A stretch of DNA of 64,000 bases from Chrysomallon squamiferum (taxonomy: Eukaryota; Animalia; Mollusca). The notes beneath the pieces are model-generated. The model saw only the letters and a program-made list of their open reading frames with translations, was not told the origin of the DNA and did not search any database. Shown here piece after piece: positions 1-64,000 of the stretch. The number at the start of each line of letters is the position of its first letter. Position 1 is the stretch's first letter. Position numbers and translations under genes: made by a program. Where the stretch lies: the NCBI GenBank assembly GCA_012295275.1, contig CM022667.1, positions 8,928,001-8,992,000 of the forward strand. The letters are read 5' to 3'.

Positions 1-159
1 ATTTTAACATTATTTATCAAAACAATGCTTATATAACATTTCACAATTTTAACACTGAAGTTAACAATGTGTTTTATTTTATATTATTTTATTTTATTTT
101 ATTTTATTTTATTTTATTTTATTTTTTTATTTTATTTTATTTATTTTTTTAAATTTTAG

Positions 160-607
160 ACTGGTTTAATGTGGTGGCCATTTGTACAGTCAGTAAATTT
201 CAGATTTGTGCCTCATCAGTATAAACCAGTGTTTGTGGCAGGAGCATCGTTTATCTGGAGCAACTTCCTCTCATTTATGAAAGAAGATCACATTCACGTA
301 AGTTTAATTTTTAAATACTGCTGATTTTTGTATTACATTATGCTTAAATAGATCCAAGCAAGAAACTTGGTAATTTGATTACGTTACCAGTAGATTCAAG
401 TAAGAAAACCAGTCATCCATTATGTTACCAGTAAGAAAACCAGTCATCCATTATGTTACCAATAGGTACAAGTAAGAAATAAAAATTGTGATGGTTTAAT
501 CATTATTTAAGAGGTTAATATATATTTTTTAAATGTATTTTTTCTAATGCCTGAATATAAAGTTGATAACTGCAATTTGTTTTCTTTCTTTTCAGCGCCA
601 TTCCTGA
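160..607 (+). CDS. Mpv17/PMP22-family membrane protein, last two coding exons (160-297 and 596-607); gene begins left of the window
   Basis: Exon 160-297 lies between tttag and gtaagt. It translates TGLMWWPFVQSVNFRFVPHQYKPVFVAGASFIWSNFLSFMKEDHIH, matching the Mpv17/PMP22 C-terminal pattern WP..Q..NF.FVP...FV.....W..FLS. A phase-0 splice to the ttttcag acceptor at 596 gives RHS-stop. A candidate AATAAA lies at 2313-2318. Confidence 0.85.
384..460. repeat. Short tandem duplication (~31 bp, agtaagaaaaccagtcatccattatgttacc) in Mpv17-like intron
   Basis: Two adjacent near-identical copies plus degenerate flanking copies, seen directly. Confidence 0.7.
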
Positions 608-1948
608 ATTGAGGATTTATATTGGTGCAAAGGAGATGGCTATTTTACATCTCCTAACAGTGTATGATTTTTACATATTTCAAAAGTAATTGCATTTAAT
701 ACTATAGTGAAAATGATGCTTTTTAAACACACAAGAATTTTTTTAAGCATTTTGTGACAACAGATCACTAACTGTATAACCTAAATATTTAATTTTAAAC
801 CTTTGATAATTAGCATTTTACCATTGATAACATAAAAAGAATGGTTTGCCGTTATATTCAAAGGGAAGCTACTCTGTTTTTTTTGAAACCTTAAAAGATT
901 AAGTAGAATGTTTTTAATCAATCCTTTTATTTGACTTTGTATATCACGTTGTCAAAAATGTCAAAAAAACCAAAAAAACCTGTTTATTATTTCAAAAATA
1001 TTTTCATTTGTCTGTATGCTTACACTGCAAATTATTTTAAAATATTTATGGATGTAAGTAATCATGAAAATATATTAAAAGTCTTACATTTTTTTAATTA
1101 AATAAATATATTTGTGTTGATTGTGTATAGTATAGTATAAATATAATATTTTAAGCATATAGTTTTTCTTTTTATTTTTATTTCATTACTTTTATTAACT
1201 TTATTTCTTATTTTATTTAAAATGTTCAATATTATTGCTGTGTAAATATGCCTACTGCATATTAACTTGGTTAGTGGTGTTTACATTACATGTGCTGAAA
1301 TGCAACAAAACGTTAGATATTTATTTTTATCTACATTTTCATTATTCTCAAACAGCTGTGCTTTCATGAGTTGTTTTTATATTTTGTTTTCATTAACTGT
1401 AATGCAAAGAATTTTCTAACATCATCATCATCATCGTCATTACTATTAGTTATTATTACCATTACTATTATTTTTATTATTAGTTTCTAATACTCCTATA
1501 CCATTATCACCATTTATTATTATCATTATTATCATACCTGTTCCTGTTATTATCATTATTGTTGTCACTGCAACTGTTATCATTAACATCATGTTTTCAG
1601 TGCAATATTGTCAAACATTTTATGATAAAATTGTATAAACATTGTTATCAATTTAATTGTTATTGCATTATTTGTAATATATTAATAATCACACATGTAT
1701 ATATTTGTTGTGTTTGTAAATGTGTGCATGTATTGGTGCCTGGCTGTTTGGATTTTGTGGAAATATGTCCATCTGTCTGTGTGGATTTTGTGTGTATGTG
1801 TATATAAGCATTAATCTTCATCTTTTCTCTATAAGAAAAGTGATCCTGCAATTTTAATATCGTATTTTAGTTCTTTCTATATTCTTTATGTCAAAAGCTT
1901 CATCTGACAAGACTACATTTTGTTATTTACTATTGAATGATACACCCC

Positions 1949-1983
<35 letters not shown>

Positions 1984-3034
1984 TATATATAAACCTTTCT
2001 TTGGAGTTTGTGTTGTTGTAAAAGTTAATCTACTTGAATACAGGTAATCATGAAAAGTACATCATAATCATGTTTATCCTTACAAGTTTTTGAATGTTTC
2101 TGTTGTTTGGTAATATTTTTATGTCAGCCATTCTGTTAAAACTAGAAAAACATGACTGAGGTTTCTTTTCTTCTTTTTTCATTTTTCATATCACTGATAT
2201 AGCAATGTACAGGGTTATCTTCAGGGTTAGACCACTTTTATTCTTAGTGCTTTGTGTGTAATAATGGGTGTTTGTGTCCATTTAAAACGTGATAATTAAA
2301 AGATATTATAATAATAAAAAATGTATTTCTTATAAACTAGTATGTTTTGGTTTATAATTATTTTATATATGTCAAAATGTTAATGAATATCAATGTTAAA
2401 TGTTTGCTATCCGTTTTTCCAAAAGCCGAGCTGTGTTATACTTTCCCATGTGGAGAATATATAAAGATATACTGATTCCTCACTGCTAACTGATAAATCT
2501 ACAATTATATTTCTGTAAATAAACACCAAGATAACCAAACGACAAAGAACAATTTACAGTTTATTTTATAAAGCATCACAATAAATAGCACTCATACACA
2601 GAATATTTTTGTAAACACAATGTATAAAAAATATATTAGCATTATTAATCTTTTCATATGTATTGAAACAAATCTCAACTGTTTTACAGTATATTAATAG
2701 CAATGAAATACATATTAACAAACAACATAATAATCACAACAAAGAAACATAACAACAGCACTTCAAGAACATTATTCTTATTTTTATAAAACTGTGAGTC
2801 AGTATACCATATCAATTTAATAAATGACTTTGTCATTTTATATACATATAATATCACACATGATTTTATATACTTAACAACATTATAACAAAACATAACA
2901 GTAGCACTATTATAAATATTACTTAATATAACAAATGAGACACACTGCCCAGTATAGCATAATAATATATACAAAATAATATATGGACCAAACCAAAAAC
3001 AGTAGCACTACATAACAGATAACTATCACTATGT

Positions 3035-4647
3035 TTATAAATACTGAGCGAGGTTTCCGATCATTTCCTCATTTCGCTGACGTTTCACTCCTTGTCGTTG
3101 TCTGTGTTTTCTCCTGGCGATTTCTGTCAGTGACCTGGTGTTACCTCCCCTGTTTCTCTTGTTTCCAAACCATTTCTTCACCTGGTCCGAACTGATTCCG
3201 CCAGCCAGCGTCATCGCCTCGACAACAGTCGCTGAGGGATACGGATGGTGGAGATTGGACTGGTACCACTGCTCCATGATCTGAATGGCTTTTCTGGACA
3301 GCGTCGGTCTGTGGCGGACACTGGAAAGCCAGGATGTAGAAGAAGAGTTCTTACTGGACAAGCGACTTTCTTCAAGGACACGAAGACTTTGCTTAACACG
3401 GTCCATTGCCTGAAAGTAAAAAAATTAATAAATTAACAGATAGATGTAATATTCAGTCTTTTCTATGAATATTACATGGTAAATATAGATATTTCTAAAA
3501 ATGTTTGTATTGTTTACATTATTTCATTGTTAATATTATTAGTAACAAAATGGTCATCATGATGCTTCTTCAAGACGTGGTTATTTACATAACTAAATAT
3601 GTGTACGTTTATATAAATCTACATAAAAAGAACTGTGAGCTTACCTGATTTTTCTGACCGTCAAAGTACGAGTTGAGCCACGCCCTGTACTGATTGGACG
3701 TCTGACTGACCAAACAGTTCATCCTCTCCATCTCTATACTGGCCACGTGAAACTGAAACAGGGTAGACAACTCCTTCACCTTCTCGTCAGAATTATCTGC
3801 TGCTTCCAGCTGCTGCAGCCGTATCTTCAGGCTCTGCTCCTCCATGATGTGGTGCATGTTGTTGTGGCCACTGCTGTTGTGGCTGCTGTTGTTGTTGTTT
3901 CCGAGGGTATGAAAAAGTTTACTGGGCAACATGGAGGTGTTGCAGTCTGCCTCCAGAGTGTGTCGAAGGTCAGAAAAGAAAGGATGACTTGCCAGCGGGT
4001 TGTCGTGGGCGATGTTGTTGAAAGGTGAAGAGGAAGATGGTGGTGGTGACTGGTGCTCATCAGACATGTTATCGTCATCATGATCAAAGTCTGTTGTCAA
4101 GGAAATCAGTGTATCACCATAGCGACTATCAGTAGCTAGTTCTGATGACTCATCTAGAAACAATTATACAAATATAATATTTACTATAAAAGAAATATAT
4201 ATAAATTAACTATACAGTATATTGTAACCATATAACAACTTTGTTAGATATACGACTAATATTATCCAGAATGGGTCAAAAGGCAGCTTAAGGAATGATA
4301 AATTTAATCAAATTGTAATACAAAATACAGATTTTAATGATGTTAATTATGACACAATCTCAGGTTTGGCAAAGCAAGGTTTGTGACTTACCAGCAGTCG
4401 TAGTGTCCACAGAGTCAGGCTGGATAGAACTGAACAACTCTTCCAGTGATTCCTGAAAACTCTTCTCAGAGCTGTCACTTGTCAGGCTGGATCGCTGGAT
4501 TGATGGATCAGACGATGAGAGATCCACATCTGCTACTGGGACCACACGATAAACATCTCTGTTTTGTGACACTCTTTCATTTGAACTAACAGACAAACCA
4601 TCATGAGGACAGACAGACAACAAATGGACATCAGAAATAGAAGACAT
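3035..4647 (-). CDS. TALE-class homeobox protein, divergent (spiralian-specific SPILE/TALE-clade type), ~379 aa; exons 4647-4392, 4153-3645, 3409-3035
   Basis: GT-AG junctions have compatible phases (1, then 0) and total 1140 nt, open to TAA. The homeodomain RHRPTLSRKAIQIMEQWYQSNLHHPYPSATVVEAMTLAGGISSDQVKKWFGNKRNR has the TALE loop followed by PYP and helix-3 WFGNKR. It is too divergent from Pbx, Meis, Pknox, Irx, Tgif and Mkx for a gene symbol. Confidence 0.9.
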
Positions 4648-4740
4648 ACTGAGACTTGTAAACAAATATTTCTGTAGCTCAAAATCACCTAGTTTATCTC
4701 AATGTCAGATGACAGATAAATGACAGATGACACTTTTAAT

Positions 4741-4865
4741 ATTTATATACAAACCTGAACAGTTTTCATCTTCTGAGCACAAACTCAGCTGTTTTTCCAT
4801 TGGTCAGATACATCACTTGACGTAATTAATTATTCATATTTCTGTTAAGTGCAGTTTGATTGGGT
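4741..4865 (-). promoter_or_regulatory. Core promoter of the TALE gene (TATA box, two CCAAT boxes, CRE/bZIP-like site)
   Basis: The minus strand reads TATATAAAT at ~4749-4741, about 100 nt above the ATG. CCAAT occurs at 4803-4799 and 4863-4859, and TGACGTAA at 4818-4825. Confidence 0.55.
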
Positions 4866-5420
4866 AATGGTTTTCTTTGAATGAGATGATCTTGCTGAAC
4901 TGTTTAACAGGTATCATTGTTCACCTATTAATTAGTTTGTTTAATCACTTTGATCTTCACAGACTTCTGCTCACCTTGTAGATAAAAGTTGATAGTCTGT
5001 TTTATCTTTTGAACTGTTAACAGTAATTTCTTTTGTTATGTTGTCATGGCTACACAATGAGCACAGTTATGTCAATAGGAATTTAAAAATGTTTCTTTAA
5101 TTATAAATTACATAGGTCAAGATTTTGAAATACGCATTTACACTGTTAAAGAATAATAGGGAGAATATTTATAAAAATATATTTATGTAATGTACATCTT
5201 ACTTTAATTCAGATATGATAGGTTTTAAAGTGATATAGTCTTGTTCTAACTATGAGTAAATTCTACTAGTCTGTTAAAAGTAAAATATATTTTAAACAAA
5301 GGCCATAGGCCCAGTTTGAATTTACTTATTTAAATGCAGCCAAAGTCAAGCGTACTAAATTTAAAACAATTCTTACGATAAACAAAACAAATATGTAATT
5401 TGTAATTCTTTCTTATTTTC

Positions 5421-5422
<2 letters not shown>

Positions 5423-5468
<46 letters not shown>
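5423..5468. repeat. (GT)n microsatellite
   Basis: Perfect dinucleotide run. Confidence 0.95.
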
Positions 5469-5470
<2 letters not shown>

Positions 5471-6305
5471 AATCACACATCGGGGCTGACATCCCAACAA
5501 AATCAAGCTGTCGGAAGGTGGACCGCTAAAAAACGGAACATGAAGTGGAGAAATATACATACATATATAAATAATAATAATAAATAATAGTAAAAAAAAA
5601 AATAAAAATAAACTTAAATGTGAAAAAGAGTAATAATAATAAAGAGATATTAATTGAAGGTATTGTCATTAAATAATACAGTGTTAAAAATAAGTAAATA
5701 AATAAATAAATTCTTGAATAATCCTATCATTGGAATTAAAATTTAAATGTTGCGTAGAAATAAATGGTCTTTAATTATTGGTTATGTTTCAGAGTTATTA
5801 TTTATTGTTTTCAATGACTTAACGTTGTTCACAGTAACAAGTATGACAATAAAACAACACCATTAGAAAATATGAGAACGCTGCCATTTTATTCTACCAC
5901 AAGTGGAGTCGATATTATAGCGTTTATGGCGATGGAGCATTGAACGCGATGACATCACTACAGGAAAATGGCGGTACCCTGTTATTTTGAATTGAAGTGT
6001 TTTGTTGTTATTATAAATTAAAGTTTGAACGGACGCCCCTTCCGCCCAAAAGAAAACCATAAAAACTACAACAGCAAATGCAATCCCAAACACAAAAACA
6101 ACGATTACAAAATAACATCTATCTTGGAAACATAGAAATAAATTTTGTGTCTTTAAGCTTATAACTGATTGCGATAAACTGACGATAAAATATATAACTA
6201 AAAACTGACTGTACTTGGATGGCACCATTGCTATAAATATGGCCTCTAAATTAGCAACATGTTATTGATGACGTCACAATGTATAACTAGTTTATGCATA
6301 TGACA

Positions 6306-6347
<42 letters not shown>

Positions 6348-6382
6348 CTGCCTTCCCTCCATTGTTAATGATTCCTCCCAAA

Positions 6383-9300
6383 ATGGCGTTTACGTATTTG
6401 TTTGTATGGATATTTCTGAATCACATAGATATTTTATTAGGTAAATTGGATCTTCTACATTTTGTCTGTCTTCAGAATTTGTAATGAGTATCCATTTTGT
6501 ATCTTGATTATTTCTTAAAACCTTTCTCTGTCAGGTTAGATATATTATTATGGTATACGGTCAGGGTGGAAAAAAGTAACAGTTGTAATGTATAGAGAAT
6601 AATAAATATTGTAAATACATTGATTAATCTAAATTCGGAATAGAACACGATATTTTCACGTCCAGATCATACGAAAGAAAAAATTTCTGTATCTATTTGT
6701 GTGTGTCTTTTTCTATTTCCATTAATATATATCTACAAATGCATGTACAACCTATCAATAAATCTCTTGGCCAATCTGTTTTTTCTGTTGTCTGCCCTTT
6801 TGTATCTCAATCTAGTTCTGGCTAACTATCTATCTATCTATCTGCCTGCCTATCTACCTATTTATCTATCCACTCTTCTATGCCTGTTTGTCTGTCCCCC
6901 AGTCTGGGCTTTCAGTCAGACAGCAAACTACATTATTTATATTTTATTTATTCGTTTTCTTTAGGTTATTCATTGACTATAACTGGCAATGCCACTCCTC
7001 CATTTTTCACAGTCACTTGCACAGTTCACGATGCTGCAGATCTTGATGACCTGGTATCCATCTATAAAAAAAAATATCCCTCTTTCGTTACCTCATTTCA
7101 ACAGTCAGTTTCGAAAAAATGTTCTGTACACAAGTACCCACCCAAGGGTTATGTTTCAACTTGTGGAGAAGGGACAAACGACAGTGAATCGCAGATTAAA
7201 AAATACTCACTGAAGATAAATCAGATTAAAGAAGGTGATAAAACGGTCTGGTGGTGCTCTCTAAAAACTGCTTCAGTTGTGAGCAATAATTTCACATTGG
7301 AAGGTGAGTAGTAATTTATACAGATACTCCATGACTGATGTAAAATGTACACATGTAAGAGCAAACGGAACTGGTACGTCATAAAGATACGAAAGTACTT
7401 TGAGTTTAATTGTTTATTTTTAAGAATAAGCCAGGGAATTGCTAGGTAAGTATGGATTTATATGAGTATGGATGCATGGAAGCATGGATCTGTGTTTGTT
7501 TGGATCTATGTAGGAATGGATCTATGTAAACTGAATATGCGTGTGTTTAGATCTATGTAAGTACAGATCAGTGTAAGAATAGATTTATGGAAGTAGTTCT
7601 AGGTATGTTGGAGAGAGTAAAACAAACATTTTTTGTTCATGATTATGAATTAGAACAACAAAAAAATTAAAATAAATGTATCATTTGTATTAAAACCAGC
7701 AGCCTTAATATGAAAAAAACAACCTCCTCCAAACCCCCACCATATCAGTTCTGCTGAGCGTTAAAAAAAAAAAAATCTTGATCATAATATTAATAATAAT
7801 AATAAATAAGATTATTATTATTATCATATGGGATGGGTGTATGTACTTTTGACAGATTGTATTCTTCAAAAACTTATTTTTTCCTCTCAGTGTATAGATA
7901 ATTATTAAACAAACAAGTTAATTATTTTTGACAAAAATATTACAATTATTTCAAATGTATGAGACATTATGGCCCAAATATTATTATTACAGATACATGA
8001 GTCATTTTTTCACACATATAATTATTAAAGATACATGAGTCATTTTTCACTCATATATTATAACTTTTATCAATACATGAATATTTTTTCACACCAATAT
8101 AATTATTACTTATATATGAGTCATTTTTTCACACAAATATTATAATTATTACAGATACAAGTGTCATTTTTCATACAAATATAATTATTACTTATATATA
8201 CGAATTATTTTTCACACAAATAATATAATTATTACAGATATATGAATCATTTTTCACACAAATATTATAACAATTAGAGATACATGAGTTATTTTTACAG
8301 GTAAACAAGTCATATTGTAATTATTGCAGGAATTGGTGTGTCATGTGACTTGTGTGTTGGATTTTCCTTTATACTGGGATTTTCAATTTTTTCTGGCGTC
8401 TGCATTTTTCTTATTGTAGTCAAAGCGACACCTGGTGGTGAGTTTTAACATTCTTTTCTAATCTCACATTAACGAGTCAGAATAAATGTTACTCACTGCT
8501 GTTAGTTGTTATATGTTGAACACTGAATATGCCATTTTCATAGTTTAGTTTTCTATAAATCAATACATTGTCTGAAAATAATGTGGCTTTATATTGTTTT
8601 AACATGCTGTTGTTTGGAAAACAACATATAATAAAATATAAATATTTGTTTATTCTTTCAGATAAAAATCAGAAACATCGGATTAGATTCCTAAAAGTTA
8701 TTGGAGTTTTTGTTTTCCTATTTGCAATTACTACATCAATTTTTCTGGCATTTTATGTAAAGGGTAATTATTATATTTATCATTTTTTATCCGTCAGCTG
8801 ACAAAAATACTAGCATTCAATGACTCTCTCTTTCTCTCTCTGTCTCTCTCTTTCACTCACTCTGTGTCTCTTTCACACTATCTCACTCTTACTCTCTCAC
8901 TGTCATTTCTTTCACTCAATGCCTCAGTCTTTCTCTCTATCAGACACATGCACACACACACAATTTTCACACAATCATTTTTCTTTTAAAAGTTTGAAAA
9001 GTGACTAATAACAGTATTTTTTTAACTGAGTAAACAAATAAACCTTTTTTTTTTTTTCCCAACCTGATGTGTTTTTTTTTTTTTTTCATTTACTTTATTG
9101 GTTATTAAGTTTGTTAAAATACCTCACTAACACTTAGAAATAGACCAAGTGATTAAAACCTTTATACTTTTAGTATTTATTTTATTTTTAAGTCGATAGA
9201 AACGATGGATCTTGGATTGCGGCTGTGGTGATGTGTGCATTAGGATTTCTCTACGGTTGTATCTTCAGTACCGGTTTTAGAAAGTCAGTATTTTCATTCT

Positions 9301-9693
9301 ACTTATAAACCAATATAATTAGATAATGTCTTGTTCTTAAAAATACATTTTCTGGAATAATTACACATTAGAGTTAATTAAAAAATATCCATGGTGATAC
9401 GGATGAATGGACAAATAAATTTATTTCTGCTCTCCAAGTTAATATTTTATTGTTTTGGGTGGACCTGGTTTTGCTCATAGCAAATTATTCCTGTAAATAA
9501 AAATTTTATATAATATTTTAATACAGTAAATTTAACTCTTCACCCTAGAGTTGTATTTTTCCAGACAACAGTAACAGACACTGTCTGATTGCCTGTCTGC
9601 TTCTGTCTGGATGTCTCTGTCTTCTGACACACCCATCCATCTGCCTACCTACTTATCTGTCTGTCTGTCTACCTAATTTAAAAAAAATAATGT

Positions 9694-9733
<40 letters not shown>

Positions 9734-9944
9734 TTATTATTAATTTGGTAAGGGATTGTACAACCATGCAATAATATAAAAGATGACAAAACTGAGAATG
9801 ATTTCTTTTCAATCACTTGTACATCATTTTTTTTTCTTTCTCTAAATACTATTCTCAGTAGATTTATTTCAGTTGTCATGGTAACGTGTGTATTTGTTTT
9901 TTTGCAGAGTTGAAGAACAGCATGAAGAAGCTCTTGTGACATAG
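6383..9944 (+). CDS. Signal peptide + single Ig-like domain + three TM helices, ~244 aa; exons 6383-6440, 6965-7303, 8330-8437, 8662-8763, 9193-9283, 9908-9944
   Basis: All junctions are GT-AG with phases 1,1,1,1,2 and total 735 nt, open to TAG. Exon 1 encodes a hydrophobic leader (MAFTYLFVWIFLNHIDILL). Exon 2 is a phase 1-1 Ig-like exon (FTVTC...YSLKINQIKEGDKTVWWC). Exons 3-5 each encode one hydrophobic helix, and the tail is RKVEEQHEEALVT. Confidence 0.8.
7962..8300. repeat. Intronic minisatellite, ~38-41 bp unit (attattacagatacatgagtcatttttcacacaaatat), ~8-9 degenerate copies
   Basis: Repeated unit visible directly between Ig exon 2 and TM exon 3. Confidence 0.85.
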
Positions 9945-12052
9945 CACTTAAAACTGAACTTTGTAGGAAAAAACTAAAAATAAAAAAAAAATTAATTTGT
10001 AATTTGTGTTATGTCATTCTGAAAACACAAATAACCAAAGACAAATATTTCTGCAGAGGACAGAGAAAAATGTAGAAGAATGATTTAATTTTTGCTTAAA
10101 TAGAAAGAAAAAAAAAAAAAAAAAAAAAATTAATTTTAACTGCAGTTTCTGTTAAATTATTATGACTGTTTCAGATAACTTTTATACCGAATGTTATCTT
10201 GACATTGTTCACTAGTTTCTGCCATACAGAAAAGAAGTCAATAAACTAAATTAGACATAAAACAAAGAGAAAAAAAGAAGTTATTTAAATACTTGGATAA
10301 CATTTTTTGTTCAAGAAATAGTTTTCCTTCTTTTTTTCAGCACCTCAGTGTTTTCTCAGAATGATTAATTTTCTTATTACTGTCATTATTTTCAAAAAGT
10401 AGGTATTTATTTAATTTTTAATTTGTTATATTTTCAAGTGAAAATGTTTTGTTTTAATTTTTAAAAATATGTTATTATTATATTTGTTTATATACATCTG
10501 GAAATCAGTTGTTAATTTTGTATTATATACCTTTAAAAATTAATTTAGAATCATGATGGAAAAATTGTTATGTTTAATAAAGAGATGACTGGAATTGGAA
10601 ATGCTAAAAATTAATTTTTAAATTAGTGCTAGGAATTGTACATTTACATATTATTATTATTATTAGACTTACCATTATTATATTACATATTATAATTATT
10701 AAAAATAATAATACTGTTACTATTGCTGTTACTGGTGTTGCTGTTCTATTTTTAAATGCATTTTTCTAGAGGGAATGACATGATGATAAATTACAGAAGT
10801 TAGCCTCATGTATTAGTTATTTCATCATCATTATTATTATAATTTTTATTTTTAAATTAATAAATTAATAACTTACTGAGTACTGATTAATTTAAGTTTT
10901 AAAAATGAAAATCATGTGAATTCAAGCATACATATTTTTAAAAAACAAAAAAGAAACAAAATATACTACATTAAATTTTATGTGTGTGTGTGTGTGTTTA
11001 TATATATATCAGATGATTAAATGCAGTTTATGTTAAACTGTTATGCATAAAGCTGGGTTTTTTTTGGTTATTTCCATGCCCTTTTTCTCTAACACTGTAG
11101 TGTTAATTATTAATTTTGGTATATACACATAAACATTGTACCTTTATTTTAGCTTTTATCACTGTTGAATACACATTATTATATACTGTGTTGTTTGTTT
11201 GTTTTGTTCTGTGCGACATAGTAACAGATGAAAGTAATTCTGTGGTAGAATGTTCCAGCATCCTGTCAAATGAGATAAAACAAATGTTAAAAGATATTGT
11301 TTAATTGTCTAAAATTTATTCCATAAAAGCTAAACAGGATTATCAAATCAACATGAGAAATAATCAAAATCAGATATTTAGAACATCTTGCTGAAAGATC
11401 TATTGTCATTAATAATCAACAAAAATACCGGTATGAAACAAGTTTAAATATATTTATTATTCACATTTTGGACATGATTTATTTATTTATTTATTTATTT
11501 ATTGTTTTGCTGTCCATTCTAAATTGAAAATAATGTGTGACAACAAAAGAGTAGGTGAAAAATATTTGGGTGCAGTGATGTTTCTGTAATTGTGACATGC
11601 TGTGTGGAGCCATGTTTTATTTCTTCTACAGGGGACATAACTCTGTCATGACCTCATAACTGCTTGTTAAATGGTAAATGGTGATGTTTAAAGTGTTTTG
11701 TCATATTTTGTTATCACCAAAGACAGCTCATAATAACCTTTATGTATTAAAATTTTATTAGTTTATTTATAAATCACTGTAGGTATATTTTATTGAATAA
11801 AATTCAAAAACAAAAGACAAAAAGGTCAGTAACTTTCGGGAACAAGTTGTTGTCTGTCCCAGGTATAACATCTTGCTTGTTTTTCTCTAACACTGGTATT
11901 TGATTATATCCCTTGCATCATTCCAAAACAAACAAAAATCCTTGTTTTAAATCAGTTTTATTTCATCATATTGCATAATTATCAAAATATATTTTTTTCT
12001 ACATTACAAAAAAAAAAAACAGTCTAGAAAGTAATTTTATTTCTGTTGTTAT

Positions 12053-12087
<35 letters not shown>

Positions 12088-13424
12088 TAAAAATAAAATG
12101 TTCTGAAGTAAGCACTATTTTTCCTCATCCTGGTTTAAAATACAAATTTTAAAACATGATTTAAAATATCAAATAAACCCCACCCCCAAAACAAACAAAA
12201 CAACCCTCCTAAAAAAAAAAAAAAAAAAAAAAAAAAATTAACCCCAATCATTTACAAAACTGTACGTGACATAATTATCGTTACTACAGTAACAAGTAAA
12301 AAGAAGTTATTGGAGATCTCGATGTGACTTTCATTTCATCTCTATGTGTAAATAACAGAACAACCAAACAGAGTGACAAATTGACAAAACCAGGCCCATG
12401 CGTTTCTTCACAAGTTAACTAACATGTGGAATGACAAAAACTCAATCACTTTCGTTTATTACTTCTGCTATGCATGTAGATTTATGAAACCAGATATAAA
12501 CTTCATTTATTGTTATTATTATTATTATTTTTTTTCTTTTGCATCATTATATCATTATGGCAAGATGATGTAAAAAAAAAAAAAAATAATAATAAAAAAT
12601 GCTGAAAATACGATGATTCAAACAATCAAAGCAATGGGGTTTTTTTTACACATTATTCTGGCAGGATGATGTATAAAACCTATTTCTTACTGTTTGAAAT
12701 ACTGAAGTGAAAACAATTTGATGTGACAATGAAAGCATAAAAAAAAAAAAAAAAATTTAAACTATACAGTCAGTTCAGTCATTACTTCAAGTCTGTAATA
12801 TGTGAAAATAATAATTTTTAAAATATATGATTTAATATTGTTTTTAAGTGAAATAAAAAATATAATATATATACCATTATAATACCATTACTTAATATTT
12901 ATTTGAGCAAAAATTTAAAAAGCAATGAAAATAAGAAATTTTGCAGACAGCAGGCAATAAAAAAAAAAAGAAGTTCCTTTATCTACCCATACTGTAAATG
13001 TTTGATTTTTTTTTTTTTGAAACGTATATAAAAAGATGTCAAAACTGAGCTGAATTAAATGTATTAATCTCCTCCACACTGACATAAGCAATGAAATAAA
13101 AATATGAACCTCATTTTTAAATCATATACTGGCTGAGACCACATCTTACAATAAAAATCTCAGAAATCTGAAATATGTTTGAGCTGATGAAGCTATAATA
13201 GCTTATATTTTGTTCTTAGTACAAATATCATTTTTAAAGGAGTAAAATTATTTAAAAAATATTTTAAATATAAATTATTAAGAATTTTGCATACATTTAC
13301 ATTCAAGCTATTTGTTTAAGCTGTACATAAAACATAAATGTTTTTACTAAGATAAACCCTTCTTCTAGAATACAGTATACGATCAACATGTTTCTTCCAA
13401 TATTATTTATATTATTAAATAATT

Positions 13425-13455
<31 letters not shown>

Positions 13456-14612
13456 GACTGAATTAAAAATTGCAATTTTACTCTGTTTGAAAGTATAAGA
13501 CATTAAAAAATAAAAATGTCATGGAAAATAATCTCAGTATAACAACACTGTATTTAAAATAAATGAGATAAAAACGAAAGTGAAAATGAAAGTAACAAAA
13601 ACTGTAACAAACTGGAACTAAACACAACAAATTGAAACTAAATGTACACAAATAAAACAAAACTGAAAAATAACAAAAGAGGAACAGTTTGGAACTAATA
13701 AGTGTAACAAACTGAAACTGAAAGTAACATAAAACAAACTGAAAAAAGTGAAAGTAACAAATAACATCATGAATACTGGTAATTCCCCATGGGTAACAGG
13801 AAGCAAACAAACAAGTTTTTCCAAACAAACAACAATTTATGTGAGAATACGTTTCATCAATGTACACAATTCTTATTTCTGAATTAAAAATAAAAATTAT
13901 TTTGTACCTAAATTGTAACATTATATTAACACTACAAGTCAAGACAATTACAGAGCTCTGAACAAATCATCCTGATTTAAAAAAAATAAAAATAATAATA
14001 ATAATAAAAAATAAAGTAAAATGGTAACACTTGCTCAACTTTATTAGTAAAGTTTGAGTCTCTACAGTCTTGAGAAATCTAAAACACATCCATTCCCATC
14101 TTACCAACTTCAAATCACACTGGTTAGTATTATTATTAGTTTTAACAATCATCCATGATCCATTTTTTTTTTTTAAAATGTTTTCAATAAATTATATTTA
14201 TTTCAAAATGGTTTTGATGCACTGGGTATGTGTTTCAATAATTACTGAACCTCTGTTTTGAAGTCTGTACATTATTTGCATAAATAAAAAATAGTAACAG
14301 TATATGTATATATATATATATATATAAGCTTAACTTTATCAGATATGTATAAATATTTATTTAATACTATATAATCATTACTCCCTAAAACAAGCCGGAA
14401 GCAATTCTAGATTTCATAAAAACAAAATCTCCAGTAGTAACTGAGATTTATTTACAAACTGGCCAAGTATGTTCAGTTTAAAAAATTTCGAAACTGCTTA
14501 TTCGTGAAGTAATATTTCTTTTTATTTACAATTTAATTTGTATAAAAATTAATAAACAATATAAAATTCTACAGAATACCCTCAACAAATAATGCTTGTA
14601 GTGTGTGTGTGT

Positions 14613-14712
<100 letters not shown>

Positions 14713-15285
14713 ATTTATGTGAAGAATGGTTGAAGTAGCAACAGAAAGGTTAACCATTTAAAATCATAACATTTAACAAAAAAATCTTTTTAAAAATCTA
14801 AAATTGTCCATTATCAGTTGTATTTTCAAAAGATTTATCTTTCACACACAAAAGAACATTAATTTTGAAATTCCAGATTAAAACGCCAAATGATGTCATT
14901 TGAAAAAATATTAATACAGATTGAGAATCCATTATCTAAGATTTCAAAATCTCAAAAGTTCTGACATACAAAACATCTTAACAACAATGACAGCAATATA
15001 TTATGGTTTTTAGTTGGTTTTGTGCCAAAATTAAAAAAAAAAATTATGCACAGGCTTTTTGCAGGTTATGTTGGTAAGCCATATATGAAATATAAATGTA
15101 TTCTGTATCAACAACTGGATCTTATTCTCTGACTTATCTTTTTGTATTCAAAACTCCCCTCTGCAAATTACTTTATATTGAAAACACTTCCAGCACTAGC
15201 ATTTCAGATAAAGAATGTTCCAGCTCTTATTTCAATAATTTTACAAAACTGTATTTTATTGATTATTAGTATATTCATTTTTTTT

Positions 15286-15327
<42 letters not shown>

Positions 15328-16101
15328 TCAATAAAATAAAATTTATAACAAAAACGCAATATTTTACACAAATCTATTTTTATCTACAATTAATAAAGTA
15401 AAAAAAAAAAAAAAAAAAATACAAAAATAAAAAGGTTACTACAATGCACTAAAAGTTGATTGAAAGTTATAGTGAAATATTATATGTAATGCTGGTATTA
15501 TTATTACAATTACTGGCACGATAATAAAATAACAGTAAGATTAAGGATTCTAAAATGATAAATAAAGTAAAAAATGAATAAACAAAAAACAATCAAGGTA
15601 ATCTCACTTTTTTTCTTCAATAATATAAAAGACTAGAATATTTTTTAAAAATACCCTATTTATTTATATTTAAAGACAGAATAAAAAATGTAACTGTACA
15701 GATTGAAATCAAGCATTAAAAAATACTGTTTTTTTTTTTAGTTTGAATATTATATAAACATATATATATATATATATATATGTATTTTACCCCAAATAAC
15801 CAAAATTGTAATAATAAATCAGTAAATAATAGTAATTATAATAAGAATAATAATGCTAAAAATAAGAAAATAATTCTACTAAATGAATAAATATTTAAAT
15901 ATTACATTTTACCCTACAGTTTGAGCTAAATTTTGAAAACAATTTTCACTATAAATATTTATTTCTTCTTGCAACTGGAAGAAACGGTTTTAAAACAATA
16001 TACTGTTCTCCTGTTATTTAAATATTTGCACATTACTCAGTAATCTTGTAGAACCATTGCCTAATCTGCATAACACACTGACACATGGATGGATGTTTTG
16101 A

Positions 16102-16134
<33 letters not shown>

Positions 16135-17779
16135 CTTACATACAGACATAAAGATATATATTTGTATTAGCAGAAACATGTATGAAGTGCAAATACTCAT
16201 ACATTTAGCTTCATTTAGCTTCAACAGTCATGCAGCAAGGATTTCCAAATGCTTATACTCCATTCATGTATATATATATATATCCACACATACACACTCT
16301 ACAATAACAAAATAATTCTGTTTTCTTCAAAACAACTAATCTGACAACTGAGTGACTGGTGTTTGCATAATTTATTCATGTGTCGTGACATAAGCAAATA
16401 TTAATTTTCTGCCATTACGTTGTTCATTACTGCTAAAAGCTGAAATGATCTCTATTATGGAAGCATTATTTAACAAAGTAGATGGGTCAATGTATCAAGT
16501 GAAGGAGTTATAAAATGCATCTCACAATAGTAAATGCTTTTTGTATAAATTACTTAACCTCATCATTTACAAGTAATATTTCAATAGACAGCAAAAATTT
16601 AAAATTTTAAATCCCAAAATTAAAGTAATTAAAAAAAAGAGAGAGAGAGAAAAAAAAGAAGTAAATTAAAAATTTCATGTAAGAAGAATTAGGATTTTAA
16701 TTTATATATAAATATAATTAATATAAATAGAAACATTATAAATGAAATTAAATAAACAGATAAATGCTTAGAAAAATTCATTAGGTTTCATTTATACATT
16801 TAACATGATAAAATCTTAAGAATTATTTTTTTAAATTTTAGATTTACAAATTTAGACAGCTGCCTTAGCTCTGGTTTTATTTATATATATAAAAAAAAGT
16901 AAAAACATAAAAATATATCTTTTTAAATTATTTTATTAATAAAATTTAGTGAAAAAAAAAAAAAAATTATATTAACGAAATGCCACCCCAAAAACACCTA
17001 AACTGCAAAGTAAATCAATAGGAAGAAACTTCCATAATATCATTTTCTTCGTACAAAAAGTAAGAAAGTAAAAATACAAATTCTGTGAACTTTTCAGTAT
17101 ATTTTGCTTTTTCGATTCCCTGTACCACTTTTAAAAAGAAGTACAGAGACATAATAAAAAGATATGATAACATTATTATAATTGTCTAAGGTAACTCGAA
17201 CACACATAAAAACAATAACAAATTTAAAACAACCTGAACATTGCATCTGTGAAACAACTGAACCATCACGTGTTTTTCACCTCAGTAATTTCTACAGTAA
17301 CATACAGATACTTGTACACATTCAGATTTTCCACTTTACCATGTAAAACAGTTTTTACAAACAAACAATCATCTATATGTTTAGAATTTTGACCTGGTTT
17401 GAATTCTCAAATATTTCCTGTTTTTAAATGAATTTGTACACTAACGTAACAAAACCGAATACTTTTATGAACGTTTAATGGTCAGGTTAGTATATGAAAT
17501 TTTTTTTTTTTTTTTTTTCTTCTTTTAACTCAAAACTTTTAAATGTACTTATTTGTATCTGGGCATTTTTTTATATTAACATTTTAAAATTTCAGTAAAA
17601 ATAATGACTGACATCTCAGATATTTATTTCATTGAATATCTGAACACACTGACAAAAAAAAAGTAAGAAAAAATGTAGAAAAAAGTCTAAACTGCTTGAA
17701 CAACAAATTATTCATCTTATTAATATAATCAACACAATATCAGTGAAATTGAACATCTCAAATATTCTGTATAAATTCT

Positions 17780-18055
17780 GAACCTGACAGGACAAATATG
17801 AATTATGGCCACAAAGTTTCTTTCTTTATAAATCTGTTTACAGTTTTCTATTTTTTCATTTTAACAAATTTTTACAAAAAATATTTCAAATGACAGGATA
17901 TCTCAAATCCATAACCTGATAACAGGGACCAGAATTATGCTCACAAAGTTTCTTTCTTTACAAATCTAGATGCCTTTTTCTTTTCTTTTTTTCTTTTTTC
18001 TTTTTCATTTCAACAAATTTTACCAGAATATTTAACATAACTGGACTTCTCAATG
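17780..18055. repeat. Degenerate ~130-140 bp tandem duplication in the EEPD1 3' UTR
   Basis: Shared blocks aacctga..gaattatg..cacaaagtttctttcttta.aaatct..ttttcatt..aacaaattt occur twice, starting ~17781 and ~17913. Confidence 0.7.
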
Positions 18056-18104
18056 ATTCCTTTCTTTACATCTGTGATCCCAGACACAAGTAACTTGTCT
18101 GGTT

Positions 18105-21100
18105 TTAACCTGCAGTTCCACACACTAACACACGTTCTAGACATTGCGCATTATCAAGAATCCCCACTGTAAAATGAACACCATCAGCACTCAGTGATAT
18201 GTTTCCATTGCCCAGGTCCTGGCTAGAATACAGCTCAGCATACACTGGACAGTGGTCACTCACCAGACCTCCCCACGACCAACCATTTGGGATGCTGGGA
18301 CTGGTCAAACCTTTCCTGACAACACCAGAATGACCTGCAAAAAAAAAAAATAAAAATAAAAATAAAAATAAAAATAAAAATAAAAATAAAAATAAAAATA
18401 AAAATAAAAATAAAAATAAAAATAAAAAAAAAAAAAATAAAATAAAATAAAATAAAATAAAATAAAATAAAAAAAATAAAAAAAAAATAAAATAAAATAT
18501 ATAAATAAATAAGTAAGTAAATAAAATAAAAATAAATACAAAGGTATATAAATACTGTTATTTGTTATTTGTAGTAATGACATGGGGACTTGTGAAATGT
18601 TTTTTAACTATAAAATTAAGAAATGAAAAAAACCAACAAATAAAATAAAATAAAATAAATTTGAAATAAAAAAAATAGCATTAAAAAGAAACTTCTAATG
18701 TCAAAAACAATAGAATAAACAAGAAAACAATAAATGAAAACATCAGTTAATAAAAAAAACAATGAGAATAAAATAAAATAAAATAAAATAAAATAAAATA
18801 AAATAAAATAAAATAAAATAAAATAAATATATAAACACATACAAATATAACAACTAAAACTAAAATATTTTGATGCCAAAATCCTTCAACAAGTAAATGA
18901 ATTTACACAAAAACTCAGGATTTCAGAAAAAACAGGTGACAACATTTTTATAAACCTTTGTTAGTCTTCACATCTTTTTACATTTAAAAATGATCATTCT
19001 GACTCACCTGTGTAGACTTTTTGTGCCTGCTTGTTAAGCCAGATGTTATCATATGACTTGTTTCCATCTGGATTCCTCTCACTGATGTTGGTGTAGATGC
19101 TGCTAGGAATGCAGTGGATGTAACCCTTGGACAACAGATGTTGGAATTCTGTAATATTGAAAGTAAAGACTTATTAGATAATTCCCTACGGTGAAAAAGA
19201 AGTTTATCTTGTTCAAATTGATGTCTTCTGATCTGTTTTATTATTACTGTTAAAAAATGAGTCAGACATATCGTTATTATGTTATACAAAACAGCTCATT
19301 ACTGTTTGTTGTTTTTATACATTAAAAACAGAAATAAATAAATAAATAAATCGATAAATAAATAAACAGACAAATAAATAAATAAATAAATAGACAAATA
19401 AATAAATAAATAAAATAAAATCAAAAATACATAATAATAATAATAATAATAATCAGGAAATAATTGAAAGAGCAAACAAAGCACCACACTAGCACATTTT
19501 AAATCTTTCAGATTAATTCATCTACATCAATACTTAATTGCCTCATATTTCAGCATTGTGCTGCCATTTTCAGTTATTATTTTATAACACCACTTGAGAA
19601 GTGTGAAATTATTCAGTGTCCGAGGTTGATGTTGTTTTGTGTTTTTATTTGGTTTATTTGATTTTTTTTTTTTGTCTTAGAAATGTATAGTTTTAAAGTG
19701 AATGAATTTTGCTTTATCAAAGATTGTCTGTTTTGATAAAGTTAGTAAATGTAATTACCCTCAGAGGCTGGACTCATGTTAAAGTCACCCAGAATTAAGA
19801 TATCATGTTCACCTACAACAGAAAAAAACCAAAAATTAATATGACAAATACAATGAAAATATAAGAATAGCAATAATAATAATAGTAATAATCATAATAA
19901 CAACAATATATTACTACTAATACTACTACTACTGCTACTACTAATTGCAGTAAACATCAAAATAAACCCGATATTTAATCAACATAAAGAAATTAAATAA
20001 CTGACATACTGTCAATGTGTTTGTCTGTCTAGACATTTACAAACTGCTAACAAATATATCAATATATGTATGGATTTTGGATGCATTTGTGTTTGCATGG
20101 ATGCTTTTATATATATATATATATATATTTGTACATATTGCATGCATTTGTGTCTTCTTCCTGGTCTCTGATATTTATCTCAGTATTTATATGAGACTCT
20201 ACTGTAGTAAAAAAATAAAAATTTAGTTGTCCAAACCAGGAAAATGATCTTCGATGGCTCTCACAAGACGCTGAATTCGGCCAGGCTCGGACTTTGTCTG
20301 ATCTACGCCTTCCTCATTTAGACCAGCAGCTTTGAGATGAACACTGATAATAACACAGTCGAAAGTGCCGTTTATCTGAAACAACAAAACAGAACTCTGT
20401 AACCCAGCGTGTCAGGTAATAGCTGTTTCTGTTCTACGTGTTTGTGTTACTTTCTATCTCAGGCTGTAATCAAAGAAGTCAAAGACAAAGACCTAAAGAA
20501 AAAAAAAAGAAGAGAAAAATATCAAGAGAAACTGAGAAAAGGAGACATTAAAAAATTAATTTGATATAAGACATGTAGATATAACAAAACTGTTTTAATG
20601 TAAATGTAAATTTTCTTCAAATCTCTCAAGATTAAATCTAATAATAATATACTTTCAAGCAGCACTGCAAAGACAAATTTATTTTCATTTAGGAGGAAAT
20701 TAAACAACAACTGAAGAACAGTGTTTTATTTAACACCGAACAGACCACAATTTTACAATAAAATCTTTCAGACAGTCGAAAGACCCATGAAGAAAATTAA
20801 ATACAAAACAAAGCCACACTACACTGGGTATTTCTTCTTTTTTTTTAAACAGCAGCAATGAACCTTTTACTCAGTAAAAGCTTTTCTACCAAGTCTGCTG
20901 ATAAACTGTCACAGAGCCTGGTTTGGAACGGGAATAAAGAAAACAATGAGAAAACAGGAGATTTAGCTTATTTACCTGAAACACGGAGAAGAAAGGTTTT
21001 CTCGTAAACAGTTTGGAATCAGACGTGTCCATGTTGAGAACAGACGAACGGACAAGTTTGATGTTTTGTGACGTGTCGTACAAGAAGCCATGGTACTCTG

Positions 21101-22108
21101 AACCCTAGAGAGAAAAAAAAAGATAGAAAGAATAAAATAAAACTGAAAGTATGACGAATAAATAAGTTGTGAATATTTGAGAGAAAATAAATGTCCACAC
21201 ACACAGAGGCAAAAATAAAAAAAATTGAAGTATAATTCATAAATGTATTTATAATCAGACAGGTAAATTAATATAAATTTATAACTAGGTTTGTTTTAAC
21301 ACGACAAAGATGAATTACAATTTTAGATTTCACTGTCATAATAATCTAAAAAAAAAAGAAAAAAAAGAAAAAGAAAAAAATATATATGTACATATGTTTG
21401 TTTTTTTAAATATATTTACAAGAGTAAGATTGTTAAAAAATAAATGTTTTATTTTATTTATTTATTTTTTTTATTTATTTAGATACATTTTAACATGACT
21501 AACAAGGAATACAATTTCAGAGTCATTAAAGTTTAAAAATAAAACTTACATCAGTTATGCTGATAAAAGATTTAAAAAAATATTTTCCTTAAGCTACATT
21601 TTGTAATCAGATACATTTTAAACTGAGAAAAAAGAAATACAGTTTTAGATGTCTGAGTCAATATATTTTGAAAAGGCTTTTGAAAATAACAAGATGATTT
21701 AAGAAATAAAGTTTTTTTTTTTTTTTACTGTAGAATTTCTCTTTTTTAAAAATTTAAATATTTACTCCAGTTACTGGCAACAGGTCAAAATATTTAACTG
21801 CCAAAACTCAACTCTGACATTTTCCTTGTTCATAATCATATTGAAAAAAAAAAAAAAATAAAAATAATGTGTGTATATATAATAAATAAATAATAAATAT
21901 TAATAAATAAAATAATAAGAAGAATTAGCTAATAAAGATAAAAGGCAACATGAAGAATTAGAGATTTAGTTTCACTTCATCAGAAATAGGTGAGTGATTC
22001 TATTACCCAGCAAAAAATGGCCACCAGCCAGAAATGCAAGACCATTAATATTTAACAGAGTCAGGAAATTGTGCTTTTACTGTAGAAAGTTAATATGAGA
22101 GGAGTGTC

Positions 22109-22186
<78 letters not shown>

Positions 22187-22685
22187 CATGTGCATGCGCA
22201 TATAAACATATCTGTATAATTAAATTTTTAAAAACACCTTCAGTTCATATCTCTTTTTATGGATGGGTGTATTCCACTTTAAACACCATACGATACAATA
22301 TTTCAAACTGACAGACAGACAGACAGACAGATTAATGTTCATACTTTGTACATTCGTCCTAGCGCAGGTGAGACAACATTTTTCCATTTTCCTCGTCTTC
22401 CATGCCAGCATCTCACGTTCAGAAGCTTTGGATGGTTCAACTGATCACATATCTGAACAAAAAACACAAACAAACAAAATGCATGTCTTCGCTTGTAAAC
22501 ACATGTATAACTTTTATCAGCACAGTAAATCAATGCTGATTGCTAACTTATTATGCAGGTTACTGAAGCGTGACATGTCTCTGTGTAACTGCATGAGAAG
22601 CTAGTATTCATAGCCATGTTTTACTTTGTAAATTAAACTTTATCAAGTTCTATCAGCTTAAAGTATCTGTGTGTTGCATGATAGT

Positions 22686-22719
<34 letters not shown>

Positions 22720-24861
22720 TGTACATTTATTTCACCATTTGGTTTTAAATAAATATACCAAACTACTTAAATTTGTGTAGATAATAATTATGCATTTTGA
22801 GTTTTGACATATATTAAATTTGCAGATTTGTCTTGGGATTTTATTTAATGCAGATTATCTGTAATTTTATATATTTAACACAGGTTCTGGGTGAAATCTA
22901 TTTCTGTAGACAAACAGTTTTTATTTACACAAATATTTGACTTGCAAATGCATGTCACAGTGTTGCTGATTCTCTGTTAGTTTGATTTGCATGTAATCAC
23001 TAATACTCACTTAATTCTTAATATTCCACACCTGTGTATATCTTGTACAGAGATTTTTATACAGGTAGTCAAGTGAATAAGAAAATAAATATGTAAGTAA
23101 ATAAGTAAGTAAAATTATACTCACATTTTCCAGTGCTTTTTCATCAGCTATTTCCTGCACAGCTAAAATGCCAAATCTGAAAATAAATTTAAATTAAAAT
23201 TAATTTAGTTATTATTATTAATAATTTTTAAACTCTGTTTCTGTAAAAAAATTCGTAAATAAATTTTAAATAAATGGAAAAGAAACAAAATACAACAATA
23301 ACAGAAATTTCTACACAATTCAAGTATTCAATATTGGTCTTAGTAAAATTATAATCAATTAATTTTGTTTTCTTAAGTTTTCTTGTTTTTTTTCCCACTC
23401 TAGCAAGTCATCTTAAAAAAATTTAAAAATTAAAAATAAATAAGTAAAAATAAGAAATAAAAATATTTTTTAAAAAAAAGGACAGATTATGTACATTAAA
23501 TTTTGGGAAAGAATGACATCCTAGTATTAATTATTTATATAATCAGTGTAAACAAGATTAAAATAAATAAATAAGAATAAAGAAATCAGTAACAGCAGCA
23601 GGTAACTGTTTTGTTATATTTCGAGATAAAGTTTTAAACTAATGAGAATACACACAGCGTTATAGCAAGTTTTTTAAAACTCATCTAATCAGTTATTAAC
23701 AGCAGTGATTATTTTCAGATAATTTTATATCCTAAAGTTGCAGTAGTTGTGTCGCATGCGCACACACACACACACACACACGCACGCACGCACGCACACA
23801 CACACACACACACACGCACACACACACACAGACACATTCACACAGACAGAGTTTGAATTTAGTGGACATATATTTTTAAAATTTAAGACTAATTTATTTA
23901 AAGATTGAAATCCTCTGGTACAGAGAATATTCACACACTGCCTGATAAACTGCACTAGGTATGTGTTACAACGGTGAGCAAATCACACTGTAACACGACT
24001 TGATATATCTGATAACATCATCTGATGCAAATTGTCTACAATTATGATCATTTGGTGATTGCTCTTACGTCCACTTCTATGTTTTTTCAATTAAATACTT
24101 TATATTACAGTTTTATCAGTATTGGTTTAAGTGTTGTATTAAAATAATCATTTTGTGATTTAAAATACTTTTAGCATCAACAGATATTACTTTGCTCATA
24201 GTAGTCAGTTACATTTATATAAAGGATCTACCCACTATATCTCTCTCTGTTTCTGTATATACATATATACACACACACAAACGTATGTATGTATGTATAT
24301 ATATATATATATATAAAATAAAATGAGTCATAGTTATAAATCAATATGCTCATGTTTAAAAACTGAAATAATTAATTACATGCAATAGTGAACATATACA
24401 AACTTACGAATTGAAGCAAATTCAATATCTGTAGATGAAATGATTGTTTGAATGAAATGATTGTTTGAATGAATACAACCTTTGTGAATACACATCACTG
24501 TGTATATGTGTGTATGTGTGTGTGTGTGTTGGGGGGGATGTTTTTGTATGAGAGAGGCATGTGTGCAAATAGCATGTCAAAGCACTGAAACAGACACTAA
24601 CAGAGAAAATAATAAATCTATTCCTTTTTTTCTAAAGTAAAAAAATAATATCTGTAAAAGCCTGTAGCCAGCACAGCTGTCTGTAGACACAACATTTACA
24701 TATCTAACAGACAAATTAATTAGTAAGTACCTAAGGACAGCGCAGGGCAATGTGCCTAATTAATAGATGAATAAATATGTGATAATAATGCACTTAACAA
24801 AATTAACAAATATCAAACAATTAACCTCCTAGTTAACCAATGATTGTACAAGTATAGAATC

Positions 24862-24896
<35 letters not shown>

Positions 24897-26176
24897 CCTC
24901 AGATCTAGTTAGTAAATGTGTTTGTGTCTGTGTGTATGTGTATGTGTAATAATAATAATAATAAATCAAAAAAATGATAATGATAATAATAATAGTAAAA
25001 TAAAAATAATGATGATGATAATAATAATAATGATGATAATAATATAATAATAATAAAAATAATAATAAAAATGATAATAATAGTAATAAATAAAAAAAAG
25101 ATAATGATCAAATAATAAAATAAAAATAATGATGATAATGATGATCATGAAAATAATGATGATGATGATGAACATAACAATAAATTAAAAAATAATAATG
25201 ATAATAATAACAACAATAGCAACAATAACAACAATATAAACACACACCCATTTTCCAGAATGGTCATACAAACAGCGTCCTGCACACCAACGTGGCCTGA
25301 CTTCTCTGACGACAACAGCTGTAAATTCCAAGTCGCAATTCGAAAGACTCTTCGGGTTTTGTTCTTGAAATCGAAAGGAACGACATCCGGCCTTTGTCCC
25401 TTCTTGGCAAGAGGTGCGAACATTTCTAACAGGTTTTCTATCGACAGCCTCGACATCTGACTGATTCTGGACATCGTGGAATCGCCTGCTGCCGAAGGTT
25501 CGTGTGGAACGCTTCCATTCAAATGTCTGTGAGCTGGCGTTTTAGCTGTTGACGAATCGTCCAGCGTCAGGAATTGTTTTATTGCACTTAGAACAGCAGG
25601 ACCGACTCCCTTCACCTTCTGCAGGTCCTCGATCGACTGGAACGGTCCCTTCTTGTCTCTGTACGTCACGATGTTTTCCGCTAAATTCTGACCCACCCCT
25701 TTTATCTTCATTAACTGAAAGACGTTGGACGTGTTGATGTTAACCACCGGAGTTGGGGCAGGAACGTGGTCTCTGATGTTGTTGATGTCGATGTTGAGGC
25801 TGCCGTCTGGAGAGCCGCTCTTTGACTCGTTTCGGCGACTCACGACAATTTCCGATCGGATGTTGTTGAGTTTCGCGGCTCCCACCCCCGACACCAAAGC
25901 CACGTCCTCGATTTTCTTGAAGCTGCCGATCTGCCGCCGATGTTCGATGATGTTCTGCGCAGTCGAGCGGTTGATGCCGGGTAACGTCATCAGCTCTTCT
26001 TGCGTTGCTGTGTTTATGTTGACAACGTTGGGCACGCTGTCGCTGTCTTCTGTGGGGAAGCTGAAAGTCGCGCTAAGGTTCCGTCGATGACCTTTGCCCT
26101 TCGGCGTGCAGATTCGATTCTCCCGGCATTCTTCAAAAGTCCTTCGCGGAATGCAGCAACTGTTCACTGCTCCCAT
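18105..26176 (-). CDS. EEPD1: Endonuclease/exonuclease/phosphatase family domain-containing protein 1 (2x HhH + EEP/DNase I-like domain), ~593 aa; exons 26176-25248, 23176-23125, 22452-22345, 21104-20976, 20375-20237, 19812-19759, 19148-19008, 18334-18105
   Basis: The N-terminus MGAVNSCC carries a myristoyl/palmitoyl motif. Two ComEA-type HhH repeats follow (NINTATQEELMTLPGI, NINTSNVFQLMKIKGVG). EEP motifs are ATWNLQ, AVQE, SVHLKA, LGDFN, YDNIW and WSWGGLVSDHCPVYAE. All 7 introns are GT-AG and phase-consistent, totalling 1782 nt. The ATG exon starts at an acceptor at 26358, so there are upstream non-coding exon(s). Confidence 0.95.
18350..18426. repeat. (TAAAAA)n hexanucleotide run forming the T-rich tract of the last EEPD1 intron
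   Basis: Seen directly; continues into (TAAAA)n and (TAAA)n. Confidence 0.9.
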
Positions 26177-27243
26177 GGTTACTGTGTCTATGGCAACGAA
26201 ACTTGTTTACGTTACATCTGGCATTTCAGAATTTTTTTTAAAAGAAATTTCAGTTTCAGTTTTGCCGTTTTCGTCTTTCTGGATTAAGTATTTTAAAAAT
26301 GTTCTTGTAAAAACACATCACAGATCAGTCAGTCATTGGTTGTGGATGTACTGCAAACCTGGAATAAAAAAATAAAAATAAATAAATAAAAATAAATTAA
26401 ATTAACATATAATACATACATAATTCTGTATATTTCACAGACATGTGTGGTTTATTCATACATATGTGTGCATATCTGATATATCTGTATATTTACATTT
26501 GTAAGGCAAATTTTGATAAAGAATCTTCTACTGACGAATATACTTCTGCACAAAAGAAAATCAGTTCAATTTTCTAAATTTTAAAATATGATTTAATGTC
26601 ATTAAAAAATAAAAATAAAAATAAAATAATAATTACAAAAATGTAACAAAACAAAGCATTATAACTGACAGTATATATTTCAAGATAGGTAATTTGATCA
26701 AGGTATTTTTTATTGATTAGTATATACTGTTAAGTGAGATTAATTGATAAAACACATTATTGTTACCAACAAATAACACACATAGGGCAATTATCTGTAT
26801 TTAACTAGACAAAAGTAATTTTTAATTTACAAATATACTTCAGCACAAAATAAAATCACTAGAATTTTCTGTGTTTAATTCAATAAAGAACCGAATATAC
26901 AAATATACCGAACAAATTATTTTTCATATTATAACAATATATAAGCACAAAATGAAATCAAATAAATCTTCTGTATTCTAAATTCTGATTTATTTCAGTA
27001 ACAATATGTTAGTTGTCTTGACACGTATACTGAGCACAACAAGAAATCAAGTTAATTTTCTGTATTCTCAGTACCAATTTATTTTAATAAATATTTTTTA
27101 TTCATCAATGTGTAGCAGCAGAAAAAGACATCAACTGAAATCTGATAAAATTTTATCACTGAATTATATCGTGCATATACTAATTAATTCAAGATTTATG
27201 TAAAATATCTGTTTCATTAACACTTCCCATAGTTTATTACCTG

Positions 27244-27279
<36 letters not shown>

Positions 27280-27989
27280 AATATGAGATTTTGAAGAAGT
27301 TCAGAAGTTCAGAAGTTTCTAAAAAAGAATTACAACATATATATATCTTTGGGTGCAGGAACTATTTTAATTTAAATTTCATTGTATTTTTTTTTTTTAT
27401 ATAAAGTTAATAGACTTTTTTTTCCTTTTTATTAAAACTGAGTTTCTTTAACATTAAAAAAAATGTTTTGAAAAAGAAAGAAAAGAAAAGAAAAAAAAAG
27501 AAATATGACTGAAACTAGAAGCCAATACAGAATCAAACAAGTGTAGGTAAGTGCACTCAAGTTCAAGTAGCTTAATCTGAATTGCATTTACAATGAATTT
27601 CTCTGTGTGTTTTTTTTCTTCTCAGTTGCAGCTGTTCTATCAGTCAAGTTCTGTGTATATATTTTTCTGTGTGTGTTTCTATATGTACATGTGTTTGTAT
27701 GTTTCTATATGTACAAGTGTTTGTGAGTTGTAAGTTTCTGAATTTGGTTTTGTTTGAGCATGTATGTGTACATGTTTGTTCTGATGTGTGTGGATATGTG
27801 AAGATATTTGTGTATGTGTCGTATATGAATGAGTGTATTTATGTGAACTGTATTCAGGTTATAATTTTCATGTACATGGTGTGTCTATAAATTAATGATT
27901 AAAAACAAATAAATAAAAATAAAAATAATAATTCAAAATTCTGATATAACAAAATTTCATTCAGTTATTCAAACAAACACACACACAAC

Positions 27990-28029
<40 letters not shown>

Positions 28030-28511
28030 TTAACAAGAAAAATTATATACACATATAGGTGAAATAAATCCTTATTTGATCACATGTAATAAAACAAAAG
28101 ATTAAAAAATATATATATGAAAATTTTGCACGAAGATATATAAAAATAACAAGAAAAAATATGAAAAAAATAAAAAATAAAATTTAGAAAGAAAAAATAA
28201 TACTGACTTATCAGTATGCCTCTTAGCAGTGTGTTATGATACTAAAGATGATACTAAAGATACAGAGATAAAACTAAACACACCAAACACTGACTCATCA
28301 GAACATATAAACACTCATAAAGCAGTAACTGACTTAATGTATATCTATCTCTGCTCTGGGGTCAGTTTCAAAGATGATATCAAGTATCTGTTGATTAGGA
28401 AGCATTTAAACATAAAATGTAAATAAACGGAAGAGATCTAGAACTTCTGTAGGAATAGTTTACTTTAAATTTTGTTCATAGGTTTAAACAAAATAAATAA
28501 AAATAAATAAA

Positions 28512-28552
<41 letters not shown>

Positions 28553-29052
28553 AATATAAGAAGGAAAGGCAAAGAAAAAAAACCCAAATAAAAACAGGAC
28601 CAATGAAACATAATATTGTTCTTAAGGAAATTTCTAAATATAATAATCTTTTGTATATTACTACTCATCTGTTTCTCTCTCTATCCTGTCTTTTCCCTCT
28701 TTCTCCTTCTGTCTCTTTCTCACAGAACACAGAAGAAAGGGGACAGGGAAGTAACAAGAGACAGATGATACACACAGTATCAGTATGTTCATTTTACCAC
28801 ATTATCACATTACAACCATTAAGAAAAAAAAAGAAAAAAGACAATTCTTCAATATGGATCACATACCTTTTAAACCAGTCTTAAAAATGCTTTACCCCCA
28901 GACACAACAAGATGCAATATAACCTTGGCTGGAATGAAACAAGATCCTTCCACCTATTATCAAAAATATAACACCACTTCAATACATCTGGTGTCATTTT
29001 TCTTCCAAGCACACAAAATAGAGAGTAATAAATACATTTTTGCCAGAGTAAC

Positions 29053-29089
<37 letters not shown>

Positions 29090-31034
29090 CTGTCTAATAT
29101 TAATCTTGTAAAACAGTTATATGGTGATACAGACAGTTTAAATGTGTTCTCACTCTCTTACTTGTGACTAGTTTATCATTCATAGCCACTATACTGGCTG
29201 ATCATAACACATGACACTGTAATAAAAACTGTTTTTAAGTATCCCAATTTTTAAAATATATTTCAGGAGCTCAAAAAAAAAAAAAAAAAAAAAAATGGCT
29301 TATTTATGATTTGCTGATTATTTCTAAGTTAAACTTTGTAATTAGTTTAAAAAACTGAAATAGTTATCAGAACATTATTATTTTTTTTTTTTAAATATTT
29401 TTACAGATTTATTAAAATAAATTTACAGAAAAAAATGCCAAACATTTTGCCTGTTATACAAATAACCTTTTAAACTAATCAATCTAGAGTTAATGAACAC
29501 TCATTTTAAGACACCAACCCACCTGGGGGGAAAGTTTAATTAATTAATCTTTAATCATTAAAATTGATTAGAAATTTCAGTTTAGCATTACGTTTTGATG
29601 GATATCATTTCTCCTAGTAACTTTCTGGTCAGGCCTTTAATCTTAACTGAATTCAGTTCTTGAAGAAATTAATCCCAAATTTTACACACACACGCCATTT
29701 TTACCTCAAGAATATACATACATATATATATTAAATAGGCCAAAATGAGGTCTTGATGTCAGACCAATTCCATCTGCAAAATGCTGTGACCAATTCTGTT
29801 TTGCCTTGCACATCAGTGACTATCTTTCTTCTGTTCTAACTGGTTCAAGTTTTAGAAATGCATAGAGAGAACACTTACAGCCAAACATTGTTCTACTAAT
29901 TTTATTTCTATTTGAGTAGAATTTTCTAGAGAAAAACAGAGCAGAAAACAGGTATTTCAAAAAAAAAACCAGCCAGTAAATTTATGAAAATGATTGTAGT
30001 CTTTCTTGAAACCTTGATATCACTTTAGTTGAGGTAATTTTCTTGATGTATGGGAAATTTTGTGTCAGTTGGTTTTGTGAGAACCTGTCTTTTTTTAAAC
30101 AGAGAATTGCAATAGGTACAAAATCATACTTTCCACTAATGGGGTCTACTTGTGTTACAGAATGTCATTGTTTGTTTGTTTGTTTTCAAATTTTCCAGAA
30201 TAAAACTGTTTCACTTACTTAATAATATCATCATAATCTACTGAGCACGAACTGTTTTCTACCTTCTGGAAAAATTTGTATGATTAGGCAGTAAAGAATG
30301 CAAACAAACATCTGATCAAAATACTGCCATTTGATTCGATGTTTATTTTACTTCCACTTGAAGGCATTCAGTGTTTTTCTGTCTGTATGTGTGTGCAAAT
30401 GAGTGGTTGCTTCTTTTCCTACATTTTGACGATTTTTGCAAATGTTACCTCAAGCTACTTTTTGATTTTTTTCATTCTTAGAAAAAAATGATTACTTTAA
30501 CTGAGAAACTCCCAGAAAAATTGCACACTTTTCCCCTGTATGTCTGTGTTTAAAAAATGCCTGGTTTTTCAATCAAATGAAAAAAACATCTTAACTTTTA
30601 CAGTAAACATCTTGTTACCAGTATAAATGTTTTATTGTTGGTTTTAAAAAAAAATCTTTTGAAGAATAAAAAATAAAACAAGAATAACTTCAATTTTTGT
30701 TCTGACTTACCCCAACACACACACTTAACTTTTCTTGAGCAGTATATTTTGTAGTCGACAGGAGAGAGATCAAAGTTCAGAGATAATTATTACTAAGACA
30801 ATGAATACTACTTGATATAGTCACCTACTTCTCAAGTGTAATAATCAGTGTATGACACAGGAAGCAAACTGTTAAAATAATAATTAGCTTTACTGATATA
30901 TCTGATATATATTATTTGAAATTATTACTAAGAAAGAGAATAATAAATAAATAACTAAATAAATAAAATAATATAACATAACATAACATAAAATAAAATA
31001 AAATAAAATAAAATAAAATAAAATAAAATAAAAT

Positions 31035-31065
<31 letters not shown>

Positions 31066-31907
31066 TATAAAATAAACAACAAGAAAAGAACTAAATTTCC
31101 ATACTGTAATAATCTGCACATTTTTCTTTATAACCAAGATGCAATATTCTATCTCTTGTTAATGACTGTTCCATACAATTTCAGAAGCTGAAGTTAAAAC
31201 ATTTGCAGTACCAATTTAAACATATATAATAAAAATATGTTTAAATTTTAAATTTGTTGTAACTTGTTATTATTTTGCAGTAAATTTAAAACTATATATT
31301 ATATACTACACATACAAAAAACTTTTTAAACAGACCTGAATATATAAACTGATGTAGTCCTAATAACATGAATTATTAATGCTGTATACAATAGTGAAAT
31401 TACCTATGTACTGCATACCAGGTATATTATTAGTCACACTATTATAGAATATCAGTAATATGCCCATATAATAAATTTATTAAACTGAAAATCTTCCCTG
31501 CAAAGCTGGATCCTGTGTTATCTTCAGAAATATTGAATAATCTAGTTGTGGTAGGATGCTGCTATATTGGGTACACTATATAATCACAACATTTTAACTA
31601 ATTACTGATGTACATGGTATTATGTTGACTAATAAAGTTTAAAAAATAAAAAACACACCTTTATCCAGAATATTTTGAACTGGAAGTATTTCGAAATTTT
31701 TCAGGTTTTGAATGTAAGCCTAAAAGGTAATTCCATTTATATCTCATACACAGCTTACAGAAAATGTTTTAATATGATATTTTTTAGTAATTTTGAGCAT
31801 AAAATAAACTTTGTGTATGCAAATCAATCTGAAAACTGTAAAATATCATTATTTCTTATGCTCAGAAAAAATTTCAAAATTTCATAATTCCAGATTAGGG
31901 ATCCTCA

Positions 31908-31961
<54 letters not shown>

Positions 31962-33404
31962 CTGTAACCAGTCTGAATTAAACACCTAATGCTAGAAAAT
32001 GTATCAAGCAAAACTGTTTTAATTTTGTTAACCAAAATCAATTACTTACCTGTCGTACTAAACAGCCCAGCAATGTACAAGATCTACTTTTTATAGAAAC
32101 TTTTACAACATTACAATAGGAATTGCTGAAAAAAAAACCCAAAAAAACCACCAAGATAAAATCTACATTTTACACTAAATTCCTGGACCAGTTCTTGAAC
32201 TACAACAGAATTCCATCATGTCTTCAACAAATATTTTTCTGAAAATTAATTAATATTTTTCCTCATTTTCTGATCCACACATAAAATAGCTTGAGATAAA
32301 AAAAAAAAAAAAAAACAGACAGTTTCAACAAAGATCTCATATACAGTCTGGACTCAACAAAATGTCAAACTCATTAATTTGATAATGAATTTTTGTTTCT
32401 TCTACAAAAAAAACAGTATATATATATATATATGTATATATATCTCAGAACACAGCAAGGTAATTAAGGCCTATGCTTTCAAAATAAGAGTGAAATTAGT
32501 TACAGCACTTTCTACTTACATGAACTTCATTTTCACTCAGCTTAATGTTTACCTGTGATAAACGGTTATAATAATTACTAGAAATATGAAACATTACTGG
32601 ATCAATCTTACTTAGTTCGTGTAGTGGACTATTGATTAACATAGCCAAAGACCTACATTAACATTTACTAATGCTAAAAGACAGATACTATCCATTTTTC
32701 AAATGACATTAATACACTGATTCACATAGAGAAAAACATATACAGACACAAATGTTAAAAACCCATTATATACATATCATGATATTGTTCCTAAACAAAT
32801 AAAGACGTCTGGATATGAAATAATTTATATTAGTTATCAAATGTCAGAGGCATAAAATTAATGTTTTATTAGTATTACTTTTTTGTTATTATTATTATCT
32901 ATTTATTATGGTTTTTTTTAAATAAAGAAAGACAATCTTTTTCATTGCTGTTATAATATTTATTTATTTATTTATTATGTTCTTTAAGAAAAGAAACGTT
33001 AACCTTTTTCTTTCTTACTTTTTCAAGTATTTGATCTGTTTAAAAACAAACATTTCAGCAGACTCTATAAACCTGTTCTGACAATAAAATCAACAAAAAC
33101 TTGCACCTGTAAAAAAGTAAACTAGCACTAATCACCTGATGACTGCTACAGAATGTTTACACAACACTAAAACTGCATTGATTGCCCCCAGCTGTTGTTA
33201 ATGTTTCCTCAGTGAAAGACACGGTGACACGTGTAGCTGTGACTAATGACATCTTACATCAAACAATGCTGTGCGTGTGAGAGAACAACAGGTTGGTTAC
33301 CTGAGTCAGGTGTAACAATTAACAAGGAAATCGTTAAACACAGTCTCTGAACAACTATTTGGTAACAAAATTATACCATCTACTACAAACTTGTTTAAAG
33401 TCAC

Positions 33405-33486
<82 letters not shown>
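33405..33486. repeat. (AAT)n microsatellite
   Basis: Perfect trinucleotide run; source of the poly-Ile ORFs. Confidence 0.95.
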
Positions 33487-33488
<2 letters not shown>

Positions 33489-36400
33489 GATAGAGATTAA
33501 TGGGCAATTAATATCATTCATACCTACAAATGTCGTATTCAAACGAAATAGAAGCACAAATTATTGTTTACTATTAATAATAAATTCGGTCTACAAAGAA
33601 TCTACAATGTATTGTGATAATATTTTAACTTGAAAAAAGTGACAGCAATCAAAATGCTATTAAATCTGAAAAGACAACTAGAGGATATTCCATATGACAT
33701 AGAGAGAGAGGGTAGATTATTATTAAGAGTAGAATTCTGTTTACAAAGAACTGATAACATATCCAAGTTTGACAAGTTGTTTCTTTTTTATAGTTACTTA
33801 TATGTTTGACAGCAATAAATAAACAATTACAAGCCATTGGCAGGATTATCTCATTAACCGAGTTTGATATAACTGACTATCTTTTGTAATAAAATTTGTT
33901 TACAAACCACTTTCAGAACCTGTTAGTCTGGTTAAAAACAACTGAAATGAATCAATGTCACACTCACACATGACAAATGTGGGTAATTAACATCACAGCA
34001 ACATTACCACACTAAGCCAATTAGATACATGACAGTTTGCTTTTAACAATAAACAAATTATACAGTTTCTGACAACATCCATGGCTTACTAGTGACAAAA
34101 GAGATGAATAGGCCATTGATGTCACCGAGCTGAACCTACACATTACCTCAATAAGCCAGTTAGATTATAGAGAAAAAGTGTTTAACTTTGTTTATCTAGT
34201 ACCTGGGTCAAACTAATACACCACTGTGTAACACAACAGTTTGTAACTGGTGGGCTAGACAAGTGAAATTCACTGGATCACATTGATCATAACAGTAATG
34301 GAGTTAATCCAGATATAAGCTGAAGATCCAGAGACAAAAAAAAAACACACAACAAAAGAAAACTTACACAAACTTTCACACACTTACAAACACATGTGTA
34401 CACACAAAAACTATGACCAATACACTATAAAATAACTGAGCAAGGAGAAAATGAAAATTAATGGCTAATCATAATAGAGTTAATCCAGAGATAAACCTGA
34501 GATTATTCATCGTATACACAGGTCAGTTTATCATGACCTTAGATTGATATAGGTAAGAAACCGTAACTTTAGATATAAAATACAATTGGATTTTTTTTCT
34601 TATTTTTTTCTTTAGCAAGTTCTTCATTCATTAATGCATGCACTGCTGTAAATCAAAACCTTTGCTGATTATTTTCTGCAGCAACACAAGTGTTCCACTG
34701 TTACAGTTCTAAAGTGCAATTCAAGTGTCAACTCTTTGTCAGTGACAAAATGAAGTTCTCTAAACTGACATTTGAATAACTATTCAAGTGTGTGATTTAA
34801 AAAGTACAAAACAACTTGTATTCATTTTTCTAAATTGATTCAACATATCGTTCATTAGCAAGAAAAATCTCAACTTTTTTTTATATGTATATAATAAACA
34901 GCTATTTTCTAGTGTATAAAAAAATTAAAATAAAAATAATATAAAATAATGAGCATATGAAAATACTGTGTGAAATGATATTAAATGAAGCATAAAAGTG
35001 ATAAATGTACTTTTATTACCTTAGTATCTTCATTATAATATCATTTGCAAATCTCATATTCATTATTATGTACAGCATACAAAACAATGGAATATCTTTA
35101 TATAACTTAATTATGTATATGTATATATGTATATATCAATATATGTATATGTGCTTGTTTGTGTGTATGTATATATGTGTTTGTAAATAATACAACATTA
35201 CGGTAACACAACAGAAAATATGTAACAGTATACCAACAGAAAAAGTACCCAGTTATTAAATGAATCTTCCAAACTCATTATTACCTTCTGCAACACAGAA
35301 GAAAATGTATTAACAGTCTCCTTTGCTTTTTATTTATCCCATAATTTCTTCACAAGTTGTGTCTCATACATTCTACAACACAGCAGAAATGTATCCCAAT
35401 TTATCTTCCATCATACAACCTGTTTGTTTACAGAAAATGTACTCAAATTAATACTGGTATGCTCTGAACACTATATTCATTTTTTTTTTTTGTATACCAA
35501 CAGAAAAACAAAACATTCCAATTATCATCCATAATCTTCCAGTACAAAACACTTTTTCAAAAACACAGCAGAAAATGAACTCAAATTGTTGCATGTATCT
35601 TCAAATATACAACATTTTTTTTTGGGATAATCACATACAGATGGTTTTTCTGCAGATACCCATCTATCCACTGTCCTAGATGGATTTTGATGCTAACACA
35701 GATGCAGCATTTGTGCTGTGGTGAAAGCAAATGCTTGATTATCAGACATTAGTTCCAGGCCGGTGAAGCATGACCTTGCAGGCAGTGGTTGGTTTTGCTC
35801 ATTTTTAAATGTTGTGTTAACACACCATGCATGTGCCAACCTTCCGAAACGTACCACGCTGATGAAATTTGTGTCTGAACTGATGTGATGTAATCGTGTT
35901 GATGATATTTATATGTTTATTGATACAAGCACGTTGATGTGGCTATGTATATAATGAGGTGATATAACTGTATTATAAAGTGCTATTAGCAGCTGATTAC
36001 TGAAATAGGTGGCTACTGTATGATGATGTAAAAAAAAAAAAAGATAAGAAAATATCTATAGATATAATATATGAAATGATAAACAAATGAAATAAGAATA
36101 AATGAAGAAAATTAGTGATAATAAGAATAAAAATAACAACAAAGAAAAAGAAAAATGCAATGCAAATAAAGGAGGAATAAATTATAATGTTATTATGTAA
36201 AATTTGTAAAGTAAAGAAAGAAATGAATAGCAAAAAAAAAAAAAAAAAAAATTCTTTAAAAATAATAAATAAAGAAATACAGTAGAAGCCAAACAAATTG
36301 GGATTGTTGAGGATTTTAAAAATGAAATTTAAGGAGGAATAAAAATAGAGATCAACAGGTTAAAAAATAACAAAAGCCCAAAGATACAGGAATTTAAAAT

Positions 36401-36670
36401 TAACAATGGAATGATGACTAAACACAAAAACAGCATCTAAGAAACCACAAAGGAGAGAAAAACAGAAGAAAAGAGAGGTACATACTATCAGCTCTGTGTC
36501 ACAATTCAAAAGAATAAAGAAGAAAAGAATATAATTTTGATATTTAAAATAAAATATGATACTAACTGAAACTGCAAAATTTAAATGAGTAAATAATAAT
36601 AAATAAAAATAAAATAAAATAAAATAAAATAAAATAAAATAAAATAAAACAAAACAAAACAAAACAAAAC

Positions 36671-36701
<31 letters not shown>

Positions 36702-37303
36702 GATTTTTTTTTTTTTTTAAATACTTCACTGGTGGGTATCAAACAATCTGTATTTAAAAAAATGAAGAATTGTTAAACAACCCTAAACGACAAATGGCAT
36801 AACTAATCCCAATACTGAGTCAACAGTGAGGAATTTAATACCAATGACTATAACAAAACAATATCATATCCTCTGACATCTCAACCACCCCCTCACATAC
36901 TTTAACCTCTTCACTGTGTGGCTGTAGCCTTTTTCAGTGGCAAACACCAGAGCTATGGTAGAATGGCCAGGAGCTGTAGAGAACTAAGAAAATGTGCTGT
37001 GATATGCCGTGCAGGAACTCCCAAGTACTGCAGTCACAATAAGGGTTACACAAAGCACAGGGATCTTGTTACTAACAAACATAACATTTAAAAAAAAAAG
37101 ATTATCTTCAGTTATGTTTTTAAAAAAAAAGTTTAAAAAAAAAGTTAAATAATTTTAGAAATGTAGCAATAATTAAATAATAATAATAAAAAAAAAAAAA
37201 AAAATTAAAATAAATACAGGCCTATATAAAATAAAATGCAAATGAAAATAATAAATAAATAAATTAATAAATAAATAAGTAGGTAAGTAAATAAGTAAGT
37301 AAA

Positions 37304-37339
<36 letters not shown>

Positions 37340-38480
37340 TAGATACATACATAAATAAATAAATAAATAGGTATGTAGGTAAGTAAATAAACAAACAAAC
37401 AAACAAACAAACAAACAAATAAGTAAATAAAATAAAGAAAAAGTATTTTAAAAAGTATTATCAGGTACATATTTATATATTGTTTCAGGAATAACTTTTA
37501 AACTCATTATAAACTTGACTGGCAAGGTATGTACAGGTATCAACAACAAACAGGTGTGTTCAAGTAAACCTAAAACGAGTGAGATACGTCAGCACATGCA
37601 AAACACTTGTCTGGAATTTATTCTATTTATAGTCTCGTGTGAATGACTTAGTTCAAAGAGAAGAGAGAGTTAGAAACAAACACACATATATACGTTACAG
37701 ATTGTTTTATAATTACACAAACATACAAAAATGTACGTTACTGCTTCTGTTTTGTAATTATATAAACATACATAAATGTGTGGCCAACAAAACTTGTTAG
37801 TAAATCACAAACACACTAATAAATAAAATTACACACAGTATTTTATCTATCCAATTATAAATTATATTTTATAATATCAAACAGCATTTATACAACAACA
37901 ACCAATACGCAGGCAAAAAAACAGAATGAACCAACATTAACATTTTTATACATATCCAGGTGAACAGCAATAAAAACACGTACGGCACTATTTGCTAACA
38001 TAAAATTAATGAATGTTAATATTTCTTTTTTTCCCAGGTAATGGAAGCTAAAAGGAATCTGTGCAATGTGATCATCAGCACCATTAACTGGACAGTGTTA
38101 TCTGCTGATAACTGGATAAAACCTGCTGACGGCGTATCTAACTAGAACCCTGAGTGGTAAGTGCCATTAACAACACTTTTTTAATGTTGCAGTTACGAGG
38201 TGTAATGTGGAAAGTTTTGTAATAGGTTGACACGATACAGGTAAATCCATTTTTAATTAAAAAGCCAGTGACATATTTTACATTCACCTTCCTAGAAAGA
38301 TTAAAAAAAATAAAAAAATAAAAAAGAAGAAAAACACCAAACAAACAAAACCCTGCATACTTTCATCGTTGATGTTTTAGTGGTTATTAAACTGTAAAAA
38401 TATGTGAATAAAGCAGAGAAAACTGTAACAACTAATGATTTTAATAACTAAACTTCAGCTCATATATATATATATATATA

Positions 38481-38531
<51 letters not shown>

Positions 38532-41500
38532 AAATACTAATATACTAACAAAATATTTAAATTAGAAAATATATTTATTTCTCAATTCGTATACATTATT
38601 ATAACATTTAACTTCTTAACTTCAACATTAGCCAAGTAAAATATTTAGGATCTTAACTTCAATATCTGACAATTAAAACATTTAAGTTCTTAACTCCTAT
38701 GGTTAATTAAGATATTTAATAATTTACATTTAACATTCTAGTACTGTACCTTTATCTCATCAACATAATATTCTTGACACATAACAACATATTATTTCCA
38801 AGCAAGAAGAAATAAATGAAACTCCTGGGTATACAGCATCAAGTAAACACAGTTACACAACAAAGTCAGACAAGTGATCTAGAACAGGTCAAAGCCCTCC
38901 ACGTTGAAGTACGTCTGTTATGTCTATATATCTACAGGTAAGAACACTGTACACAGACACAAAACACATAAACACAGCATTCGTGTCCATGCAGCTTTGA
39001 ATACATCACCCACTGTACACCCACCTAATACAATTATAGGAGTCTCCGTTCAGAACAAAGGGAGAGACACCGTTTGGAGTAAGAAAATTCAGTTAATGTG
39101 GTATCAAGAGAAGTGTTTGAATAATAGATGTTTAATGCAGATAGGTCTGTATCTAAGGACAGCGTGCTCCTCCTGGAGACGGCTTTCAATAGGTACATGT
39201 GTATACATTTGTAGCAGAACGTTTAGCAGTGCTGGTTCAAACAAATAAAGTGTGCAAGTTGAACAGTACATTCCGGTTCATAGCCCGTTGCAATATCAAC
39301 TTACTGAAAAATGACTTTTGTGTGTGATACACACACACATACACAAAAGATACAGACCTATTAATTGCTGATTCACTGTTAACAATTACTTCTAGCCTTG
39401 CTTTTAATACTTTTCACTGTATATTATAAATGTAAATAAATGATATAAATATGTATATTTTTATATGAGAAACAGATGTGCATTAAGTAGAATAGTTGTT
39501 AAACCATGATGACTGGTTCTAAGACTGATACCAATACTGTCTACAACTAGAAAAATTAAATAGAGATTTGTTAGACCTACATACGATTACCTAACATACT
39601 AACACTGCTTGGAAAGATAACCATATGTATCTATATAATGTGCATGTGTTCTGTGTGTGTGTGTGTGTCTGTGTATGTGTGTATGTGTGTGTGTGTGTGT
39701 GTGTGTGTCTGTGTACTAGGAATTACTGGTTACTGTATTAAGAGATCAACTTTATTCTGCAAAGGTAATAATGACAACTATACATACACACACTAAACAT
39801 CTCACTGTCAGTGCTTATAAACATGTTTTAAATGGATGTTTAACTAATGGTACCAAGCATCAAAATGACAAACCAAGTATCAAATACATGAATGTGTAAG
39901 CTTGACATGCACCAGTGAACTATATGTTTTCTTCCTTTTTTTTTTTTTTTTTTAAGCTGTAGGAATCAGACGAAACTAAGCAACTTCCAAAGTCCAAAGT
40001 AAAAAGAGTTGTTTGTGGATCTAAAAGATGTAAACTGCCAGAGTATGTCAGTGTTTATCACTTCAAAGTGCACTTGTTACAAACACTTCACACATTCTCT
40101 ACATGCTATGGCAGACATACTTGTGTTATTAAAATAAAAAAAATCTGAATAAATTTACACCATTTGTTTATGATCTAGAACCAACCAAAACAGAAGATAA
40201 AATTAAAATTAATAATTACCTTGTTGAAACAAAAAAAATATTGCAGGCTATGTGCAAAACAGCCAATACATAAAGAGTTTAGAATCAGAATAAAAGTACA
40301 CAACAACAATAAAACCCCCCAGCTTATTGGCTATAAATAGCTTGATCACCATTATAAAAATATTTTAAAAAACTTGTTATCAGAGTTATACTGACACAGA
40401 ATAATTTCCCTCAACTGAAATGTCTAATTTTAACCATATATGTAAAATAAAATAAAAAAACATATTAATTGTTTTTAAATTATATTATAATTTTATTATA
40501 TAATTATAAACATACAGTTAATAATGAAATTGGAATAAAAAAATTAATCTCAATAACAATTTTAAAAAATCACATAGAAACAGTAAAATGAAGAAGAAAA
40601 AACCACACAATTGTACACAAATATAAGCCTCCCACATTGCAAAATATCTGTTGTGATGTTGGTTTTAGTTCAAGATAGAATGTGTCCCATTTTATTAATA
40701 ATTAAAAATACACTACAAATTATTTGTCAATCAGAACTAAACACTGGAATGTTTACCCAGTCATTTTGAGTGAACTCATTCAATAAACAATGTGTAAAAC
40801 CAGTGGAGTTTTAAAACCGTACTGTTTCCACTAAGATAACCATTAACCACACTGGGTCTGTCGACTAATTATCATTTATACTGAAATGTGTAGATCACAT
40901 TCATTCATTCATTAAACAAGAGAATTGATGGCAGCTGCAAGTCAGAGAAAAAAAAAAAAAGCCTCAGAAATGATGGATTGCAAAATCAATATTCCTCAAT
41001 GCACTATTTTGTCTGCTTCCTGTTCTTGACAATGTTCTGTAACTGATAAATCAATGATTGGTGTACATATCTTCCTGTCTACGGAAAGGTACATACAAAA
41101 TATTACTTACTGCTAACTGGTAACTCAGTGTATAAAAACCATGACTTATGTGATAATTATTATTGTAAACAATTATTATTTTCATTGAGGATCTAAGAAT
41201 ATTTAAAAAAACAAAAACACAAGACAAAATATATTACAAATTCATAAAAATGTCAATATTGTTAAGCCAAATATTACTAACTATAATTATTATTATTACA
41301 AAAAGAACTTGAGAACATTTACTTGGCAACACTAAAAACATTATAATATTAGATTATAAATGAAAGAGCATATTGTCTATCATTTCAGTGTATCAGAGTA
41401 ACAGCTGGTGAGGTTTCACTTGTCCTTACAGACACAAGTGGAAAACGCATAAAATAAAAACATAAAGAAACTATATTCTCATTTCCATTTTGTTATTACA

Positions 41501-44500
41501 GCATTTTGCAATACATGTGAACAGAGAAACAATCTGAATGGACTAACTTCACTAAGGCAGATATATGATGTCAAATACACTGAAATGTTAGTAATTCCCA
41601 CTAAGAAGGAATGATCACTGGCTGATCCACTCACTAGTCTACCACTAACAGACTTAAACCCTAGCACTGAGTAAACTTCGTCAGAGACTTAATCAGTCCA
41701 GATGCTGTGTGAAAAACAGGCTCAAAGCTAGCCCAGGATTTTTCTCAGTGCATCTGCCAATAATTGAACAAGTTTATTAATCTCTGTCTGAAAGGGTACT
41801 GGAGCTAAAATCCATATGTTTAATAAATTCAGTTATGAAGCCGTTTTTGTTCCAGTAACATGAAGAAATTAGGAAGCATATGTGCTTCAAAGGAACAAGA
41901 GCCAAACTTTATGGAAATTGACCAGGATGTCAGGATAGGATGGAAGTTGATGGACCATGATGTGCAGAATAGTTGTTCTTCTTGTATTAATAAAAACAAC
42001 ATAATAAATAAATAAATAAATAATCAAAAAAATTAAAATAAAGAAATAATACTAGGTTGCTAAGTATTAAAATTCTAACAAAATATATTATAGTTATTAT
42101 TCAATGATACAACCAACTAAATTGAACTGTTGTCGTAAAGCATCAGAATTATTGCATGTTACAGGAAAAACACAATTAATCTTTGTGTTTATAATGGACT
42201 ATCAGAAGCTATGTAATGATTCTTAAATATTTTTTTTTCAGTCTGCTGTAAGAATAAATAATGTGGTTAAAAACAAAATCAGACTGGCAAGTTAACATTG
42301 TATTTTAAAATGGTTTTCTACACCTTCCAATGCATTTGCTTATAGACACCTGATCATTGTTCAATCAAATACAATTGAAATTATCTGTTTTTATCATTAA
42401 CTAAATGCATATAAGATTATCACCCTGTCCTGATCAAGGTGCGGAAATAAACTGTAACTGATCACAGATATATTACAATAAAGAATATGCACAGTAAAGA
42501 AAATTATTGCTGATTTGTAGTTGACTGACATGCAATTAACTTGTTGACTTTACAGTTCATTAAATTTGGACAAAGGAAATTATGTATATATATATATATA
42601 AACTTGGGTTAAGGTATGGTTATGTATATACATGATATCAACAGTTAACAAACAACAGATCAAATGACTGGTATATATTCGCATTTAAGAAAAAGATTTT
42701 CATCTGGATTTTTAAGTTTTTGGTATTTTTTTTTCCATTACAGCCGAAGTAATTTAAAATTTCATCATGGTTTGTTCTGGACAGAGTCCAAGTTATACTG
42801 ACTGTCAGAGACAGGAAATAAATTAAACCTGTTGTTGTATGACCAATGACTCAATGAGTTGAAATACATTTTACAATCTTCAGTTTGCAGTCCAAATAAT
42901 AATCAAAGCAGGACACACGAAAGAAAACACATTAGAGGATGAATGATCTTTTCTGTTGTTGTCACATGAGTTCAGATCCAAATATGTGAAAAAAATATCA
43001 ACAGCAGTATAAAAAAATAATCCTATTAATATTATTTGTAAATTAAATAATTTACTTAATGTTTATAGTAATTTTCTTTATTTTTCATTATATAAATGTC
43101 ACAATTTTTTTTATTAAAACATAACCCTGAAGGTAATTACCGACATATTTACTTGGTATAAACAGATCTACTCATATATAAGATCAGAACAATTAGTTTA
43201 AAATAGGCTATACAGAATGCAATTATATACTATTTTTGATCGGTGTTTAGATATTTAAAATAAAATTTTCAGAATAATCTTAAGTCATTCTTGTCACTAT
43301 AATGTGAAACTGGAGCACTCTATTTTGTATAATTTATATGAAATATTAAAATGATTTCATTACATGAGTTTAAATCACAGCAAATAACAGGAATGAAAAT
43401 TAATGTGAGATATTTGATTTATTTAATAATAATTAGTTGATATATTTGTCAAGATACAAATTAACAAAGCCATAATATAAAATAATATTCAGTGACAAAT
43501 ATACGTGAAAATAACAGTAATACACTAATAATATTAATCCTTATACAAGAGTACTTAAGTTCATTTGAAGTTACCAGTAAGCCCAACTAATGAATACGTT
43601 ATAATATTTATTATTTATTTGCAACCCACGCATCAAAACCATTCCCTCGAATCACTGTAAGTATCAGACGACAAGTCATTCCAGAGTTACTGAGTACTCA
43701 GTACTGTGGTATCACAGAAAAATGAGAAAGAAAAATTAATTAATGTTGGGAGAGAAACCCTACAGGTGGTTCGCGACGTTTTAGCCACAACTACAACGTA
43801 GGACTGCTTTAGTTTAAATCTTAGTGCTGTTTAAAATGTTTAATAATAAAGAGAATGTTATTTCGAATCTGACAGATTATTTTACGTAGTAAGTACTTAC
43901 ACAGCTACGGTACGTTCCTTTCCATCTGATCAGATACGAGGACGTAGACTGAACACTATTGTTTAATACGCTGTTATTATTTTACATTACCTTTTGGAAG
44001 AAACAGTCCATCATTTGTTCTTTCGGTTAATTCCATCACAATAATATGGAGCACTAATATTTATTCTAAAGCTCTACATATTTATTAATTGAAAATCTTA
44101 AAACTTATATACAACATAAGTCAGTTAGTATTCAGAACAAAATATGTCTACATTATTTTTTTTTTTATTTACTAGAACTATTTCTCGAAATAAAATATAC
44201 GAGAAACAGTCTTAATGGTTTGCAAAGCGAGAAACTAAAAACGTATTTAAATAGAAACAAATACAGGAATACCGATCTTTATCATAAAAATGCTAAAAGA
44301 AAAGAAGATCAAAATTTTTAAAGTTTTAAAATAAATGCAAATATTTAAGACATATTAAGAAAAACGGCTTACGTCTTATAAAAAGACAGTAACAGATTCT
44401 GACATATAAAACAAAAGTGAATGATGAAGATCCATAACATTATTATAATTATTATCTTCTGGCAATATTTACAAATAATTAACTAAGAAACCAGCTTTTA

Positions 44501-45699
44501 AAACAAAGGATTTGAATATCTTTACACAAGGATATTTCGTAGACAAAATACCTGACATAAGAAAATTATAATTAGTGTTCGTATTTGCCTTTTATGATCT
44601 TTTTAAAAACATTTTAATCACTTGGAAAAAAAAGAAGAAAAAATCAATATTCTGTGTCGCATATTTTTTTTTTTTTTTTTTTTTTCTTAGAACAAATCGA
44701 TAAAAGGAGGGGTTAACGGAATGCTATTTCACAGTTGTTACATAAAAATATATGGTTTGTAGTTTTCTGTTCGTCTGTAAGTTTATCCGTAGTTAAAGAC
44801 TGATTTCAGTCGTTAGCCAGTACGTAGTGTTTGTTTTGTTCCGTAAATTTCTAGCAAATCGATCCGAACCATTTAATGGTTTTCTTCAATTCTAGATGTG
44901 CTAATTAAACGAAACTGTGCTGTAATTAACAGAATGTAGCAAATAACAGATAAGAAAAATTATTCTATAATGATATTTATTCCGAAATAAAGACAGAAAA
45001 CAAGGTGTGTATGTGTGTGTGTGTGTGTAAGTGTGAGCGAATTATTCTCTCTTTTAAGCGCACACATACATACAAACCACAACACTAGTGTGAAATGTAG
45101 AAACTCTCATCTGAAGAAATAAATAAAATAAAATATGACAAAAGCAAATATACAACAACAGAACGAATGAATAAGAAACAAAAAAAGAAACTGAGGAATG
45201 TATGTGTTTGTGTTTGTGTGTATGTGTCTATATATATATATATATATATATAAAACGTTATTAAAAAAATCTTTATAATTTCAGCAGATTCTTATTTTTC
45301 TAGGCGTCAGTACTTTAGCTCTTAATCGTCCCGATAAGCACATGTCTTATTTATATTAAAAAGTTTTGATAACGCAAGGTCTCAACAGAAAATAATGTTT
45401 AAAATTATAGTGTTCGTGCAGATCCTGATCGTAATTAATGATAATTTTAAATTATAAATGAAATTAAAAAAAAAAAAAAAAAGTCTGAGTGCTGTATATT
45501 TTTATTTAATTTCAGTTAAATAAGGAAACATTATCGCTATACATATCTTTGCACAGAGAAGTTAAGAAAAAAATAAGAAAAAGAAAAAAAATATCCTCGA
45601 CATTAATTAGCATTTAATCACTTTTAATATCAGTAAAGAAATTCATTAAATTTAATTTTCTGAGAGTTGACACTATGTTCTTATCTTGTTTTCGTAGCA

Positions 45700-45950
45700 A
45701 AGCCGCAACGCAACTACAGTTCCGGTCATTACGTTTCCGGTTAAAAAGCCGTGAAGGAAAATAGCGGTGGAATGAAATAGAAAACAGAGCGGAAACGGCT
45801 AAGAGCTTCTTGCACCTTCTCGATGACGTCACGATGGTAGTTTTAATTTGGTCAATAGATTTTGTTTATGAATGAAACACGAGAGGAAGTGAGAAGGGTA
45901 GTAGCTACTTTTTTTTACCCCGCCTCAATACTAAACACCGGAAATAATTA
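45700..45950. promoter_or_regulatory. CpG-rich promoter upstream of the CpcT-VirK gene, probably bidirectional and shared with EEPD1
   Basis: Motif cluster: ACTACAGTTCC (ZNF143/THAP11-type, 45713-45723), TTCCGG ETS-like sites (~45720, ~45735, and CCGGAAA ~45938), TGACGTCA CRE (45824-45831), GAGGAAGTG (~45883) and GC-box CCCCGCCTC (45918-45926). Confidence 0.6.
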
Positions 45951-46164
45951 TTTAGTGAAGGATGTTAATTTTGGTATTTAAATGTCAACAGAAGCCGGCA
46001 GTTGACAGAATGTTGAATTCCAAAACAGCAGGGAATTATTCTTTAATGATAGGACTGGTTTGGAAAAAAGGTTTTGGTGTTGTGAACTTTAACACAAGTT
46101 TTAAAACTGGATGTTAAATAACAGACTATTACTGCTGATTGAAAAAAATAAATAAAAAAATACA

Positions 46165-46826
46165 ATGAGGTGCGCCGATTTCAAAGGATATTCGCTGATT
46201 TGTTACTTTTTCTGCTGGATTATGTTTTTCATCGCACATATCACAGTGACTCGAGGATCGTCTCTTCAAGGCGACATGAAAATTTTATCTCACATTTTGC
46301 CAGGAGTGTACACGAATTCGCAACAATATTTGAACGAATCGGGCAAAAACATGACGTCTGCTAGACGCCATTTCTTAATGAAATCGACGTATCGGCCCGT
46401 GGACGTTCCGTTTCTTCCTGGATCGTTCAACGTGTTTGCAGAACAGTTCCACGGAGACGACCTCATCCCGTACAGACAACGACTTTACAGCTTCAGCATC
46501 GACAACAGCCAACGCGCCATTCGAATGAAGATTTTTAGTTTCAACGACAGCGGAACCGCTGAACAGACACTTCATTCTCTGTCCTCTCTGTCGCATTTAA
46601 ATCCGCGTGACCTTGACAACTCAAAATGGCTGTGACATGTTTTGGAGAAGATTGAGTAGGACAATGTTTATCGCCGCAACAGGAATAGAATGTCTTGGAA
46701 CTATAAAAGGAGAAACGGTATTATTTATAGATTGTGTGTCATTTATTCACCATAGCCGCACCTTAATAATAATAATAATAATAATAATATTAGTAGTAGT
46801 AATAGCAGTAGCAGTAGCAGTAGTAA

Positions 46827-46864
<38 letters not shown>

Positions 46865-47170
46865 ATAGTAGTAGAAATAATAACAACCACAACAACAGTA
46901 TTATTATAGTAATAATAATGAATGAAATATACCAGCTCCTCCTTCCTTTTGTTTAAAAATCAGGAACCTAATATTCTTAGGTGTTTAAATTTGTTTTTGT
47001 TTTTGTTGTTTTAACAAAAACTCCTATAAAAATATGTGCTTTCCTTCTTGCTTATATTTGAATGTTATGTATTTACATAAATTATGTGTACATTATAAGT
47101 GATGCCTCTATTCAACAAACAACTATTTTTTACAAATAAACAAATTCATTTATTAATTTATTACCTTTGA

Positions 47171-47235
<65 letters not shown>

Positions 47236-47780
47236 TTTGTGCGTGTGTGTTTGTTCCTTTGTTGTTGTTGTTTTTTCTTAAATTTATTATATTATTATTT
47301 TTTTATATCTAAAAAAAAAAATAATAAAAAAAATACAACAACAACAGAATATAGTTTTTATGGGAGGAGACACCATGCTTTGTAATCTGAATAAAGCCCA
47401 AAAGCGGTGACATTTTAAAATAGGTTGTGAACCGGAAAACGTTACGTAAACAGACACATTTTGATCTTTAATTTTATCGCCATTGAAAGTAATTGTGTTT
47501 TCCTTTGGTAATCTATCCGCAGTAAATGCACGCACCAGCTTATTTCAAACGAGCTCTTTGATCCATTGCAACAAGATATAATGGTAATAACAAAACACGT
47601 AATTATAACTGGGCTGCAGTATCAGTGTAATATTAACACCAGCAGTTTTAGTTTTTAACAATAATAGTAAAGTTATTGGTAATAGTAGATGTAGTTTCAG
47701 CAATGACACTAATAGTAGTAAGCGTAGAAGTAACAATAATGGAAAGAGTAGTAGTAATTCTAGAAACAAATATATATACT

Positions 47781-47822
<42 letters not shown>

Positions 47823-47947
47823 TTTATCATCATTATAATCACAATATTAATAACAAGAAACAAACATCACCAATAACTTACAAAAACATTCAAAACATTT
47901 TATGTCAGTAAATGTTTGAATCCAAATTATTTTGACAACTATTATCA

Positions 47948-47989
<42 letters not shown>

Positions 47990-48476
47990 CACTCACTAAC
48001 TTATTTATTTACTAAGGTACGTGTATCGGTGACAATAACTCTAACGTCTAAAGTTATCCAGACTCAGGAAGCGTGGTACCGGGTAAAAGACGGAACCAAA
48101 GTCGTGGAGATTGAAATCCCGTATCACCTGATCAAAATTAAAAAGTATAAAGCCAAAAGGTAAATATTTACTTTCATTCTCTTATTATTCTTTTTCATCT
48201 GATTAATGTAACCTTATAATCACTATTTCTACAGGTACCAAACCATTTGTGACCGGATGAATCCGGATATTCCGGACCAAAACGTGATAATTCTGTGCAT
48301 AAAATATGAAATAGAAATTAAAAGAACGAAATGGTATTTAACAGATACATACAAATGGTCTGTACTGTTTTACCAGTTCCAAAATATTTGTATACTTTTG
48401 TTCTCTAAGTATATACTGACTTTTCATTTTTAATTGTCTTTCTTTATTTTATTTTTTTAATTTATTATTATTTTTC

Positions 48477-48563
<87 letters not shown>

Positions 48564-50112
48564 TCTTCTATTTCTTTCTTTTATCTTTATTATTCCTTTT
48601 TCCTCACATTTTGCTTTATCTCACTCTCATTTTCTTTCTTTTTCCAAATTCCAAACGAATCATATTTTGTTTTCATTTTTGATTTCAGTTTTAAAATGAG
48701 GTCCAAGAAATCGAGTAGAGAATTAAATCTTCAAAACGACTTGCCAGAGGTTCCGTCAAACGGGAAGGTCAGATACAGAACGAAAAAACTCTTCTTAAGA
48801 AAAAAGTTTCATGTATCCATGAGCACGTGGGCAATCAACAGCTTCCGGGGATTACAGGATGCCCTCACTTCCGGTCGCGTGGTACATTACGTCGTTGACC
48901 TTTCAGCTTGTTCTTTCCCCCCACAGACGAAAATAAACCGGAAATCGTTTGGTGATAAGATTACTATGTTTGAAAACATAAAACTTTTCGACGGAAAGAA
49001 AAGGAATATTATAAAGTTTTCGCAGAACAGGATGCTGCAGGATCGAAATGGTTAGATTACATTTTTATTTATTTGTTTAATTTTCTATTCATCTGTTCAG
49101 GGTCATTGTCCGTCGATTCCTCCATGATTAAACTAGATAAACATCGCTACAAGGAGACAGACAGATTTTTTTTGACTGCATTCAGTAAACCATCGATTTA
49201 ATTTTTACCTCGATTCCGTGTATTTTGGATTAGTGGACACAAATTTAGCAAACTGATTTCTTTACGTTCGAACCACGTAACTAAATTTCCTCAGGAGCAA
49301 TAGCTACCTCTCCGTAATTTACACACACCTCAAAATGTACCGCACTTAGTGTGAGTGGTGCTGATTTGTAGAAACCACACCCACACACTGATATTTAATG
49401 ATTTTTTATGATTAATATAAACCCCTCTATAACCAAGTGAATCACCTCTCCAAATTTTAGAATTGGAACGTGTCAATTTATTCCATGAAAAAAAAAAAAA
49501 AAAATAAAATAAAAAATATTTATTATTAAAAATAGTGAGTTCAAAAATTATTCGTATTGTAGCATTAAAATGCTTAAAATTACAATCTTACATTATCAAA
49601 ATATTTTAATTGTTAAACATTTATTATCCGACGGATTTCGACTATTTTGTCTGTATTAGTCCGATAATGCGAGAGTCTACTGTAGTTTCAAATATAAACG
49701 AGCAATAGATAGATACTGACATTCACACAGACACACAAAGCGTAGCAACAAGTTTTAGTCCGATACATTGTTCGTTATAGCATCAAATCATTATGTGCAC
49801 TAGTTTATCTGTTTCACGCTCTTGCTAATTTATTGTGTGCCTTGCAGCCTACGAGAAGGTGCATAAAAAACATCCTTACTGCTAAAAGAAAAAGAAAAGA
49901 CCAACCGGTTTGCTCTTTCGTTATCTGTGTAATACTGAACGATAAGATGTTGATATTTGATTTATTATATAAGAAACTCAGTTTCAAGATCGATATTTAA
50001 TTAACTGATTCCATTGGGCTTTATACTCCAAGCAATAACTTCATACCCAAAAGTGAAAGAAACAAGTTTGTGTCAACGTTGTTTGCTTACTTATCTGTCT
50101 CGAAATTCATTT

Positions 50113-50188
<76 letters not shown>

Positions 50189-50810
50189 TTTAAAAAACGA
50201 AAACAAATATAAATGTTCTTCTGTATTTTTAAAGGATAAACACGTAGAAGATATTTGAAGAGTTTCTAATATCTGAATGTGTCTGCCTCTCTCTCTCTCG
50301 TATTTCCCTGTTACACAGTTTTAATTAAATGTAATGTTAAACTGACAGTAAACTAATTTCGTTTTCAGGAGGCGACATTATTGTAAGGGAGATAACCGTG
50401 TTTGGTAATGGGAGAGTTCTGGTTAAAGTTATTATCGGTAATGAAAACGCAAATCGATATCCCAGAGCGTATGCTGGGTACTGCAGGTTATTCGACTATC
50501 GTGTAAGGTGAGTTGTTTCCCCTCTTCTGTCACTGGCGAGTAGTTCAACTCGCTCGCTCTCTCTTATTTACCTTCATCCACTCTGTTATATATCAAGCGG
50601 TGTTCACACACATACACATGCACTTCCACACATACCCAAGAATAAAAGCACGCGCACCTATGTTATTGAATACGGTAATGAAATAGTATCGATAACTATA
50701 AGTTTTAACTAAGCTAAACTAAACTGAACTAATAATTAACTAAATAAAAATAAATATATAAATAAATAAATAGAAAATGAGTGACATTATTTTCATCGTC
50801 AAACATTTTC

Positions 50811-50842
<32 letters not shown>

Positions 50843-51151
50843 TGCACTTATTTACATAATTACATTCGTATTTACTTAATATGTATTATATATATGTGTT
50901 TTATTTTTAATTTTTTAATATATTATTTATTTAGGAAAGGTGGGATTAGATTCTCCACAGACCCACTGAAGGACATAGAAGAAATTAAGACTTTTACAGA
51001 GCTCAAATCATCACTAATGTCAGGAAAACAAGTGCGCATGTCCGTAGATTTAACGAAATGTTCCGGTTCGGACAACACAGAACGCAGAGAAGTAGGAGGA
51101 GAAATTCGAGGTATTATTAATTTACTATCGTCATTACTGTGTCGTTATTAT

Positions 51152-51198
<47 letters not shown>

Positions 51199-51463
51199 TT
51201 ATTACTACTACTAGTAGTACTACTACTACTGTTATTGAATTTTTCATTTAGCAATTTAAATTTAATAACGTAACTACTATAACAAGGATTTTTGTCTCTT
51301 ATTTATTTATTTTATTTTTTATTTGTTTTTTGTTATAGTTGTTGGATTATTATTGTTGTTTTTATTATTATTGTTATTTTTATTATTATTATCTTTATTT
51401 CCATTATTACTGTTGTTGCTGTTGTTTGCATTAGTATTAGTATTATTATTATATTTATTATTA

Positions 51464-51510
<47 letters not shown>

Positions 51511-51770
51511 GCAGCTTACGACTTCACAGATTCTGACGACGGAATAGAATTTACTTTGTCACGGTCAGAAATTGACCTCGTGCGGCGGGAGGTCTCGCAG
51601 CTCATTTTGATTGGTCGGTTTCTCAGCAATGGCGACGTTCTTTTACAGAGACTCAGAACAGACACGAAAACGCCATTCCGGAAATTCAGAACCATTACAG
51701 ATGTGCTATAGAGGTGAACGGACTAAGACACAACACACGAAACAATTCTGTTAAAATGTTTACTTTGTAA
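46165..51770 (+). CDS. Secreted protein: signal peptide + CpcT/CpeT (T-type bilin lyase-like) domain + 2 VirK-like domains, ~542 aa after correcting two 1-nt frameshifts; exons 46165-46717, 48017-48159, 48689-49050, 50369-50507, 50935-51110, 51515-51770
   Basis: The leader is hydrophobic. CpcT-like motifs: LPGVYTNSQQ, FAEQF..PYRQRLYSF, L....GCDMFW, EC, PYHLIK. VirK-like repeats: INSFRGLQDALTSGRVVHYVVDLSAC and IKTFTELKSSLMSGKQVRMSVDLTKC, each followed by G..I, NG.V and Y-x(0,1)-C...(G/S)(I/V)..F. The five GT-AG introns have matching phases (0,2,1,2,1). Frameshifts lie at ~46612 and ~51641-51690, so a pseudogene or assembly error cannot be excluded. Confidence 0.75.
48481..48560. repeat. (CT)n microsatellite
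   Basis: Perfect dinucleotide run in intron 2 of the CpcT-VirK gene. Confidence 0.95.
49183..49684. mobile_element. Possible degraded pogo/Tigger-type MITE in intron 3 of the CpcT-VirK gene
   Basis: The right end cgagagtctactg-ta (reverse complement TA-CAGTAGACTCTCG) resembles pogo-like CAGT-starting TIRs. The left end CAGTAAACCATCG matches 10/13 but lacks a clean TA. Confidence 0.3.
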
Positions 51771-51877
51771 AGCAGGTTGAAAGTACGCCGAGAGAGAGAG
51801 TGAGTGAGAGAAAGAGACCCACTGATAGAAAGAGAGAGACAGAGACAGAGAGAGAAAGAATGAAAGAGAGAACGAAA

Positions 51878-51951
<74 letters not shown>

Positions 51952-52846
51952 GTATTGGACGAGAATGAAAAGGAGGAAATAGCACATAATTGCCTCAAAT
52001 CGTTGATTTCCGCCGCTGTCCGTTAGCAGATTCAGACTGTGACGTAATAATCATTATCTGTGCTTCACGTAATAGCTATAATTTGTATACGTCCGGTACT
52101 GGTGCAGTATTACGGTTAATTATATATCTAACTGTATTTTAAGGATTACGATTTAGTTCAGAACAAGATACAGTTACGACAGTGATTAAGAAAGCTCATT
52201 TGCTATGAGTTATTAAGTTAAATAGTTTTTTTTTATTTTGACTGGAAACAAACACAGTCCTACTATATATAAAAAAAAAAATATATAAAAAGGAAGGAAA
52301 CAGAAGAGAAAGGAAGATGAATAGTCATTACAGAAGTACGCTGATGCAAGGGAAGTAACTCGTTTGTTAGAACATTTGGATGATGTAAATAAGTACCTGA
52401 ATTTCTCTTTTAATACCAAAGCTTAGATTGTTGTTATTTATTGCAGTTTCATGTTTATTATTATTACTGTCATCATTAACATTTCATATTTTTACGATGC
52501 TGTTTTATTATTATTATTTCTTTTCTTTTTATTATTATTATTATTATAATTTTTTTTAAAAATAAATAGTGAAAATGGTTTATTTATTTTTGATATTTAT
52601 TTGTTCTTTTGACGCATGCGTATGAAGATGCTGAGAGAGAGAGAGCGATAAAGAGGGAGATACAGAGTTAAATAGAGAACAGACAGACAGAGACACAGAG
52701 AGAGAGATAGAGAAAGAGAGACAGAGAATAAAGATAGACAGATAGACAAAGATTAAACGAATGAAATGTTTTATGAATTTACATATGACAGTTGAAGATT
52801 ATTTAAACTGAAAACAGAAACAAACAAAAAATCCCAATAATAGTAA

Positions 52847-52881
<35 letters not shown>

Positions 52882-52911
52882 ATAATAATAATAAATAATA
52901 AAATAAATTAA

Positions 52912-52942
<31 letters not shown>

Positions 52943-53267
52943 AATAAAATAAATACATAAATATAAAAAAATAATAAAAATATATAAAATAAAATAAAAT
53001 AAAATAAATAAATAAATAAATAAATGAATGAATGAATGAATGAATGAATGAATGAATGAATGAATGAATGAATGAATGAATAAATGATTGAATGAATGAA
53101 CCATCTAACAAGAACGTTCACAAACATTACAGACATAGGGGCCAAAACCTTACTCAAATAAACAACGACAACGTCTTCTGTGCAGTTTATGTACTTTCAG
53201 AAGAATTACAAGAGCTGGGCTTTCTAAGTTTAATGATCTGTGAGCCTCTCTCTCTCTCTCTGTGTTA

Positions 53268-53893
53268 CTATTGTATGGTGTAGTATTTGGATCCAACATC
53301 TGTGACCGTCGCGTTCTCGATCGACTTGAAGAGGAAACAGTTCGTGTGCACCGTGCTGTCGCTTACAACAAACGAACTACATCCGCGAACGCGCATGCAC
53401 AACCTCCAACACACTCGTCTGTCGGTCGCATTCACTTCCGCCATCATCTGGTCGGACCGGATATCCGGTATCAGATCACGTGAGGCCACGCGGAAATAGA
53501 CTGAGTCACGCCCGCTGTCGGTCCACTTGTTCTTGCGCATCGTCGCCTTCCACGCTGCACTTCCGGTGAGGCAGTGAAAGCCGACGAGGTCGCAGGAATG
53601 AACTTTGATTGCCTCCCCTGGTCGTCGGGAATCTTCGGTAAGACACTGGATTTCTCGATTTCCCGCCACTTTCCTCTCCATGTACACTGAAAGAGAGACG
53701 AAGAACAATAGAATCATGTATAAAAACAGAGAAACTAATTTCAGAAAAATCTAACGTTACAGTCCAGTAGCTCTAAAATCTACAACGAAATAATAATTAA
53801 AGGAAACTTTGAACGTATTACTACTATCATCATCATCATCATTATTATCATCGTTGTTATTATTATTATCATCGTTATTATTATTATTATTAC

Positions 53894-53950
<57 letters not shown>

Positions 53951-54972
53951 CGTTATTATCGTTATCATCGTTATCATCGTTGTTCATTATTATTATTATT
54001 ATTATTATTATTACGGCACACCTCCTGGATCAACCTTCCAGTTTTTAGGTTGACAGAACGACGCCATGTTCTTCACTTCCTCGCTAGACGGCACCGCCGA
54101 GTAGATCTGAAAGCAGACGACCCTTCCCACAAACCCTTGCTCCTCGCTGTCCGGGTCGTGCGAGCCTCCGATTCGCAGGGAGCCGACGACGGGAAGAGCG
54201 ATTTCGTTAGGAAAGTCGTCGTCGAGGTTCTCCAGCAGCTTGCTGTCGTGAAACACCTTCAGCGTCCCGGTTTCGTAGTCCCTGCTGATGACCACGTGGC
54301 TCCACGTGTCTGCGGCGAGGACGTTGGGAATGGCCGTGGTGCCCACGGACACTCCGTACTCGTCCCAGAACGAGATGAAGAAGTATTCTTCCATGAGAGA
54401 GATTTTCAGCACGTCGCCGCTCTCACAGCGGTAACTGAGGATCGTCCCTGCGGGTTTACCCTCGGGGTAAATGTGGAACGACAGGGCGAGGTCTTGGAAG
54501 TTTACTTTCCCGTCGAGAACGATTTCGATCGCAGAGCGAGGCGCTCCGGTCAGCTTCAGCGCGTCGTACGGCATGCCGGGATATCCTCTGCCAAACCGGA
54601 AGCAGCCGCCATCTCCCACAATTCTCGCGTCACGACCTCGAATGACCTCGGAGTAAACGGAAGTGTTTCCAAGCGGCCATACGTACTCAGGAGTCAGCTC
54701 TCCAGCAGACGACACCGGCGAAACTGAAAATAGAAATTTTGCAAAATAAAATAAATTTTATTTTATTTGTGTATTGTTTATTATAAATAAATGAATTATA
54801 TGATTAAAATATAACTTCTGCAGCACATATAGTAATGATAATAACAACAACAACAACAACAACAACACAACAAGAACAACAACAGTTATAACAACAGTAA
54901 CAACAATAGCAACTACAATAACAACAACAACAATACTACTACTACTACTACTACAACTAATAATAATAATAA

Positions 54973-55003
<31 letters not shown>

Positions 55004-55327
55004 AAGCAGAAGAAGGGGAGGTGAAGTGGTATTAGTGGTGGTAGTAGTAGTAGTAGTAGTAAGGCTTCTTACACCCAACAACAGCAGCGCAAGAGAACAA
55101 AAGACCAGAAAAATAAAAACGAACAAAGTAATTCTGTTTGGTGTGATTCAAAATACCAGTAACTGGCAACACTAAAATCTGGAGGGGATGTCTTTAAAAC
55201 ATTTAGGCCACAAGCCGAAAATAAAACAACACTATATACTGGTTGTACGTAATTCAAGAAATACACAGTTTCACTTACCTTGTGTAAAAGTATAAAAGAA
55301 AAACAAATATAAAGTTGAAAGCGCCAT
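53268..55327 (-). CDS. Secreted LamG/pentraxin-like (ConA-fold) + PAN/Apple domain protein, ~389 aa; exons 55327-55279, 54723-54022, 53686-53268
   Basis: Exon 1 (MALSTLYLFFFYTFTQ, donor AG|GTAAGT) joins in phase 1 to VSPVSSAG and completes a signal peptide. LamG motifs: YVWPL, LALSFHIYP, WSHVVISRD..GTLKVFHD, LRIGG, GFVGRVVCFQIY. The C-terminus C...C....C.SF......C.L fits a PAN/Apple Cys pattern. Total 1170 nt, open. Confidence 0.85.
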
Positions 55328-55439
55328 GATGTTATATTTCTGCCATATTCAACGCTTTGTGACAGTCGTCTGTTAAACATTTCTGTTTATACCAGCCGTA
55401 AATCGCATTACAGACAGAGAACGGAAATCGTCTTAACGT

Positions 55440-55530
55440 CTCCGCATTCCAGGGAATTATGGGTACTCCAGATTTCACACGTGACACAAAGCTGGCGCTC
55501 ACGTCAGCTTAGTTTGACGACGTCTTAGTC
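55440..55530 (-). promoter_or_regulatory. Proximal promoter elements of the LamG-PAN gene
   Basis: GCATTCCAGGGAATTATGGG (ZNF143/Staf-like, ~55444-55463), CACGTG E-box (~55478-55483) and CACGTCA half-CRE (~55500), 120-200 nt above the ATG. Confidence 0.4.
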
Positions 55531-55704
55531 GCAGTGGGTTCCTGGTGATGATGTTTTCAAAATAATTTGTGAAACAGAAAATATTCTGGACATAAACGAT
55601 ATTTTAAAATTAATACAAAATAAATTAAAAAATTAAAAAAAGTATAATTAAAAATTAAAATCAAATAAACAGTCCAAAGTCAATATTATAATTAAAAAAA
55701 ATAA

Positions 55705-55707
<3 letters not shown>

Positions 55708-55797
<90 letters not shown>

Positions 55798-55905
55798 ATT
55801 ATTATTATTATTATTATTAATATTATTATTATTAAATAAATAAATATTTTAAAGGAATAATAAGAAAGTTTTATAAACAGATACATTTTAGTTAACAAAT
55901 AAAAC

Positions 55906-55991
<86 letters not shown>

Positions 55992-56023
55992 TGTCTGTGT
56001 GTGCGTGTGTGTGTGTGTGTGTG
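55708..56023. repeat. Inverted arrangement of (CT)n (55708-55797) and (GA)n (55910-55989) microsatellites followed by (GT)n
   Basis: Seen directly. Confidence 0.9.
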
Positions 56024-56487
56024 TCTAACAAGTCTTTATAACAGCGGATGAAAGCAAAGATTTTACAAATCTGACAATGTCTCGTTTATCAATATTTTAC
56101 TATCATTAACTTTGTCAACATAAGAGCCTTAGTTTCGTAATTATTCTAATCACGAATGGCTTCATCCCGGAACCGGTTTCGGTTCACCTTTGTGACCGTA
56201 GCCGCACATGCGTACAAAAACCAATTTGCAGAAGTATCAACGTTTGTACAGCTATGCTCGGCCCATATAAGAAAGCTGCAACTTTAGGAGGTTCTGTTCT
56301 AATATCTCTGTATTGATTTTTTCATTAGCCCTCGTAATAGTATCATAAAGTTACCATACTCCAATAACTGCCTATTTCCGTGAAGCTTTTGCGAGAAGAG
56401 CCGAAATTAGGCCGTAGCAAGGTTATCTGAAGTGAGGGCGTATTTGTTAGAATCAGTTAATGTGTTGGGGAAAAACAAAAAAAAATA

Positions 56488-56525
<38 letters not shown>

Positions 56526-56985
56526 TGTTGTTGTTGTTACTATATTTAAATGAATTGATTCACGAGAGAACAAGGCTATAATAAATGATAGAAGTCAGCC
56601 TCATGTACTAGTTATTTTAATTTTTATACTTTATCATTAGCAAAGTTTGGACGCTAATAAAAATGCAATTAAAATAGTAACATGTAGTATTATATAAAAT
56701 TTATTACGACAGTTAACATATTATCATGAGTCAAAATAAGATTACGATGTAAGATATATTAAATATGTGTAAATCAAACTACGAGAATATATACGAGTTC
56801 GTTACGAAGATATTTCTAAGATATTTATTATACTTGAATAAATCAAGAAAATGTATAAGCTGACAGAAAATAAATTTGCTATAATTATAAAAACAACGAA
56901 ACAGATATAAATATGAAATCTTTTATATAAATATTTCTAGGGTACATTTATTGGAATGTGTACATACATGAACAGTGTGTGTGTG

Positions 56986-57032
<47 letters not shown>

Positions 57033-57122
57033 CTGTAATATTAACAATAACATAAATAAAACATGTTATATATAAATACAGAGATTTCAGTTATTTACTG
57101 ATTTAGTAATAATGAAATTAAA

Positions 57123-57188
<66 letters not shown>

Positions 57189-57272
57189 AATAAATAAATA
57201 ATAATAATAAAATAAGAATAAACTAATATATGCACACATCCACACACATGTACATAAATTAATATGAAATTC

Positions 57273-57307
<35 letters not shown>

Positions 57308-57811
57308 GTAAGTAAGAAGAAGAAGAAGAAGAAAAAAAAAAAAAAAACAACAATAACAACAAAAACAACAACAACAAAAATTATTAAAAAAAAAAAAAAA
57401 ACGCATTTCTTGTATAAATAAGGGATCTGCGTTGTTGATTTCATTGTATCGATCTGTATCAGCAATTACCATTGAAAATCGATTCCACACGAACCGTTAC
57501 GTGGCGGAATGCGACGGACGTGTCCAGGTGGAAATGAACACCTTTGTTCTGGCCGCTTTCTGTCCGCTTCACCGATATCCAGTCACGGTTCACCGACGAC
57601 GTGCACAGCAGAATGTTTATTATTTGTATTCAAATTTTAATTTCATTTTTTTTTTTTTTTTTTTTTTGGAATACACACAACAACAGAAACAAAATGCTGT
57701 TCTTTAAAGCTGAATGCGCTTACAGATGAAGGACAAATGAAAATGATGTGAAAATATCGACGAAGGAATTTTTATGATTCGTAAATCTGTTAAACAGGAT
57801 TTTTTTTCTTT

Positions 57812-57857
<46 letters not shown>

Positions 57858-59725
57858 TGTGTGTCAAGATGAACTGGATTATGGGATTACCGTGCTATTT
57901 ATAGAAAAAAGGGATTTCTAAAACTGCAGGTAAAAAAAATCCAGGTAATGTTTGACGAACGAATCATTTCTTCAAATCAATATTCTATCTCTCTCGGGTG
58001 ATCGTTCTTAGCGAGTTTGGACATCCGTGAAAATGAATAATTGATTAAGAATTTGTCTGAGATGGCGAATGCGTTGTTATTTTCAGTGTGATTACGTAAC
58101 GAAATATTATTTTGCTGAAGTGGATGATGGACGGACGAGTACAGTTAGGTCAGACGAATGGATGGTTACAAACAGACAGATGAACGGACAACTGGCGTTT
58201 TGAAAGCAAAATAAACAAACCGGAAATAATTACAGACAAGCTGTGACCATCTTTGTGCTAGTTACAGCAACAGAACAAATATAAAAGCAAATTATACTTA
58301 GGTAAATTACAAGTGTATGAAATATGCAAAGCAGTGTCTGTAAACAGTGTGAGAAGAACAGCTAAAGGTAATACTGAAAGGTAATAAATGAACTAGTATT
58401 TAATTCTATCAGTTATTTTTTTTTTAACGATCATAAATTTTCAGAATTGGGGTGTACATTCATTGCAAATAAATATTTACAGAGAACACGATTTTAGGTA
58501 ACGATCGAAAACCCGTCTGAAGCTGTTTGTTTCGTTTATTTCCAGGCTTCATCAGCATCGTCATCATCATTGTCAATGCACTTCCACTGTCATCATCATC
58601 ATTATTATCATTTTTATTTCATTTAGGACATCAGGAAATCATTATCGTCATTATTCTCTTCATTTCATCTTCATTATCGTCTAACCCTATTTTCATGTCT
58701 GTCTCTTCGTTTCAGCTGTTGACAGACTACTGCAAACAACACTCTAGATTTTACACACGAATGTCAGAGACGTATGCACATATTTGATATTCTCATCTTT
58801 TCACAGCGATATCTTAATGATGGCTGAATAATGACATGTAATGGCACGCATAATTAATATTCTCTTTCACGATAATTTAATTGGAGTTTGCTCAAAATGT
58901 CGAATCTTATAATGGCAACATGTACCGTGCAAACCAAATAAGTCTCAGTTTTCGTCATCTAGGAAAGAATCATATTCATGTCACAAACTGACCTTTATTT
59001 TTATGTCCTTACAGATGCGGTATTTGTTCCATCTGAGCATGATTTCTCTGGAGGCCATCTTTAATGGCGGCCAATCGTGTAAAAGCAACCAAAATGGAGA
59101 AATATTATAGCTGGACCGGTTCCCACGATTTGTGTTGCGCTTTCTAGTGTGTTATGGCGATACAGACGTGTGCCAGTGAAATTCTTTAGGAATATTTTGG
59201 GAATTTTTTTTATATGTGTTTATTATATATATATATATATATATATCTGTTTGTGTGTGATTCGAGAAATATTTGTGGAAATACCGATACTTTGGGAAAT
59301 ATTTACTTTATCAAAAGAAAAGAAAAAAAATGGGTTTGCTTATGAGAAGAAAGAGAAAAAGTAAGTAGAGTGTGAAAAATCATTTGACGTTTTTATTCAG
59401 TAATACCCTGAAAAAAAAAAAAAAAAAGATAATGAAGAAGAAATTCGAATATAAAAACCATTAACATATTATAACATTTTAAATCTCGCTAATAGTCTCA
59501 AACTCTAACAAGTATTATACAGTGTACTATATTTTTCTTTTCTTAATGTTTTTGTCCTGAAAGAGTTATTCCTCGTTGCCTGTCTGAAAGGTTTATGAAA
59601 TGTGTAAAAAGATAGGACTATATTTTTGGAAACACAGCTGTAACACTTGAAAACAACGCGTTCTTGTATACGTAATTAATCTAATTGCCGGAGTTTGTAT
59701 TTCATTTATAAATAGACAGTTACAG

Positions 59726-60720
59726 GCTGCTGCTACAACAATAACAACAACTACTACTGCTGCAACAATAACAACAACTACTACTGCTGCAGCAATAACA
59801 ACTACTACTACTGCTACAACAATAACAACTATTACTGCTACAACAATAATAACAACTACTACTGCTACAACAATAACAACAACTACTACTGCTACAACAA
59901 TAACAACAACTATTACTGCTACAGCAATAACAACAACTACTACTGCTACAACAATAACAACAACTACTACTGCTACAGCAATAACAACAACTACTACTGC
60001 TACAACAATAACAACAACTACTACTGCTACAGCAATAACAACAACTACTACTGCTACAACAATAACAACAACTACTACTGCTGCAGCAATAACAACTACT
60101 ACTACTGCTACAACAATAACAACAACTACTACTGCTGCTACAACAACAACTACTACTGCTGCAGCAATAACAACTACTACTGCTACAACAATAACAACAA
60201 CTACTACTGCTACAACAATAACAACAACTACTACTGCTACAACAATAACAACAACTACTACTGCTACAGCAATAACAACAACTACTACTGCTACAACAAT
60301 AACAACAACTACTACTGCTACAGCAATAACAACTACTACTACTGCTACAGCAATAACAACAACTACTACTGCTACAGCAATAACAACAACTACTACTGCT
60401 ACAACAACAACTACTACTGCTACAACAATAACAACAATTACTACTGCTACAACAATAACAACTACTACTGCTACAGCAATAACAACAACTACTACTACCA
60501 GAACAATAACAACAACTACTATTGCTACAACAATAACAACTACTAGTGCTACAACAATAACAACAACTACTGCTACAGCAATAATAACAACAACTACTGC
60601 TACAGCAACAATAACAACTACTATTGCTACAACAATAACAACTACTAGTGCTACAACAATAACAATTACTGCAGCGAAAACAACATCTACTGCTACTACA
60701 ACTAGAGCTGCTGCCACTAG
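59726..60720. repeat. ~1 kb compound trinucleotide minisatellite, ~24-30 bp unit (actactactgctacaacaataacaaca)
   Basis: More than 30 degenerate copies built from ACT/ACA/GCT/ATA triplets; source of the 374-aa Val-rich ORF. Confidence 0.95.
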
Positions 60721-63700
60721 TACTAATATTGCTGCTAGTAATATTACTATTACTAGTACTACTGCAGCTGTTGCTTTTACTACTATACTATTGTTATTAC
60801 TACCATTGTTATTATTACAACCACTACTACTACTACTGTTACTATTACTTCTAAACTACTATTACTAACTGCTGCTGCTGCTACTACTACTACTGTTACA
60901 CTACTTCTATGGTAGTAATAAAAGTAGTATTACTATTAATGCTATTATACTGATAATAATAATTGGAATACAAAGTCATGAAAAATTATTAGTAATTTAA
61001 ATACATTCGTTAATGTATGACTGCAACAGTCAAAGATTATTATTATTATTATTATTATTGTTATTGTATTTGTTATTACTGTTATTATTGTTGTTATTAC
61101 TGTTATTGTTGTTATAATATATTAATTTAAAATAAATAAATAAACAAACAAATAAACAAACAAATAAATAAATAAATAAATAAAACAAGTGTATTAATAA
61201 TTAACAAATAAACAGTAAATATATACACAAAATATGATTAAACAAACAAGCAAACAAATAAACAAACAAACAAACAAAAAATACAAAAATTAGTAAGGAT
61301 TAATTTAAAACCATGAAAAAGTTCTAATGTTTGGATAACTGCGTAATCAAAAAAAAAAAAAAAAAAAAAAAAAAACAAACAGAAACATAAATGTTTAAAT
61401 AATAAGGGAAAATGTAAGAAATAAAGAATGAAATTTAAAAATAAATGAATAAAAATAAAGAATATTAAAATGCATTGCAGAGCAACTAATATAACATAGA
61501 ACACAAATATAATGTAAACGTAAACACCAACTTTCATTTTCATTAATGAAAAAGTAATTATATGTTTTGTAAAGAAAGACGATATGTTAATTTGCTTTTA
61601 TTAAAAAAAAACATGAACGATTAAATGTCAAAATACTATAAACAAAAAATAAAAAAGAAGTAAAATAAAAAGTAAAAATAAACAAAATATAATAATGAAT
61701 GAAATAATTATCCAGCTTAATTGAAAACATGGATAGTCACTTAGTAACAAAGTCCATATCGTCACGTGATCAATATCGCCATGACGACGGAACAACAAGA
61801 TGGTCGCTGATAACAGAACACACTGCAGTAAAACAATTACTGATTCCAGTGTGTACCCACGTAATGAATCGAACGCGCTCACCTCCTAATTAATCATGGC
61901 CGTAATAGAAAAACTTGCTGATGTACGAGATAACTCTGTATTTCTTTCACTGCGAAAAGGTTATCGTTCACTGACTCATCTCCCCTTGCTACTTTTTACG
62001 GAGATCATTTTACGAATCAAAGGATCTTCATTAAAAGCACTGAACGTAAAGCGAAGCTTAATATTTACATGATTTTTTACCTTTGTTTTTGTTTTATTTT
62101 CTGTGTGTCCAGAAAGTATAACATTTCAAACGTCCTTCTGTCCCTCTCTGTTTTTTTTTTTTTTATCAGTTTGGTTTATTTATTTTATTTTCGTTATAAA
62201 ATCAAGCTATGATTAATTTTTTTTTTCGATTAACAAATAGAAATAGCGATCTGTCTTTCTCGTTTTGTCTCTTTTGTTCTCTGTCTGTCTGTTTAACTTT
62301 TAGCATATTTTTTATATGTTTCTACTCATAGTAATATAAATATTAATATTTATGACTATGTGCGCAAGTAGTCTCTAATGACTTTCGAACACACACACAC
62401 ACAAATACACGCACACACACACAGGCACACAAACGCACACAACACATGAATACGCATATACATATACATATACTGAAAATTCTGAATGTGATCATTATTC
62501 AGAATTTCATATGTTGCATCCACAGTTATAAACATTTATATAAGTTTACTTATCTAATGTATTTTTTAAATAATATGATTTAAGATATTTATTTATTAAT
62601 TTATTTTTATCTATTAATTTATTTATTCAGTATTTACTTATCCATTTTCTATTGAATTACTAGCAGAACGCCAACTACAGTCCAATAACTTCATATCACA
62701 AATTCACGCAACGGAAGTCAGGTTTTACGCTGTTAATCCAGATCACGTGATCTCTCTCCTTCATTTATCAAACGCCGACAATCTGGCGCACCTAGGACAC
62801 GTGATAATTTTGATTAACCTCTTTCATTTAACTTCTTTGTACCTCTTCATTACCGCAGGAAATCAGATTTGCTTTCGTAACGAGTATTAATTAAGCTGTA
62901 CCTGTGATGTCTGGCATTGTAAAGGAAAAAAAACCGTTAAGCGTTCGTTTGAAAGACGTTTTTTCATTAGGACTAGGAAAAAATCAAAATGATTGGTGTG
63001 AAAACTGCGGGGTTGAAGAGTTGCGGCCCGTTGCTTGTGCATCTGTTGTTAAGTGGGGTCGCTGGTAGTCAGTTTGTGTTCTGTTGTCAATTAGAAAAAA
63101 GAAAAACGACAACAACACTACAATAAGAATAAACCTAACATTCATGTGTATATATATATATTTATTTTCACACACGCACATACACACACAAATAGACAGT
63201 AATAAAGAAAGTAAAATTAAAACAACAGACAACAAATCTGTCTTCTAACAGGAGATACCCCAGCGTACTCGAGAAAGAAGGAAAGAAGAAGCTTTGATAT
63301 CACCTTGACAACGTTTGATTTTATGATATTTACAGATAAGCTGCTAAAATTACTGAATAAACCTTGCCAATCATGATCAAACATAACAGCAACAACAACA
63401 CAACAACAATAGCCGCAGCAACCAATAGCAATAAATAATATAATATAATATAATATAATATAATATAATATAATATAATATAAACAAATAATATAATAGA
63501 ACAAATAAACAAACAAACAAACAGAGAACAAATGAACAAACAAAAAATCAAATTATAAATAAATAAATAAATAAATAAATAAAACTAAACAAAACAAAAC
63601 AAACTATACTGTAACACAAATTTTAAAAATCGCCAACCCCCCCCCCAACAACAAATATTAATTAGATTACATTGAACGTTTACACTCAATAACTGTTTCG

Positions 63701-63838
63701 ATATCTTTACTACATCTTTATGATCTTTCACTCTTGATCCTAAATTACTTTTAGAATCTTTTTTTTTTGTACTTAAATCTGTAAAGCGTGCTTCAAAGCT
63801 GTATTAATTTAAAGTTTATATCTTATTTGTTTTCACAG

Positions 63839-63918
63839 CAGCGGCTCAGAAACTGAAGAAAATTAACGCCATCCACGAAATGTTCAAACAGCCGTCTGTG
63901 ACACTGACTGAACAGGAG
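63839..63918 (+). CDS. Orphan exon of a gene continuing beyond the right edge
   Basis: Strong acceptor (ttgttttcacag) and donor (GAG|gtgagt). One frame reads AAQKLKKINAIHEMFKQPSVTLTEQE and contains a possible start ATG. The family was not recognised. Confidence 0.5.
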
Positions 63919-64000
63919 GTGAGTGTGTTTTTAAAAAAATATAATGATTTAATTGTTTATTTAAGATGTACATTTTTAAAGCAGTTTTCTTATAGCTTCA

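Follow-up and report, generated by a model that had tools for sequence, protein, structure and literature searches.

The T-type lyase CpcT, which lends its name to the barrel considered here, is a homodimer. Lyases of this type bind a bilin and add it to Cys-155 of the phycobiliprotein beta subunit (PMC2327270). Work on the plant protein CRUMPLED LEAF (CRL) indicates that it keeps the binding of phycocyanobilin (PCB) despite its new function and that PCB binding is uncorrelated with the CRL phenotype, from which it follows that a CpcT fold can work without ligand. Homologues of CRL (DUF1001) are stated to be absent from animals in a 2024 paper (PMC11606413). Bacterial VirK is described in published accounts as a protein that is exported by the T2SS, induced by host contact and recurrent in the secretomes of plant pathogens without an assigned role.

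Both folds are predicted to occur together in a gene of the scaly-foot snail Chrysomallon squamiferum, located at 46165-51770 on the forward (+) strand of the window analysed (a 64,000-nucleotide stretch of contig CM022667.1). The gene is genuine, spliced and conserved in molluscs. The introns between the six exons all obey the GT-AG rule, with phases that agree across the junctions, and the product of ~542 aa consists of a predicted signal peptide followed by a CpcT/CpeT barrel, a basic linker and two VirK domains. Exon 1 (46165-46717) carries the start codon and predicted signal peptide (46165-46257, ~aa 1-31, with a hydrophobic 11-mer from aa 11) and most of the barrel; exon 2 (48017-48159; 87% identity with the orthologue discussed below) encodes the final barrel strands and an invariant Glu within the motif EAW; and exon 3 (48689-49050) encodes the basic linker, with its QNDLP motif, and from ~48825 the first half of VirK repeat 1. 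The second half of this repeat lies in exon 4 (50369-50507; 54% identity with the orthologue), which was placed by its splice phases and by the structural match of the repeat. Exon 5 (50935-51110; 67% identity) completes repeat 1 and from ~50975 begins repeat 2, the remainder of which, with the stop codon, is found in exon 6 (51515-51770). Exons 1, 2 and 3 are joined in the RNA contigs X6 and X7, both of which pass from 46717 directly to 48017 and have loose ends past 48159 that correspond to the beginning of exon 3.

The reading frame is broken by one base in two places, near 46611-46613 and near 51630-51642, and tblastn of the orthologue shifts frame at both. Neither is set out in the text of the initial annotation. 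These breaks are what might recommend the gene as a pseudogene, or as a contaminating sequence from a non-animal source. The extra base near 46611-46613 is missing in 4/4 sequencing runs (2 RNA and 2 DNA, from two studies), so the break in exon 1 is an assembly error. The frame change in exon 6 is probably a second one, to judge from the intact orthologue of Gigantopelta aegis (68% identical), which reads through it and matches exon 6 in frame 1 (71%) and then in frame 3 (58%) to the stop. The spliced RNA contigs, the intact orthologue, the introns rich in microsatellites, the animal genes that neighbor the locus and an excess of synonymous changes among the coding differences between runs (6/8, against 22% expected; p=0.002) likewise speak against a pseudogene or contaminant. 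That reading is already largely refuted, and we consider it exceedingly improbable.

Profile searches and predicted structure both assign the N-terminal domain to the CpcT/CpeT family. When the gene was searched against Pfam as exon pieces (n=7), CpeT/CpcT (PF06206) was detected in exon 1 with 38.5 bits against a cut-off of 21 (E=1.4e-9), with a weak second match in the shifted frame (E=0.12); the orthologue scores 66.7 bits against the same profile. A model of the orthologue predicted from a 73-row alignment (pLDDT 85, with the linker below 50) superimposes on CpcT 4O4S with Z 21.8 and rmsd 2.4 over 189 aa, and Foldseek gives E=1.6e-9 and TM 0.78 for its match to CpcT. CRL (Z 17.0) and a phage CpeT (Z 16.3) are also matched, as are, more weakly, the ligand-binding barrels of THAP4 nitrobindin (Z 9.2) and CRABP/FABP (Z 6-7). 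VirK (PF06903, not known to be related to the VirK/YbjX family of Shigella) is found in exon 5 with 23.8 bits against a cut-off of 23.7 (E=5e-5) and, below the Pfam cut-off, in exon 3 (E=0.0085); in the orthologue two stretches match it, with 32.3 bits. An alignment of the two repeats gives 27% over 119 aa (E=1e-6 for the pair), and repeat 1 (residues 277-406) matches Legionella lpg1832 (5XTA) with Z 11.0-11.2 and rmsd 2.5 over 116/120 aa. In an earlier model, built from a 6-row alignment, the barrel had pLDDT below 50 and VirK was the only fold found, 5XTA being the sole chain with Z of at least 5 among the 48,161 compared. The VirK fold of repeat 2 is suggested by profile homology and matching secondary structure, the structural listing being that of repeat 1. 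None of 6 proteins matched NCBIfam. ESM Atlas feature scores of 0.80-0.85 were treated as leads. The initial annotation, made from the letters of the sequence, had thus correctly recognized a six-exon gene with a leader peptide, a CpcT-like domain and two VirK-like repeats.

The motifs that it quoted (G.YTNSQQ, EQ, PYRQR, two Cys, EAW in place of DRG, and L..G..V...VDL..C) are all present, and a comparison of mollusc rows indicates which of them are general. The first-strand G.Y.N..Q and both Cys are conserved in mollusc barrels, and Glu occupies the position aligned with CpcT Asp163 in 21/21 mollusc rows that reach it. The claim that PYR.R and both Cys are kept therefore stands for the cysteines and, in this gene, for PYR.R; it does not extend to the whole family, for the position of Tyr65 is Tyr in 7/22 group-A rows and 0/9 group-B/C rows. 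Tyr, Arg, Arg and an acid are found at CpcT positions 65, 66, 68 and 163 in the Chrysomallon gene, and Tyr and an acid at 65 and 163 occur also in G. aegis and Haliotis. Retention of these four residues in the Chrysomallon lineage is compatible with bilin binding and, like the ligand-independent working of CRL, counts against the reading preferred below. DRG is retained in 0 mollusc rows, the scaly-foot gene carrying EAW and VE for DRG and WG. In 6 lyase rows Arg164 is present in 5/6 and Gly165, Trp175 and Gly176 in 6/6 each; these residues are replaced in all group-A and nearly all group-B rows that reach them, and His33 is mostly replaced in mollusc rows.

Such a pattern bears directly on whether the protein might be a true T-type lyase or ligase, which would link a bilin covalently either to the VirK repeats of the same protein or to another animal protein, or would act in reverse to strip dietary phycobiliproteins. 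The CpcT fold (Z 21.8) and the presence of Tyr and an acid in Chrysomallon, G. aegis and Haliotis at positions 65 and 163, which we take to be the catalytic ones, would be in keeping with such an activity. The mollusc barrels, however, fall outside the lyase clade, and the Tyr varies across the family. Six conserved Cys are present in the mature protein, two per domain; they are probably paired in disulfides, so that no free acceptor thiol would be available, and we know of no phycobiliprotein substrate in animals. We regard a lyase as highly improbable, and the proposal that the VirK repeats serve as bilin acceptors is weakened, since each has only two conserved, probably paired Cys and would be a poor acceptor.

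The product is predicted to be secreted. A hydrophobic N-terminal stretch occurs in 14/15 full-length rows (the exception is an N-truncated model), and past the leader there is no stretch of transmembrane-level hydrophobicity. Proteolytic release of the barrel was considered as a general feature and rejected: a furin-type site is present in the linker in 3/15 rows and absent from the Chrysomallon gene. The proteins of group A are strongly basic, with a pI of 9.3-10.3 across the 11 rows that gave a usable figure, as might be expected if barrel and VirK domains were modules for protein or polymer interaction in a ligand-independent scaffold or binder of mucus, shell matrix or microbe surfaces. 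CRL appears to act in such a way in plastids. The CRL phenotype that does not track PCB binding and the host-induced, exported bacterial VirK could be read in the same way. Group B, however, is acidic (pI 5.6-5.7) with identical architecture, and the invariant Glu and conserved polar residues of the first strand would better fit a retained pocket. A scaffold of this kind thus appears unlikely.

A further alternative is a bilin-specific, non-covalent carrier or scavenger that would handle biliverdin or dietary phycobilins in gut, hemolymph, mucus or mantle, in pigment transport or heme breakdown. The nearest solved folds bind phycocyanobilin, CRL has retained PCB binding through a change of function, and PYRQR and the acid at 163 are kept in the Chrysomallon lineage. 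Against this must be set the loss of Arg164, Gly165, Trp175 and Gly176, the replacement of His33 in most rows and the variability of Tyr65, as well as an intact gene in predators, in filter feeders and in G. aegis, a deep-sea vent snail that is not known to have an algal diet. A study of sea hares counts in favor of such handling: the digestive gland releases phycoerythrobilin from the phycoerythrin of the diet, and the ink gland methylates it (PMC4771992). Specificity for bilins is a possible reading that we hold to be doubtful.

The interpretation that we prefer, with a probability of about 0.5, is that of a secreted binder or processor of a small ligand in which the VirK domains are docking modules and not pigment acceptors. 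The barrel would hold or process, outside cells, a small, hydrophobic and probably nitrogen-containing molecule, bilins being among the candidates. The invariant Glu would line the pocket, where it might pair with an amine or pyrrole NH or serve as a general acid; the pocket itself is assigned by alignment to CpcT. The VirK pair, on its flexible basic linker, might dock the barrel onto a partner or surface. An extracellular small-ligand role, one part of the original suggestion of a carrier or ligase, is thereby upheld as likely, and the ligase part is weakened by the clade to which the barrel belongs, by the loss of DRG and WG and by the variable Tyr65.

The combination of barrel and VirK domains was found in gastropods, bivalves and one cephalopod, in two old paralogue groups, and the CRL/DUF1001-domain family as such spans three mollusc classes with at least three paralogue groups. 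The existence of intact orthologues, like that of spliced transcripts, agrees with the view of an old, domesticated gene. The mollusc barrels form one clade (support 99/93; 90/89 under C20), which joins five eukaryote-looking rows (98/94; 99/99) and is split from the cyanobacterial and phage lyases with support of 100/99 in trees that include only 5-6 lyase rows and are without CRL; a grouping of molluscs with cyanobacteria is rejected by the AU test (p=0.0066). The mollusc barrel therefore appears to derive from a separate clade of exported, non-cyanobacterial-type CpcT-like proteins, away from the true lyases. Neither of the two origins first proposed, horizontal transfer and patchy retention, is favored, because eukaryote-looking sequences separate the molluscs from bacteria. 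A barrel of the exported clade may have been joined to a VirK domain that then duplicated; the whole gene would have been duplicated before gastropods diversified, and group A might have been passed down vertically through gastropods, bivalves and cephalopods. A tblastn search with the orthologue gave no match in phages and, in plasmids, one weak CpcT match (26%, E=0.02) with four chance matches to glycosyltransferases. The mollusc alignment gave 11 pattern matches in a prokaryote genome set, 0 of which were confirmed as relatives.

The nearest bacterial group in the trees comprises uncharacterized, exported CpcT-like proteins (among them L089, L009, P0048, P0063 and P0113) that share the signal peptide and barrel. 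These usually bear an unrelated C-terminal domain of ~110 aa without a VirK match, whereas the mollusc protein bears the VirK pair. The neighbors of L089 and L009, two loci evolutionarily remote from molluscs, include genes for a flavin amine oxidase, cytochrome c, DUF1838, VOC and TonB-receptor proteins, a setting that counts toward the preferred reading. The bacterial-looking P0113 and P0138 appear to carry a VirK-like domain on the same type of barrel (a moderate match of 11 bits, for which hhalign gives a probability of 92% across 65 columns), with no Pfam match to VirK, and their fusion apparently arose independently of that in molluscs (AU p=0.029). A search for the contig that encodes P0113 did not find it and returned two distant barrel-only loci. 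When genomes were scanned with P0072, the matches came mainly from its nitroreductase part, the barrel region being matched at 2/80 loci. Of 401 proteobacterial genomes sampled, 4 contain VirK, and the 1.5-kb flanks include no gene resembling CpcT; these numbers are too few to judge linkage. An ependymin-like identity was considered for the C-terminal domains of P0162 and P0062, which gave no match in Pfam or PDB sequence searches.

We found no paper on a CpcT plus VirK architecture, which agrees with the initial view that it is undescribed, nor one on CpcT and horizontal gene transfer in gastropods. The literature on DUF1001, PF06206 and PF06903 includes none on animals, as judged from listings; subscription papers and the supplementary tables of shell or hemolymph proteomes and of gene-transfer studies could name these proteins. 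The occurrence of DUF1001 in three mollusc classes contrasts with its published absence from animals (PMC11606413). The family links two folds of open function, the non-lyase CpcT barrels and VirK, and provides an expressible candidate for the extracellular handling of bilins or other small nitrogen compounds by molluscs. If the second, bacterial-looking fusion is true, the pairing arose twice, which hints at a shared job. A bolder and distinctly unlikely version is that molluscs have all along kept a secreted CpcT-type bilin handler, acting either as a carrier or as a lyase run in reverse to free and ferry phycobilins or biliverdin, and that exported barrels of the CpcT type have VirK as their general docking partner, the two having been fused independently in molluscs and bacteria. 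Were it so, the family would supply the protein still to be found behind bilin pigments that come from the diet, as in sea-hare ink, and VirK would gain its first functional clue.

In relation to the known systems, the mollusc protein shares with CpcT (Nostoc All5339, PDB 4O4O/4O4S; phage CpeT 5HI8; PF06206) the barrel fold, the two barrel Cys, the first-strand N..Q, the EQ motif and, in the Chrysomallon lineage, PYR; it differs in its predicted secretion, its fusion to two VirK domains, E[AG]W in place of DRG, the loss of WG and its separate clade. It resembles CRL and its rice counterpart SSG7 (PDB 6LIX) as a eukaryotic protein of the CpcT fold, and CRL too has diverged in function from lyase activity, but CRL is a protein of the plastid outer envelope that keeps both DRG and WG. 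With VirK (PF06903; Legionella lpg1832, 5XTA; Xanthomonas, Dickeya, Agrobacterium) it shares the fold, the two Cys and export, which is predicted for the mollusc protein; bacterial VirK is a single domain of ~140-150 aa, whereas the mollusc gene, interrupted by introns, places two tandem copies behind the barrel.

The gene at 46165-51770 on the forward strand is real and conserved. Its six exons lie where the initial annotation had placed them (46165-46717, 48017-48159, 48689-49050, 50369-50507, 50935-51110 and 51515-51770), the five introns are all GT-AG with phases that agree, and a Pfam scan of seven exon pieces recovered the CpcT/CpeT and VirK domains that it had recognized (CpeT at E=1.4e-9 in exon 1; VirK at E=5e-5 in exon 5 and at E=0.0085 in exon 3). 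Two RNA contigs from one study join 46717 straight to 48017 and run on into the start of exon 3, their depths being 113 and 25 as against 0-5 inside the intron. The reading frame is broken twice, by 1 base each time. The first break is an assembly error, since one base at 46611 or 46613 is missing from all four sequencing runs that were aligned over exons 1-2 (two RNA, two DNA; two studies); around the second, near 51630-51642, the intact protein of Gigantopelta aegis (the orthologue) aligns in both flanking frames and reaches the same stop. With X at both breaks the product has ~542 aa and is 68% identical to the orthologue. Among the runs, six of eight coding differences are synonymous, where 22% would be expected (binomial p=0.002, from contig-level data); of the two that are non-synonymous, one is present in all four runs. 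That the gene might be a pseudogene or an artefact is scarcely credible.

Upstream of the gene, the interval 45700-45950 is promoter-like, with three CCGGAA motifs, TGACGTCA at 45824-45831 and an ACTACA motif; CCGGAA occurs 17 times in the window against 4 expected and is common in exons too, so the promoter reading is weak. RNA contig X7, which covers exons 1-2, has an unspliced extension to 46000 and beyond. A tandem helix-hairpin-helix gene on the reverse strand (18105-26206), which we take to be EEPD1-like, is transcribed away from the CpcT-VirK gene and could share its promoter, given a distant 5' exon. The convergent neighbor (53268-54757, reverse strand) has a LamG/concanavalin domain and a Cys-rich exon, blank in Pfam at 1e-3 and presumably PAN/apple-like. 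The window also holds a TALE-class (KN) homeobox gene (3035-4700, reverse strand) and a degenerate trinucleotide repeat of ~1.2 kb (59593-60868), open in several frames and Thr-rich on the forward strand, which is either a mucin-like exon or a plain microsatellite.

A word-indexed search returned six proteins, and the five that are named are all molluscan. When 1.84 billion representatives were searched with a profile, 255 matched at E<=0.001, 150 of them listed; in 77 of the longer proteins among the matches listed, Pfam found VirK in 15 and both families in 11. Name look-up of 26 clusters assigned 17 to animal species, every one a mollusc, the named clusters including gastropods (Gigantopelta, Haliotis, Lottia, Babylonia, Batillaria, Physella, Bradybaena, Elysia), bivalves (Mya, Mactra, Sinanodonta, Potamilus, Mytilus, Pinctada) and the cephalopod Argonauta; the other nine comprise one with a EukProt member lacking a species, one JGI hypothetical protein and seven without a name. 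Because names cover a minority of the 255 matches, a mollusc-only range cannot be claimed. Group A, which includes the window gene, is basic (pI 9.3-10.3); group B (Lottia, Haliotis, Batillaria) shares its architecture at pI 5.6-5.7, with 6-8 N-glycosylation motifs; and group C (Bradybaena, Elysia) has the barrel alone. The barrel-only proteins (P0053, P0068, P0074, P0091) have extra Cys and form a long branch. In the Pinctada protein P0017, VirK repeat 2 continues into LDL-receptor class B repeats, probably through a merged gene model. The gene is undescribed in the literature searched, in which, with supplements and subscription papers outside its scope, we found no description of a CpcT+VirK protein and no match for CpcT, HGT and gastropod together; papers under the Pfam/DUF identifiers, judged by listing, held nothing on animals. 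The mollusc proteins are already database entries, uncharacterised, with both Pfam domains precomputed.

VirK repeat 1 and repeat 2 each form one group spanning A and B (84/76 and 94/91), which places the repeat duplication before the paralogue split. P0113 and P0138, two proteins that look bacterial, consist of a leader, ~140 aa matching the mollusc VirK profile, a barrel and a C-terminal domain. Against that profile P0113 scores 11.0 bits (shuffle maximum 6.0, with 379 of 400 shuffles scored) and P0138 by itself 1.5; the pair together reaches a probability of 92% and a score of 39.6, compared with <=15.5 in 60 column shuffles and 13.7 for the usual bacterial C-terminal domain. A sister relation between their barrels and those of the molluscs is rejected (AU p=0.029), which is suggestive, though not proof, of an independent VirK-barrel fusion in the reverse order.

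Three barrel trees (quick, 120 domains, omitting 10 redundant rows and domains with <72% coverage; careful LG, 43 chosen rows; C20, 36 rows), unrooted, without CRL and with only 5-6 lyase rows, are concordant. The mollusc barrels form one group (99/93 LG; 90/89 C20) whose neighbors are five rows that we labeled eukaryote-looking (98/94; 99/99), a label of our own: P0056 alone has a EukProt cluster member, and P0064 has a bacterial-type C-terminal domain. Together they lie among exported bacterial-type proteins, and the cyanobacterial and phage lyases split off (100/99). With these 5-6 lyase rows, a mollusc+lyase grouping is rejected by the AU test (p=0.0066), which weakens the bilin-lyase reading. 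Sea-hare bilins are treated in PMC4771992; that the protein is a bilin-specific carrier seems to us doubtful. Within group A the order approximates the mollusc classes, except that Physella, which has a long branch, is misplaced. The barrel may have reached molluscs either by transfer from a microbe or by patchy retention. Three eukaryote-looking relatives (P0162, P0062, P0087) have the barrel fused to one or two ~190-aa domains, whose motifs we presume to resemble ependymin-related lipid-binding proteins; Pfam and PDB sequence searches gave this identity no support. Gene neighbors were read for two exported bacterial relatives, which lie beside flavin amine oxidase and DUF1838 genes, in one locus with cytochrome c and VOC genes (L089:832-8962) and in the other with a TonB receptor gene (L009:453-8742; barrel called by tblastn, blank in Pfam at 1e-3). 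An additional small ORF at L089:8399-8962 matches the barrel profile faintly.

The fold model of the orthologue, from a 73-row alignment, has a mean pLDDT of 85 and a pTM of 0.59; its linker, at 237-276, is of low confidence. For residues 31-236 the structural matches are CpcT (Foldseek E=1.6e-9; Z 21.8, rmsd 2.4 over 189 aa), CRL at Z 17.0 and phage CpeT at Z 16.3; for residues 277-406 the match is Legionella VirK at Z 11.0 (rmsd 2.5 over 116 aa). Of the six Cys in the mature protein each domain has two, at positions kept across the family, which suggests that they form three disulfides and leave no thiol free as an acceptor. VirK is described as exported with no function assigned (PMC5700972; bioRxiv 10.1101/2021.08.03.454866), and CRL as having no homologues in yeast or animals and a phenotype not linked to PCB binding (PMC11606413; CRL also in bioRxiv 10.1101/2021.04.25.441383). 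A ligand-free scaffold, as with CRL, is in our judgment unlikely. The reading that we prefer, at a probability of about one half, is that a secreted barrel would hold or process a small hydrophobic ligand, probably nitrogen-containing, engaged by an invariant Glu; a flexible basic linker would tether it to two disulfide-stapled VirK domains, through which it might dock onto a partner or surface.

Measured against Acaryochloris CpcT (numbering consistent with 4O4O), the window gene retains Tyr65, Arg66, Arg68 and both Cys, has Glu in place of Asp163, and lacks His33, Arg164, Gly165, Trp175 and Gly176. We take Tyr65 and Asp163 of CpcT to be catalytic and the arginines to anchor propionates. Glu163 is present in all 21 mollusc rows that reach the position and both barrel Cys in 31 of 31; Tyr occupies position 65 in 7 of 22 group-A rows and in none of nine from groups B and C. 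By these alignments the mollusc family keeps the pocket acid and not the lyase residue set, and a true lyase or reverse lyase is quite improbable. The product would act as a ligand barrel of the CpcT fold and belongs to that fold family, but is not classed as a T-type lyase (as defined in PMC2327270 and PMC7242693).
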